A DNA stretch of 64,000 bases from Yuukianura sp. NJ FZ-2021 (lineage: Eukaryota): the NCBI GenBank assembly GCA_046563655.1, contig CM102287.1:9982001-10046000 (forward strand), written 5' to 3'. Position 1 is the stretch's first letter. Each line of letters starts with the position of its first letter. The translations under genes and the position numbers were made by a program. A model generated the notes under the pieces. The model was given only the letters and a program-made list of their open reading frames with translations, made no database searches and was not told the origin of the DNA. Positions 1-64,000 of the stretch are shown here, piece by piece.

Positions 1-2319
1 TCCTCAAAAACTGAATTAGTTACTCCCTCCAAAATTCCAAACTTGTCTCAAACGTCATGTTCAGTTTTGTCTGAATCAATTTTAAGAATCAGAAGATCTT
101 TTGGAACCAATTTTTCAAATTCTAGAAAAAAAATTTAGAAAAAGTGTGTTTCATCTAAACTTTTTTATCTAAAGTTTTTTTTTTTATCTGAACGTATTGA
201 TTTTTTGTCTGTCGTGTTTCATTTATTGGCGCCGTGAGATCGTCTGGATTTGGCCATTTTCAGTTTCAAAATTCAACTGAGGAAGAAATTCAAGCACCGC
301 GACGGTTCTGCTGTTTTTTTAATTTCGTTTTTTCGAAACACTTTTCAATTTTTTTTTGTTGGAGGCCAAAGTTCTGTTGACGCCGCTTGCATAACTATGA
401 TGTACGACGCTATCTGGCTGCCCATCTTTCACCCTGCGTTTTTTCAACGGTTCTTCCCAGGACACACCGTGGAGAGGCGGAGAGGAGACATTCAAAAGTT
501 GACGCTTAGGAAAATACAGAGAAAAACAACATTGGATCTCTATTTTTAGAACCATCTTCTACTCTACTCTGCTCAATACTCTACCTCTCAAGGCACTTAA
601 CACTCTACAACTACTTTTTACATTTCAAACAACCTTTAAAAACTGTGTTCTAAAGTTTAAAAATTGTTTTAAAGTCTAAAAAAGTCAATTTATAGTGTTA
701 AACTTTCATTGAATAAAAATTAAACAAGAAAAATGAGCACTTTTCTGTAATTTATGCACAGTCACGAAGTTAAATTGCAAATTTGCGACATTCTGCGCGC
801 GCCGAATTAATTTCGCGATTATCTTCACTCAGCTCATGTGTGAAAAAAGCTAATCGTGGTAAACAGAAATTTTGAAAATATTTTGAAAAGGTAAAAAATG
901 TAAAAATGTTGTTTCGAAAACTAGATTTTTTCAGTTTTGGAATTTTGGTATTATAAATCAGGCTGGAGAAAATGAATCTCTTGACAACAACTTTGGCTTT
1001 CTCTTCGTAATTGCTTTCTCTAACCTAAATCATTCCATAACACCCCCGTTCTACTTTCTGTACTAAATTTTAAATTTTGTTTAAAAAAAAATCTCGTTTT
1101 GAATTTATTTTGAAAAGCTAAAATAATGTTTTTTGTAATCTAATAATCCCAGACTTTCTCTTCTCATCTCACGGACTTTCCAATTTCACTTTCTCCGTGT
1201 CCAGCACATCTTGTTTTTCAGTTGAAAAACAGAAGAAAAAAGACACTCATTTTCAAAATTTGTTCTAAACATGACCTTTTTTTAAAAAAATGTTTTGAAA
1301 AGTACCTTTGAAAAATCTCATCATCCAAAAATCCTTGTTTATTTCCTGTCTGTCGCAATAGTCCTCTCCTCTTTTTCAAAATCCCCGCACAAAAGTCTCC
1401 AACTTTTTTTCTTCGTTTTGTCTATTTTTAGTAATTTAATGGCTCCCGAACTTCTCCTTAACTCACCCAAAATTTACTACTTTCCGTTAACTTCCAAAAT
1501 TTGTTTCTCCAGACTCTTAAATCAACTTCCAAGTCACTTTAGGTTTATGTTAGGTTAACATTAGGCTAACGTTAACATTAGTTTTATTACGTTAGGTTTT
1601 TGCTAAAAACTAACGACCCAATATTGTTCTAATTTCCAAACAGGAAAACATCATGTTTTTCTGTTTTTCAAAAATTCCTCAACTTTTATGACTCCTGAAG
1701 TCCATTCGTGTTTTTGAGGCGGTGAATGCGAATGTCTTGTTTTGCAACAAGGGGGGGGGGGGTAAACCAAGGGGGGGGGGCATAGCAAGATGCGAAAGAG
1801 GGGGGGGGGTACTAAAAATTTAGTAGCAATTCCCTAACCTCTGAAGCAGTGAGGCATAGTTGAGGGGCATTAGGAGAAGTAGGAGCATAAAATAAAGTTA
1901 GTACAAGAGAGGAGAGGGACCATGTTCCAGAAGAACTTTAAATGCAAATCTTTTAGCGGGAGATGCGATGATCTTTGACCTCTTTGTTTTAAATTTTTTA
2001 AAAAACGGTTGCAATGGAGCCGCTCTGTCTAAAATTTTTAGAACAACGAGGCTCATTGTGTCTCCGTTGCTAGTTTTTGTGCTGAAGCTTTCCTTTGTCG
2101 GTGACTAATGTTTTGGGCCAGGCGGAGCCAAAAGGAAACTTTTGGCGAAACGTCATTTGTCAATGTTGTCGGTTGTAAAATTTTCACTTTTACTTTTTTG
2201 CAACTTCAAAAATTTTCGAAATTTTAAAACGCGTATTTATGTGAACAAATAGCCAAATCTTGCAGAAGAAGCGGTAGGTCATGGGCGGAAGTGAAAAGAA
2301 TTCCAAAACTCAAAATTTT

Positions 2320-2555
2320 GAGTTTGGCTGTATTTGAAGTTGGGGTCTTTTAAAATGGCTACATTTGAAGTTGGGTTCTTTCGCGTTTGGGTAGATTTGA
2401 AGTTGTTTTCTTTTGCATTTGGCTATAGTTAAGTTGGTTTCTCTCGAATTTGGCTATATTGGAGTTAGTTTCTTTTGAATTTGGCCACATCTGCAGTTGG
2501 TTTCTTTTGGAATTGGCTACATTCGAAGTTGGTTCCTTTTGAAATTGGGCCATTT
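2320..2555. repeat. Degenerate tandem minisatellite, ~33-34 bp unit, ~7 copies
   Basis: Recurring unit like TTTGAAGTTGGTTTCTTTTGAATTTGGCTACAT; produces the repetitive spurious ORF 2359..2553(-). Confidence 0.8.
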
Positions 2556-5500
2556 GGTGTGATAATGTAAATGTTAGGAGTCTCTTGGGACGGAGTCTTA
2601 AGGAAGTTAAGACTGAGATGACAGAGAAGTGGGCTTCTTTTAATTAAGAAACCTTCACTTCCTCCTGCGTTTCTCTCATTATCAAGTTGGACTTAATTGT
2701 GCTTTCACTCCCGCTTTCTCCAAAGTCAGCACTTGACGCACTCTAACTGGATTATGAACAGCCCCACTTACAAATGAATATTTCAATTTACATAACACAG
2801 TGGGGCAAAATCCAGAGTTGGGCAAAACAGACACGGCCACTCCATAAAACAGGTTTTTGAAAACTCCTGGAAATGAGTCAAAATCCATTTTCAAATTCTA
2901 CCACGAGTTCTGTTTCTACTGTTGCCCCTGGGCTTAATTTAATTAAACTCAGCACTCCCGCCACACCCTTCCAATTCTTCAAATTAAAACACATCACCCT
3001 TGTCACGCGTTTTTTAAAAACGAGAATTTCAACTTTTAAAACAACCTTTTCAAAATTTAAAACAAGATTCTCCATCTCCTTTCCAATTCATCTTCTAGCA
3101 AACTCTCAAGTGCCATACGAATATAGAAAATTAAATTTAAATTTATTTGTAAAATAAACACAGTTCTGAGTCCCCACATGTGAGGAGTTTGGGAAGTTGA
3201 AGTGAAAGTAAAATTTTGAATCAATTTTTTTTTGAAACTTTTTTTTTTTGAAATTTTGGAAATCCGTGCTAGACTTGAGCGGAAGTGGGATGGTGAGTAG
3301 TTAAGAACGTGTCGTACAAAGGAGTTGATTATGTTCAAAAAGTGCTTAAGTCTACGAAAAGTCTCAAAATCCAATTGAAGTTTTAAGGTTTCCTGGCACT
3401 GGACCAAAAACATTTCCTGCAAGGTAACAGACTCATTCGTTACACATCACCAACAGACATTCAGTTACTGACTGAATTAGAAGATGAGCCACCAAATCAA
3501 GGTCTTGGTGGGGCTGAGCCACCAAAAACAGACCCACCAAAAACTAAACTTTCAAAGTCAAAGTCATGTCCTTCAAAACCCTTTCAAACTTTTTAGCAAC
3601 TCTAAAAACTAAATTTTAGTTTCCCAAACGCCACTTGGCTTATTTTTTGAATTTGAACAATTCAAAATTTTCGAAATCAAAAGTTGTATCTTGGTGAACG
3701 TAAGTTTAATCCTAGAAATTTTTTTTTCAAAGTGCTGTTCAAACAGTGTTCAAACAGCCCTCATGTCATCTAACTTCCTTTGTTTCGTTGTTTTAGAACA
3801 AAAAACTGTTTTGACGAAAGCGTTAATTACAACACTGAAAGGGACAAACGAAAGAATGCGGGAGGGAATGCTTTGAACCACTTTTTTCAAAAAACGAAAA
3901 CACAACACACTTTTTTTTTTCAAAAAAGGAGAGTTTTGTTCGTTTTTCGAGTTTCTTTGAAAATGAAATCACAAGAAAAAGTGTGTAAATTAAATTTTTT
4001 TTGTTCTTTTTTCGAAAATTGGTCCACAGCTGGGAGTCCTTCTGAATCCCCATTTTGCAAATGGTGGAGGAACTCTCTGGCTCATCTTAAGGGAACGACA
4101 GGGAGCCTTTTCTAAAAAGAAATCCTGTTTTAAAAAGAAGCTGTTTTAAAAAACACGCTGCTTTTTTTAAAAAACGGCTTCTTAAGGGCCCTGCGTAGAC
4201 ACAGAATGTAAATGGGCCATATGCTGCTACTTCTTTCAAAAAAGTAAAACAAGAAACTGCTTCTCTGGTGAACATTTTTTGTAAGTTTGAATTTGATTTA
4301 ATATGGATTTAAAAAGTTTAGTCGAGGCTGCTTAAGTGTTCCTGTCAAAATAAAAGTGTCTGCAGAGAGAACTGCTTGAGACGAAAGAAAAATTAGGAGA
4401 TTAGATCCATTTAGAACACAAAAAACGCTCGGTACTTTTCTAAAAAAAAGGCATTTCTAAAACTATCTCTCACCACGAAATGCTCATCTTCAAAGTACAT
4501 TTTGTAGCAACTAATGACCACTTTTCCACTCCCTCTAACTACTTACAATCAACACTTTTTCAACATTACCAAAAACAGCTTCAATTCGACAAAAAACACG
4601 AAATTTTAAGAATTTTTCATTTTCAGTTGCATTCCTCGGCGACTTTTCAAGGATATCTCAAGTTCTGCTTTGGAAAATCTCAGAGTTTTTTAGAAAATGC
4701 AAATGTTTAATTTTTCTAATTTTTGACTAAAATTATAAAAAAAATTAAAATTTTTTGATACGATTGTGTTTTTGTGTCAACATGAAGTTAGAAAAGCGGG
4801 AGAAAGTGGAGTGAAAGTTTGATCTCACTTAAGTAGGTATGAACAGTGAAGTTGTGAAACTAATTCACGTGTTTCACAACTTCTCTCCAAAAGATCTCCC
4901 AATCAAGTACCCCCCCTTAAGATTTTAAGTACTCCCCCACCCCTTAACTCTTTGGAAAAACATTAGGGGGCCTTTGCTAAGTCTTCAGATGCCCATTATC
5001 GCAACTTACACTCCTCATTTTCATACTTTCCCTTTAACTTTTGAGTTCATGGAGGAGAAAACAGATAGAGTTCCTCAAGTGGTTTAAAGTCCCTCCCCCT
5101 CTATGCTTTCCCTCAATTTATGCCCCCCCCCCCCTAGAAACTAAAGTTCTAATCAAGTCTCAAACTAATTGAACAAACACCTTTTGGCTAAACTTTGAAA
5201 CTTGCACCCCCCACATTTATGAACCCCCCTCCAGTTGAGGGGGGGGAGTTTCTTGGAGATCCCCCCCTTTCGATTAGTGTACTAACGACGCTCAAGTGGA
5301 TCTTTCCTTCTTGAAGTAGAAACTGAAGTATAAATTGTTGGCGGAAGTTGTTTTGAGAAGTTGTTACAACTCTGGAAAAAGTACAAAGATGGAATTCCTA
5401 TTTGAACATGTTCAAAAACATGTTGTAGGCAGAAGAGAGAGTGAAAAAACTTTGTTTACCTCATTTCCGCCCTTCGAGAAAAGAAATAGGAAATTACTTT

Positions 5501-8397
5501 CCAGTGAAATAAGTTGCAACAAAAGTTTCTTCTTTCTTCGGACCAATTCCTAATGCTCCTTTTCACTCCCACGTTCTTCACTTCTGCTTCACTTAACCAG
5601 AAATCAACTCAAGAATTATTATCCACTTCTAATCAATTTCTATTCACTAATGTTCAAAATTACGATACGAAAAAATTACAAAGCAGGAGAACTTGGTTGC
5701 TGAGCAACCCAAATTACAAAACACGATTCCGCTAAATAAGTAATCTCTTACTTTTTAAAAAGAAATACAAATTCCTCAACAGCAAAAGTGTCAACTCTCT
5801 TTGCCTAAACACAGGTTTTCAAAAAAAAAGTAAAAACTTACAAAACTTTTTTTTATAACTTATAATAACTTTTTAATAACTTTTTTTTTCCTATAACTTT
5901 CAAGTAAATTCAAAAAAATTTCTAGAGCTTAAAGCTCCAAATCAATTTCACAAATATCAAAACCGTCAACAACAAAACGTTCAACGCCATTTGTTTCCCA
6001 TTTTTTACAGTAACAGTTCTCAACTTGATGGTTTTTAAGATTCCAGAGTTCGAAAAGGTTATAGATGCAAAAGTCGCAAAAATGTCAACTGCAATAGTAC
6101 CAACAATATTTTTTTGCAACCTAAAAATAGAACTGAATCTAATAGTTTTTGCTGCTTTTTTTCTTGTTTTTTTTTATTTTGAGGTTTTTGCTGTTGGTAG
6201 TTTTGTGTTGACATTTTTGTTGGCCTGACTGAACTCTGTTGAGTGTCTCCTGGTTGTTATGCACTTGAGACGTGCTCGTGCTTTTGAATGTTGGTCCTTT
6301 GGCCCCTTGTCTGTTGAACATGAAAACAATGGGGCAAAGTGGCTCATAAAATGAAGACGTGGAGAGGACTATGGACTGAACAAAATTTAATAAGGACTCT
6401 CCACTACTACCAGCCATGAATACACAACAAACACAAACTCCCGCCAATTGTTTCAATTTGATTATTTCTCTAACACGCAGAGGTCAGAGGTCACGTAGGC
6501 CCAAAACAAACAGCCCCCAATTCCTAACCAATCCAAAATTCTGCCGCGTAAACTCAAAATTCCTCAAGTTCGGAAGTTAATGAAAGTGAAAGTGGAGCAG
6601 AGAGAGAGTGAAAGTGAGAGGAAGGAATTTAAATGTTGGTCATAAAAATCAACGAGGTGTTCCTTCGAATTGCTTTCACTTCAAACTTATAACATCTCTA
6701 CACTTGGAAAAAGTTGTACACTTCAAAAAGTTTCTCTGTTTCCAGGGAAACTTTCTTTGATTTATTTAATTTAGGATGATGAAACAGACCTCTTCACATG
6801 AATTATAATCTCCACTTTCTCTTTTATTTCGGAACAAATGAAATTGGACTTTCTCAGCATTTGAATTCTCCCGGCCAAGACTCAAACTCACAACAATTCC
6901 TTATTACTCAAACTTCAAACATAAAAAGTCATGTACTTTCATAAACTTTTTTTAGAACATAACCTTCCAAAAAGAAGCTTCAGAGACACACATTCACTTT
7001 TTCTTACCAAATCAGAGAGAAAGCTCTCACATCAAATGAAAACTTTTGTTCGTCTGCTTAATGGAATTGACTTTTAGCAAAGTGACCACTTTCACTTTCA
7101 AATTCCCGCTCAAAACTCAAAACGGCTTATGGCTTATCGGCTCCAAATCCAAAACGACTCACTTTTTCAGACGCAGTTTCGTTGTTTTGGAAAAGATCCA
7201 CTTTTCAAATCCAAAAACTTCAAAAAGTTGACAAATTAGGCTGAGTTTGCAAAAAGATTTTGTTCTGATAAAATGTTTCTTTTTTACTTTTCACTTTCTA
7301 CTGATTACAGCTCAAAAGCACAGAAAAACTGCGTACTATCTATGGTCATGCGCACTATACAACAATAATTGGTCACTTTCACGATAGAATTGGTGAATCA
7401 ATGGAAACTTTCGTAAATTTTTGTACTTTCTGCGCACTATACACTGACAGCAATAAAATTGAGTTAAATGTGGCTCACTTTTCGTCGGAATTCGGAAACG
7501 TCAGATCTAAATTTCTTGTTTTGTTCCACTTTCTAGAGACAAAGCGTAGTAAAATCTTGACTTTAAGTTGTGCTGTTCTAAAATTTTGTTCAAACCAAGT
7601 TTCGTTCTTGTTCTAAAAACTGGTTTGAACAGAGTTTTGGAAGTGGAAGCTGTTCAGATGGGAGGCAGATGTTGAGAAGCGGAAGTGAACGGAAGATGGA
7701 TTTGTGTTCTGGCGGTGCACTCCATTGTCTCCTGTCTCATTGTCACAACAAAACGCACAATTCACACAACCATCCCTCTTTTTCAAAATAGTTTCGGGTT
7801 TTTAAAATTTCAAACAACTTAGCACTTTCTGAATTCCTGGCTTCTGCAATTCCTCAAAATTGTGGAAATTTCAACCAATTTCTCACTGTCTCCCTCGGTA
7901 AAGCGGGTGATGCTTTCCTGGTGGCAGTCGGATGTGAACTGACTCCACTTCTGTTTCTTGTGCCAGGTTCTTCATCTGCTCCACAGCACAGCATAGGCTA
8001 GGTGCCTCCTCTTTCTAACTTCTCTTAACCTAACTTCTTGTTCGTGCAAGATGCGTCTGGCACTGGGGAAAAAAGACAGTCTCAGCATCATTTCCAGGAG
8101 AGCGGATTGAGGAGAGATGCAAAGATCCAATTGCCATGGAGACAAAGGGAGGGAGAGATGACAGTTATGGGCCTCATGTGTCCTTAATCTCGGAAATTAG
8201 TGGGATTTAAGACACTCTCTCTCCCTCACCTCCAATTACACTCCACTAACCTAATGGAAACCAAACATAACCTAATCACACTAACCTAATGCATTCCAAA
8301 CATAACCTAATCACACTAACCTAATCCGCGCTCAACGCAACACTACCAGAATTACACCACAAAAAGGAGAAACCAACAAATTTTGGTCCAAATAACA

Positions 8398-8650
8398 GGC
8401 AGTTTCTGTATAGCACGCAGCGACTTTAATGTTTTGTTAGACTAATCGTACCATAAGCGAAGAACAAGAGACTAGAATTGTACTTCCATTGTATAATACG
8501 CACTGTCTGTATAGTTCGCAGTACTAAGTTGACGTTTTGAGAGGCTATGCTAATCCTGACATAAGCAAAGAAAGAAACTAAAACTGTACTTCAAACGTAT
8601 AATGCGCAGTTCTATATAATGCGCAGTGATAAACTTAACATTTGAGAGGG
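8398..8650. repeat. Degenerate tandem repeat, ~105 bp unit, ~2.5 copies
   Basis: Repeated blocks CTGTATAG..CGCAG..TTTGAGAGG..CATAAGC..CTAxAAxTGTACTTC..GTATAATxCGCA. Confidence 0.55.
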
Positions 8651-9770
8651 CGAGATGCAGTGGGTTTTGTATGATTGGAAAATTGAAAGACGAGATGAGC
8701 TGCGTGTTATAGCCTGGAGGTGAAATTTCGTTTTTAGTTGTTCACTGTACTACTGTAATGGAGGGAAAGTGGAGAAAGTGGTTTCAAAAAAGCCCGTCTT
8801 TTTTTGAAAAGTTCCAATTTTCAAATCCTGTTTTGAGAAAGTAGAGAGAGAAAGTCTCAAATTCAGGATATGATAAGCTTCGCTCTAAATTTTTATTGAG
8901 ATGAATATGTATTGCGTCCTTTAACTTTTACGAATCCAACAGAAATCCTTCCAGCACAACTTTCTCTTTACACAAAAATACTCAAGGAAAAGAAAAAAAA
9001 ATGGAATGCTTTTTTTCAACTCAAAATTCTTGGAAGAGCTTAAGAAATTTTGGGCGCGTAGTTTCAAAAAAATCGGAGCGGAAATAAAAGGTCAGCAGAT
9101 TCAAAGGTCCATAAAACCCGGGTTTTTAGGCGTCTTCTTTTCGGGGCGCACTTGACGATTTACACCACCCACACAAAAAGTCTTTCAACATTTCAATAAA
9201 TACTCAACTTTTTGGAAAAAAAGGGTAATTTTGAAGAAAGAAAAGTTGTTAGGCTACTTTGGAAACTTTTCTTCAAATTTTGAAATTGAGATATCGAAAT
9301 TATGAAACGTTGGTTAATAATTGAAAAGCAATTAGGCGTCAAGTTTAGGAGAAAATTTGAAAATGTTGTACGAAGCAAAAAGTTTCCAAGCTGTGACATT
9401 TTCTGGAGAGAGTCAACTGTTGTTTCCAACTGCTGCTTTTAATGGAGGAACAAAGTTTTGATTTCTTGAAAATTTTAGAATAAAGTTTCTTATTTGAACA
9501 AGAACAAGCGAAAGTGGAAGGTTCACAACGAATAAATGTTCTTTCTTGGAAAGTTTCCAAAATTTTGAGCTTTTTTGTTCCTCAAGGCCAGTTCTTGTGA
9601 AATTGGAAACTCATTTAGACCAAATTAACCCGCACAAAAGAAAACACAACTTTCTCCATTCTACAAAACAACTTTCACTCGCTCAAATTGAAACACTTTC
9701 TAAAACTCTACACAACTAAAGCTACACAATGCATAACCCTTGCACAATTAGCCTCTACTCCATGCAATTC

Positions 9771-9903
9771 GGTCAAAAACAATTTGATCAAAAGTGAAAA
9801 GGTCAAAAAAAAAAAAAACATAAAGAAAAACTCACATACTATTTCTAACGGTTGAATTTTTTACGTTTTGACCATTTCGCTTTTTGATCAAATTATTTTG
9901 ACC
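9771..9903. repeat. Imperfect inverted repeat (MITE-like remnant)
   Basis: GGTCAAAAACAATTTGATCAAAAGTGAAAAGGTCAAAA faces TTTTGACCATTTCGCTTTTTGATCAAATTATTTTGACC. Confidence 0.5.
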
Positions 9904-11422
9904 ATTTCACCTGCTACGGTCACTATTCCATGATTTTCACTAAAAATTGCGACATGATGATCCTGTATACAAAGAATGCAGTTGACTGAGTTTTCCTGAG
10001 AGTTTTACACTTTTTTTTCAAAATTTTTCACTTTTTTTTTTTTTTTTCAAAATTTTGAAAATTTGGTGACAGTTGACGTATGGCCATGGACTTTGTTCTG
10101 GACTTGAGAAATGACTATTATTCTACACAAGTCAGTTCAGAATCCCTTAACTTCTCTTCCAAGTCCAATAGGAGACAAAGATGAAAAATGGAAGTGAAGG
10201 GAGGGAATTGAAGGGAAAATTGCATTTTAGCTCCCATTATTCACTCCTTCTACACAACTCATCTTCTCACAAGAGATCAAAAATATACTTTTCAAAATTT
10301 CAAAGAAAGAGATTTTTTCATTCTTCACAGAAGGAACTACTGACGTCTTCCTCTCAGTTGAGCTGACGTGGAGGTGAAGGAAGAAAGACTTTATTAAAAA
10401 AAACCGGAACACACGCCTGTTTTTTTCCAAAAAGGTGCGAAAAAGTGCTGAATCCTACTCAAATCCATTTTGCATCTTCAATTTATCTTCATTTTTTAAA
10501 AAAGTAACAAAAGATTTTCAAAATTTTGAGAAATTCTGTTTAGAGATTATTCTTTTTCATGTCGAATTGTTGGGCCTCTGTCCAGAAATGTTTGCCAAAA
10601 TGTTAAATTTTTGATTTCTTTTGAAACGTTGATGTTTTTATCAGATCTTGAATAACTTTCTTTGTGGGTGTTTCGGTGTTTTTTTCTTAGTGTTTCGGTG
10701 TTTTTTGAGTGTTTTTTGGTTATTGACTGCCATTGGAATGCTGGAGCATGGAGTGGATTGGATCCATATTTGGTCGTTTCCAGTTCCCTTAGAAATGATC
10801 TCATTTTGGGAAAAGAGTGGTGGGGCGGGGTGGGTTGGTGGGTTTGTGAGCCACGTTGGAGCCACCAGGAGACAGAAGATGTGGTTTGTGGAGAAGTGAA
10901 AGTGTTTCTTCCAATCCCACGCTCCTCTGGTTTGGGATTAGGATTATATTGGGTTGTTCTGAATTTGGATTTTGATTTAAAAGGACTTTCTCCCTAGTAA
11001 GCTGTCTCCTTCAATGCTAAAATTCCATTAGGACCTCATAACCTCCACTCTCTCTTCCGAAAACCAATTGAATCAAAATCAAATCACACCTCTACAATTT
11101 ACATCCACCCCAACCCTAACCTTACACTTTCAACTTAACTTAAAACTAACCTAACATTTCTGCTCAACTAGAATCAAAATTAGCCTAACGCAAACACAAA
11201 TTTCGAAATTTCACTACACGCAAAGAATTAGATTTTTGCCTGTATTTGGTAATATTTTGAGGTCATTTTGAAAATTAGACACTTTTTTCGGTGCAATTTT
11301 TGAATTTTTTTTTGTAGTTTTCGTGACATCTTTTGGGCAAAATTTTGTAAATTACGACATTTTTGTTGCAGTTTTTCAAATTTTGGTAAACTTTCTTAGT
11401 GTTTGAGTTGGGGTAAGGTTTA

Positions 11423-11568
11423 GCGACTGTCATTGTAGCCACACAGTGTTGCCACCCATTGCAGCCACCAACAATGGCAAAGTGGCTACAATGACAGTCG
11501 CCACTTTGTAGCCATTTTGTCGTTGTTGGTGGCTGCAATGGGTGGCAACACTGTGTGGCTACAATGAC
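11423..11568. repeat. Near-perfect palindrome, 63-bp arms with 14-nt loop
   Basis: Arm 11429-11491 is the reverse complement of 11506-11568 with 3 mismatches; a nested perfect 20-bp inverted pair lies at 11423-11442 / 11482-11501. Confidence 0.9.
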
Positions 11569-12747
11569 TTAGGCTAATCCGGAGTTTGTTAGATTGTGTT
11601 TGTGAAATGTGAGGAGAGTTTTATGTTGAAGTGAATTAGTGTGGGATGTTGGTGGGGATAATTACAGGTAAACGTTGTATTGTGTTGGAGATCATAAATT
11701 AATTGAGGCTGAGATAAGATGTTCGTGATCTGGAGATCGTTGGTTGTTCAAACACAAAGGAGCGGGAAGATTCAAAGCCTTTTGAAAGCCACAGACACTC
11801 CCTCCAGTCCTCTCTAAGGAATGTTTCCAACATTCCTGTCACTTCCAGATCACTATCACCATCCACCTTCCATTCTTCAAATGAAACCGCGTTGGCATTC
11901 ATATTTTGTGAAAAAGGGGTGCATGACTCTAAATTTACTTCGATTTGTAAAGTAATTTTTGGAAGTGTCATGATCACTTTCATGTCACTCTCCTTATAAG
12001 CATCATTTTTTGTGAAGGTAACGAACTTTCAAAATTTCAAAAATATTGATGAAATGTAAAAATTCAAAATCCAAGTGCCAAAATTAATTATAATTTTTAA
12101 AATTGAAATTTTAAATGAGGATAATCAAATGTACACGAGCTCTCCCATGCAACTGTGTCAAAAGTAGATTTTTTCCTGGTTAAAGTTTTTAAACATTTGA
12201 ATCGGCGTCCAACTTTTCAAAAATTTTGAAAATTAATTTTTGTGATTTAGTGCCACAACCACAAGTTGTTTCTTCCTTTCTTTTTGGAGTTAAACAAAAT
12301 CTTTGGGGTTTTGAAAATGTTGAATTTTTAATTTACGACCAGCGAAGATTGAGCGACTGTTGGAAATTGATAGAGTTAGAGTTCCAATAAGGTCCGGAGG
12401 AACAGATTTGGAAAAAGTACAGTCGAAGGGCCATGTGAAGATGACGAATGGGCCTTAAGGGCTCCTTTTGTCACTTCCGATTGAAGGGACGCTGGTTCTG
12501 GACGGGTCCTGGAGGGACACATACGATACAAACTCATGATCAATCATCTTCTGATGCCCAATCTCACAAAAACATCAAACTTCATTTGTAATTCAAATTC
12601 AAAAGTCAAGTGCAAGGAATCCGAAACATCCCAAACTCAAATCATCCATAAACTTTTATAAATACAAATTATTATGTAAGTATATAAATTATTTATTATA
12701 AAAACGTTGTACTTTTTTCAATTTGTTATTTTCTGTTGACCTTTGAC

Positions 12748-14742
12748 CTATGCCTTGACCCGCAGGAAGTGGTCGTAGATGACTGCGTCAAAGTAGTTTG
12801 GTGATTTGATTTTGACGATTTCCGTGTTGTCACCCGGTTTGACCCGTGGATTGACCGTGATCAGTTTCCGATCCAACTTGTTCAGAAACTGAAGTCCTTC
12901 AACAATGTCCGTTGTGACTAAATAGTTGTCAGAAGAGTTGTAGCGAACTTGGAAAGTCGTCCAATTGTAGTAACACAAATCAGAGTTACGCGGGATCAAT
13001 CGCCGCTTCCCCCGAAAATAATCCGTCCAAAGTTCAGTTCCATCTTTCACCAAACGCAGTCTGAAATCACAAGAAAAAAATCGACCTAAATTCTCCAAGA
13101 ATTAAAAAAATCGGTTTAGTTAAAAATCACTTTTCCTGAAAAATCGATTTTTCCAATCGCAGTTTAAAACCACCTAAAATCCAGTCTAAAATCATTCTTG
13201 AATTTTCCCCGAAAAGTTAGAAAAATCGATTTCTTAAAAAAATTATATTTTCTCGATTACTTGAAATCGATTGCCTATACATCACGTAAAAAATAGCGCT
13301 AAATTCTCCAAGAATTAAAAAAATCGTTTTAGTTAAAAATCACTTTTCCGGAAAACTCGATTTTTCCAAGACAGTCTAAAATCACTACAAAAAATCATTC
13401 TTGGTTTTCTCCAAGAAAGGTTAGAAAAATCGTTATAAAATGGAAAAAATTGATTTTCTGATTACTTGAAATCGATCCAGGCGGAAACTTCTTGATTCTT
13501 TTTGTTGAGCATTCGAATGTAAATGAGGCAGGCCATGTTGCCAGTTCGATTTTGTTTTTCGCGCTCAGCCAAAGCTTGCATGAGTGGACAAGTGATGTCT
13601 GCAGCAGGAATTCCGTAGGCAACGTGAATGTCGTCTTTACGTTTTGCAAATCTTTTGGCCTGAATTTCTTGCATCACCTCAGCAAACTGTTCGCGCGTCA
13701 AAAGTTCAGGAACGCTAGAAGGAAGAACCATTTTGAAAAACTTCCAAAATTTTGAAGCTTGAATTTTTTTTTTTACCGAAATCCGAGTGTCGTAATTGTT
13801 CTGGCGACATCGTCACTTTCAAAATAGTAAAGATCTTTTGACGTAACGAAATGATCCAAGTACTCCTCATAAGTCGTTACATAATTGAAATCTGGAGCTT
13901 CTTTTTGGTGAGACTGTTCCTCTGCATCGTCGGATTTCTCAGCATCTTCTTCATCTTCATCTGCCTCAATTCCATGACATTTCCTTATCGCAGCTTTAGT
14001 CACCACCTCTGCTTCCATGTCTTCCAGAGCTGCGCAGGCGTCAGTTGACCGTGATTCGGGCACAACCAACGTCATACTGCTCGGAGTGGACTTGAGTTCG
14101 CTTGAATCACTCTCATATTCCCCCGAAACGCAAAGGTCACTGCCCTCGCTTGACCTGGAATAACTTGACCCCTCACTTTCTCGACCAGCAGAAGTCGGCA
14201 GGGAAAAGACTGTTTCAAATTCATCTTCATCACTTGCCTCTCCTCCATACTCCTCCTCCTCCTCAAATTCTGCCTCCTCCTCCTCCTCCGGAGGGGCAAC
14301 GATGACCGTGCCTTTCTTCTTCTTCCCCTTGGGGCTTTTGCCTTTCCCACCTTTGCTTTTCCCTTTTTTGCCTTTGCTTTTGCTTTTACTTTTGCTCTTT
14401 CCTTTTGACTTTTTCTTGCTTTTGCCTTTCTTTGCTTTCGGATATTTGGTTTTCGTTTGAACTTGAGCTGGCACTTGACCTTGACCTTCAGATTCGGCAC
14501 CTTCGCCTTCTTGTTCTTCTACGTCTGAAATTTTGAAAAAATGTCTTCAATCAAATTTTTTTTTTAACAATTTTTGAAATTTTGAAGCATTGGATTTGAC
14601 CTTGACCCACGGCGGGTGCAACGCCTTCAGCTACATTGCGTGGCCCTTTGATTTTTCCTTTCCCGCGAGACTTCTTGTTGCGACGGCTCTTACGACGCGA
14701 CTTGCTGCGCCCTTTGCGACGAGATTTGCTCCGTTTTGGCAT
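12748..14742 (-). CDS. CFAP299: Cilia- and flagella-associated protein 299 (C4orf22/DUF4464 family) with long N-terminal extension; exons 14742-14601, 14524-13777, 13714-13466, 13060-12748
   Basis: Family motifs YEEYLDHFVTSKDLYYFE..ARTITTLGFR, LMQALAEREKQNRTG, QEVSAWIDF, YFRGKRRLIPRNSDLCYYNW, PGDN, AVIYDH. GT-AG junctions keep the frame. The first exon is inferred from phase match only. Confidence 0.9.
13086..13476. repeat. ~210 bp tandem duplication inside the last CFAP299 intron
   Basis: CTAAATTCTCCAAGAATTAAAAAAATCG...GATTACTTGAAATCGAT occurs at ~13086-13272 and ~13299-13476. Confidence 0.8.
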
Positions 14743-16974
14743 GTTTTACAAAATATTCAACGTTTCTGATTACAAAATACAAAAATCAAAAGTAAAATAA
14801 AAACTAAAATAATGAAATTCCTCAAAAAAACGTTTCTTGAGTTCAAAATTGGAAAGTTTTCTAAAAACTAAACTGTACCAGCACTGGAGTTTCTATGACA
14901 ACAGAACACCAAAAGGCAAAGACAAAAATTTTGAACGTTTTTTGGAAAAAAAATCTAGAAACTGAGGGAAAAGTTCAACGCCGTTTGAATTTTGTTTTGC
15001 TTTCTCCATTCCATAACAAATGAATTTTTAGTTTTCGGGAGGAAATGTTCTGCGTTTGCTCGTGTAGGTCAAAGGTCAGGCTTCCCCTCTCCCCTGCAGC
15101 ATCTGCAGTTCGTCTTGTGTTGTCAGAAGTGCATTAGGAGTGAGAAGTTGTTAAGTTTTTGTTTATGATCCTAATTAAGAGTTAAACAACTTAAACAACT
15201 TGTGTTTAACTTAAGTTTTGTTGATGTTAGGCTGTTGGTGGGCAACAATATTTGGGAAAGCGAGAGACGAAAGCCAGAAGCTTCCTTCCAAGTTCAATGT
15301 CAACAGAAACTGTAAACACAAAGTGGATAAGTGGTGCACTTCTCCTTACAAAAATATTCACACCTTTCGCCAAAACCGTATTTCAAAATTTTGAAACTTT
15401 GAAAAAGTCAAAAAAAAAATATCTTTTTTCTCTTTATGAATGCCTGCAACTAGTTCTAGTTACCTTGAAATTTCTGATTTCTATTTTGAGAATTTCGTTG
15501 TTTTTTGAAAACTTTTGATTTCACTTGACCTTTGACCTGTGAGGTCACGCGCAAACGGAGCGTGTCTGATCATAAATTTTGGTAAACTTGTGAGGTGGTC
15601 TGGTGTCTGGTAGTTCTTACATGTACTACTTTAGCATAAAAAGCGAACAACGGTCAAAATGGACTCCCTTACAACTTTTTTTTTCAAAAAGGGGGAGATT
15701 TTTTGTGTGTTCGAAAACTGTTTACTTCAATTTTTCATGCGTGATCATGCACGGGTCATAGTTCAAAACTCATTTCTTGGGTGACCTTTGACCTTTAGAG
15801 AAAAAAGAGAAACTTAATTTAGATTTCTTCCTTTCTTTTTTTGAAATTGTTCATCCCCTTTTCTCATTTTGGAAATGAAATCGAATTTCACCGAAATTGT
15901 ATTTCTGTTTGATGAAAATTCCTCTTTTGTGGTATGTCTCTCCCTAACCTTACTCAACATAAAACATACCCTAGTGTTATATTTCTTGACACTGTCATGT
16001 TACAGGACTCATGTCCACACGTTGGACTCTTCTGGACAACTCTTCATTCTTTTCACTACTAAAGTCACCACTTCTCAGTGAGAAGTGAGAAGTTCTCACT
16101 TTACCAAAAAAAAGAAACGAAAAAAAGTAATTCTAAGCCACTTTCTCTCCAAAACTTTCACTCTTGAAGGTTCGTCGTAGCAGAAAAATTGTGCAAAAGA
16201 GAGACAGAGTGTGGACAGATCGTCCATTTCCGTCCACCCACATCAAGATCCCGTCCATGACAACGGATAAGCCAAAATTGGATGGATGAGTTCCCAAAGT
16301 GGACTGAAATTGGCCCAAAGTTGAAACTTTTCTCTTTTGTTCCTCTAGAAAAAGCTAACAGGTTTTGTCTCTTTTGTTAAAAGAGATTACGAAGTGGTCC
16401 TTAAGTCTCTTTTTTCAAACAAAAGACAAAGTTCTCCAGGATTTAGGATGAGACGGGCCCTTCAAGGGCTATTTTGGAGGTGGGAGACTTAAGGACCTCT
16501 CGCACTTTCTGTTCTAATGAAAAAAATGAGTGATCTTGGAAAAAAGAGAGAAGAGTTGTGCTGGGCCAATAAATTACTTGACTTTCTCTGTCTCCTCTGC
16601 ATTCTAATTTTCCTAAGAGCCACTTTCTTTATTTCTTCCTCCTTTTCTCAAATTCCACTTTCGAATTCATACTTTCCCGCAGCACTCCTTTTACTGCACG
16701 GGAGCAACGTGATACTTTCAAAAACTTTTTTCTGCTCTTTTTTTTTCAATATTGATCTCCGGAGAGAAAAAAGTTGTGTCAAAAGAACAAAAAAGTTGAG
16801 AAGAAAAGAAAATTAATGGAACTCAAATCTAGGAGAAAGTGGGAGTGGAAAGGAAGAATTGAATTGAACTTTTGTAATTGCTAAGATGTGACCCCGTGAC
16901 CTTTGCGTGCGTAGAAGTGTGATCTTTGTATCTTAACTTTTACAATGGTGTGACCTTTTATAATGGTATATTTC

Positions 16975-17400
16975 TGGACTTTTGTAATTTTGTAGTAGTG
17001 CGACCATTTTCGAGTTTTGTAGTTTTGTAGCAGTGTGACCATTTTTGCTGAGTTTTGTAGTTTTGCGACCATCTTTGCTGAGTTTTGTAGTGGTGCGACC
17101 ATTTTCGAGTTTTGTAGTTTTGCAGTGGTGTGACCATTTTTCTGGAGCTTTGTAGTTTTCCGACCTTTTTTTTTTTTTGCTGAGTTTTGTAGTTTTCGAC
17201 CATTTTGCTGAGTTTTGTAGTTTTGCGACCATTTTTCTGGAGTTTTGTAGTTTTGCGACCATTTTTCCTGAGTTTTGTAGTTTTTTTTTGCGACCATTTT
17301 TGCTGGGTTTTGTAGTTTTGCGACCATTTTTGCTGAGTTTTGTAGTTTTGCGACCATTTTTGCTGAGTTTTGTAGTGGTTTGACCATTTTCCTGTAGTTT
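16975..17400. repeat. Tandem minisatellite, ~32-33 bp unit, ~12 copies
   Basis: Unit GAGTTTTGTAGTTTTGCGACCATTTTTGCT; gives repetitive ORFs in all three minus frames. Confidence 0.9.
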
Positions 17401-19364
17401 TTAGTTGTTTGACCTTTGTGAATGTGGCCGGGGTCAAAGGTGACTGTTCAATTAGACTTAGCGTATGGAGCATAATATGTCACCGTGTCTTGGGAGACAG
17501 GCTCCACTTGAAGTTTTCCATTCAATCAGGCCGCTGTCACTTCGGTAGTTGAAGAAGAAGTGATGAATAGCTGAGCTTTCCTAAGCTCTGAGCACCCAAG
17601 GAGGCACGTGCACATCCACTTCTTCTCAAGATCCAAACAATTCGGATATCCAACGTCTACTTAGCACTTCACACCTCCTCAACACTGTTTTCACGCTCTT
17701 TCTTACTCTTTTCACGGCAGTTCTTAGTGTTTTCACGGGGTTTGATAGTGTTTTCTTATCCAACCGCTTAGACGCTCCCGGCTCCGATTCTCTTCTGCTC
17801 AAACTTCAAGAGAAAGTTTACTGCTTTACAAAAGTTTTACACTCAAATGACTCAAATAAAGCAACAGCACATTAAAATCCAACTGAACACTGAAAAAAAC
17901 CCTGCAAAAACACCGAAAACATTGAAAAAACACTGAACATTAGAAAAACACTGAAAACACAAAAAACTTGAAAAACCAATGGAACCACTGCTGAATAAAA
18001 CACTGAAAAACACCGTGTTTTTAAAACTCAGCTGTGCACTGATCTAGAAGTTGCACCGTTGGTGAATATGTTAGTTGTGCATAGTTTTTGTGCACCGTTG
18101 CAAAACTTGTGAACTTGTGAACTTTTTTGATGCACAGCATCTCCCAAAGCACCAAGTTGTGGATCAATGTTGCACAAAAACTGGGTTAAGTTTTTGAGTG
18201 ATTCAATTTTGTGCATAAGATTCACAACATGCACGGTCACACTATGTGAAACTTATTAGAAAAACTGTGCACAGAATTTTTTTTTTATGAAAATCTGTCA
18301 ATAAATTTTGGAATTACTTTGAGTTCATTACTTTGCACGGAATTGACTTTGTGAATTTGCCATAAAATTGTTGACTCTCTCTGCACAAAATTTCAAAAGA
18401 TTTCCCTTCAACTTTCTTTTCTTGAAAGCGGAGAAAGTAAGTCTATAGTGTGTGCCCTAGGAATTAATCACTCTCTCTCTCTGAAATTGAGTAATAAAAA
18501 TGACTAACATGTTTCTCCAGCTCACTTCTGATTGGAACCTAACCTAAAAAGTAGGTTTTCTAGCCTAACCAGCCTAACTAGGCCCAAAACCTAACACAAA
18601 GTCCATTTCTTAGAACCATAAAACCCGGGAAATGATAAAGTTGAAAGACCCGCCTCCTTTGACATTATGACCATAATAATCGGAAGTTTATGATGTGATA
18701 GCACACCCCTCAAACACAGCCCCATCCACTACCGACCGGAAACTCACAATTATTCAAATTCAACTTTCTCCACTTTCTCAAATTTCAAAAAAATCTTTTC
18801 AAAATTTTTTTCTCTTTGAAAAATGTAGGAGATAAAAAGTTCTTTTGAGTTTTTCTGTTTTTGTGCTGCTGTCAAAATATTTCTCTTCTTTCAAATGAAG
18901 ATGGACAGAGTCCGAGTTATTCTTCCTTTGATCTCTCTCTTTTTATGGCGCTTTCTCTTTTCTCTTTCTTTAAAAAAAAAGAGTTCCCGCGTGAGTGGAC
19001 TGGAAAAGGAATTTGTGCGGACTTTGTTGAAATCAACATGGAGAAAGCCAGCAGGAGACTTTCATCTGCCTCCAAATCCCTTGTTGGTTATTACAACCAC
19101 TGCCGCACCAAAAGTCCATTTCAAATAGAGTGACTGCGCACCCGCAGAGGTGCGGACCAATATTTCGGAAGGAAGAGATGGATTGGAAATCACCTTGGCA
19201 ACGCAGAGGTAACTTCCAGGAAGATCCAATCCAGGAATTGGATTTATCCATTTCTCTCCCTCTGTTTCTCCAGAAATGATCAAAATCCTGTAGATCTGTT
19301 TCGGTTTTCGATCAAAACGGCTTCTGTCCCAACGGATCATCTTTTCTCTTGAATTGGGTCACAA

Positions 19365-19600
19365 TCTGCACAAAAATGTAGCAGAGGTTCACTATATGCA
19401 CAAAAAAATGTTGTGAATGGTAGGAGGTTCACTTTGTGCACAAAAAATGTTGTGGAGTTGTACAATATGCACAAAAAATGTTGTGGAGATTCACAATTTA
19501 CACAAAAAGTGTTGTGGAGATTCACAATTTACACAAAAAGTGTTGTGGAGATTCATAATATGCACAAAAAATGTTGATGAGGTGTGGAATATACATAAAA
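19365..19600. repeat. Tandem minisatellite, ~30-34 bp unit, ~7 copies
   Basis: Unit TGCACAAAAAATGTTGTGGAGATTCACAAT; a related TGCAC-rich degenerate sequence lies at ~18030-18400. Confidence 0.8.
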
Positions 19601-21433
19601 AAAGACGTTTTGTTCCACTAGATGCACAATTCCGTTTCTGAAAAGAAATTTCAAAAGATTTGCATTCCAATTTGTACAGAGATGCACAATTTTGGTTGTG
19701 CAACTTTTATTTTGAAGCGGAGGTTGTTGAGGACAATGCACAATTTTTTGGTTTGTGAAAATCAAAGCGTTTTGAGTTTGCACACTTTGGAGTATTTTTC
19801 TTGTTTTCATTTTCAGAGTTGAATTTTTTTCTTTGTTAAAAACCGCTACCAGCACATGCATACATTATACAGTGGTTTTGAAGCAGAAATTTTGAAAAAG
19901 TTTTAGTTTCATGGCAACCGCTTTGCGGAAAAATTTCACTTAAAAAACCGTTCGAAAACTGCAAACATGAAACTGCTTGGGCGATCGGTTTTTTGAAACC
20001 GTTTCCATCATTTTGTTGCCGCCAGTTTGTAAACCCAAAATCAAAATGTGCAATTCAATCGAATTTCACAGGTTGCCTTTCCTAATGAACTTTTTGTGCA
20101 GAATCCTCCCAAACTGAAACAGCGTCATTCGGTTCTTTTCTTTCTTTGTTGTGCACCAGTCCTTTGCCGTGGCGTCTGTTGTATTGTTGTACTGAACAAA
20201 GAGGTTCTTTATACTAAAAGAAAGTACAGAAAGGTTCCTCTGAGAAAGTGGTTTTGTCCAGCCGGATAATCTCCATTTACTTTCTCCTTCAAACACAAAG
20301 TGACCAAGGAACCTCTCTTCCACAACCCAACAGAGCGAGAAACACCTTTCTACTTCACTAAAACTATACAAATACACTAACTTTAACTTAACTTTACTCA
20401 AATACACTAACTTTAATATAAACTAACCAACGCTACTTTAGGAAATTGTGAATTTATGTCAAAAACTAAATTCAAGGAGAAAAACTAAATTCCAACGATC
20501 GGGTTCGTAGCAATAAGATTTCCAAAAAAAAAAATAGACAAAAAAAATTTCTAGAGAAATTCCATTTTTTCTTTCAATTTTTTGTGATTTCATTTCGGAA
20601 ATTGCAAAAACGTTGGAAAATGTTGTTCTGTTTTTCACTTTGTGTTCAACTGTCATAAATCCTCATTGAGAAAAGAGAGCAGGGGATTCCGGGAAGGAAG
20701 TTAATCCGGTGGCTCTTGACCAAAGTCCGAAGGTGGCTCCAGAAACAAGAGTAACGTGGGTCATAAATACCAAAAGCCCCACCGAAGCCCCACCAAAGCC
20801 CCACTCTGGAACACAGCCAATGGCCACGAGCCACCCTACAAATGGAGTTGGAAGTTCCAGTTACATGATAAATGGGCAGTCGGAGGAAGGAGAAAGTTTT
20901 GAAGGTTGTCACAGAGGGAAATGCATCAAGTTTCTCCAATTCCTCTCTTACCTATAGCCTAACGTAAACCTACCCTTAGCCTAACGTTAGCCTAATGCTA
21001 GCCTAACCTAACAAATTCCTGTGCCTTCACGCCTGGGTCAACCGCCCTCTTCCTTGAGACAATCACGTGGGTCACAGAGGCCGTAACTCATAGGTGGTCA
21101 CACACAAAGTGTCACACTATTTTATTCCACTCCGAACAACCCAAAGCATAGCCTAACGTCACAATTCCAGATTAGGTTACTAACCTAACGGCGTTAGGTT
21201 AACCCCTCCTCCTCTCTTTTTAATTTCCAAAGTGTGGGACTATGTTCACATTTTTTTTGGTCACTTTACGCGGGTCATAAATTTTCAAATGTCATTTCAC
21301 TCTCAAAGAAAAAATTTCCAAAAATCTAACTTTCCTCGATTTTTTTTTCCAAAAATCTAACTTTCTCTGTAAATCATCTTCTGCCAAAGTCCAAAACTTT
21401 CTCCAGGTGAAGCATAACCTTCTCCTCAGCGGG

Positions 21434-21719
21434 AGGTGAATGACCCCGTGCAACAGAATTCTTCAAGGTCAATGACCCCGTGAAGCAGAATTCACGAGGT
21501 CAATGACCCCGTGAAGCAGAATACCTTGTGAGGTCAATGACCTTTTCCCAGAAAGCATTGACCTTTTTCAGAAAAAAGTCTTTTTTTGGCAACTCTGTTT
21601 TAAGCTTTAACAGTTTACATTCTTGCTGCTTCCAGAGTTGGTTTCAGATTCAAGGTCAATGACCTTTGCGTGTAAACCAGTTTTTGGGTCAATGACCTTT
21701 GTGCTCAGGTGAATGACCT
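21434..21719. promoter_or_regulatory. Cluster of 7 IR1 nuclear-receptor palindromes (EcR/USP response-element-like)
   Basis: RGGT(C/G)A-A-TGACCY at 21434, 21466, 21497, 21531 (perfect), 21653 (perfect), 21686 and 21707. The motif is seen directly; function is inferred. Confidence 0.5.
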
Positions 21720-22639
21720 TGATTGATCTTGGTATAATTTGGGCATATCAAGAGACAAGACTCCAGTGAGTGGCTCTTGTGCTTGGCTTTATTGGTCGTA
21801 AGTCTGTTCTTTGTGAAGTTATGCTACTACCTTTGGCCTAACCGATTATTTCCAGCGATTTGGAGTGGAAGGGGGCTCTCTTTTGTTCAAAATGGTCCTG
21901 GAAGGTTGTTCTTGTGCTGGAGAGTGGAGAAAGTAAAGATGTGAAGTGATAGTGGCAGGAGAATGTAATGGTGTTTCGCTCCACTGCAACCTTCTTCCAG
22001 GATCTTCTCCAGGTTTCTCCAGGAATGCTGGAATTCCAGTGCACATCTTCCAGAAAATATTCTACAACAAGAGACTCCTCCTGCAAGAGCAGACTGCTCC
22101 TTGGGGCCATTAAAAATTTATTGACTTTCTCCTCACACTTTCCCTTTGTTCTTTTTAAACTCCCAAAACGCTTCTACCTAACTTTCAAAAAACTCTTTTT
22201 TTCAAAATCCTTCAAAACATGTCAAATTGTGAGACATGAGAAACAAAAACTTGTTGCCCTTTGACCTCTCTTGACATTTTGATCTTGAGAGACAACTTTC
22301 TCTCAAAAGTTTTGGAGTTGTTGACGTCCCAAAGGTGTCAAAAGTTTGTTGAGTATTTTAATGTTTCAAAAACTAAGTTTGAACCGAATCAAAGCCTAAA
22401 GTTAAGCGAAGGTTAGCCTTAAAGTTAACCTGATTAAGGAATCAGGTTAATTAGAACTTGGAGAATAAACCACTTTTTAGACAAAGGAAACCGCAAACAC
22501 CCCGCACTTCAACTTGATATAAAGCAATTCTCGTTTCAACACATCCTCGTCCTTCATTCAAACAGTTTCCTGGTCGAGATTTCGAAAATTTGAGAATTCA
22601 AATTTCGAAATTTTGAGAATTCAAATTTTGAAAACCAAA

Positions 22640-24244
22640 ATGACTCGGTTTTTGATTTTGACTTTGCTGAGTCTGGTAGGGTGGTCAACGCAGTTTAGTT
22701 TCTTTGGTTTGGAAAAAGTTGTGCCGGATAGAGTGATTGAACAAGATACGGAACGAGTAGAGTTTCTACTCTACCCGAAGAAAGAGTAAGTTTTTGGAAA
22801 ACAAAATTTAAAAAAAAACTTCTTCTTTTTTTTTCAAAATTTTGAACTTTTTTAGGAGTTTGAAGTACCGTGAGGAACTGATCATTGATGATCCAGTTTC
22901 CATCAGAAGTTCGGCCTACAATTCCTCCAAACCGATCATTCTGCTTATCCATGGTTTCGTTTCTGAAGCCAAAACGAAAAGCGGTTTCATCGAAATTGTC
23001 AAAAATGGTAAACTTTCACTCCATTTCTAAAATTTTGATTTTGAAGTTTGGAAAATCAAAGTTTCTGAAAAGTTTACGTCTGGTTTCTGGATTCATTTGG
23101 AGTAATTTTTTTTCTCTTAAAATTTGTGTAGCCTACTTGCGATCAGATGTTGACGCTAACATTGTTGCTGTCGATTGGAGTAAACTTTCCACTCCGAGAT
23201 CGTAATTTCCTGAAAATTATCAAAATTTTAGATGAATTTTGGAAATTTTGAATTTTGAAACTTTTCAGACTCATTGGTGAAGCCCTGTACAAATTGGCTG
23301 CTCTCAACGTGAAGCCTGTGGGCAGAAAAGTTGCTGATTTCATTTTGTTTTTACTCAAAAACGAATTTGTGTCTGGACACGACCAGATCCACGTCAGTTT
23401 TAAAATAGTTTTAACTTATTTTATTATAACTAAATAAAATATATAAATAAAAATAATAAAATATATTATATTATTTGTTGACAGATCGTAGGGTTTAGCC
23501 TTGGTGCTCATGTGGCAGGCAAGGCAGGTCGATACGTTTTTCTGGATAGCGGAAAATTGGTGAATCGAATCACTGGTCTTGACCCTGCCGGACCCGCTTT
23601 TGACATTAAACCAAGCAGTGCCGGGAAACTGGACTCCGAAGACGCTGAATTCGTCGATGTTCTGCATACTGACAAAGGTCAACTCGGCTACTTCGGACCA
23701 CTGGGACATGTAAGGTCAAAGGTCATTGACCTTTCGATGAGAATAACATTTGACCTTTGACCTTTTACTCAAATCAATCTTGCAGATTGACTTTTACGCT
23801 AATGGAGGAGGACCGATTCAGCCAAACTGCTCATATTTGTCACTCACTACAGGTGAAACAGAGCTCAATCCAAAATTTCAAAGTCATTTTTCAAATTTCA
23901 AAAATTCAAAATTTTTTAAAATTGTAAATTTTTGAAAATTCGAAAATGAACTAACTTTAGGTGGTTGCAGTCACTCTTCGGCGTATCGCTACTTTGCAAA
24001 ATCGCTTCGAGAGCACAATCTGATTGGGTGCAAGTGTGATCGCATGTTTAAGACCATGAGTTGCATGGATCCATGTGACAATCCAGCCATCTTTGGCGAA
24101 TACTGCCCACCGACGTAACCCAAAAACTAAAATTTTGAAGAAATTTTTGAAAAATGGACGTTTTTAATTTCGTTTTTTGAAATCACGTACAGGGCTCGCG
24201 GAATTTATTACGTGCCACTCACATTTGATGCAGAGGATGCTTGA
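22640..24244 (+). CDS. Secreted pancreatic-lipase/phospholipase A1-family lipase; exons 22640-22785, 22856-23007, 23132-23201, 23269-23392, 23485-23709, 23786-23852, 23961-24114, 24193-24244
   Basis: Signal peptide MTRFLILTLLSLVGWST; motifs LIHGF, NIVAVDW, nucleophile GFSLGAHVAG, RITGLDPAGP, DAEFVDVLHTD, GHIDFYANGG, CSH. Ser-Asp-His triad intact; all junctions in frame. Confidence 0.93.
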
Positions 24245-25992
24245 GCCCAGAGGGCGCTGCTGTCCATCCTTCTGAATTTCTAATTTCTCCGTTTTTTGAA
24301 ATTTAAATTCCCTCTTTCAAGAGCGCCTTCTTTACTTGTCAGTTTCGAACAAATAAATTAAAGTTTCTTTTTCTGTGAAGTTGAGTTGGAACCTAATCTG
24401 AAGTTTGGATGCTGTTTTGTGAGGATTTTAATTATTCAGAACAGACTCAAGATGGATGACAGAAGGAAAAAGAAAGTGCGATGAACAAAATGAATTAATA
24501 ACTCCACTTTCTCCTTCACTTTCATCGTCGAATTATTAATTACTCCAAACACTCAAAGTTTCGATAACAAAAAATGGACAAAAAGAGATGTTTAAAAAAC
24601 AAGTAATTGACCCGTTGAAAATTCTGAAATTTTTTATACTTATAAAATGAAAAAGAGTAGGTTTGTTTTTTGGAGAGCAAGTGAAGTGGTATTATCTGAA
24701 CGATTTTTTTTTGTAAACAAGGACCTTGTTTTTAATTACTTTCTCTTGGAATGATTTACTTTCTCCAATTTCTGGAAGTTGAATTTTAATTGGACATTTT
24801 GCGTCTCCTAATTTCCTCCAAGGAATTTTCCATTTTTTAGACTTTCCTCACAAAAACAATAATTTCAACCACTTCCTTCCTCTTTCTATTCTTCCTTAAT
24901 TAAAAATTTCATAAAAACGAAACGACTTTTTCAAAAAATTCAACTTCAAAATAATAAGCAAACAGTGCTAAAAGCATAACTTCAGCGCCACTACAGAAAT
25001 TATCCTGGCAAGGTTATAGTGGTAAAGGAATTATTACAGGTTAGTGCATTTGGCTTGTGGAAGAACTTGGTTTATGGAATTTGCAGACTGAATATCAAAC
25101 GTCAACGCAGAAATTAAAAATTTGTTTCAAAATTTGAAGTTTTGAACCATAAAATTTTACAAAAAGAAGTTATAGTTAGCAGGCAGGAGTGACAGTGAAA
25201 GCACAACTTTCACTCCACGTAGCGGAAATGCCAAAGAAAGTTCGCGTTTCTTCTCTTTTTTGAAATTTTTGTTGTTTGAACAGAGAGATGTCGGTGGTAT
25301 GTGTTTGGGCTTGGCGATGAATCAAGTAACGATTCCTGGAGGAATTGAGGTCTCCTGGAAAGCCTGGAGGAAGCGCTTCCAGGAAAAAGTTCTCCAGCGT
25401 CAAGGAGTCTCCAGCGCTTCCAGGAAAAACTTCTTCCGCGTCAAGGAATCTCCAGCGCCAGAAATTGGCAATTAATTGGCCATTAATTGCCAATTGCTTT
25501 GCTTCTTCCTGTAAGTTTAACAGTGTCGGCTAAACCGCAAACTTAATTCCATTTAGTTAACGTCACGCCTTATAAACATGAAGCTGAACTTGAAATTTCT
25601 AACGTAACGTCAACGGCCTTTTGAAAAAGAGTAAGCCACTTTTCAAAATTTGGGTTAGTTAGATTTTCAGAATTCCCCAGAATTTTTAATTTTTGTTGTG
25701 AGAATTTGGAGACTTTTTTGTGGAAAATCCACTTGTTCTAATTTTCTCTCAATTCATTTTTACGACAAAAGTCGTTGCAGGTTGAAAGAAAAAATTGCGA
25801 GGTGTCACGCAATTTCCGTTGGAGTGGCCAAGACAGTACGAAAGTACAGGAAAGGTACAACGGAAACCACAATTCACAAGATGATAGCACAGTTTTAGCA
25901 CAAAAGTTGGTATAAATTAACAAAATTTGGAAATTTTGAAATTCCATTCCAGTTTTCATCTCTGTAGAGTGTGCAGTGACAAGGAAGAAAAA

Positions 25993-26523
25993 ATGAAGTC
26001 AGTTTTACTTTTACTCGTTACTGTTGCAGTTTTCTCAGGTTTGACCTCTCACCTCTCCAAAATTTTTAAATGTTCGACTTCCCAACTTTAAATTTTTCGG
26101 AAATACTTAAATTTTCAAATTTTAAATTCCTTTGCAGCTTGTTTTGCCCTACCACCGAATTCCTGGCGGACGTACCGTGACACTGATGATGATGATGACG
26201 ATGGAGGAGATTTGTGGCGGGACAAGTTCGGTTTGACCGGCACTGGCGGCAGGTATCGGAAGTCGGACGATGACCCGAACAACTGGAGAGGTCAAAGGTC
26301 ACTGCCGTTCTTCCGGTACTGGGACAAGAAGGACAAGAAGCAACCAGATCAGGATGGAAAGATCAATGCATGTAAGTTGTACAACTCTTAGAAATCTACT
26401 CTGACATATGTTAAACATTAACCTCCGTTGACCTTGACCTTTGCAGGGGGCGAAGACGACACGGGGGTCATCAACTGTCCTCCGGACGTTCCCAAATGCA
26501 TTCCAAGGCTCGGAAGACGCTAA
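25993..26523 (+). CDS. 118-aa secreted prepropeptide, candidate PRXamide (ETH-like) peptide precursor; exons 25993-26038, 26138-26371, 26447-26523
   Basis: Translation MKSVLLLLVTVAVFSACFALPPNSWRTYRDTDDDDDDGGDLWRDKFGLTGTGGRYRKSDDDPNNWRGQRSLPFFRYWDKKDKKQPDQDGKINAWGEDDTGVINCPPDVPKCIPRLGRR*. Two phase-1 GT-AG introns; AATAAA at 26587. Confidence 0.8.
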
Positions 26524-26615
26524 AAGAAATTCATCTTTTACTAATTTTTTTTTGTTTAATTTCAATTCCATCAATAATTTTATTTAAATAAACCATACTC
26601 ATTCTGCTTGTCACA

Positions 26616-29600
26616 TCAAGTTCGCTCTTGCAAAAAATCCTAAACTAAATTAATTTTAGTTTAGTCTCAACTAAAGTTAAGATGAAAACTATGTTAATGG
26701 TAGGGAACCATAGAAGCCCTGTCAGAGGGCAAAGGTCGTTGACCTTCCTTCCGTCTCCCCCGTCTGGGGCCCATTTCATACGCAACAGTCGGCTGTTGTG
26801 GCTGTGGTGCTGAGCCACTCTAAAAATTTAACAATCAAAATTACGACATAAATTCCAACTTTGAAAAGTTTGATTCACAAACCGTCCTTCGACGCTGCAG
26901 CGTTTTGATTGGTCGCTGCAGCGTTTCAGAAAATTTGAGATGTTGCGGCAAGTTGGGGTTGTTTGAAGGCGTATGAACAGCACAGCATTGGACAAACAGA
27001 CCAACGAACAGCAGAAAAGCTAAGAGAATCAATCCAGTCCACCAAGGATTTCCCTGAAATGGCATAACACCAATTTCCAAAGTTCAAAATTTTCAAAAAT
27101 TCAAGTTTTTCAAAATTGGAAATGTTCAGATTTTTACCTTGATCCAATCAATTGCATTGTGATAAGTTCCACGGTTGAACAGAATTTTGGTCAGTCTGAG
27201 CAGTGGTCCTTGCTGGTCGACTGGCCGACATCGGTGAAAAACGTCACAGAAACCCTAGAATGCTTCAAAAATGTTAAAACTGACACAAATTTTTAGTGTT
27301 TCACGGTTTTTTGGCGGTTTTACCCGAAAATTGTCACATGGTGTTCCAGGCGGCAGTTTCAGCGTTTTGTTCAAACTGGTAACGTTTGAAATTGGAACGC
27401 ACTTGGATTCAGTGTTCAAACAGGCTAGTTCACACAAAGTACTTTTGTTCGGATGCTGTTCATGCTGCAAGTAACACTCGTCGTAACCGTACTTCATGCA
27501 CAGAGATCCACGACACTCTCCGTCGATACAAACCTGCACATGCGTAGAATGAGAAAGATTGTCGCAAGAATCCTTCTGCGACAAAGTTTTTGTCGCAGTT
27601 TTCAACTTACTTGTGTTCCGTTGTTGCACAAAGTTGCATTGTTCGGTTTCGGACGGGGAGTGGGACAGTGTGGACTCGTTCCGGAACAGAACATCGGTTC
27701 GGTACATTCCGTTTCGATTTGACACGGTTTCAACTGATGCTGCGACCTTGGAGAAAAAGTGCAGTCGGTTTCACAGCATGGGCCTTCACTCGGAGAACAT
27801 TCGGAACCAGGCGTTCTTTTGCACATGAGTGGATTGACATGTGACCTGATCAGGTCAGAGGTCAAGTCTGTTTCATTGTCATACACATGCAACTTGCGTG
27901 GAGTGCAACATTTATCGGTGCATTCTGCTCTGTTGTATCCACAGTCACACTCTTCGCCTTCTTCGACAATTTGATTACCGCAGAACGTGGATTCAGTAGC
28001 TGAAAATAAAAATTTCAATTTTCATGAGTTTGTATTTTGAAGAATTTATGAAATCTAGAATTTAATTTCAAAATTTTGAAAATACGTTCGAAGCAATTCC
28101 GTTTGCTGGTGGGATTGGTGAGTATTCTGTCCAGAACTTTGGCAATGTGCTTGATTGAGCATGTTGAAAATTTGTCATTGTTGCGTAAGTATCCATTGGT
28201 TGATGAAGAGTACATCAAAAAATTTCCATGTTTCCCGCCAGGTTGACAGTCTTCTTCGTCAGGGTCATGCTGGAGGTCAAAACCAAAATTTCAAAGGTCA
28301 AAATACAAAGATTTTGCCGGAAAATGGAAATTTTTGGCCAAGAAATTACCGGCGAGCCAAAATTGTGACCCAATCTAACAAAGAAAGTCAAAAAGTTAAT
28401 CAATTTTTATGAATTTGAATAACATTTTTTGAAATTGGAAATTTTGAAAACTTTTTACTCATGTGCAAAGGTCAAATGCGAAATTCTTGGAGGAAGACGA
28501 CGATTGTAGTTCAGAAAAGTAACAATTCCGGTGTTCAGAGATCTCTTGGACGGAAAATCCGAAAAACTTGAAAACTTTTCACAAATTCCACCAGCAGCTC
28601 CTGTTTTTACAACTTTTTTTTAAAAAAATCTTTCAAAATTTTGGTTTTTCTTGAAAATGTACCTGTATTATCAGGTGATGCCACCCAAGCCAATCCAACG
28701 ACACCTCCAGAAAAATCTCGGTACGTAAAAGTATACGACAAGCAAAAATCGTCGTGGTTAAATCGTGAGTGCAAATCCAAAAAATTACTCACGTCTAAAT
28801 TTTCTACACAATAGGGATTTGGTGGGCCAGTCCAGTCGGGACTACATTTTTCATCTGTGTCAATCTGTGCAAAAAAAAAATTCGCAAATTCGCAAATTTT
28901 GCAACAAAAAGAACATATCACTCAGACAAACCTTTTCACTCACCTTTACTCTGCGAACAACAAATTGAATATTTTTGTGTGACGTTTTGTCGCCCTCGAA
29001 AAGTGAATTTGCGAAAATTTCATTCGCAGCTTTGACATGTTGGCCAATTATGGACAAAATTTCTTCAGAAATCAGAGCTGGGTCCATTCCCTCCTAAAAT
29101 TTTGAAAAATATCAAAATTCGCAAAATCTTGGTCTTCGTAAAGTGTGTTTTCAGTTTTTGCAAAAACCTGTTTCGCAATGTATCTCCAGAGCATCGGATC
29201 CGTTCGAATATGCAGTCGACAAGTTGTTCTGAGCGTAGCTTTTTCATCCTGCACAGACGCAGGACTTTGACGTCTCGTTCTGTGCAAAAATTCGCGAGCG
29301 AGGGAATAAGTTGAGTGAGATCCATGTTCAGGTTCTTTAGAAGAGTGATGAATTTGTGCAAATTGATCCGAATGTGCAAATTCTGGCTCAGTTCCATTCT
29401 GTTGAATTTGCGAATTTTGAATTCTGTGCATCCAATTGTGAATGTCTTGGGAGATACCGCAAGGGGCAGTTTCGGTGCCATTTTTTCGCGAAATAGCGCC
29501 AAGGTCAATGTCACTTTCTTTGTAAATCACAGCATGAGCTGAGGTGTTTTCAAGGTCAAATTTTCGCGAATTTTCGATATAAAAAGTTTCGTTGGGCGTG

Positions 29601-30073
29601 ACAATCCGGCCGTCAAAAATTCCATTTCGAACGGATCCATAGACATTACTTCCAGGAACATCTACACACAAATGCAATTCAAAATTTCGAAATTTCGAAA
29701 AATTTCATTTTGATTTTGAAAACGACCTCTGACCTTCCAGGATTCCCTCGAAAAGATGAACATTTTGTACGAAAGGGAGAGTATCGTTGTCAGCAAAATC
29801 CAATTCAAAATGTTCGCCAAAAACGGTCAAGTCTCTTTTCAGTTTAACATTAAACACATGACCATGCGCTTCAAAACTGAATCGTATCGTGTGTTCGTTT
29901 TGGTCAGACCAAGGTTGAATCGATCGCTTGACCCGTCCATGATCGTCCTGGATCCTGTCCCGGTCAAAGGTCAAATGCTCAAAGTGACTTACAAAGTCAT
30001 TTAGTCTCAAAGATGAAACACTCTCACCCAATATCAAAATTGACACAAAATAGTAAACATTTCTGACGTTCAT
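26616..30073 (-). CDS. ADAM10/kuzbanian-like metalloprotease, divergent paralogue B; exons 30073-29734, 29661-29168, 29093-28944, 28864-28663, 28600-28459, 28374-28350, 28269-28086, 27999-27611, 27533-27324, 27254-27138, 27053-26883, 26819-~26745, last exon uncertain
   Basis: Signal peptide, prodomain with cysteine switch (APCG), furin site RTRR, zinc motif HELGHNFGSPHD, Met-turn FLMYSSS, disintegrin [15 protein letters not shown], Cys-rich domain, TM followed by [11 protein letters not shown]. Confidence 0.9.
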
Positions 30074-30851
30074 TTTGCCAAAATTTTAACAAAATTTTCA
30101 GCACTTTTCACAATTTCTTCAAAAACAAAGCAGTCACCCACATTTCAAATTTTTTAAAAGTTTAGTCAGGAAACTCCACCAAAATATACAGGAAATTCAA
30201 CTCAAAGCGGAACTTACGTTACTATTTCCACTCAACAAAATTTTATCACTCAAACCGCAAACAAACTTTTGCGATTTGCAATTTTTGTAAGCTCTTTCGA
30301 CAAAGTTCGGCAGAAATTTTGTGATTAGATGGACGAACCACTTGAAATAAAAAACTTTTAAAAAAAGTTGATGATAATTGTACCTCTGTGACTAATTCAG
30401 CAGAAGCAGAATCACAAGAGCAATGTGCAAATCTTTGCAAATGGAATTTGCACATGCTTCTTCTTCTTCTGCAAAGTAAGTGCTAAATCCGTCTTTGTGT
30501 CGAAGGCCGTCGACTTTGCGTGTCCTGTGTTTATAACAATCATAAACATTTCTTAGTACTTCTAATTTTTTGTACAAGTTTACGTCTTTACCAAACAACT
30601 TACTAAGCTAGTTACTGCAAAGTAAAGAAAAAGCTATGTCTTTACACTAGTAAACGAAAGCTTGGTTGAAAAGCAGGAAAAACTAATACTAAACTTACGC
30701 AATTAAAGAAATCAATGTAAAATTCGAAATTACTTCACCCCGTATGAAAAATCCAAAGTTTCTGTAATGACAAGAACGTATGAAATACTAGAGATGCATT
30801 ATTTTTAATTTTTTGTGGCGTCGATGTGGCGAGTTTTTTCTCAGCCTGTCT

Positions 30852-31060
30852 TGACTTTTTCCAAAAGTCCTTCTGTAGAAAGTTAGAAGGTGTGATAGTA
30901 TTTTTAAAAAACAATGTTTTGGAATTTTTTAAGTTCACATAAATTAGGAAAATACACTTTAGTGAATTTGTTAGCCTAATCCTGACTTTTTCCAAAAGTC
31001 CTTCTGTAGAAAGTTAGAAGGTGTGATGGTATTTTTAAAAAACAATGTTTTGGAAAATTT
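30852..31060. repeat. Direct repeat, ~75 bp block, ~130 bp period; possible transposon remnant between the ADAM10 paralogues
   Basis: TGACTTTTTCCAAAAGTCCTTCTGTAGAAAGTTAGAAGGTGTGAT.GTATTTTTAAAAAACAATGTTTTGGAA present twice. Confidence 0.75.
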
Positions 31061-32856
31061 TAGCTTGTCATGAATTAGGAAAATGCATCTTAACAGAGTT
31101 TTAGTCTAACTTTAGGTAAAACAATGGGAAGCCTAGACATTGTTTCGAAATTCGGTAAAAATTTTAGGGTCATTTTAAACTTTTGCAAAATTCCTGAGAT
31201 CATTCTGAATTTAATGGCGAAGAGATCTCCTTTTTATTGCATTCCGTTCCAGAGATATGAATTTTTAAAGTTTCAAAATTTTGGAGAGAGATTTTGTATT
31301 TGTTTGTGAAGGAAGCTGCTGGGAAAGTGTCCGAGTTGACAGGAGATTATGCGAGTCAAAAAGGTTCCTTTCCCTCCTCGTACTTTCTGCCGCCACCACT
31401 CAAACTCCAATACAAAAAGCATTACAGAAGGAACCTCCCTATCTGCCTCTTTTCTCCGTATAATATCCGGTCAACTTTTCTGCTCTCTCGAAGGCTTCCC
31501 ATGTAAAACACTCTTTCCAAAACACACCAATTCTTCCTCCTTGTTCTAAATTTTTAAAATTTCAACGTTGCAGCGATTCTTATGCTTCCATCGCTCGGAT
31601 CAAATTTTAGAACAACAGGTAGCAAAGCTTGGTGCAAAAATTTTGCGAACAGCCGAACATCTAACGGTTTACTTAACATCACGCTCGCTCCAGCATCTTC
31701 TCTTCGTTTTTCAAAGTGAAAACTTCCTATTCAAAAAAGTTTAGAACAAGTTTGAAAGTTCGTTACGCCTTGGTTTTATTTCATTATGTTCAGAGTATGT
31801 TTATGTTTGTTTTCGCGTCTTAACTTTGTTTTAAGTAGAAGTATTTTTAGACAATTGTTTTCCCTTAGAAGTGAAAACTAAAACTTAATTCAGACATAGG
31901 AAAAACTAACTTAAAAAACTAATTAACTAAAAAAGTTAACATTTAAATTAATTTCAGGAAATACAATAATTGATTACTTAATTTTCACGTGTTTTGAGTA
32001 TACGAACATAAACTTAAGAGTTTTTGGCACATGAGGCTTTTGGTTAAATGACAAAAGTTAACACTTTACGAAAGAGCCCAACTGCCTAACATATACCTCA
32101 CGCCAGGTCAAGGTCAGTGACCTTTGACCTCTGGTCAATCTCCACATTCAAACAATTACTAAATTTAACTATAACAATAAGTAATCATAATTAATAATTA
32201 ATTTAGAAATATAGGAACGCTTGACTTAAACAAACACAAAAACGTATTTTTTCATTCACTCACAAGACTTAAGATTGAGATTTTTTTTGGATTGCTGATA
32301 GTCTTTAAACAAGAAGAGAAAATTCGACTAGAAAGTACACAAAAAAAAAACGAAACAAAAAATTGACAAAAACAAACAAAAAAAAGCAAATTTTTTAAAA
32401 AGTGACACTTTGAGCACAGATTTTGAAAAAAAAAATCTAAAAGTTCCAAGTTTTTGTTCCCAGCCACTTTTTCCCTTACCAAAAAAAAATCCACCAAAAA
32501 CTTAAAATTTTTCAGTTTTTCATGTTCAAAAAACCATTTCAGCCGCCACCTTTCCCTAATCTTAAAAATACAATTTTTTCAAACTTTTTCTAAAAACTTT
32601 CACATTTCGCTGCCTCCAAACACCCGCTGATGAAACCATGATGGCTGCATTGTTACAAAAGTTAAGTCTGGAATGATTCGTCGAAACTTTTTACCGGATG
32701 AAACCGTAGTCGCATGAGAGTTTGTCGCAACTTTGCGACTTTTTCCGAGTGAGTTCCGAGTAGATCTGAAAGTTTAGTTGTCTTCAAGCTGTCGTTGAGG
32801 GCGAAAGCTTCCAATAAATTAACAAATTAAGTTTACAATAAAAATTAATATCAGGG

Positions 32857-35806
32857 TCAAACACGATGTTGGGCTTGAGAAGAGGATTTCTTGGGAACAC
32901 CGTTGTATGCTGCACGAGAGTTGTTACTTTGTGGACCGCGGGCAGCTGAAGGTCCACCGTTTCTGGCACGGTTTGGTCCACGGTTTTCGCCAAAACCGTG
33001 GGGCCGTGGAACTTGGTGGGTCGGTGGGACATTTCCTGGCGGTGGGGGAGCGCTTGTGTACGGTGGAGGTGGAACTCCATGGGCAGCGGAAGCAGCTGAA
33101 CCGTTGGATGTACTTGCAGTGGTTGTGGCACGATAATTGGCATTTCGCTGAACAAAAACAAAACAAAATTAGTACTATTTTCAAAAACAATCGCATCAAA
33201 ATTTTCAAAATTTTTGTAATTTAAACTTACGTGTCTCCTGAGCGTATTGATGGGTCGACGAAGCGTGTCACCAATTCTTCTGGCGGGAGTTTTATTTGGA
33301 TTTGACGACGGCGTGTGGACGGCACAGCACTTGATGAACAGCCCCATCACGATCATAAATCCAACTCCAATCAGTAGCACTGCCCACCAAAAGTCCTGCA
33401 AAATCAAATTCAAAATTTCAATTTCCATTTTCCATTCCAATTTTTCTCTGAAATTTTGAAATCCTTACCGTCACCCACTGAGCAATATTCAGAAGCGTCT
33501 CTTTGTTGAAGAGCAAATTCTTGAGACGTGCTAACGGTCCTTCCGCATCCACAGCGCGACATTTGAGAAAGACATCACAGTAGCCCTGTAAAATCCAAAA
33601 CACATTTAAATTTCAAATTCAAAACATAATTAAAGTTAACTTAGCCTAACACACCTAACGTAAAATAGCCTAACTAAAATAACCTAACGTATTTTAGCCT
33701 AACAAACCTGGAAGTTGTCACACGGTGCTCCAGGACGGAGACTCAATCCACGCGTAAGGCCTGGTAAATTCAGCTCTGCAGTGGACTTGCACCTTCCAGA
33801 CTTGTCCAGACATGCCAAGTCACACAACTTCCGCTTGTCAACACTCTTGTCAGCACTGGACAGAAAACATTCTTGGAGTCCAAACTTGAGACAAATCGAA
33901 CCACGACATTCTCCCCCTTGACACACCTAAGAAAACACAAAAACAAAATCATTCAAAAACTTTTCGAATTCAACTACTTTCGAGTTTTAAAATTCCAAAA
34001 CTTTTTCAAAAACTTCACCTGTGTCCCATCGTTACAAGTCGTAGTAATGTCTCTCCTTGGAGTTGGATTTGGACACTGAGCTGTTTGTCCGTTGCAGGAA
34101 GAGTTGAAACTACACTCCGTATCATGTTTACACAGTTGAAAACTTCTGGAAGAAACGAAACTGCACGTTCGAGAGTCACAACAAGGCCCTTCACTGGGAC
34201 TGCACTGCGCAGTAGGCTTCCTTCTGCATCCCTGCGCAAGTGGATTCCTCACTGCATCAGACTGATTGATTTGTCTTGGATAGCAACACTCCTCCAGGCA
34301 CTCTTCATAGTTGTAGCCACAGTCACACTCTTCTCCCTCCTCCACAATCTTGTTCCCACAGAACGTTCCATTCGTAGCTACAAAAAAGTAATCGATTACT
34401 TCAAATCAAACACCTCGATTACAGATTACATCAGAAACAGACTGCTGATTACATCTCTACATCAGAAATCGACTCCTGATTAGATCAGAAATGAACTACT
34501 GAATACATCAGAAATCGATCACTGATTAAATCTTTACATCATAAATCGATTACTTCGATTACTTTTGATTTCGACTTACATATAAAACAATTGGATTTCT
34601 TCTGATCATACAAAATGGCATCCAGGACTGACGAAATGTTTTTGACAGAACAATCCGAAAACTTGGAATTGTTCGGTCGATCTCCACTCGTAGCTGATGC
34701 AAACATGATGTAATTTCCATCGGATCCTCCTGGACGACATTTGTTTGGATAATCATGCTGTTCAAAACAAAAATCAAAATTTGAAAATCTCAAAAAGTTT
34801 CAAAATCCAAATTCAAAAAACTGACCGGTGACCCAAAGTTGTGTCCAATCTCATGTGCTAGTGTCAACTGGGACACTTTGGGCGGAACACGACTATTGTA
34901 ATTAACAAAAGTAATTATGCCCGTGTTCAAACTTCGACGTGTTGATTGATAAACTCCTCCTATTGTCTCTGTATAAGTTTTGTACGTTTCACAAACTCCA
35001 CCAGACGCTCCTGAAAAACCAGCAGGGTTTCAAACTTCAAAATTCAAACTTTTCAAAAACTTTTTTCAAATTTTGAAAAAGTACCTGAAGCAGAAGCTAC
35101 CCATGCCAAACCGAGCGTTCCACCCGTGAAATCTCTGTAGGTGAAGACGTAAGCGAGGCAGAAGACGTGATGGTCCGTGAGAGAGTGCAAATTGAGGAAA
35201 TTGCTCACGTCAATATTTTCAATACAAAATAAATTCTTCTCCCCTTTGTAGTCACTTCTGCACGCCTTGTCAGTGTCGATCTAAAACATCAAAACATACA
35301 CAACTTTACCTAAACAAAAATTCACTCATCACTTCAACATCTCATCGCTTCAACATTTCATCGCTTTTACCTTGATTCTCTGCACTTCAAAACGTATGTT
35401 TTTGTAGGCCTGCTTTCCATCAAACAGCGTGTTGGAGTAGATATGATTGACGGCCTTCACATGCTGAGCAATGAGTGACAAAATCTCTTCACGAATCTTC
35501 GTCTCATCATTCGTTTTTTCCTGTTTCCACAAAAAAAAATTCAATTACTTCGCTAATTCATTGTAATTAAATCACTAGATCGCTAAATTAGTTGTAATTA
35601 CACTCCATAATTACTTTTTAATAAAACAAATCCTTCAACAATCAACATTGTCCTTCCACATACTCAATTTCATTAAAAATCAAAACTTTTCACTTTCTTT
35701 TCTCTCCAAAAATCCAAATCTTTAAAAATTCTTTCTCTCTCAAAACCTCAATTCTTTAACAAAACTGTGCCAAAATCGTGTCGAATTTTTCAAAAATTCT
35801 TTCAAA

Positions 35807-35838
<32 letters not shown>

Positions 35839-38800
35839 GCACTGTTTCTATTCTCAAATGACCTGATCAGCGATGTGTCTCCAGAGTAGCGGATCTGTTT
35901 GGATGGACAGCGTACAAGTAGTTCTTGAGTTGAGTGACGACGGGAGAGCTCTTCTGTCGCGATTAAAAAAGTTGTTAGTGCTGGGATAGTTACTCCCTCT
36001 GGGCAGAGATCCATTTTGAAGTATTTGATGAAATGCATTGGGTTCTCTCGTGTACTTAAAATAGGCTTGTTCCTCTAAGTTCGCTTGCAGCGCTTCCGCT
36101 GTTGGGCCATCACGTTGAAATGGCTTTGACTTTGGGTGACTCAACTGCGGAGACACTTCGTCATCCTCAGCAGAGTTCTGGATTGAGTCCATCCACGCTG
36201 CAACTTCATCCGTAATTCCACACCCTTTGGCATGACCTGCTCAAAATCAACATTCAAAATTAGCCTTCAAAATCCAAAATTTGGAAAATATTTTGAAAAT
36301 TTGACCTGTTCTGAGATGCTCATATGGATCCTGAACATGATTTCCAGAGTATATCACAGAATGAAGGCTAGAGTTCCTATCTCCTAAATGCTTAGCATAT
36401 TTGTGAGCTCTCTCCACATAAAACGTTTCTCCAGGCGTAATTATTTGACCATCAAAAACACCCTTCTGAATCGATCCAAAAACATGACTGTCTGGAACAC
36501 CTAAAAACATAAAATAAAAAAAACTTTCAAAACTTCCCATTTTTCAATTAAACTTTTGAAAAATTTGCTAACACAAAAGTTTCTCTTCCGGATCCGAAAA
36601 ATTGCGGGTCTAATTCCAAAGTTTCAAGAAAAAATTGCCAAAACAATTGCCCTCTCCGCAATTTCAAAATTTCTTGTTCAGTAATTTCTCCCGAAAAAAA
36701 GCCGCGGAAAAACTAAAATTACAGATTTTCTTAAGATTTCTTTCAAAATGTTGTTGTATGGCAGAAAGAAACAAAATTTGAAAACAGAAAAGGCGCTTAA
36801 CTTTCTCTTTTTGAAATTCAGCTCTTAAGTCATTTCCCAAATGACTTGTTCATAATAATCATAAATTCTGCATTACGTCTTTGCGTGTGTAGACATAGAG
36901 GGGCTTTTACTTTTTATTTTATGTGCACCAGCTAAAAACCAATTTTTTTAACTATAAAAAAACTCGGAATTTTAGAAAATGGAGAAAGTTACTTATGGTA
37001 TGGATTAAAATTTCTGCCAAAAACGAGAACGCCCCAATTCCTTCGCTTATATTTCAGAAAAACGCATAGCCTTTTCCTTTCTTCTAACAAAAAAGTGAAA
37101 AACAGAGTCATCAAAAAGAAACTAAGGCACGCAGTCACTCCAGAAAACACTTTCTCTTCTTGAACTCAAAATTTTCAAACCCAAACTACAAAGTGGGTCA
37201 ACAAAATTCACTTTCTCGGATACCACTCTCTCGTTGACGCACTTTCACCAAAACGACACAAAAAAACTACAAAAATAAAAATAGTGACACCTCAGAGTTG
37301 AAATGTCATCGCCACTTCACCTTCAACTGTGCAAATTCCAACAAAGTTCCGAAAAACTTTGAAAAAAAATTCAAACTCTACTCAAACGTCTCGACTCTTG
37401 ACTCACAAGCGTACGCGCCGTATAACATATAATATAATCGAGTACGCTACAAAAACTAAACAACGTTTCAGTTGCGTCTCTGGATAGGTCGTTTGAATTT
37501 TCAAAACCAAAATTATTGATTTCATCAAACCAGATGCACATTTGGAATTCAAAAAATCTTTAAACAAAATACATAGCCCTGATCCCGAACTTCCTTCGTT
37601 CTGTCGTCTGGAATTGCAAATCCGCAAATCCCGCGAAAATGATCCAGAAAACTTTTTTGTTTGTAGCGGAAAAACATGTCGACATGTTTTAAAATTTGGC
37701 AAACATTTTGATCCAACTTCTTTTTTTTTTGAAACTGTCATACCGTGAACATGTCCAGTGACAAGGTGTGACAAATCCACTTCGTCCTCTCCCCGTCCAT
37801 CTCCGTCCATTTGAACATTAGGACTGAACACACTCGTCTCTCTCTTGAGTCTCAGATGGAAGTTGTGTCTGGCCGTCCTTAGCTTGATGTCCACCGACGG
37901 CTCATGCTCCACCTCACCCGTCCACCGCTTGACCCGCCGGTGGCTCTGCTCCACCTTGGCTGTATCGTAGTCAAGGTGCTCAAAGTCTTGGATGTACCCA
38001 TTCAGCCGGGTTGCTGCAATTCACACACAAAAAAAACACAAATTTTAAATTTCTACAAGATAAAAACATAGATGTAAAATTTCCACAAGAAAAACACAAT
38101 CAAGAAAAGGAGCACACAGATTTAAAATGTCCACAACAAAAACACACAAACTTAAAATTTCTACCAGAAAACACCATAAAATTTCTATAAAAAAACATAG
38201 AAGTCCAAATTGTGAAAAAAAAAACTGTAGTAATTCCCAAAATTTTGAAAAAAAAAAATGCAGTTACTCCCTTCCGCTCCAAATTTTTTCCCACACTTGA
38301 AAATTCCCACACCTTAAACCGCAGATAGTTAACCGACGGAGGTCCTCATTTACCACAATCTTCAAAATCCGCTTTCAAAAAACCAAAACCTTAATTTTTT
38401 TTTAAATTTCGAAAAAGTCAGGCCACTCTGAAGAAAGTTAAGCAATTAAGCGCTCTTTGGCAATTGAGAAAGCCATGAAAGTCTAAACAGGGCACAAAAC
38501 ACCCATTGTTTTCTGCTGTATCTTTCTCCTCGCTAACTTTCTATGTAAAATTAAATCTGATTTTACACATCGTTAGTGCAGCTCTACTTCTAAGACTTTG
38601 GAAAACATGTTCCAGCGTCTCCAGGATTACCCTGTCTCCAGCCTCACAAAATGTTAATTCCAACCCGACGAGGAATTGAACCAGCGACGCTGGAAAAAGA
38701 GAAACCTCGTTAACCATTTCCACCAACATCTACATCTCTTTCATGCTCCTCCTCATGCAAATGTAAAACATTGGAATGTGCTCCAACCTTATCCCAATTG

Positions 38801-41800
38801 GATCAATACTTCCACTTTCACCCACCACTAAAATCCTAAATAGCCCTCCACCAGCGTCTCAAGTCACAAACAAAAGTTAGGCTAACATTAATCTAACCAA
38901 CTAAAGTAAAAGCACAGGCAAAAAGAAAAGAAAGTTGGTCTGATGAAAGTAAGAGGTAAATAACACTGAAAGACGCTGAAAATACGCTGAAGAACGGTGG
39001 AAATGAGAAAGACGCTGAAAAAACGCTGAATGAGTTTAGAAAGAGAAAGCAGCTGGGAAATGCAATTAAGCCAAACCAGGCAGAAAGTGAATGGAAACTT
39101 TAATCAACTTTTCTCCCTCCATCAAACCACTTCCTTTCAATTCATGCTTTCACGCACTTTCCACAAAAAAAAATTAAACAAAAACCAAAAACTAAAAAAA
39201 ACACACCTTTTTTTTCAAAATTTAACATTTTTAACAAAAACTTAACAACAGTTTCTTTTTTTAAACAAAAACTCTTTCACAAAAACGGAAAACTTTGTCC
39301 TTTCACTTCCACTTTCTCTCCTTCATTTTCCGCATATTTTTTTTGCAAAAGTGTTTATCGTTGCCAAAATTAATTTTTTCATGTAAAAACTAAAGTTTCT
39401 TCCTTCTCGGAGCGTTAAGACATCACAAATTCTTCATTAATTTCATCCTCTACTTCACTCTCTTCTTCCTCACAGCAAAAACTCCACTTTTCCTTTACTA
39501 TTTTCATTTTCACCAAAAATTCCTCCCGGACTGTTATTTCTAACGCAAGATCTTTCCAATTTCCGCAACTATTCGCATCACAGCACCACAAATAACACAC
39601 TTTCATTCTCCTCTGCTTTTCTTCTCAGAATCTTCCCTCATTCCTCGTGTCACTCCTTAAAACAAATTGCCTCTGCTTGGGGAATAAAAAAATTAGAGCA
39701 CAACTTTTGGCACTAAATCAAACACAAAAAAAGGAACGTGCTGAGTTTTTTTTTCTTCTTAAAAAGTTCTCACTTGCTAAAAACCAAATTTAGGACTTAG
39801 CAAATCAGTCACACGAAATTTTCTCATCGTCCACCACATCAAAAGACTTTAAAAGAAAAAAAAATCACGTTACAAAAAATTGCAATTTTAAATTCGCCAC
39901 TTTAAGTCCCACTGCTTATCAATTCTCAGTTTCTCTTTCATTCCTTTTCTTCCCAGAACAAAAATTGTCCCAATTTGCAAAAATTTCGCAATTTGCAATT
40001 CAGTTCATATCGTGGCCAGTCACCACAGTTTCGAGAACACAGTGACACACAATTGACTAAAAGCAAAAAAAAAATGACAAAAAAATGCACAATGTAAAAC
40101 ACAAACTGACAAGATTAGAATCTGGAACGAATTTGCAACTCCCAAAATTTGCCAATCATCCACGCTTAAAATTTTCAATTTTTCCAAACACCACAAAAAA
40201 ATCAGTCAACCTTGGTCTCTGTTTCTTTCACATTTTTTTCATTTTTGTAATAAAGTGATCATGGTCAAAATATTTCAGTAAAAACATCAAAATTAAAATT
40301 TTGAAAAAATGGAAAAAACAGAAATATTTTTGTGCGAAGAGAACAGAAAAGTGCTTTTGTAGTGGGAGGTCATAAAAGTTAAAGCGTTCAAGCATAGCCA
40401 TGTGTGCCAAAACTTTTAAACTTCCTGGTTCAAGCATCACACGGAAAAAAGCAGCACTTTTCGTTTTCTGAAATGCTGAAAAATCACAGACATTTTTTCT
40501 TTTTTGTAACAATTTCCGCCAAAACTGAAAAACTGAAAATTACTGTCATTTCCTCCTTGATTTCAATTCCAAAAAAATGAAATCATACTCAGCACATCGA
40601 ATCGTGATCAATCTCAAAAGATCTCTGCAACTTTTAATTCCAAATTTAGAAATTAAAATTTAAAATCAAAACCAAAAACGAAAAATTTCATCAATAATTT
40701 AAAATCAATTCTGTTTTCCAATCCCTGAATTTCTGTTTCCTACAAAAAACATAATTTGCTCTAAAAGACAACTGCTAATTTAAAAACCAAAATTCAGCTT
40801 CAAAAAACATAAAAATTCCAAACAGAAGTCAAAACCTTCACAACAAAAAATCAAAATCAAATGCGCAAAAAACTTTCCGCTTCAAAACATTTCCTCTCCT
40901 TCACCAGTAGCGTTTCATGCCATAAATCTCAGCTTAAAAAAAATTAAGATCCAAAAACCTCAACACTGTCGACTGCACGGCAACAGATTTTTTGCACAAT
41001 TGAGAACCTCATCCCCCGCCCCCATTTATCTACCCCCCCCCATCTCACAGAGATCATGTGACCCCCCCCCCCCACCAGAGATCATGCCCCCCCCACCAGA
41101 TTTTACAGATTACGTGTCCCCACCCCCTCTGTTTCACATATTGCGTAATTTCAGAACAGAAAAAAGAACAATAGAGTTAACTCCCAGTTTCACCTCGACA
41201 CAATACACGCGAAACCCAACTTATTTTAATTGTTGGCTGCGCAGAAGTCGTTTTTTGGCATTTGTGCTCATGTGTACTTGGAGTTGGGAATTGTTGGAAC
41301 TTAACCGTTAGAGAGTAGGGTGTATCCTTGTCACCAACCACCCAACAGGCACAAGTTCAACAATGGGACTCCACTTCCGCTTAAACTTTCCTCCATCAAC
41401 TCATTTTTAGCACGCAAAAGTCACATCTCACCAAAAACTCCCGCAAAAAACCATCAAACCACTTTCAAAAATTAAAATCCACCAACACGACGACGCCTCT
41501 CTACCAACTACGAGACTATGACTAAAAACTCCTTGACCCATATTAAAAAAAAAACAGGATTTTGAAACAAGTTTTTCAAAAAGAAAAATTGAAATCCGGA
41601 ATTTCAGAGTCCCGTTGAACCACCCCAAAAACTAAAATTCCAAGTTGCAACATTCACCAAGCATCAAAAACCGAAAAAATGCATTTGATACAAAATCTCA
41701 AATTTTACAAAAACAAAATTTCAAAAAATAAATAATAACATAAAAATATAAAAGAAAAACAACGTTACTGTCCTTACTCCAATTTTGAACTGCAAGGTTT

Positions 41801-44800
41801 GTACTACACAAAATCGACGGAAAAATCAGTTTTTTTCTAAACGACGTCAAGTTTCGAACAACTTTCTCCCCTTCCACCAGCATTTTACAAAACACTAGCT
41901 TTCAAAAATGCGAAATTCTCCAAATTCCCTCAAAAAAAAAATATTTTTTTTTCAAAAACTTTCTTTTTAGTTTTCTCAGGTCGATGGAAAGCCAATTCCC
42001 ATCGGATGTTCGGATGTTAAAATTGGATGAAGAAATAGACGTGGAGCAGCAGCAGAGGTAACCTCGCCTCGCAAAGTCTGTTCCTGTCATGTCCCATTGC
42101 TCTCAAACATCTTTGGCACGACCAACTTCATTTTATACTGCCAGCATCTTCCAGCACACCCAGCAGCATCTTTGGCCTTTCCACCAGCCCAAAGAACATA
42201 ATTGACTCTGACATCACACAAAAAGTCAAGATACAGCTACTCTTTCGTTCTTAAGCCGATTTGCAATTTGCAAAATTAACAGCCTCTGGCTCTTAATTTT
42301 TTACTTTTTGCACGAAAAGAAACTTAAAAAGCTAATCGTCACTTGCAATTTCAGTTTTACACAAATCCGTGACCAAAATATTTATTTCCCTCTTTGCGAA
42401 AAATTTGTACAAGATTATTTTTGCTAAAAAATTTTCGCTTTCACTTCCTCTTAACTCAAATCCAACTCTTGTCTGAACCAAAGTTAATCGGCTCAAATTC
42501 AACACATTCTAAACAGCATTTTCAAAACAGGATTTTCTAAAAACAGTGTTTTCAAAAACTTAGTTTGGAGCATACCCTATCGTGATTTGCATCTTGCGAG
42601 AGCCTGCTCTAAACTAGTACTTCCCTCGTCCAAAACCAATAAAGTGAAAGTTATGGCTTCTGTACAAAATTCGGAGGAAAAGTGCCATAAAATCCCCACT
42701 CTCCCGCTTTTCCTCTCGTTCAAGGTTCAAACCTAAACTTTTAGGAGTGCAGTGCAGCAGCTCAAGTGCAGCCTGTGCTTTCTCCTTCCTTAGCAGCACA
42801 CCAGCACCTTGGATCAATTTCAAATCAGCCACGTCACTAGTACAACTCTTTCCTCAGTCTAAGATGACAACTTTCTCCACTTTTTCAAACTTCTCTTCCT
42901 CCCAGGCATTCCTCTGTGCAAAATTAAAACTCAATTTGGCACAGCCCCACCCTTATCCACAGGAGAAAAAAAAAACAGTGCGTCATACTTTTTTTTTCTT
43001 TACTTTCTCCACTCACCAACTTTTTTCAAAACTGTCTGCAAAAAAAACTGCGGGAAAAAGCTCGAACATTGCTTAAAATTTAAATTAGTATGTCAGCATT
43101 TCACAAATTGAAAAACTAACAATTAAGAAAAAACTCCTAGAAGGCAAAAAAAATCTCGAATTTCGAAATGTCCTTCAACTTTCTCCTTACTAGATTTGTG
43201 TTCTTCAAACTTTCCAACTGTTTTTTTAGAATTCCTAAAATTCTAAAAAATTAGCCTTTTTTCTCTGAAACTAAGGCAACTCCCATCTTTAAATTATGCA
43301 TAATTCAATCCTCCACCCTACACTCCTCCACTTTACTCTTTCCAATTTTAGTCTACAAAGAAAATTAAAAACTACTTTTCATGACCTTGACCTTCCCCTT
43401 GACCTCAAAAACTTTTAAACTCAAACTTCACCTATGAAATACCTACTCTTGCAAACACACACAGAACTGAACTGAACTTTTTTTGCCAACTTCCAAACTC
43501 AAAAAGTTGTGAACGGCGTCGTGCTCGTGACTGATTGTGACAGTTTTCGAAAAATCAAAAGAAAACTGTCCAGATCGCTTTCACTTTTTCAAAAATCTCA
43601 ACTTTCACGATTCCGAATTCCCATAAGACTCCGCTCCATCTTCCTTGACAAATCGGATTTCCCGAACTCCTACTGCCGGAAACTCTGTCAAAACTACTTT
43701 TTAGAATTTAATTGACACTTGAATCTTTTCAAAAACAAAATGGCCCAATCTCATTTCAGTCTAAAATTCTAAAAGACTTCTTTTCATCCACTTCATCTCA
43801 AAGTCTCTTCTTTTCCTTCCTGGAGCTCTGCCAAACCCACTGCACGTTTTCAAGTACTCCCAATTCCCGCTATCTCTTCTACCAATATTCCCTAAGATCC
43901 ACAATTCCACAATCCACAATCCACCATTCCACAATCCACCATTCCACAATCCACATTTTGAAAAAGAAGTTCCATTCTGCACGCTTTCCTCCTTCCGCAC
44001 AAGAATAGACCACAAAAGAAACCAAAAAGACTCAAACCCTTTACTTTTTAGTCAAGTCTATAAGCCTTACTTTTAGTCATGTCTATAAACCTTACTTTTT
44101 AGTCAAGTCTAGAGTAAATGGAAAAAATGTGGAAGATGTCCATGGACAGGCATTACACACAATTTCACTTTCTCTCCTCCCAGTCACAGAATCACCCGCC
44201 TTTCTCCCACAAAAAAAAACGGAAATGGCCAAAAGGTTTTTCGTTTAAAAAAAAACGAGGTCAATTGACCTCACTCCAAAAAAGCCTTCAACCATCATCA
44301 ACTCAGTCACAAAAAACGGACTCAATTTTCACTCCTTTTACTCAAAAAAGTTAAGAAGTCAAAACTAAAAAGAAGAAAACAATGTTAAGAAACCAGCGTT
44401 TAAAAAACTAACTTTTTTCAAACTTCCTCTGATTTTTTTTTCTCTCAAATGAGTTCATTTTTGCTACTTTTTGCTTCTTCTGCTCTCTCTTACTTTTTTT
44501 TTCTTAAAATTGGCCCGAAATAATCAACAAAAATAAAATTCGCACAAAGTAGAAACTTTCAGCTAGAAATACAGAAATACTAAAAAGTTGAAGCTCAATG
44601 ACCTCAGACGAACATTTTTACACAAAAGTCATGTCAGACTTTTGAAAAACGTTGTTAATTTGAAACGCTTTATGCTAAAACGCTTTATAGTTTGTTAGCC
44701 TAACAATGTTAGGGTATAGTAACTCCTAAACAATGGAAACCTCATCATTGAACTTGCATTGTTGAGTTGAACTGTGACGACACTGACTCAATGGTTCGTT

Positions 44801-46867
44801 GCTTACTACTTCCGTTTCTCCTAACAATACAACCAGTAATACTCAATTTCAATAGACTTTAATCACGAAACATGCTCAAAACCTTCAGACTAACCAACAA
44901 CAAAAACATCAAAATGAATTATACACCTACTTTTTGCACAAAAGTTAAAAAAGTACAATTCCCACTGAAAAAGTCACAAAAATAAAAGAAAAGGTCAATC
45001 GCATGTCACCGAGGATAAAGAGACTAATGAACTGTGCCACGAATTCTGTGAAATTGGACAATTTTTGTTTATGTTTTTACATACGTTGCATTTTTTTTGA
45101 AACGCAGAGCAAAGATCGTTGACCTCTTTGCTCTTTTCATCATGTCCTTGGAAAAGACTAAAATTTAAGTATAACCTGCCTTTAGCCTTTGCTTTTTAGG
45201 CTTTTCATATTAACAAGTAACATTCAGATCACTTTTTGCTTTAACTTTTTTCCATCGTGTTAAATCTTCAACTCAAAGACGCCGTCCAGTGTTTTGCGAT
45301 AAAATATCAAGCTATTTATACGAAAAAAAAAAGATGTAAGTCTTCTCTTGATTCGCACAACTTTGTTCGTATTTCTGAAGTTTTTGCGGCTGAAAGAAAA
45401 GCAAAAAGCCAAAAGCCACAAATCTTAAATTGGGCAATGCACAAACAAAGTAATAAAAGCAGATTTAACAATTTCTTTGTTCTTCCAGCAGGTTGGCCTT
45501 GAAATTCTTAAAAAAATTATGGAAAGAAAGGCAGTGTCGTGTCAGTGTGCAAAAATTTCAGTACGTAACGTAACGTGCATTGTACCGAGAACAAAAAATG
45601 TAAACTTTTAAAATCTAGATTGATGCTTGTTTACTTTTGTTTAAAAAGTTTTTCAACGTAACTAGATATGATTTTTATGACAAAAGGAAGTGACACACGA
45701 AAGTACAAGTTAAGGTCATCACACACAAGCAAATTGTGTGACGCTGACTCATGACATTGACAAATTGGCAACTCTTAAAGCTTTCCATTGTTTACTGTGA
45801 ATCGCTTCATCAATTTTGAAATGTTTGCGTCTTTCAAAATAAAGATTGTGCAAAAACGAAACTGAATTCAGTTTCAGTTACTGAAAAGATTCAGTTTTTC
45901 AGTTTCTTACGTTCCTAACGAAAAGGAAAAGGCAAAGTTTAGTTGCTCACTACGAATAATAAGTGACAGGCGAGTGACAGAATTGGTTAGTTGGATTTTT
46001 TTTTAGATTAAGGTTATGGTTTATGAGTCATCTGGAGCAGTTAAAGTCTGCTTTAGCACAAGACAAAGCATTTGGACAAGTCTAACCCGTTCAAAACCAC
46101 TACTGTCATTTCTATAAGTTTAGACTTGACATTGGTTTTGTGACATCCCGGTTAGACCTCTAGACATCAAGCGGAAGAATTGAGCTCATTTAGATAACGG
46201 AACCACTCAAGTGACGCGCCTCTCTCAATTATCTACACAGGAAAACAATCGTCTTCTCTTCTTTTTAGTTAAAACCAGCAGCTTAAAAAGTCACTGACAA
46301 AATCCAACCCTTTGAGTCTCTCCAATGTCCAAGGAAGTCCATTTTTATCAATGAACACTACCGCCCTCAACTTCAATAAACTTTAACTTTTAACATAGCT
46401 TAACAAGTTCAACTTCGCCCTCTTCACATGGTCAACTTCGCCCTCTGAATGTTAGGTTAAAGTTATTGAGTATCGGTAATCCTTGGATTTGGATTGACAA
46501 AGAGGCTGGATGGATGATTGCCTAACAGTAACTGCAAAGAAAAGAAGAAAAGTGTGCCATTAGTAAATCGATCGAATGACGTTCGTTGGCCATCAATTGT
46601 CCATTAATTGGCTTTGACATAATCGAAAAATAGCTTCGTCACTTGAGCTTAACGAACGCCCAACTTCGATTTATCCCGTCTTTTGTAACCTGACCCACAA
46701 TAAAGGACATTAAATGAGAGCAACTCATTAAGTTTTAGTAAGATGCAGAAGCAGGAGCAGAAGATGTTAAGCAATTGATGAATTTTAATGAAAAGTGATT
46801 CACCTCCTTCTATACAGGGCAAGATGAAGATGAGGAGGCGAAGAAGAGCAACTGCTTTGGTGGGCAT
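32857..46867 (-). CDS. kuz: ADAM10/Kuzbanian, conserved paralogue A; ~13 exons, signal-peptide exon 46867-46804, ~8.8 kb first intron, exon 2 38013-37744, remaining exons 36500-32857
   Basis: [21 protein letters not shown] spliced (phase 1) to [23 protein letters not shown] switch; RDRR furin site; [50 protein letters not shown]; disintegrin; [28 protein letters not shown]; Pro-rich tail with PPPPY. Confidence 0.93.
43895..44112. repeat. Short tandem repeats in kuz intron 1
   Basis: (CCACAAT/CCACCAT)n at ~43898-43955, and 3 copies of a ~27-bp unit CCTTACTTTTAGTCAAGTCTATAA at ~44038-44112. Confidence 0.7.
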
Positions 46868-47465
46868 GCCGTCCAACCAACGACTCCGGCAGTTGACCCC
46901 TCGAGATGGTCACTTCCTGTATGTTTGGGGTCAAGGTCAACTAACTGACCAGTTCTTACTGGGCTTGAATTAGTGTAGCAGCACAAAACGACACTAAAAC
47001 GTTGTAGATGCTCAGCTGTATCCATGCAGAATCATGATTTGAGATCCAGTTAAATTAAGATTTTGGGCACTTGAAATCGTTTCCTGTACGTCTCTTCTAG
47101 GTCCTTGTGATTAGTAATTGAGTTGACTTTGATTGATGAGTAGCGTTCTTCTGAGACAGAGTTGGAGGTGGGTAGTCATTGAACTTTGGGATTCTAATAG
47201 TGTTAAGCAGTCCTCCTTTCTGCCACAAGAACACTCCACACTGAAAACAACAACAATCAACTGAACCTCATCTCACTCCAATGCAAAAACTCAAATGGAA
47301 TTCGCATAGGAAAACCCCACCACAAATGCCCACTTATAGCAGCCTAACGTAATGGCATTCGTCGGCATCATTTTTCACATTCTTCCAAAAACAGCATCCC
47401 ATCATTTTGTCATTAGAGAGTAATAGCAAACCGAAACATAGAGCGAAATATAGAATATAAATGTA

Positions 47466-48628
47466 TGAGGGGAGATCGACTGCTTTTCAATACGATTTGC
47501 TGCAAGATTTTTTTTAAAAACACAAGCAAAAATTCCTTGCAGAAAATAGGGACGAACATTTTCTGCAAGCTTCTTTCTTGCAGAGAACGGAGGCGTTGTT
47601 ATAAGAAGTTTGCGCCAAATCGAGCCGTTGTTATAAGAAACATGCGGAAAATCCAGATGTTGTTATAAAAGGCTTGCGGAAAATCGATGCGTTGTTATAA
47701 AAAGATTGCGGAAAATCGAGACGTTGTTATAAGAAACATGCGAAAAATTTGAGGAATTGGAATTTTGAAAAATTCAGCTGAAATTCAACTTTTGGATATA
47801 TTTGGCTTGCCGAGGATTCACGCGTACTCTACCGTCTTGAAATGTCGGTCTCGTGAAAAATTGACCTGTTCTCTAACTTTTTGACGTGTCCAAATTTTTA
47901 AAAATTCACTTGTACACTTACTTTTTGAGGATTTGGAATTTTGAAAAATTCAGCTGAAATTCAACTTTTGGATATATTTGGCTTGCCGAGGATTCACGCG
48001 TACTCTACCGTCTTGAAATGTCGGTCTCGTGAAAAATTGACCTGTTCTCTAACTTTTTGACGTGTCCAAATTTTTAAAAATTCACTTGTACACTTACTTT
48101 TTGAGGATTTGGAATTTTGAAAAATTCAGCTGAAATTCAACTTTTGGATATATTTGGCTTGCCGAGGATTCATGCGTACTCTACCGTCTTGAAATGTTGG
48201 TCTCGTGAAAAATTGACCTGTTCTCGTCACAAAAATTTTTGACAAAATATAACTTTTACGTTTACTTTTCGAGGAATTCTAACTTGGGAAAATTCAGCTG
48301 TCGTAAAATCTTAAAAGTGAATTATAATTTATAACAACGTCTCGATTCTCCGCAAGTTTCCTATAACAGCGGCTCGATTCTTCGCAAGCTTTTTATAACC
48401 TCGGCTCGATTCTCCGCAAGCTTCTTATAACAGCGCTTCGATTCTTCGCAAGCTTTTTATAACAGCTCCTCGATTTTCCGCAAGCTTCTTATAACAACGT
48501 CTCGATTTCTGCAAGAAAAAAACTTGCAGAAAATGTTCGTTTTGATTTTCTGCAAGGAAATTTAATTTTGTTTTTTAAACAAAAAAGCTTGCAGCAAATC
48601 GCGTTGAAAAGCAGTCGATCTCCCCTCA
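47466..48628. mobile_element. Non-autonomous foldback/Mutator-like DNA transposon
   Basis: ~280-300 bp imperfect TIRs starting TGAGGGGAGATCGACTGCTTTTCAA and ending TTGAAAAGCAGTCGATCTCCCCTCA, each with 5-6 ~32-bp subrepeats; 10-bp direct flank TATAAATGTA at 47456-47465 and 48629-48638; central 176-bp tandem units at 47751, 47927 and 48103; no transposase ORF. Confidence 0.88.
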
Positions 48629-48749
48629 TATAAATGTACATTATATATTTGTATGCTATATTTTAGGAAATTGAAATATCGAAGCGCCACACTTATTGCA
48701 CAATTTACACAAAGAAAATTACAAATATGAGTTATACGAATATAGGTAA

Positions 48750-49012
48750 ATCTCAGAAATATACCTAAAATTTCTTCTTGATGCAATCTAGCTAAGTCTC
48801 AGGAAAATCTAAAATTTCTTCTTGAAGCAATCTAGCTAATTCTCAGGAATAGCTAAAATTTCTTCTCGATGCAATCTAACTGAGTCTCAAGAATACCTAA
48901 AATTTCTTCTTGATGCAATCTAGCTGTCTCAGGAATAGCTAAAATTTCTTCTCGATGCAATCTAGCTGAGTCTCAGGAAAATCTAAAACTTCCTCTTGAT
49001 GAAATCTACCTA
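48750..49012. repeat. Tandem minisatellite, ~43-44 bp unit, ~6 copies
   Basis: Unit CTAAAATTTCTTCTTGATGCAATCTAGCTAAGTCTCAGGAAAAT. Confidence 0.88.
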
Positions 49013-49314
49013 AAACAGCTGAGCGGGTCAAACTGCTGGGAAAATGCCGATATGCGACTCTATATCGTGCTATATAGATTTTATATAGAATGCGCTCGTG
49101 ATTCAGTGCAGGGGGAAATTTGAATTCTTCACGTGCAGAATCCTTGTTGATTGTCAATTTCGCGTTTTGCACGATCTTTCAGTTCTTCTGTTTTCATACC
49201 ACAAGGAGAGAACCGGAAGATCAACTGATTGCTAATTAACTTCCATAATTAGCTTCGTATTTTTGTAATTACCCATTGTAGTTTAGTTGTGTTCTTACGT
49301 AGCTCACCGGCAAG

Positions 49315-52132
49315 ATGACATCGCAGTACAATTTCAAGAAGATTGCAGTCGTACCGACATTCAATGTAAGTTTGCTATGCATAAGCATATTGAAATGGAC
49401 GATTCAATTAATCATGCTTGCAGCAAGAACTAAACAATGCTTTGTATTTTAGGACTTTGTGGACATCATCCTCTCCAAGACACAAAGGAAGACTCCGACT
49501 ATCATTCACAGGCACTACAAAATCACTAGGATTCGGCAGTTTTACATGAGAAAAGTCCGTTTCACTCAATCCAACTTCCATGAGCGATTGTCCCAGATCA
49601 TTCAAGAGTTTCCCAAACTGGAGGTACTTTGAGCGAATATTGGAAGTATCGAATTCCTTTCTTGGAAGTTCTTGTTTTAAATTATCAATGTTTTAGGATG
49701 TACATCCCTTTTACGCCGATTTGATGAACGTTCTCTACGACAAAGATCATTACAAACTGGCTTTGGGTCAAATCAACACTGCACGTCACTTGATTGACAA
49801 GTAAGTTACACTACCAAGTGCCTAATTCATATTTCTATCTTCTTTACCTAAATGTTCTTTTTAGCATCTCCAAAGACTACAATCGTCTACTCAAGTTTGG
49901 CGACTCCTTATATCGATGCAAACAGTTGAAGAAAGCAGCGTTGGGCCGAATGGCCACCGTCATGAAGCGGCAAGCATCCAGTCTCAAGTATTTGGAACAA
50001 GTTCGGCAGCATCTTGGTCGTTTACCGTCAATCGATCCCAACACCAGAACTATCCTCGTCTGCGGATTTCCAAACGTCGGCAAATCGTCATTCGTCAATA
50101 AGGTAAAGTCACTAGATAAAAAAATTAAACAAAAACTCCAGAATTTCTGCTCAGTTTTTAATTTTTTTTTGTTAGATTACTCGAGCTGACGTTGAAGTTC
50201 AACCGTACGCTTTTACCACCAAGTCGCTTTATGTTGGTCACACGGATTATAATTATATGAGGTCAGTTTAGAATTCAACTTGGAGGGAAATACATCGCAG
50301 CAATAACTGCATGATAAATTAATTTCTGCGATCAAAAAAATTATGTTTTTTGCAGATGGCAAGTAGTCGACACGCCGGGAATCTTGGATCATCCTCTAGA
50401 ACAGCGTAATACAATTGAAATGCAGGCCATCACCGCTCTAGCACACCTTCGCGCTGCAATTCTGTTTGTGAGTGATCCATCTGAACAGTGTGGTCACTCC
50501 ATTGAGGAACAAATGCACCTCTTTGAAAATATTCGTCCGCTGTTTGCCAATAAGCCGCTGCTCTTCGTCTGTAACAAAACGGATATCATCCGAACAGAAG
50601 AACTGCCAGAAAACAAGAAAGCTCTGTTTGACCCTGTCATCAATGACCCCAACATCACTTTTCTTGAAATGAGCACCATGAGTGAAGAGGGCATCATGGC
50701 AGTGAAGCAACAGGTAAAAACCAAAATTCAAAAATTCTAAAAACTTATTTTTGAAATTTTTTTTTCAAATTTGAACAGGCATGTGAACAACTTCTGGTTC
50801 ACCGAATCGATAAGAAGATGCAATCGAAGAAGGTTGACGACATTCTGAGCCGTCTGCACGTCGCAGTTCCGGAACCCAGAGATGACAAGGAACGTCTACC
50901 GTTTATTCCAGGTTGGTTTTCAATTAAATGTCTAAGGGATTCTAGGATTTTCAAAATTCTTTAAAAATGTTAAAATTCTTTGACTATTTTTAGAAAAAGT
51001 GCTGGAGAGAAAGAGGGCAATGCAGATAGACGGAGAGAAGCGGAAGAAGAAACTGGAGCGTGACATTGAAGAGGAGATGGGAGATGACTACATTTTGGAT
51101 TTGAAGAAACACTATGACCTTCCAGAAGAGTATAAATATGATGTCATACCAGAGATCTGGGAAGGCAAGAACATCGCTGATTTCATTGACCCTGACATCT
51201 TGAAGGTCAGGCAAAAAATTTTAGTCTCATACGATGACGACTTTTATGAAAAATATTTTAGTTAGGAAGTGGTTTATTTCCACATTGATTTTAGTAAAAC
51301 TCAGCATTTTTTACAGAAACTGGAAGAATTGGAAAAGGAAGAAGAACTTCGAGAAAAAGCTGGCTTTTACGACGAGGAGTCTGAAGAGGAAGATGAGGAA
51401 ATGCAGCAAGTTCATGAACTGGCTGCAAAGATTCGAGAAAAGAAGACACTGATGAAGGTGAAACTAAAATTAGTTGAAATTTTTTAAGTGTTAGTTGCTT
51501 GATTACTAATTAGTTGATTACTTTTTAGATGGAGAGTCGTGTGAAGAAGAACAGCACGAAACCAACCCTGCCTAGAAACACCGCCGCAAGGAAACGAGAA
51601 CGCAGTGTGTCCACTCTTCGCAACAAGATGAGCGAGTTGGGCGTTGAAATTGACGTCAACGATCCAAACGTAAGAAAAACGTTTTTTTTAACATTTTCTA
51701 TAAGAATGACATTTTCAAATTCACATTTTCGCTTTTGTTTTTTTTAGACAAACTTCAACCGATCTGTGAGTCGTTCGCGTGTGGCTGCAAAGAAAGCCAG
51801 AATGGACTCTGCTGCTCGGCAACGTTCAGCATCCAGATCAATGTCTCGATCCAGACCACGAGACGAACAGGGCATCAAGGACGATCAGGTAAAAGTCAAA
51901 GTTCAACTAAAATTATTCAGTGCTTTTCGTGATATTTTGAAACTATTGAAAATTCAAATTCATTTTACAGATGAAATCGAAATTACGAAAAGTTGGAGCC
52001 AAGGCACAGCAGAAAGGGAACATCAATGCCAAATATTCGAGAAAGGGCGAAGGAGATCGTCACATTTCAGTCAAAAGACCAAAACATCTCTTCACTGGCA
52101 AGAGAGGAGTCGGAAAAACAGATCGACGTTAA
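49315..52132 (+). CDS. GTPBP4: Nucleolar GTP-binding protein 1 (NOG1/GTPBP4), 12 exons: 49315-49365, 49453-49623, 49697-49800, 49865-50102, 50176-50261, 50356-50713, 50779-50911, 50994-51205, 51317-51457, 51529-51669, 51748-51888, 51971-52132
   Basis: N-terminus [27 protein letters not shown]-loop [36 protein letters not shown]-terminal [17 protein letters not shown]. Confidence 0.97.
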
Positions 52133-52326
52133 TTTACGAAAGTTATATGGAATTGTTAAGAATTTTATTAAAATTATTTCAGAAAATCTTGAAAATCTTT
52201 CGTTTTGTGTGTCTTATACCCGCATGGCGGTCAGGGAGGTCAAAGGTGAGGGTTAGAAAGTTGAAAGCTTTGAGGAGATCATGGATAAAACGCTTACGGG
52301 GAAGATCGTTCATCGACAGCAGCGAT

Positions 52327-52932
52327 TTATGGCCAACGTTGAGACAACGATTGGGAGTTCGGACGACTTGGAGTGGCTGACCGGGTATACCAGCGCCTGA
52401 CCTCAGAGTATCTCGGAGTCCCTGGAAGGATACTTTCGCCAACTTGTGATGCTGCCGAGTATCTCGGAGTTCCTGGAAGAGTACTTTCGCCAACTTGTGA
52501 TGCTGCCAAGTATCTCGGAGTTCCTGGAAGAACAGTCTCGCCAACTTGAGATGACGAAGTTGAGGATGATCGATACTGACTTGGAGTTTCATCACTGAGG
52601 AGTGAGATTGACGATGCCGTTTCAACTTTGACATCCGGTGCTGCGTTATTTCCAATTTGTTGGTCAAAGTATCCATTCATCTTTCGTTTGACGAAGTCTT
52701 TAGCCTCTTGAGCATTGGTGACTGACATTGTGCGAAATGCCTTTTGACGAAAGTCTTCATTCGTTGAGATGAGCAGTGCTTGTTGAATGCAGGAGGAAAC
52801 TCTCTCGATACATTGCTCTCTGGATGGTCGATTGATTGGACGTTTCCGTTTCCTCCGATTATCGGATGTCTCTTGACCTCCTGCTACAGTTGGTCCAGCA
52901 AGCGGATCTTGCTGTGGCTCGTCGTCCGCCAT
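52327..52932 (-). CDS. Orphan ~201-aa putative nuclear protein with 3 x 17-aa repeats
   Basis: AAAATGGCG start, coding-like composition, likely 5'UTR intron at ~53030-52957, basic NLS-like RRKRKRP, 51-bp tandem repeat encoding SQVGExxLPGTPRY. The 3' end could be spliced differently. Confidence 0.6.
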   Translation of the reverse strand: MADDEPQQDPLAGPTVAGGQETSDNRRKRKRPINRPSREQCIERVSSCIQQALLISTNEDFRQKAFRTMSVTNAQEAKDFVKRKMNGYFDQQIGNNAAPDVKVETASSISLLSDETPSQYRSSSTSSSQVGETVLPGTPRYLAASQVGESTLPGTPRYSAASQVGESILPGTPRYSEVRRWYTRSATPSRPNSQSLSQRWP

Positions 52933-53600
52933 TTTACAATACAGTAACTCACGCACTACAATTGATGATTGATAGATTAATTGAATCGAATTAGGTAAAT
53001 CAATTAGTTTCTTGGCAATTGTTGACCTCACCTGACCTGATGTACGGCCGAATCCTGTATTGTCCTGGAAAAGGTCAGCTGAGCAAAAACTCTTTTTCTG
53101 TCGGAATCGAAACGTCGGATTTACGTTCCTCTCTGGAGTGCGACTAAACCTCGGAAAAAGCGGAAATTTCGAAATACCCAAAAGAAACACCAAAAATGGC
53201 AGAAATCTAGACGTAATAATAGTAAGCAATTACTTTATTAATTCGCACCTAATTTTTAATAATTTACACTTACTAATTTAATTGTAATTAGGTGAACATG
53301 ATTTCATGGCTATAAGTAACGTGCAATTCTAAGAACAAACTAAATCTAATGGATTTTTAGAAAAAATACTAATCCTTCTAAACTAATAATAATTTTATGT
53401 ACAATGAAGAAAAAAGTAGAAAAATAACACTTTTTAAACCGAAAGTGGATTTAAAACCACAAAGTAACAACAAAGGAACGAAAATCAATTGTTTCCTTTT
53501 TCTTTAGAATTTTTAAGGTTTCTCCAACACAAAAGGACTTACCGCCCTTAAGTACTAATGCTGCTCATTATTAACAAAAAGTCAAGTGGTTCGGCATGGT

Positions 53601-54983
53601 TCAAACATTTTTAGTTTCTTGGGCTGCCAATTCAATGGCTTTGGTCTGCTTAGCAAATTCCTCAGCCACTTGACTAAATCGACGTGGTTCTAGGTTTTGA
53701 CCCAACATGTAGAAAATCCACCAGTCAGACGCTGATTTCCTGGAGATGAAAGACGCTGCTTCAGAAGACACCATTCGATTTCGTGAATGGAGAAGCCAGC
53801 AACGGAAGGCTGGAAAAAGTATGATCAAACCTCGGTACAAAACTAGTGCACCGGTGAGTACCAGCAGTATGCAGAGCCAAAACCAAAGGAAGATGTAGAT
53901 TTTTTCATTCATTTGGTTCAGCACGAGGAGACAAATTGCATCGATCTTCTCAATGGTGTTAGTCTGTCCGAATCTGAAACAAAATCGAAAAATTGGTCAT
54001 GACAAAACGATTTCAATTTTTAGTAAACGTATATAAGTTTTTAGTACTTGTGAAAAACACATTTGGTGACACGCGGGAAAACGTAGATGAACGGATCGTA
54101 TCTTGAAATGGGTTCCCCATCCGTGAGTTCCAGCAGCCCCAAAACGTTGAATCCATACTTTTTAAATTCTCCATCAAAAAACCAGTCCAGAAGAATCATT
54201 TGGGCAACAATACCGAGAAAACAGAGCACTTCGCAAAACCAATATGACATCGCATATGACTTGTGGAGCTGGAAAAAGTAGTTAATCAATTATAAAAGCT
54301 TCGATTAATTAAGATTTCACAATAACTTACGTCTAGTGCTTACATTTAAGTGCCCGATGAGATAATTGATCAACTTCTGCTTGTTCTTCTCAGCTTCTTC
54401 TTCCTTCTCCAGTTTGCCACCAAGATGCAAACCACAAACGATGTTTTGTATCAATCCTTGCTCCAAATGTTCCCAAATGTACCATGGAAAGTAACATAAC
54501 CAGCCTTGGAAGAAAACGGCGAAAGACACCCACTGATAGTAAGCATACTGCTTGATGAACGTTTGGCCATTAATGCCTTGATGGTTCGTCAATCCTGGAT
54601 GAGCCGCTCTGGACGCTCTCATTGGATTCTCAAAGGCATCTAAAAAAAATGAAAGTACCTCAATTAATTACCACTCAAACGGTCCAGAAACGCTTTTTAA
54701 TCGCTTTACCCGGTACTAGAAATGTACTAGAAATCCAACAGTAAGTCTCCACTGCTTTTATCATATCCTTATCCTTATAGGTCTCGTCCAACTTGCACTT
54801 AATCGGTCTTCCCTTGGCGTCGGCCAGGAGCTCTTGACAGGTCAAGATTACAGACAAGCCTAGGAGTGCGAATGGCGTGAATCGAGTACAAATGTTGAAT
54901 ACTGGACCGGAAATGGTAAACGTTCTACGTTTGACGAACGCGATAACATGGCCGTAGTATACCTTGACTATGGTCAAGGGCAT
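53601..54983 (-). CDS. Innexin (gap junction protein), divergent; exons 54983-54710, 54639-54344, 54268-54048, 53973-53601
   Basis: PIKC...ETYCWISSTF, signature YYQWV, PWYIWEHLEQG, YWFCEVL, FPRVTKCVFHKFG, DAICLLVLNQMNEKIYIFLWFW; four TM segments. Confidence 0.95.
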
Positions 54984-57065
54984 GGCTGTAACACAAGCAG
55001 CAGATTCGGAATAATAACGATGATTCTGTTAGTATACAAAACGATTTGATTACTGAATTAGTGTAATTAATCACAAATTTAAAGAAATTAAGGACCAGTT
55101 TCATTGATTGATTGGTTTTAGAATTGGAGGGAGTTTTTCCATTGGTTTTATGAGAAAATGTGATGTAATCAAATGACGTCATGAATTTTTTTTTTATTTC
55201 GAAAATTTTCCGCGGCAATTCTTCATTGGTAAATTTTTTGAGGTCTGCGCCACCGCAACCATACTCTCCAGAAATCTCGTTATGTCTTTGTGGTTACGGA
55301 TACGGTAAGCGTTCGGCTTAATGATTTCACCATCTTTACTTTCTAAATCCGAAATTTTGAACTTTTTAAAAAACAGTTTCAAAAATAAAACGGGATTTTG
55401 AAACAGGAATTTTTCTGCTCTGTGTGTGTTCTGCGGTAAAAACAAAGTAAAACTTTTTTGAACTCTAACCACACCTGACCATTCTCAAAAATCCTTGATT
55501 GCTCATCGCTCATTTTCTTAAAATTGGTGTCACTTTTTCTGAAACTTTTTCTCAAAATTCTTTCGTTTTCCAAATTCATACTTTTATTCAAATCGGACAA
55601 AGTCAAAGACTTAAGAAAAAGAAAAGTTTACAAAAGTTATGAGTGTGTAATTCATCATAGTCAAGTTTTGACAGGTTAAAACCACCTTTACCACCACCAT
55701 ACACTGGGGACATGGAAATAGTTACTCCCTCTGCTCTTTTCGGGCTTTTTGACACACTCAAAACCTTTGAAATCCTATTAAGTCGAAACCGTCCTAAACC
55801 ATTTGTACATATTTTTACAATTAAATGGCTACACGGTTTCTGTTACAACAATGATGAAGGGTTCTCTATTGTTCCTGCACCAGTTGACCTTCCCTCTAAC
55901 TACTAATGGCCAAAATAACCAAACAGCATAGGCTTTTTCAAAAAAGGGGAAAAGTCGACAAAAGTCATAAACTTAACAAAAAATGTTCTTTTCAAAAAAA
56001 TTATCCAAAATTAGAATTTTTAGAATGAACAATCTGTGAAAATATCAGTAATATAAACAGTTGATTAGTTTCAATTATGATTTTAATTAAAATGTGTTTA
56101 GGTGTGATACTTGAAGAAAACTGAAATTGAGGCGCCTGCTGTGCCATGATTGCTCATTGGGTTCTTAAAGCTTTTAAGATTTGAGTTTAGATAAAGTTAG
56201 GTTTTGTGTTGTTTGTGCCTAAGTTAACAATAACCTAACCTTGTTATGCATGAAGAGGGTTTTAAAACAATAAAATCCATTTAGGACTGTCCAGAATATG
56301 GTTCGTTTCGTGAACTTTTGTTCTGTTCTAATGAGGAAAATAGGCTTAAGTTCAGTTGAGGGCTGTTGTAAAGTTATGATTGGAGGCATCGCTTCCCTCT
56401 TTTTTCTTATGACTATCACTTTCTAAAACGTCCGAAAATGTTGTAAAAGTTGCCCTTTCCAATTCATTTCCTAACGGTACAATTTTACAACAAAAATTCT
56501 CAATTTTCTAACAATTCTTCTTAAAACTTCGGGTTGTTGAAGTGTTGAACAAAGATGTTGAAACGAAAGAGAATGACTTACCAATGCTTACTTTGCAAGA
56601 ACACCTTTAATTAGTTAGCAATAGTAATAATAATCTTATGTAATTATTATAAAAATTAATTCAAAAGTTAATCTAAAAGTAATCCAAATCTTGATTTTCG
56701 TAAATTTAATGGCGGCAGATGTAGCTGGGGCGCATAACTCTAAAGCCGTCAGCGGGTCAACGACCTTTACTCTTTCATTTGCGTGCGAAAATCTTTTGTC
56801 TACTGCGAAAGGAAACGTTTGGCAATTTTCTGATCTGCTGACCTCGACTCGTTATCGTTTTTAGTTGTCATTTCGTCCAGATTCGTCGTTAATTGATTTC
56901 AACAATTACTTTACAGAGTTCATCACATGCTTTTCAACTCGCCCAGTTCCAGTACGTCTAAGAAATCAAGTTGGTTTCAGAGGGTAAACTAAACACTTAC
57001 TATACTGACAGACAAACGTTATTTCATGTCACTAAAATGTCACTTTTCCTTAGATTTTTATTGGA

Positions 57066-58340
57066 ATGAAGCGTCGAGTGGATATTAGTCTGCAGGAAAG
57101 CGATTCTCTGCCAGCATTGGCAGGTCATTCTGGCGACAGTGCAAACAAGAACAAGAAAAAGTGGGCTAAACTGCGCGAGAGGAAGAGGGCCCAGAAGAAA
57201 ATGGAGTTTCTCAGAAGAAGCCACGGTGCTGGAGATGCTGGTGACACAAACAGTAGTCGAAGCACTAGTCATGATCACGACGGAGAAGAACTGTCGTATA
57301 AGTATGTCAATGCTGAACAGTTTCCGGATTCTACGGTAGGAGCAGAACCTGAACCGCCTGAAGCTGACCGAGAAGTCTGCATCGTCGAGGCCGACGTTCA
57401 CCCGACTGATAACAACGTTGAAGAGCCAACTTTAGATGAGCCGAATGTAAGCGACAACATCGTGGGTCCAGAAGATGTCGGTATGTCAGGAACTCCGGAA
57501 GATTCGGAACATCAGCATGGGATTCCTACCGAACCAGGAACAGATGAACCTCTTCCAACTGAAAATGATGACGAAGCAAGTATGTTGTCGACGACGTTGG
57601 TTTTGTCTGAAGATGTCGTCGTGACCCATACGCATGCCAGTAAGCAAGATGACGAAGAGTCTCTGTTCATGCAATTGCAAATGCTTTCACCATCCGAGTT
57701 GGAGCATGAATTAAACTCATTGGGTTTGGGAAACATGCTGGCTGAACATGAGCGTGGTCAGGAGAAGTCAACTTCTCCCGCCACTGAGGCTGCTTCTCCC
57801 GCCACTGAGGCTGAACAAGAAACTCAAGCTGAGCCGAAAGAGTCATTTTTTGCTGACTTCATTTTGAACAGCATCATCTGTGCCGTGGCGACATTTTATG
57901 TTGTCGATGCAGACGAAGGACGCAAAGCTCAACATCTCTGCCCTCTCCGCAGCATCAAGCTTGGATCGCTCGATGCAGATCCATCTCGAGTCGCAATCGT
58001 TTGGATTATGGTCGTCCTTATGCTAACTCTGATTCGTAGAATGCTCGTATCTGCCGTAACCTACGTCCGCAACCTCATTCCATTTACTGTCTTCACGGAG
58101 CGCCGTTTTCGGCAGTTTTTGGATGCACTTTTGGTAAGACTTTAAAAAAGTTTTTCAAAAATATATTTGAAATTTTGATTCTAACGAAACTTATTCGACA
58201 TTGTCCTTTAGACGATCTACGTTTACGATACAATGAGCTACCTCTTGATTGACGAAGGATTTGTAGACTTTGAAGACTTCAAGGAACACGCCAAGCGGCT
58301 TTTCATATCTGCTGAGCATGCTCCCGATGGAACCAACTAA
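57066..58340 (+). CDS. Orphan ~398-aa protein: basic N-terminus, long acidic disordered middle, hydrophobic C-terminal segment; exons 57066-58133, 58212-58340
   Basis: 359-codon ORF with a phase-0 GT-AG intron to a 42-codon last exon; probable 5'UTR intron ~56984-57053; hydrophobic RVAIVWIMVVLMLTLI segment. No family recognised. Confidence 0.75.
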
Positions 58341-58856
58341 AAACGCCTAACAAAAACTTCAACATCAAAGAACTCAACATCCAACTGCTCTACATCCAAA
58401 TATTCAACATACCAAAGCATCCAAATACTTGTCACTTTCGCAGCTGGAAGTAACTTTAACTTCGTTTCTTGTCAAATTCATTCTGCATCTCAGCATCAGC
58501 AACTTGTAAGTTTAATTTTCTTTCTTTCATAAGTTTTCATACTAAAAGTTTAGTTAGTAAGGTCACTTCGGGTCAATTTATCGAAATTTTGTAAATGCGA
58601 AGTTAGAATTCTAATTTAGTTTCCATAGAAACAGTTTTGTCTTGGCTTAGCGGCCAGTAAATAAATTTGTAACAAATTTTGGAACTGTCAGTCCAAATTT
58701 TATGTAGGTGAAAGGTTTTCCTTTTCGCTGCGAAGCTTGCTAGTTCTCACCTCATCTCTGTTTTCTTGAGAATATTTTTTCATATAGTTTTTGCAAAACA
58801 GTTTTTCTGCTTTTCATTTTCAGTTTTCGTTTTTCAAAGTATTTCGTTTTTTGAAA

Positions 58857-59638
58857 ATGTTGAAACAAGTATTTGAAAACGTATGTGGGAACTTAGCTGG
58901 AGTTGGCATTGTGCTGGGTTTGATTTTCGGGCGACATCAAATCTACGCTACCTATTTTCATCCCAAGTTTTACGATTCAGTGAGACCCTGTGCAGGGATC
59001 CTCCTCTTTGCATTTGCTTTTAACTTTGTGGCCAAAATCGGTTGCAGCTTTTTCAAGGTCATTGACCTCCTCGTGAAGTCGAACAGCGTAACACGCGGGT
59101 TTTTGGTCTGTAAGGGACCACTGTGTCGTCGCATGTCCACGTTTCTAGGAAAAGTCATCGAGGTAAGTCAAAAAGTTGACATTTGACCTTTGACCTTGGT
59201 TTTACTTGACCTTTGACCTTTGTTTGCAGGTTTTGGTTGGAATTTGGCTTGCTGTTTGCATCATGGAGACTTGGAAACGACTAACTGTTGCCTCAGCTTG
59301 TTTGCCATCGCACTCCTGTGATTCTTTCCCCTTCAGTTGGATCCTGGAAGGAAAATTTATTGTAAGAAACTAAAGTTATTTTATATAAATAATTTATATA
59401 TATTGTATTAAAATGTATTATTTTATTCCAGATGTGTCCGATGTTGAGCCATCTTGGGAGTGTCTACTTTGAACTTGTCTGTGATGACGTGTTTGACATG
59501 TCGCCGTTCTTTTTCGTCTTGACTGTCACCACTGCCGTCACCGTCTTCATCTCCGTCCTTCAAAAACGCAGTGTCCAGCGATTTGCAGCTTGGAACAACG
59601 TCGGCAGCACCACAACTCAAACAGAAACGCAACAATAA
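58857..59638 (+). CDS. Unrecognised 214-aa four-TM protein (paralogue 1); exons 58857-59162, 59230-59361, 59432-59638
   Basis: Two phase-0 GT-AG introns give a continuous ORF with four hydrophobic segments and a 4-Cys loop between TM3 and TM4. Confidence 0.75.
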
Positions 59639-59883
59639 TCAGCTCAACAATATATTATAAATCATAATAAATATAATTTTCAAAATATTAAACAAAATTA
59701 GACTACAAATATTTAAAAATTCACAAAAAATTAGTTTTTGAAAATTATATTTTTATATAGATGAAACTTGAGTTTCCAGTGCAACTCCCAGAGCAGACTG
59801 TTTTACATTTTTATTGTTTTAATTTCCAGGTCAAAGGTCAAGGTCACGCTGGAAACAGGTCAAACGTAAACTTTAACGTAAAA

Positions 59884-60600
59884 ATGGACTTCGTCAGTCC
59901 ATTTACTAGAAGAAAACGAGTGTCAAAACGTTTACTTTTTCTCATTGGTTTGACCTTGGTGACCTTGACCATGTCACTCGAACTTCTTTTGTCCAGAACT
60001 GGACATGAGCATGACCATTGGCCTCTGGCCACTTGGATTATGAACGTATCGCTTGCAGTTTTTGTCGTATCGACTGGAATTGTTTTTGATGACCTCGTGA
60101 CCTTTGGACTGAAAAACTGGATTTCATACTTTGTCAAACGAAGGGGTCTCCCTTCCGTTCTCAAATATTCAACAGACGTAAGTTTTCTAAAAATTTTGAA
60201 TTTGATTTAATAAAATTGTGTCTTCCCCTGTGTATAATTTAACACTTTTGTTTCAGATCCTGACTGGGTTTTGTCTCCCGTGGATTGTGTTTCCGTTTTG
60301 GCTGGGCATTCGGGAGGGGACGATTGATTGTTTGGGGAATCGATCCTGCGTCAACACTTTCTCCACCAAGTTCATTCTCCCCTCCGCCGATCTGGTATTG
60401 TTCAAAACAGGATTTTCAAAATGACATTTTCAAAAAATTTCAAAATTGTTGTTGTTTTTCAGATTTGCTTGACTCCTCGGTTTGGCTACAAAGGTCATGA
60501 CCTCGGATTGTGCGAAACACTTTGCTATACGCTGCCGCTTGTGCTGTTCAGCTCCATTCCTGTTTTCATCGCCGTGAAATGTCAAGCGCTAAGAAAATGA
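59884..60600 (+). CDS. Unrecognised 189-aa four-TM protein (paralogue 2); exons 59884-60177, 60257-60394, 60463-60600
   Basis: Same three-exon, phase-0 layout and Cys spacing as the upstream gene. Confidence 0.75.
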
Positions 60601-60719
60601 AAATTATCAGACTCCTCAAACTTATGCAAAAAAAAGTCCACAAAAAAGTATTTTTTTTGTCGAAATTTGAAAATTTGGCACGCGAGGACACTTAATTTGC
60701 AAAACCGGAGGATTCCCGC

Positions 60720-61170
60720 TGTTTTCCTGTGGGTACTTGAAAAACCACATTCCGTAACTCTAAGGGCTCCCCTGGTCCTTAAGTCCGCTTGCTGTTTGTG
60801 GTCTTTGGAATTAACTCATTAAATCCTCCCTGCCTACCTGATTTCCAAAGAGGCCTTAAATTTTATTTTTATTTTTGTTTTGGCAACTGTTGGTCAGTTG
60901 GGGGAGACTTTATGGGGGATTCACAGTTCTCTTTTCCTTGGAATTTGACTTTATTGGCCACCTAATCCTCAAGCATCTGACCTCCGGATGAGCCCTTAAG
61001 GGCCCTCTGCCACAACATCCTCAAGAGAAGCAGGTACATGTTCCAGATTCCCTTAAATCATAATCGCCTCATCAAGTAATAAACAGAGGAGTGTAAAAGT
61101 CAACAAGGCCTTGGATTAAGGAGAGGGGGCCCTTAATTCACCCAAATTGGGGACACGAGCAGTCCCCCAA
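60720..61170. promoter_or_regulatory. Candidate eve upstream enhancer
   Basis: Motif matches: AACCACA 60743 and TGTGGT 60797 (Runx), CTACCTG 60834 (Zelda-type), TTTATGG 60909 and TTTATTGG 60950 (Caudal), TTGACTTT 60945 and AAAAGTCAA 61095 (Tailless), TAATCC 60963 and GGATTA 61113 (K50 homeodomain). Confidence 0.4.
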
Positions 61171-62014
61171 CTTCCAACAACAACAAACACAAACATAGCC
61201 TAACAAAATTCCGAAACCTAACGGAGTCATTTGAAACCTAACATCAAGTTCGAGTAAAAACTAAATTTAATTCTGATTATTTGAATTTAGGAAAATTTAG
61301 TTTAGGAAAACTGATTTTAGGAAAATTCTGAAGCTTTAAAATATTTCAATCCTGATTATTTGAATTTAGAAACATTGATTTTAGGAAAACTAGTTTTTAG
61401 GAAAATGGTGGAACTTGAAAGTATTTCAATTCTAATTTATTTGAATTTAGGAAAATTGATTTTAGGAAAATTGTGAAATGGGAAAATATTTTTGGCATCT
61501 CTGATTTCTGGTAAAGCAAAAGAAGGAAATCTTGATAGGCAAAATGATTTTCTTTTGGAAAGTAATGGAAATTGGATTTGGATTACTTTGGAAAGTAATC
61601 GAAATCCAATTTAGTTTTATGTTTTTGAGAAAAAGAGGAGACTTTGACATGATTTGGAGACTATCGTCGTCGTTTTTGTGTTCGGAGAGGATCCAAAAGT
61701 TGTTGGAAATGGAAGTACCGCTAGCGATTATTGGGCATGAGGAGCATTTGGGCTGTTACAGTCATCGCGGTTACTCCGGGAATCATTGGACGAGAATACG
61801 TCCTGATCGCTCACAAGACTCCGCCCCACGGCCCACCAAGCCCCGCCCAAATCCAACCACTCCGAAAAAATGTGATGGCAGACTACACTCATCGTCACTC
61901 CACTCAACACTCATTCTCAATTTGAGTCTTCACCACTCAACAAGTCTCTCCAAATCGTCAAAATCCGTCAAAAATCGTGAAAGTACGCGAGGACGTCAAA
62001 TTTCACGACGCCAA

Positions 62015-63923
<1,909 letters not shown>

Positions 63924-64000
63924 TGACCTCTAAAAAAAAGTTGACCTTTGACCTTTCATCTTAAAAACTCATCATGAGCCCCACTTTTCCTAAGATTTTG

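Follow-up and report, generated by a model that had tools for sequence, protein, structure and literature searches.

A predicted three-exon gene of a probable springtail with a candidate ring-and-tail peptide of the PRXamide kind at the end of its secreted precursor

A gene of three exons was predicted on the forward strand of the window (the whole 64,000-nt stretch of DNA that was analysed). It starts from the ATG at 25993 and encodes a product of 118 amino acids with the C-terminus INCPPDVPKCIPRLGRR-stop. A hidden gene of this structure had been proposed in the initial annotation; the GT-AG model was reproduced, and the intron positions and phases recur in an orthologue on a second contig, L017, which upholds the proposal as a prediction. 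The features of the locus are listed below.

25799..25823, forward strand: conserved upstream block 1, matching L017 at 23 of 25 nt, with an exact 10-mer at 25814-25823
25846-25856, forward strand: shared word of 11 nt, exact and collinear in L017
25861-25874, forward strand: shared word of 14 nt, exact and collinear in L017, containing GGAA plus a RUNX-type word
25878-25886, forward strand: shared word of 9 nt, exact and collinear in L017, a GATA-type word
25911..25916, forward strand: TATA box, aligned with a TATA-like word in L017
25993..26038, forward strand: exon 1, coding part, with the start codon and most of the predicted signal peptide; its hydrophobic counterpart in L017 has 49 nt
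26039..26137, forward strand: intron 1, 99 nt, GT-AG, phase 1, place and phase matched in L017
26138..26371, forward strand: exon 2, with the end of the predicted signal peptide, an acidic pro-region, three repeated Trp-Arg motifs and basic sites
26287..26304, forward strand: predicted convertase site, R-x-x-R then Ser-Leu; L017 has Lys-Arg then Ser-Leu
26332..26340, forward strand: Asp-Lys-Lys, a possible second cleavage site, 32 residues ahead of the Leu predicted to be amidated in both species
26372..26446, forward strand: intron 2, 75 nt, GT-AG, phase 1, inside a Trp codon; codon and phase matched in L017
26447..26523, forward strand: exon 3, with the loop, the amidation signal and the stop
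26476-26478, forward strand: Cys104 in exon 3
26497-26499, forward strand: Cys111 in exon 3
26503-26511, forward strand: Pro-Arg-Leu in exon 3
26512-26520, forward strand: Gly-Arg-Arg in exon 3, followed by the stop
26587..26592, forward strand: polyadenylation signal AATAAA; L017 carries AATAAA 63 nt past its stop
26889..27059, reverse strand: 3' exon of the neighbouring ADAM10-like gene, which is convergent with the peptide gene; a synteny marker, 45 of 57 amino acids identical in L017

Both introns have TTTGCAG acceptors. The ending could be reached by 34 two-intron GT-AG combinations, and a simple splice-consensus filter left 4 of them; the 118-residue model was preferred among these paths because its intron positions and phases recur in the L017 orthologue. 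The host genome (G000; 98.7 Mb in 22 contigs) was searched for further copies. The peptide gene was single copy, with 1 match by DNA and 1 by each of the two exons as protein, and searches with the exons at E values up to 10 returned nothing beyond the gene itself. The pattern K-x-h-P-R-h-G-basic-basic gave 13 matches in the genome and 10 in a reversed control. By itself, the terminal motif is thus no more frequent in the genome than chance allows, and it is the orthologue that raises the observation above chance.

Metagenome contigs were scanned once with a pattern describing loop and tail together, and the only match was L017, a genomic contig of 1721 nt that holds a three-exon orthologue of 126 amino acids. 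Both introns were at matching places and in matching phases, the second one again inside a Trp codon. In exon 3, the window and L017 agreed at 18, 18 and 7 of 23 sites for codon positions 1, 2 and 3, respectively. Among the last 18 residues 15 were identical, 10 of these 15 with a synonymous change. The search pattern had preset 10 of the 15 identical end residues, whereas the third positions, the introns, exon 2, the promoter and the neighbouring gene were not preset. Both Cys, Lys at -6, Ile at -4, Pro-Arg-Leu and Gly-Arg were invariant. Exon 2 was 35% identical, with all three Trp-Arg motifs retained and with the basic site before Ser-Leu and the Asp-Lys-Lys common to both sequences. Two details given in the initial annotation were thereby narrowed: the run of six Asp in the window corresponds to no more than an acidic patch in L017, and the GRR-stop ending holds for the window, while L017 ends in G-R-stop. 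In the exon of the ADAM10-like neighbour, fourfold-degenerate sites agreed at 4 of 13. The two sequences appear to come from distantly related species with saturated synonymous sites, and the pattern of substitutions points to strong purifying selection on the peptide end, the most constrained part being the last 18 codons. This conservation rests on one comparison because only two sequences are known, and the range of the gene so far is two species. The introns, the promoter and the neighbouring gene are shared with L017, and the substitutions follow a protein-coding pattern; therefore, the gene is almost certainly a real coding gene, read in this frame, with the looped and putatively amidated end as its most constrained part.

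The region upstream of the start codon was also compared with L017. Four collinear exact words of 10, 11, 14 and 9 nt were common to both sequences. The longest shared word had 14 nt, the longest in 300 shuffles being 13, and the summed length of shared words (88) was above the shuffle mean of 43 and below the shuffle maximum of 102. The alignment of 25795-25920, a stretch picked once the alignment had been seen, scored 93, compared with 27.6 +/- 7.4 and a maximum of 44 in 200 shuffles. Conservation beyond that of shuffles was not found farther upstream, in intron 1 or in the 3' UTR. The words of block 1 were taken to be ETS-like and XRE/Pax-like, the factor names being putative, and the conserved promoter words fit the ETS, RUNX and GATA consensus in both species; they also fit T-box, AhR/XRE, Pax and Rel/NFAT sites. 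Genome searches with the promoter words gave 6 matches against 3 in the control, 5 against 0 and 36 against 30, with no clear enrichment. Inspection of every site of the first set, the 4 others of the second and 30 of the third revealed no further gene with the complete arrangement; none of these 4 lay in a like promoter, and no co-regulated immune gene emerged from the searches. A second RUNX-type word was observed 400-460 nt upstream of the ATG, at about 25533 in the window and about 400 nt upstream in L017. A pair of direct repeats, 41 nt each and 90% identical, together with an inverted repeat of 17 nt next to them on the downstream side, occupy 25372-25498, about 500-600 nt upstream of the gene, and no counterpart of them was noticed in L017.

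The peptide gene sits between a gene at 22.6-24.1 kb, which we take to be lipase-like from its motif, and the ADAM10-like gene on the opposite strand, another exon of which matched the Disintegrin family of Pfam. Two tandem ADAM10/Kuzbanian-like genes lie on the reverse strand at 26694-30085 and 32784-38020, and the nearer one is syntenic in L017. From this synteny, we infer that L017 is a springtail contig. Elsewhere in the window, the GC skew was strongly negative (-0.19 to -0.38) over about 8 kb at 36000-44000, and tandem repeats at 16881-17479 yielded long overlapping low-complexity open frames on the reverse strand. The host was evaluated via a NOG1 tree of the window and 29 hand-chosen sequences out of 120 listed hits, with the window row joined from overlapping tblastn pieces. 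The window fell in a clade with two Orchesella proteins (support 100/100), apart from insects, crustaceans and a mite, in a comparison set that held no proturan or dipluran. Among the matches listed for the NOG1 exon, the best named relatives were Orchesella proteins (71%), behind proteins at 81-84%, and the top score belonged to a 993-residue record with an identity of only 63%. The host is probably a springtail (Collembola).

The sole hydrophobic stretch of the precursor was its N-terminus, where the Kyte-Doolittle 9-mer score peaked at 3.21 at residue 4; after residue 25, no 9-mer exceeded 1.5. Exactly two Cys lie downstream of the predicted signal peptide. A secreted precursor with a Cys-x6-Cys loop and an amidation signal after Pro-Arg-Leu had been claimed earlier, and this claim gained support from the conservation of both loop and signal in L017. 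The cleavage sites were predicted from convertase rules, under which Lys-Lys is a weak site. The two predicted products, of 32 and 46 residues, have side-chain charges of -3 and 0 in the window and likewise -3 and 0 in L017; a charge of +1 was obtained solely for an arbitrary 16-mer without a cleavage site. For the window peptides in amidated and oxidised form, the calculated monoisotopic [M+H]+ is 3487.67 for residues 84-115 (3470.65 if pyroglutamate is formed) and 5326.66 for residues 70-115, to which reduction would add 2 Da. The N-terminal cleavage site of the mature peptide is uncertain. An amidated, disulfide-bonded product is highly probable. An AlphaFold model of 33 residues from two sequences was uninformative (pLDDT 67, pTM 0.24). 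Within exon 2 (26138-26371), two of the three conserved Trp-Arg motifs are preceded by Asn-x, and the motifs may be excisable as separate non-amidated peptides.

Homologues were sought with several tools, all of which (Pfam, homologue, Atlas and PDB searches) are weak for short peptides. Neither exon 2 alone nor the two-species alignment of exon 2 found a homologue among proteins of about 43-154 residues, and when the 33-residue open frame was compared with cluster representatives by HMMER, the 2 hits obtained were unrelated repeat proteins. The ESM Atlas held no usable match for either exon, each exon of either species matched 0 Pfam families, the PDB gave one match by sequence at E 3.3 and none with a profile, and viral contigs gave 0 matches. 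The family search by HMM and sequence raised as a check at the outset thus matched no known family, a weak outcome for peptides this short.

Three of the 13 genome matches to K-x-h-P-R-h-G-basic-basic were plausible precursors, namely the peptide gene itself and two ETH-type genes at C4:2607257 (L010) and C4:14517707 (L012), on a contig other than that of the peptide gene. Both ETH-type products begin with a hydrophobic stretch, which is short in L012, and contain an aromatic pair plus Lys-Gly; Gly-Arg-Arg and then an associated peptide follow the last eight residues, which are identical in the two and end in Pro-Arg-Ile. Their intron is in phase 0 and lies 9 codons before the Pro, compared with phase 1 and 18.7 codons before the Pro in the peptide gene. 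As judged from sequence, L010 and L012 fit ETH as it is defined in PMC9853942 and the single-copy springtail ETH of PMC4770511. Table 1 of the latter study gives a single peptide copy for springtail ETH, and its xls table holds no ETH2 entry for any of the three springtails there, the study spanning nine springtails. The initial annotation had named a separate canonical ETH gene as a point to check, and two separate genes of the ETH type were found.

The pyrokinin pattern gave 16 matches in the genome and 12 in the control, and 2 of the 16 fell in a full capa/pk gene at C8:2741222-2744857 of the host genome (L036, L037), which encodes three periviscerokinins, one tryptopyrokinin and many pyrokinins. 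Short and nearly identical pyrokinin units follow one another in a long tandem array in this gene. L015 had been considered as a CAPA gene and was dropped, being without precursor context. The ETH, CAPA and pyrokinin types are accounted for elsewhere in the genome; therefore, the peptide gene is additional to them.

The peptide of the window was compared with each PRXamide type. Pro-Arg-X, Gly and a basic site in a predicted secreted precursor were found and are conserved in both species, and Leu falls within the range of X (I, L, V or M) stated in PMC13234976. The C-terminal pattern of ETH was also present, with Lys at -6, an aliphatic residue at -4 and PRX-amide, as judged against five ETHs and against L010 and L012. 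In supplement 3 of PMC13234976, Lys at -6 occurs in 4 of the 5 ETHs and an aliphatic residue at -4 in all 5, and the decapod ETH there shares Pro at -7 and the acidic character of -9 with the window peptide. Set against these peptides, the view that the C-terminus is of the ETH type and not of the pyrokinin or CAPA type was borne out. Like springtail ETH as reported in PMC4770511, the window peptide occurs as a single copy in its precursor.

The aromatic pair, the precursor layout and the intron of ETH were absent. Cys-Pro stands at the positions of the Phe-Phe pair, and the nearest Phe-Phe lies 38 residues upstream in the window and 50 in L017. In contrast to ETH, which comes directly after the signal peptide and before an associated peptide, the peptide contains two Cys and ends its precursor, and no intron is common to the peptide gene and L010 or L012. 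An ecdysone response element upstream is a feature of ETH genes. No IR1 or DR4 match with at most 2 mismatches was found in the 600 nt upstream of the peptide gene, but the two ETH-type genes had none upstream either. The earlier suggestion that the peptide is the ETH of this animal was not supported, since two ETH-type genes of the usual layout lie elsewhere and share an intron that is absent here.

The Pro-Arg-Leu-Gly-Arg ending is shared with pyrokinins. However, pyrokinin/PBAN peptides are defined by Phe-x-Pro-Arg-Leu-amide (PMC9853942, PMC10755894), whereas Cys was found at -5 in both species. The definitions of CAPA-periviscerokinins and tryptopyrokinins, Phe-Pro-Arg-Val/Ile-amide and Trp-Phe-Gly-Pro-Arg-Leu-amide (PMC9853942), were not matched either. 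Compared with the capa/pk peptides, the window peptide has Cys for Phe at -5, Ile for Phe at -4 and no Trp-Phe-Gly, and one copy is present instead of many. By its motif, the peptide gene is of the PRXamide kind, and it is not a member of the ETH, CAPA or pyrokinin types.

A disulfide ring with a short amidated Pro-containing tail is also the design of vasopressin, oxytocin and inotocin, the tail containing Arg in vasopressin. These peptides have Cys-x4-Cys-Pro-x-Gly-amide next to the signal peptide and a neurophysin, whereas the window precursor has Cys-x6-Cys at its C-terminus with a four-residue tail predicted to end in Leu-amide, no further Cys and no Pfam match. Among arthropod peptides, allatostatin C/CC, CNMamide, elevenin, CCAP and the insect ENF/GBP cytokines have one disulfide each, as the window peptide is predicted to have. 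Allatostatin C, CNMamide and ENF peptides likewise end their precursors, and allatostatin C shares the x6 spacing. However, no known motif of these families occurs in the window peptide. Elevenin and CNMamide are given as missing from springtails in PMC4770511, and the tail and spacing seen here fit neither.

Candidate receptors were searched for in the same genome. A TM3 pattern, covering genes with that TM3 wording uninterrupted by an intron, gave 12 GPCR matches and 0 in the control. Two of the 12 carry a His in TM3 and have Trp replaced by Leu in TM6, the comparison of TM6 being confined to these two. Both changes are published marks of ETH receptors (PMC13234976). The two genes are as follows.

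C6:4785500-4794000 (L052): ETH-receptor gene with the TM3 and TM6 marks
C7:3918000-3927900 (L053): ETH-receptor gene with the TM3 and TM6 marks

Over matched exons, they were 49-66% identical. A preprint cautions that ETH-receptor isoforms can inflate paralogue counts; nevertheless, these two genes lie on different contigs. For one further TM3 match, the nearest solved relative was neuromedin-U receptor 2, and two more were similar by eye. Genes resembling NMU receptors were located at C3:6.93 Mb and C7:8.29 Mb. We take the GPCR at C8:3012085 (L051, L054) to have the look of the NMU/ghrelin clade, without the His of ETH receptors in TM3, and the one at C3:11358043 (L042) presumably resembles a TRH/EFLamide receptor.

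The explanation that best accommodates these results, with a chance that falls only a little short of even, is a fourth PRXamide-type gene of springtails, the product of which would be an amidated ring-and-tail ligand for a receptor of the PRXamide clade, perhaps one ETH-receptor paralogue. After removal of the signal peptide, a convertase would cut at the basic site before Ser-Leu (residue 70), perhaps with a second cut after Asp-Lys-Lys (residue 84). A carboxypeptidase would trim the terminal Arg or Args, and amidating enzymes would convert Leu-Gly to Leu-amide (Leu115). Cys104 and Cys111, the only two Cys of the mature chain, would form a disulfide. The product would be a peptide of 32 or 46 residues with an 8-residue ring containing three prolines and a free Ile-Pro-Arg-Leu-amide tail, and its shape would be that of a vasopressin-like ring and tail and not of a cyclised PRX motif. 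The cyclic PRXamide of the initial annotation is modified accordingly in form: the Cys-x6-Cys is conserved, but the PRL-amide lies outside the predicted ring.

Within the animal, the proposed peptide would act as a signal on a GPCR that belongs to the PRXamide/neuromedin-U clade. The tail may enter the receptor pocket like that of any other PRXamide. Selectivity may come from the ring, in place of the N-terminal address that Phe-Phe provides in ETH and Phe at -5 provides in pyrokinins. Action on a receptor of the PRXamide clade is somewhat favoured over the opposite, and action on an ETH-receptor paralogue in particular is credible but on the unlikely side. Such a paralogue is the best candidate because Lys at -6 and the aliphatic residue at -4 are ETH-like, and because the two ETHs with the same ending could share one receptor. 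On the other side, two ETH genes for two ETH receptors would pair more simply, with neither receptor left over for the peptide. Moreover, the replacement of Phe5 by Tyr lowered the potency of ETH in crab ETH-receptor activation more than fivefold (PMC13234976), and the Phe-Phe that was important for that receptor appears here as Cys-Pro, which argues against such action.

The most serious competing explanation, although a rather unlikely one, is that the gene and its processing are as proposed but the product is a non-neuronal signal or effector with a target outside the PRXamide clade, its likeness to a PRL-amide being chance or incidental. In one form, the product would be a cytokine-like peptide of blood cells or fat body, cut by furin; the cleavage site with the strongest conservation is, in the window, of the R-x-x-R (furin) type. 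The promoter words match ETS, RUNX and GATA sites in both species, and neither ETH-type gene has a RUNX or GATA word in its 600 nt upstream. In Drosophila blood cells, GATA factors work jointly with RUNX factors (PMC6366919). The peptide gene's exon 2 also has conserved Trp-Arg repeats of its own. Known PRXamide precursors are not known to contain such repeats. Against this, the promoter words fit other factors as well, and the genome searches revealed neither enrichment nor a co-regulated immune gene. Furthermore, the site of expression and the class of receptor are separate questions, and hence a blood-cell source would be compatible with a PRXamide receptor.

Descent from ETH is a different kind of claim, and it overlaps the preferred ring-and-tail reading. 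The gene would be a rearranged duplicate of eth, in which the peptide has moved to the end of the precursor, two Cys have been gained and a role in moulting has been kept. The last nine residues are ETH-like, both the eth gene and its receptor are duplicated in the genome, and Ser-Leu-x-Phe-Phe after the cleavage site in both species has a faint likeness to the Phe-Phe start of ETH. However, that Phe-Phe is 38 and 50 residues away from Pro-Arg-Leu, no intron is shared, the layout of the precursor is reversed, the contig is different, and the exons retrieved the gene alone even at E values up to 10. Such a paralogue is quite unlikely.

An exocrine product (spermatophore, glandular or defensive) mimicking the PRXamide hormones of another individual or species is very unlikely. 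The product would be secreted and restricted to a lineage, homologues having been found in two species only, and a disulfide loop plus an amide is a common stabilising design of secreted effectors. Peptides of venoms and semen tend to multiply by duplication and to evolve quickly, whereas this gene is single copy, strongly constrained over saturated synonymous divergence, and conserved in promoter and synteny. The earlier idea of a seminal, venom or defensive mimic is weakened because the gene is single copy and the peptide appears to be under strong purifying selection with saturated synonymous sites. The probability is slighter still for an antimicrobial peptide (thanatin-like, with a single disulfide) or a small loop protease inhibitor. 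The two Cys six residues apart, the possible furin-type site and the immune-type promoter words are set against a predicted product that is neutral or acidic and not cationic, a proline-rich non-cationic loop, the lack of a Pfam or PDB match, and a layout unlike that of the five springtail antimicrobial families of PMC10051947, as compared by description and not by sequence. Finally, a chance splice path that is no gene at all has a negligible probability. In its favour, the motif taken alone does not exceed chance, and the identical ending can be reached by several GT-AG paths; against it, the introns, the coding substitution pattern, the promoter, the poly(A) signal and the synteny are all conserved in L017.

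The peptide gene is apparently undescribed. In the literature searched (mainly open literature, with the springtail precursor listings of PMC4770511 outside it), no description of the peptide or of a natural disulfide-bonded PRXamide was found, and none of the 39 known families of PMC4770511 fits the window peptide by the motifs compared. Arthropod PRXamides are attributed to three genes, eth, capa and pk/pban, in PMC9853942. The fullest version of the preferred explanation would make this peptide the first natural disulfide-constrained PRXamide, the product of a fourth hexapod PRXamide gene and the own ligand of one duplicated ETH receptor, maybe released from non-neuronal cells of the blood-cell type; taken as a whole, this combination is unlikely. 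If a fourth PRXamide gene with a ring is confirmed, it would mean that conformational constraint can replace aromatic address residues and choose one receptor, which would bear on receptor selectivity in the PRXamide family and on the design of constrained analogues. Two ETH genes and two ETH-receptor genes are present in one genome, and hence the pairing of ligands and receptors is directly testable. If the peptide is released from cells of the blood-cell type, it would link those cells to the control of moulting.
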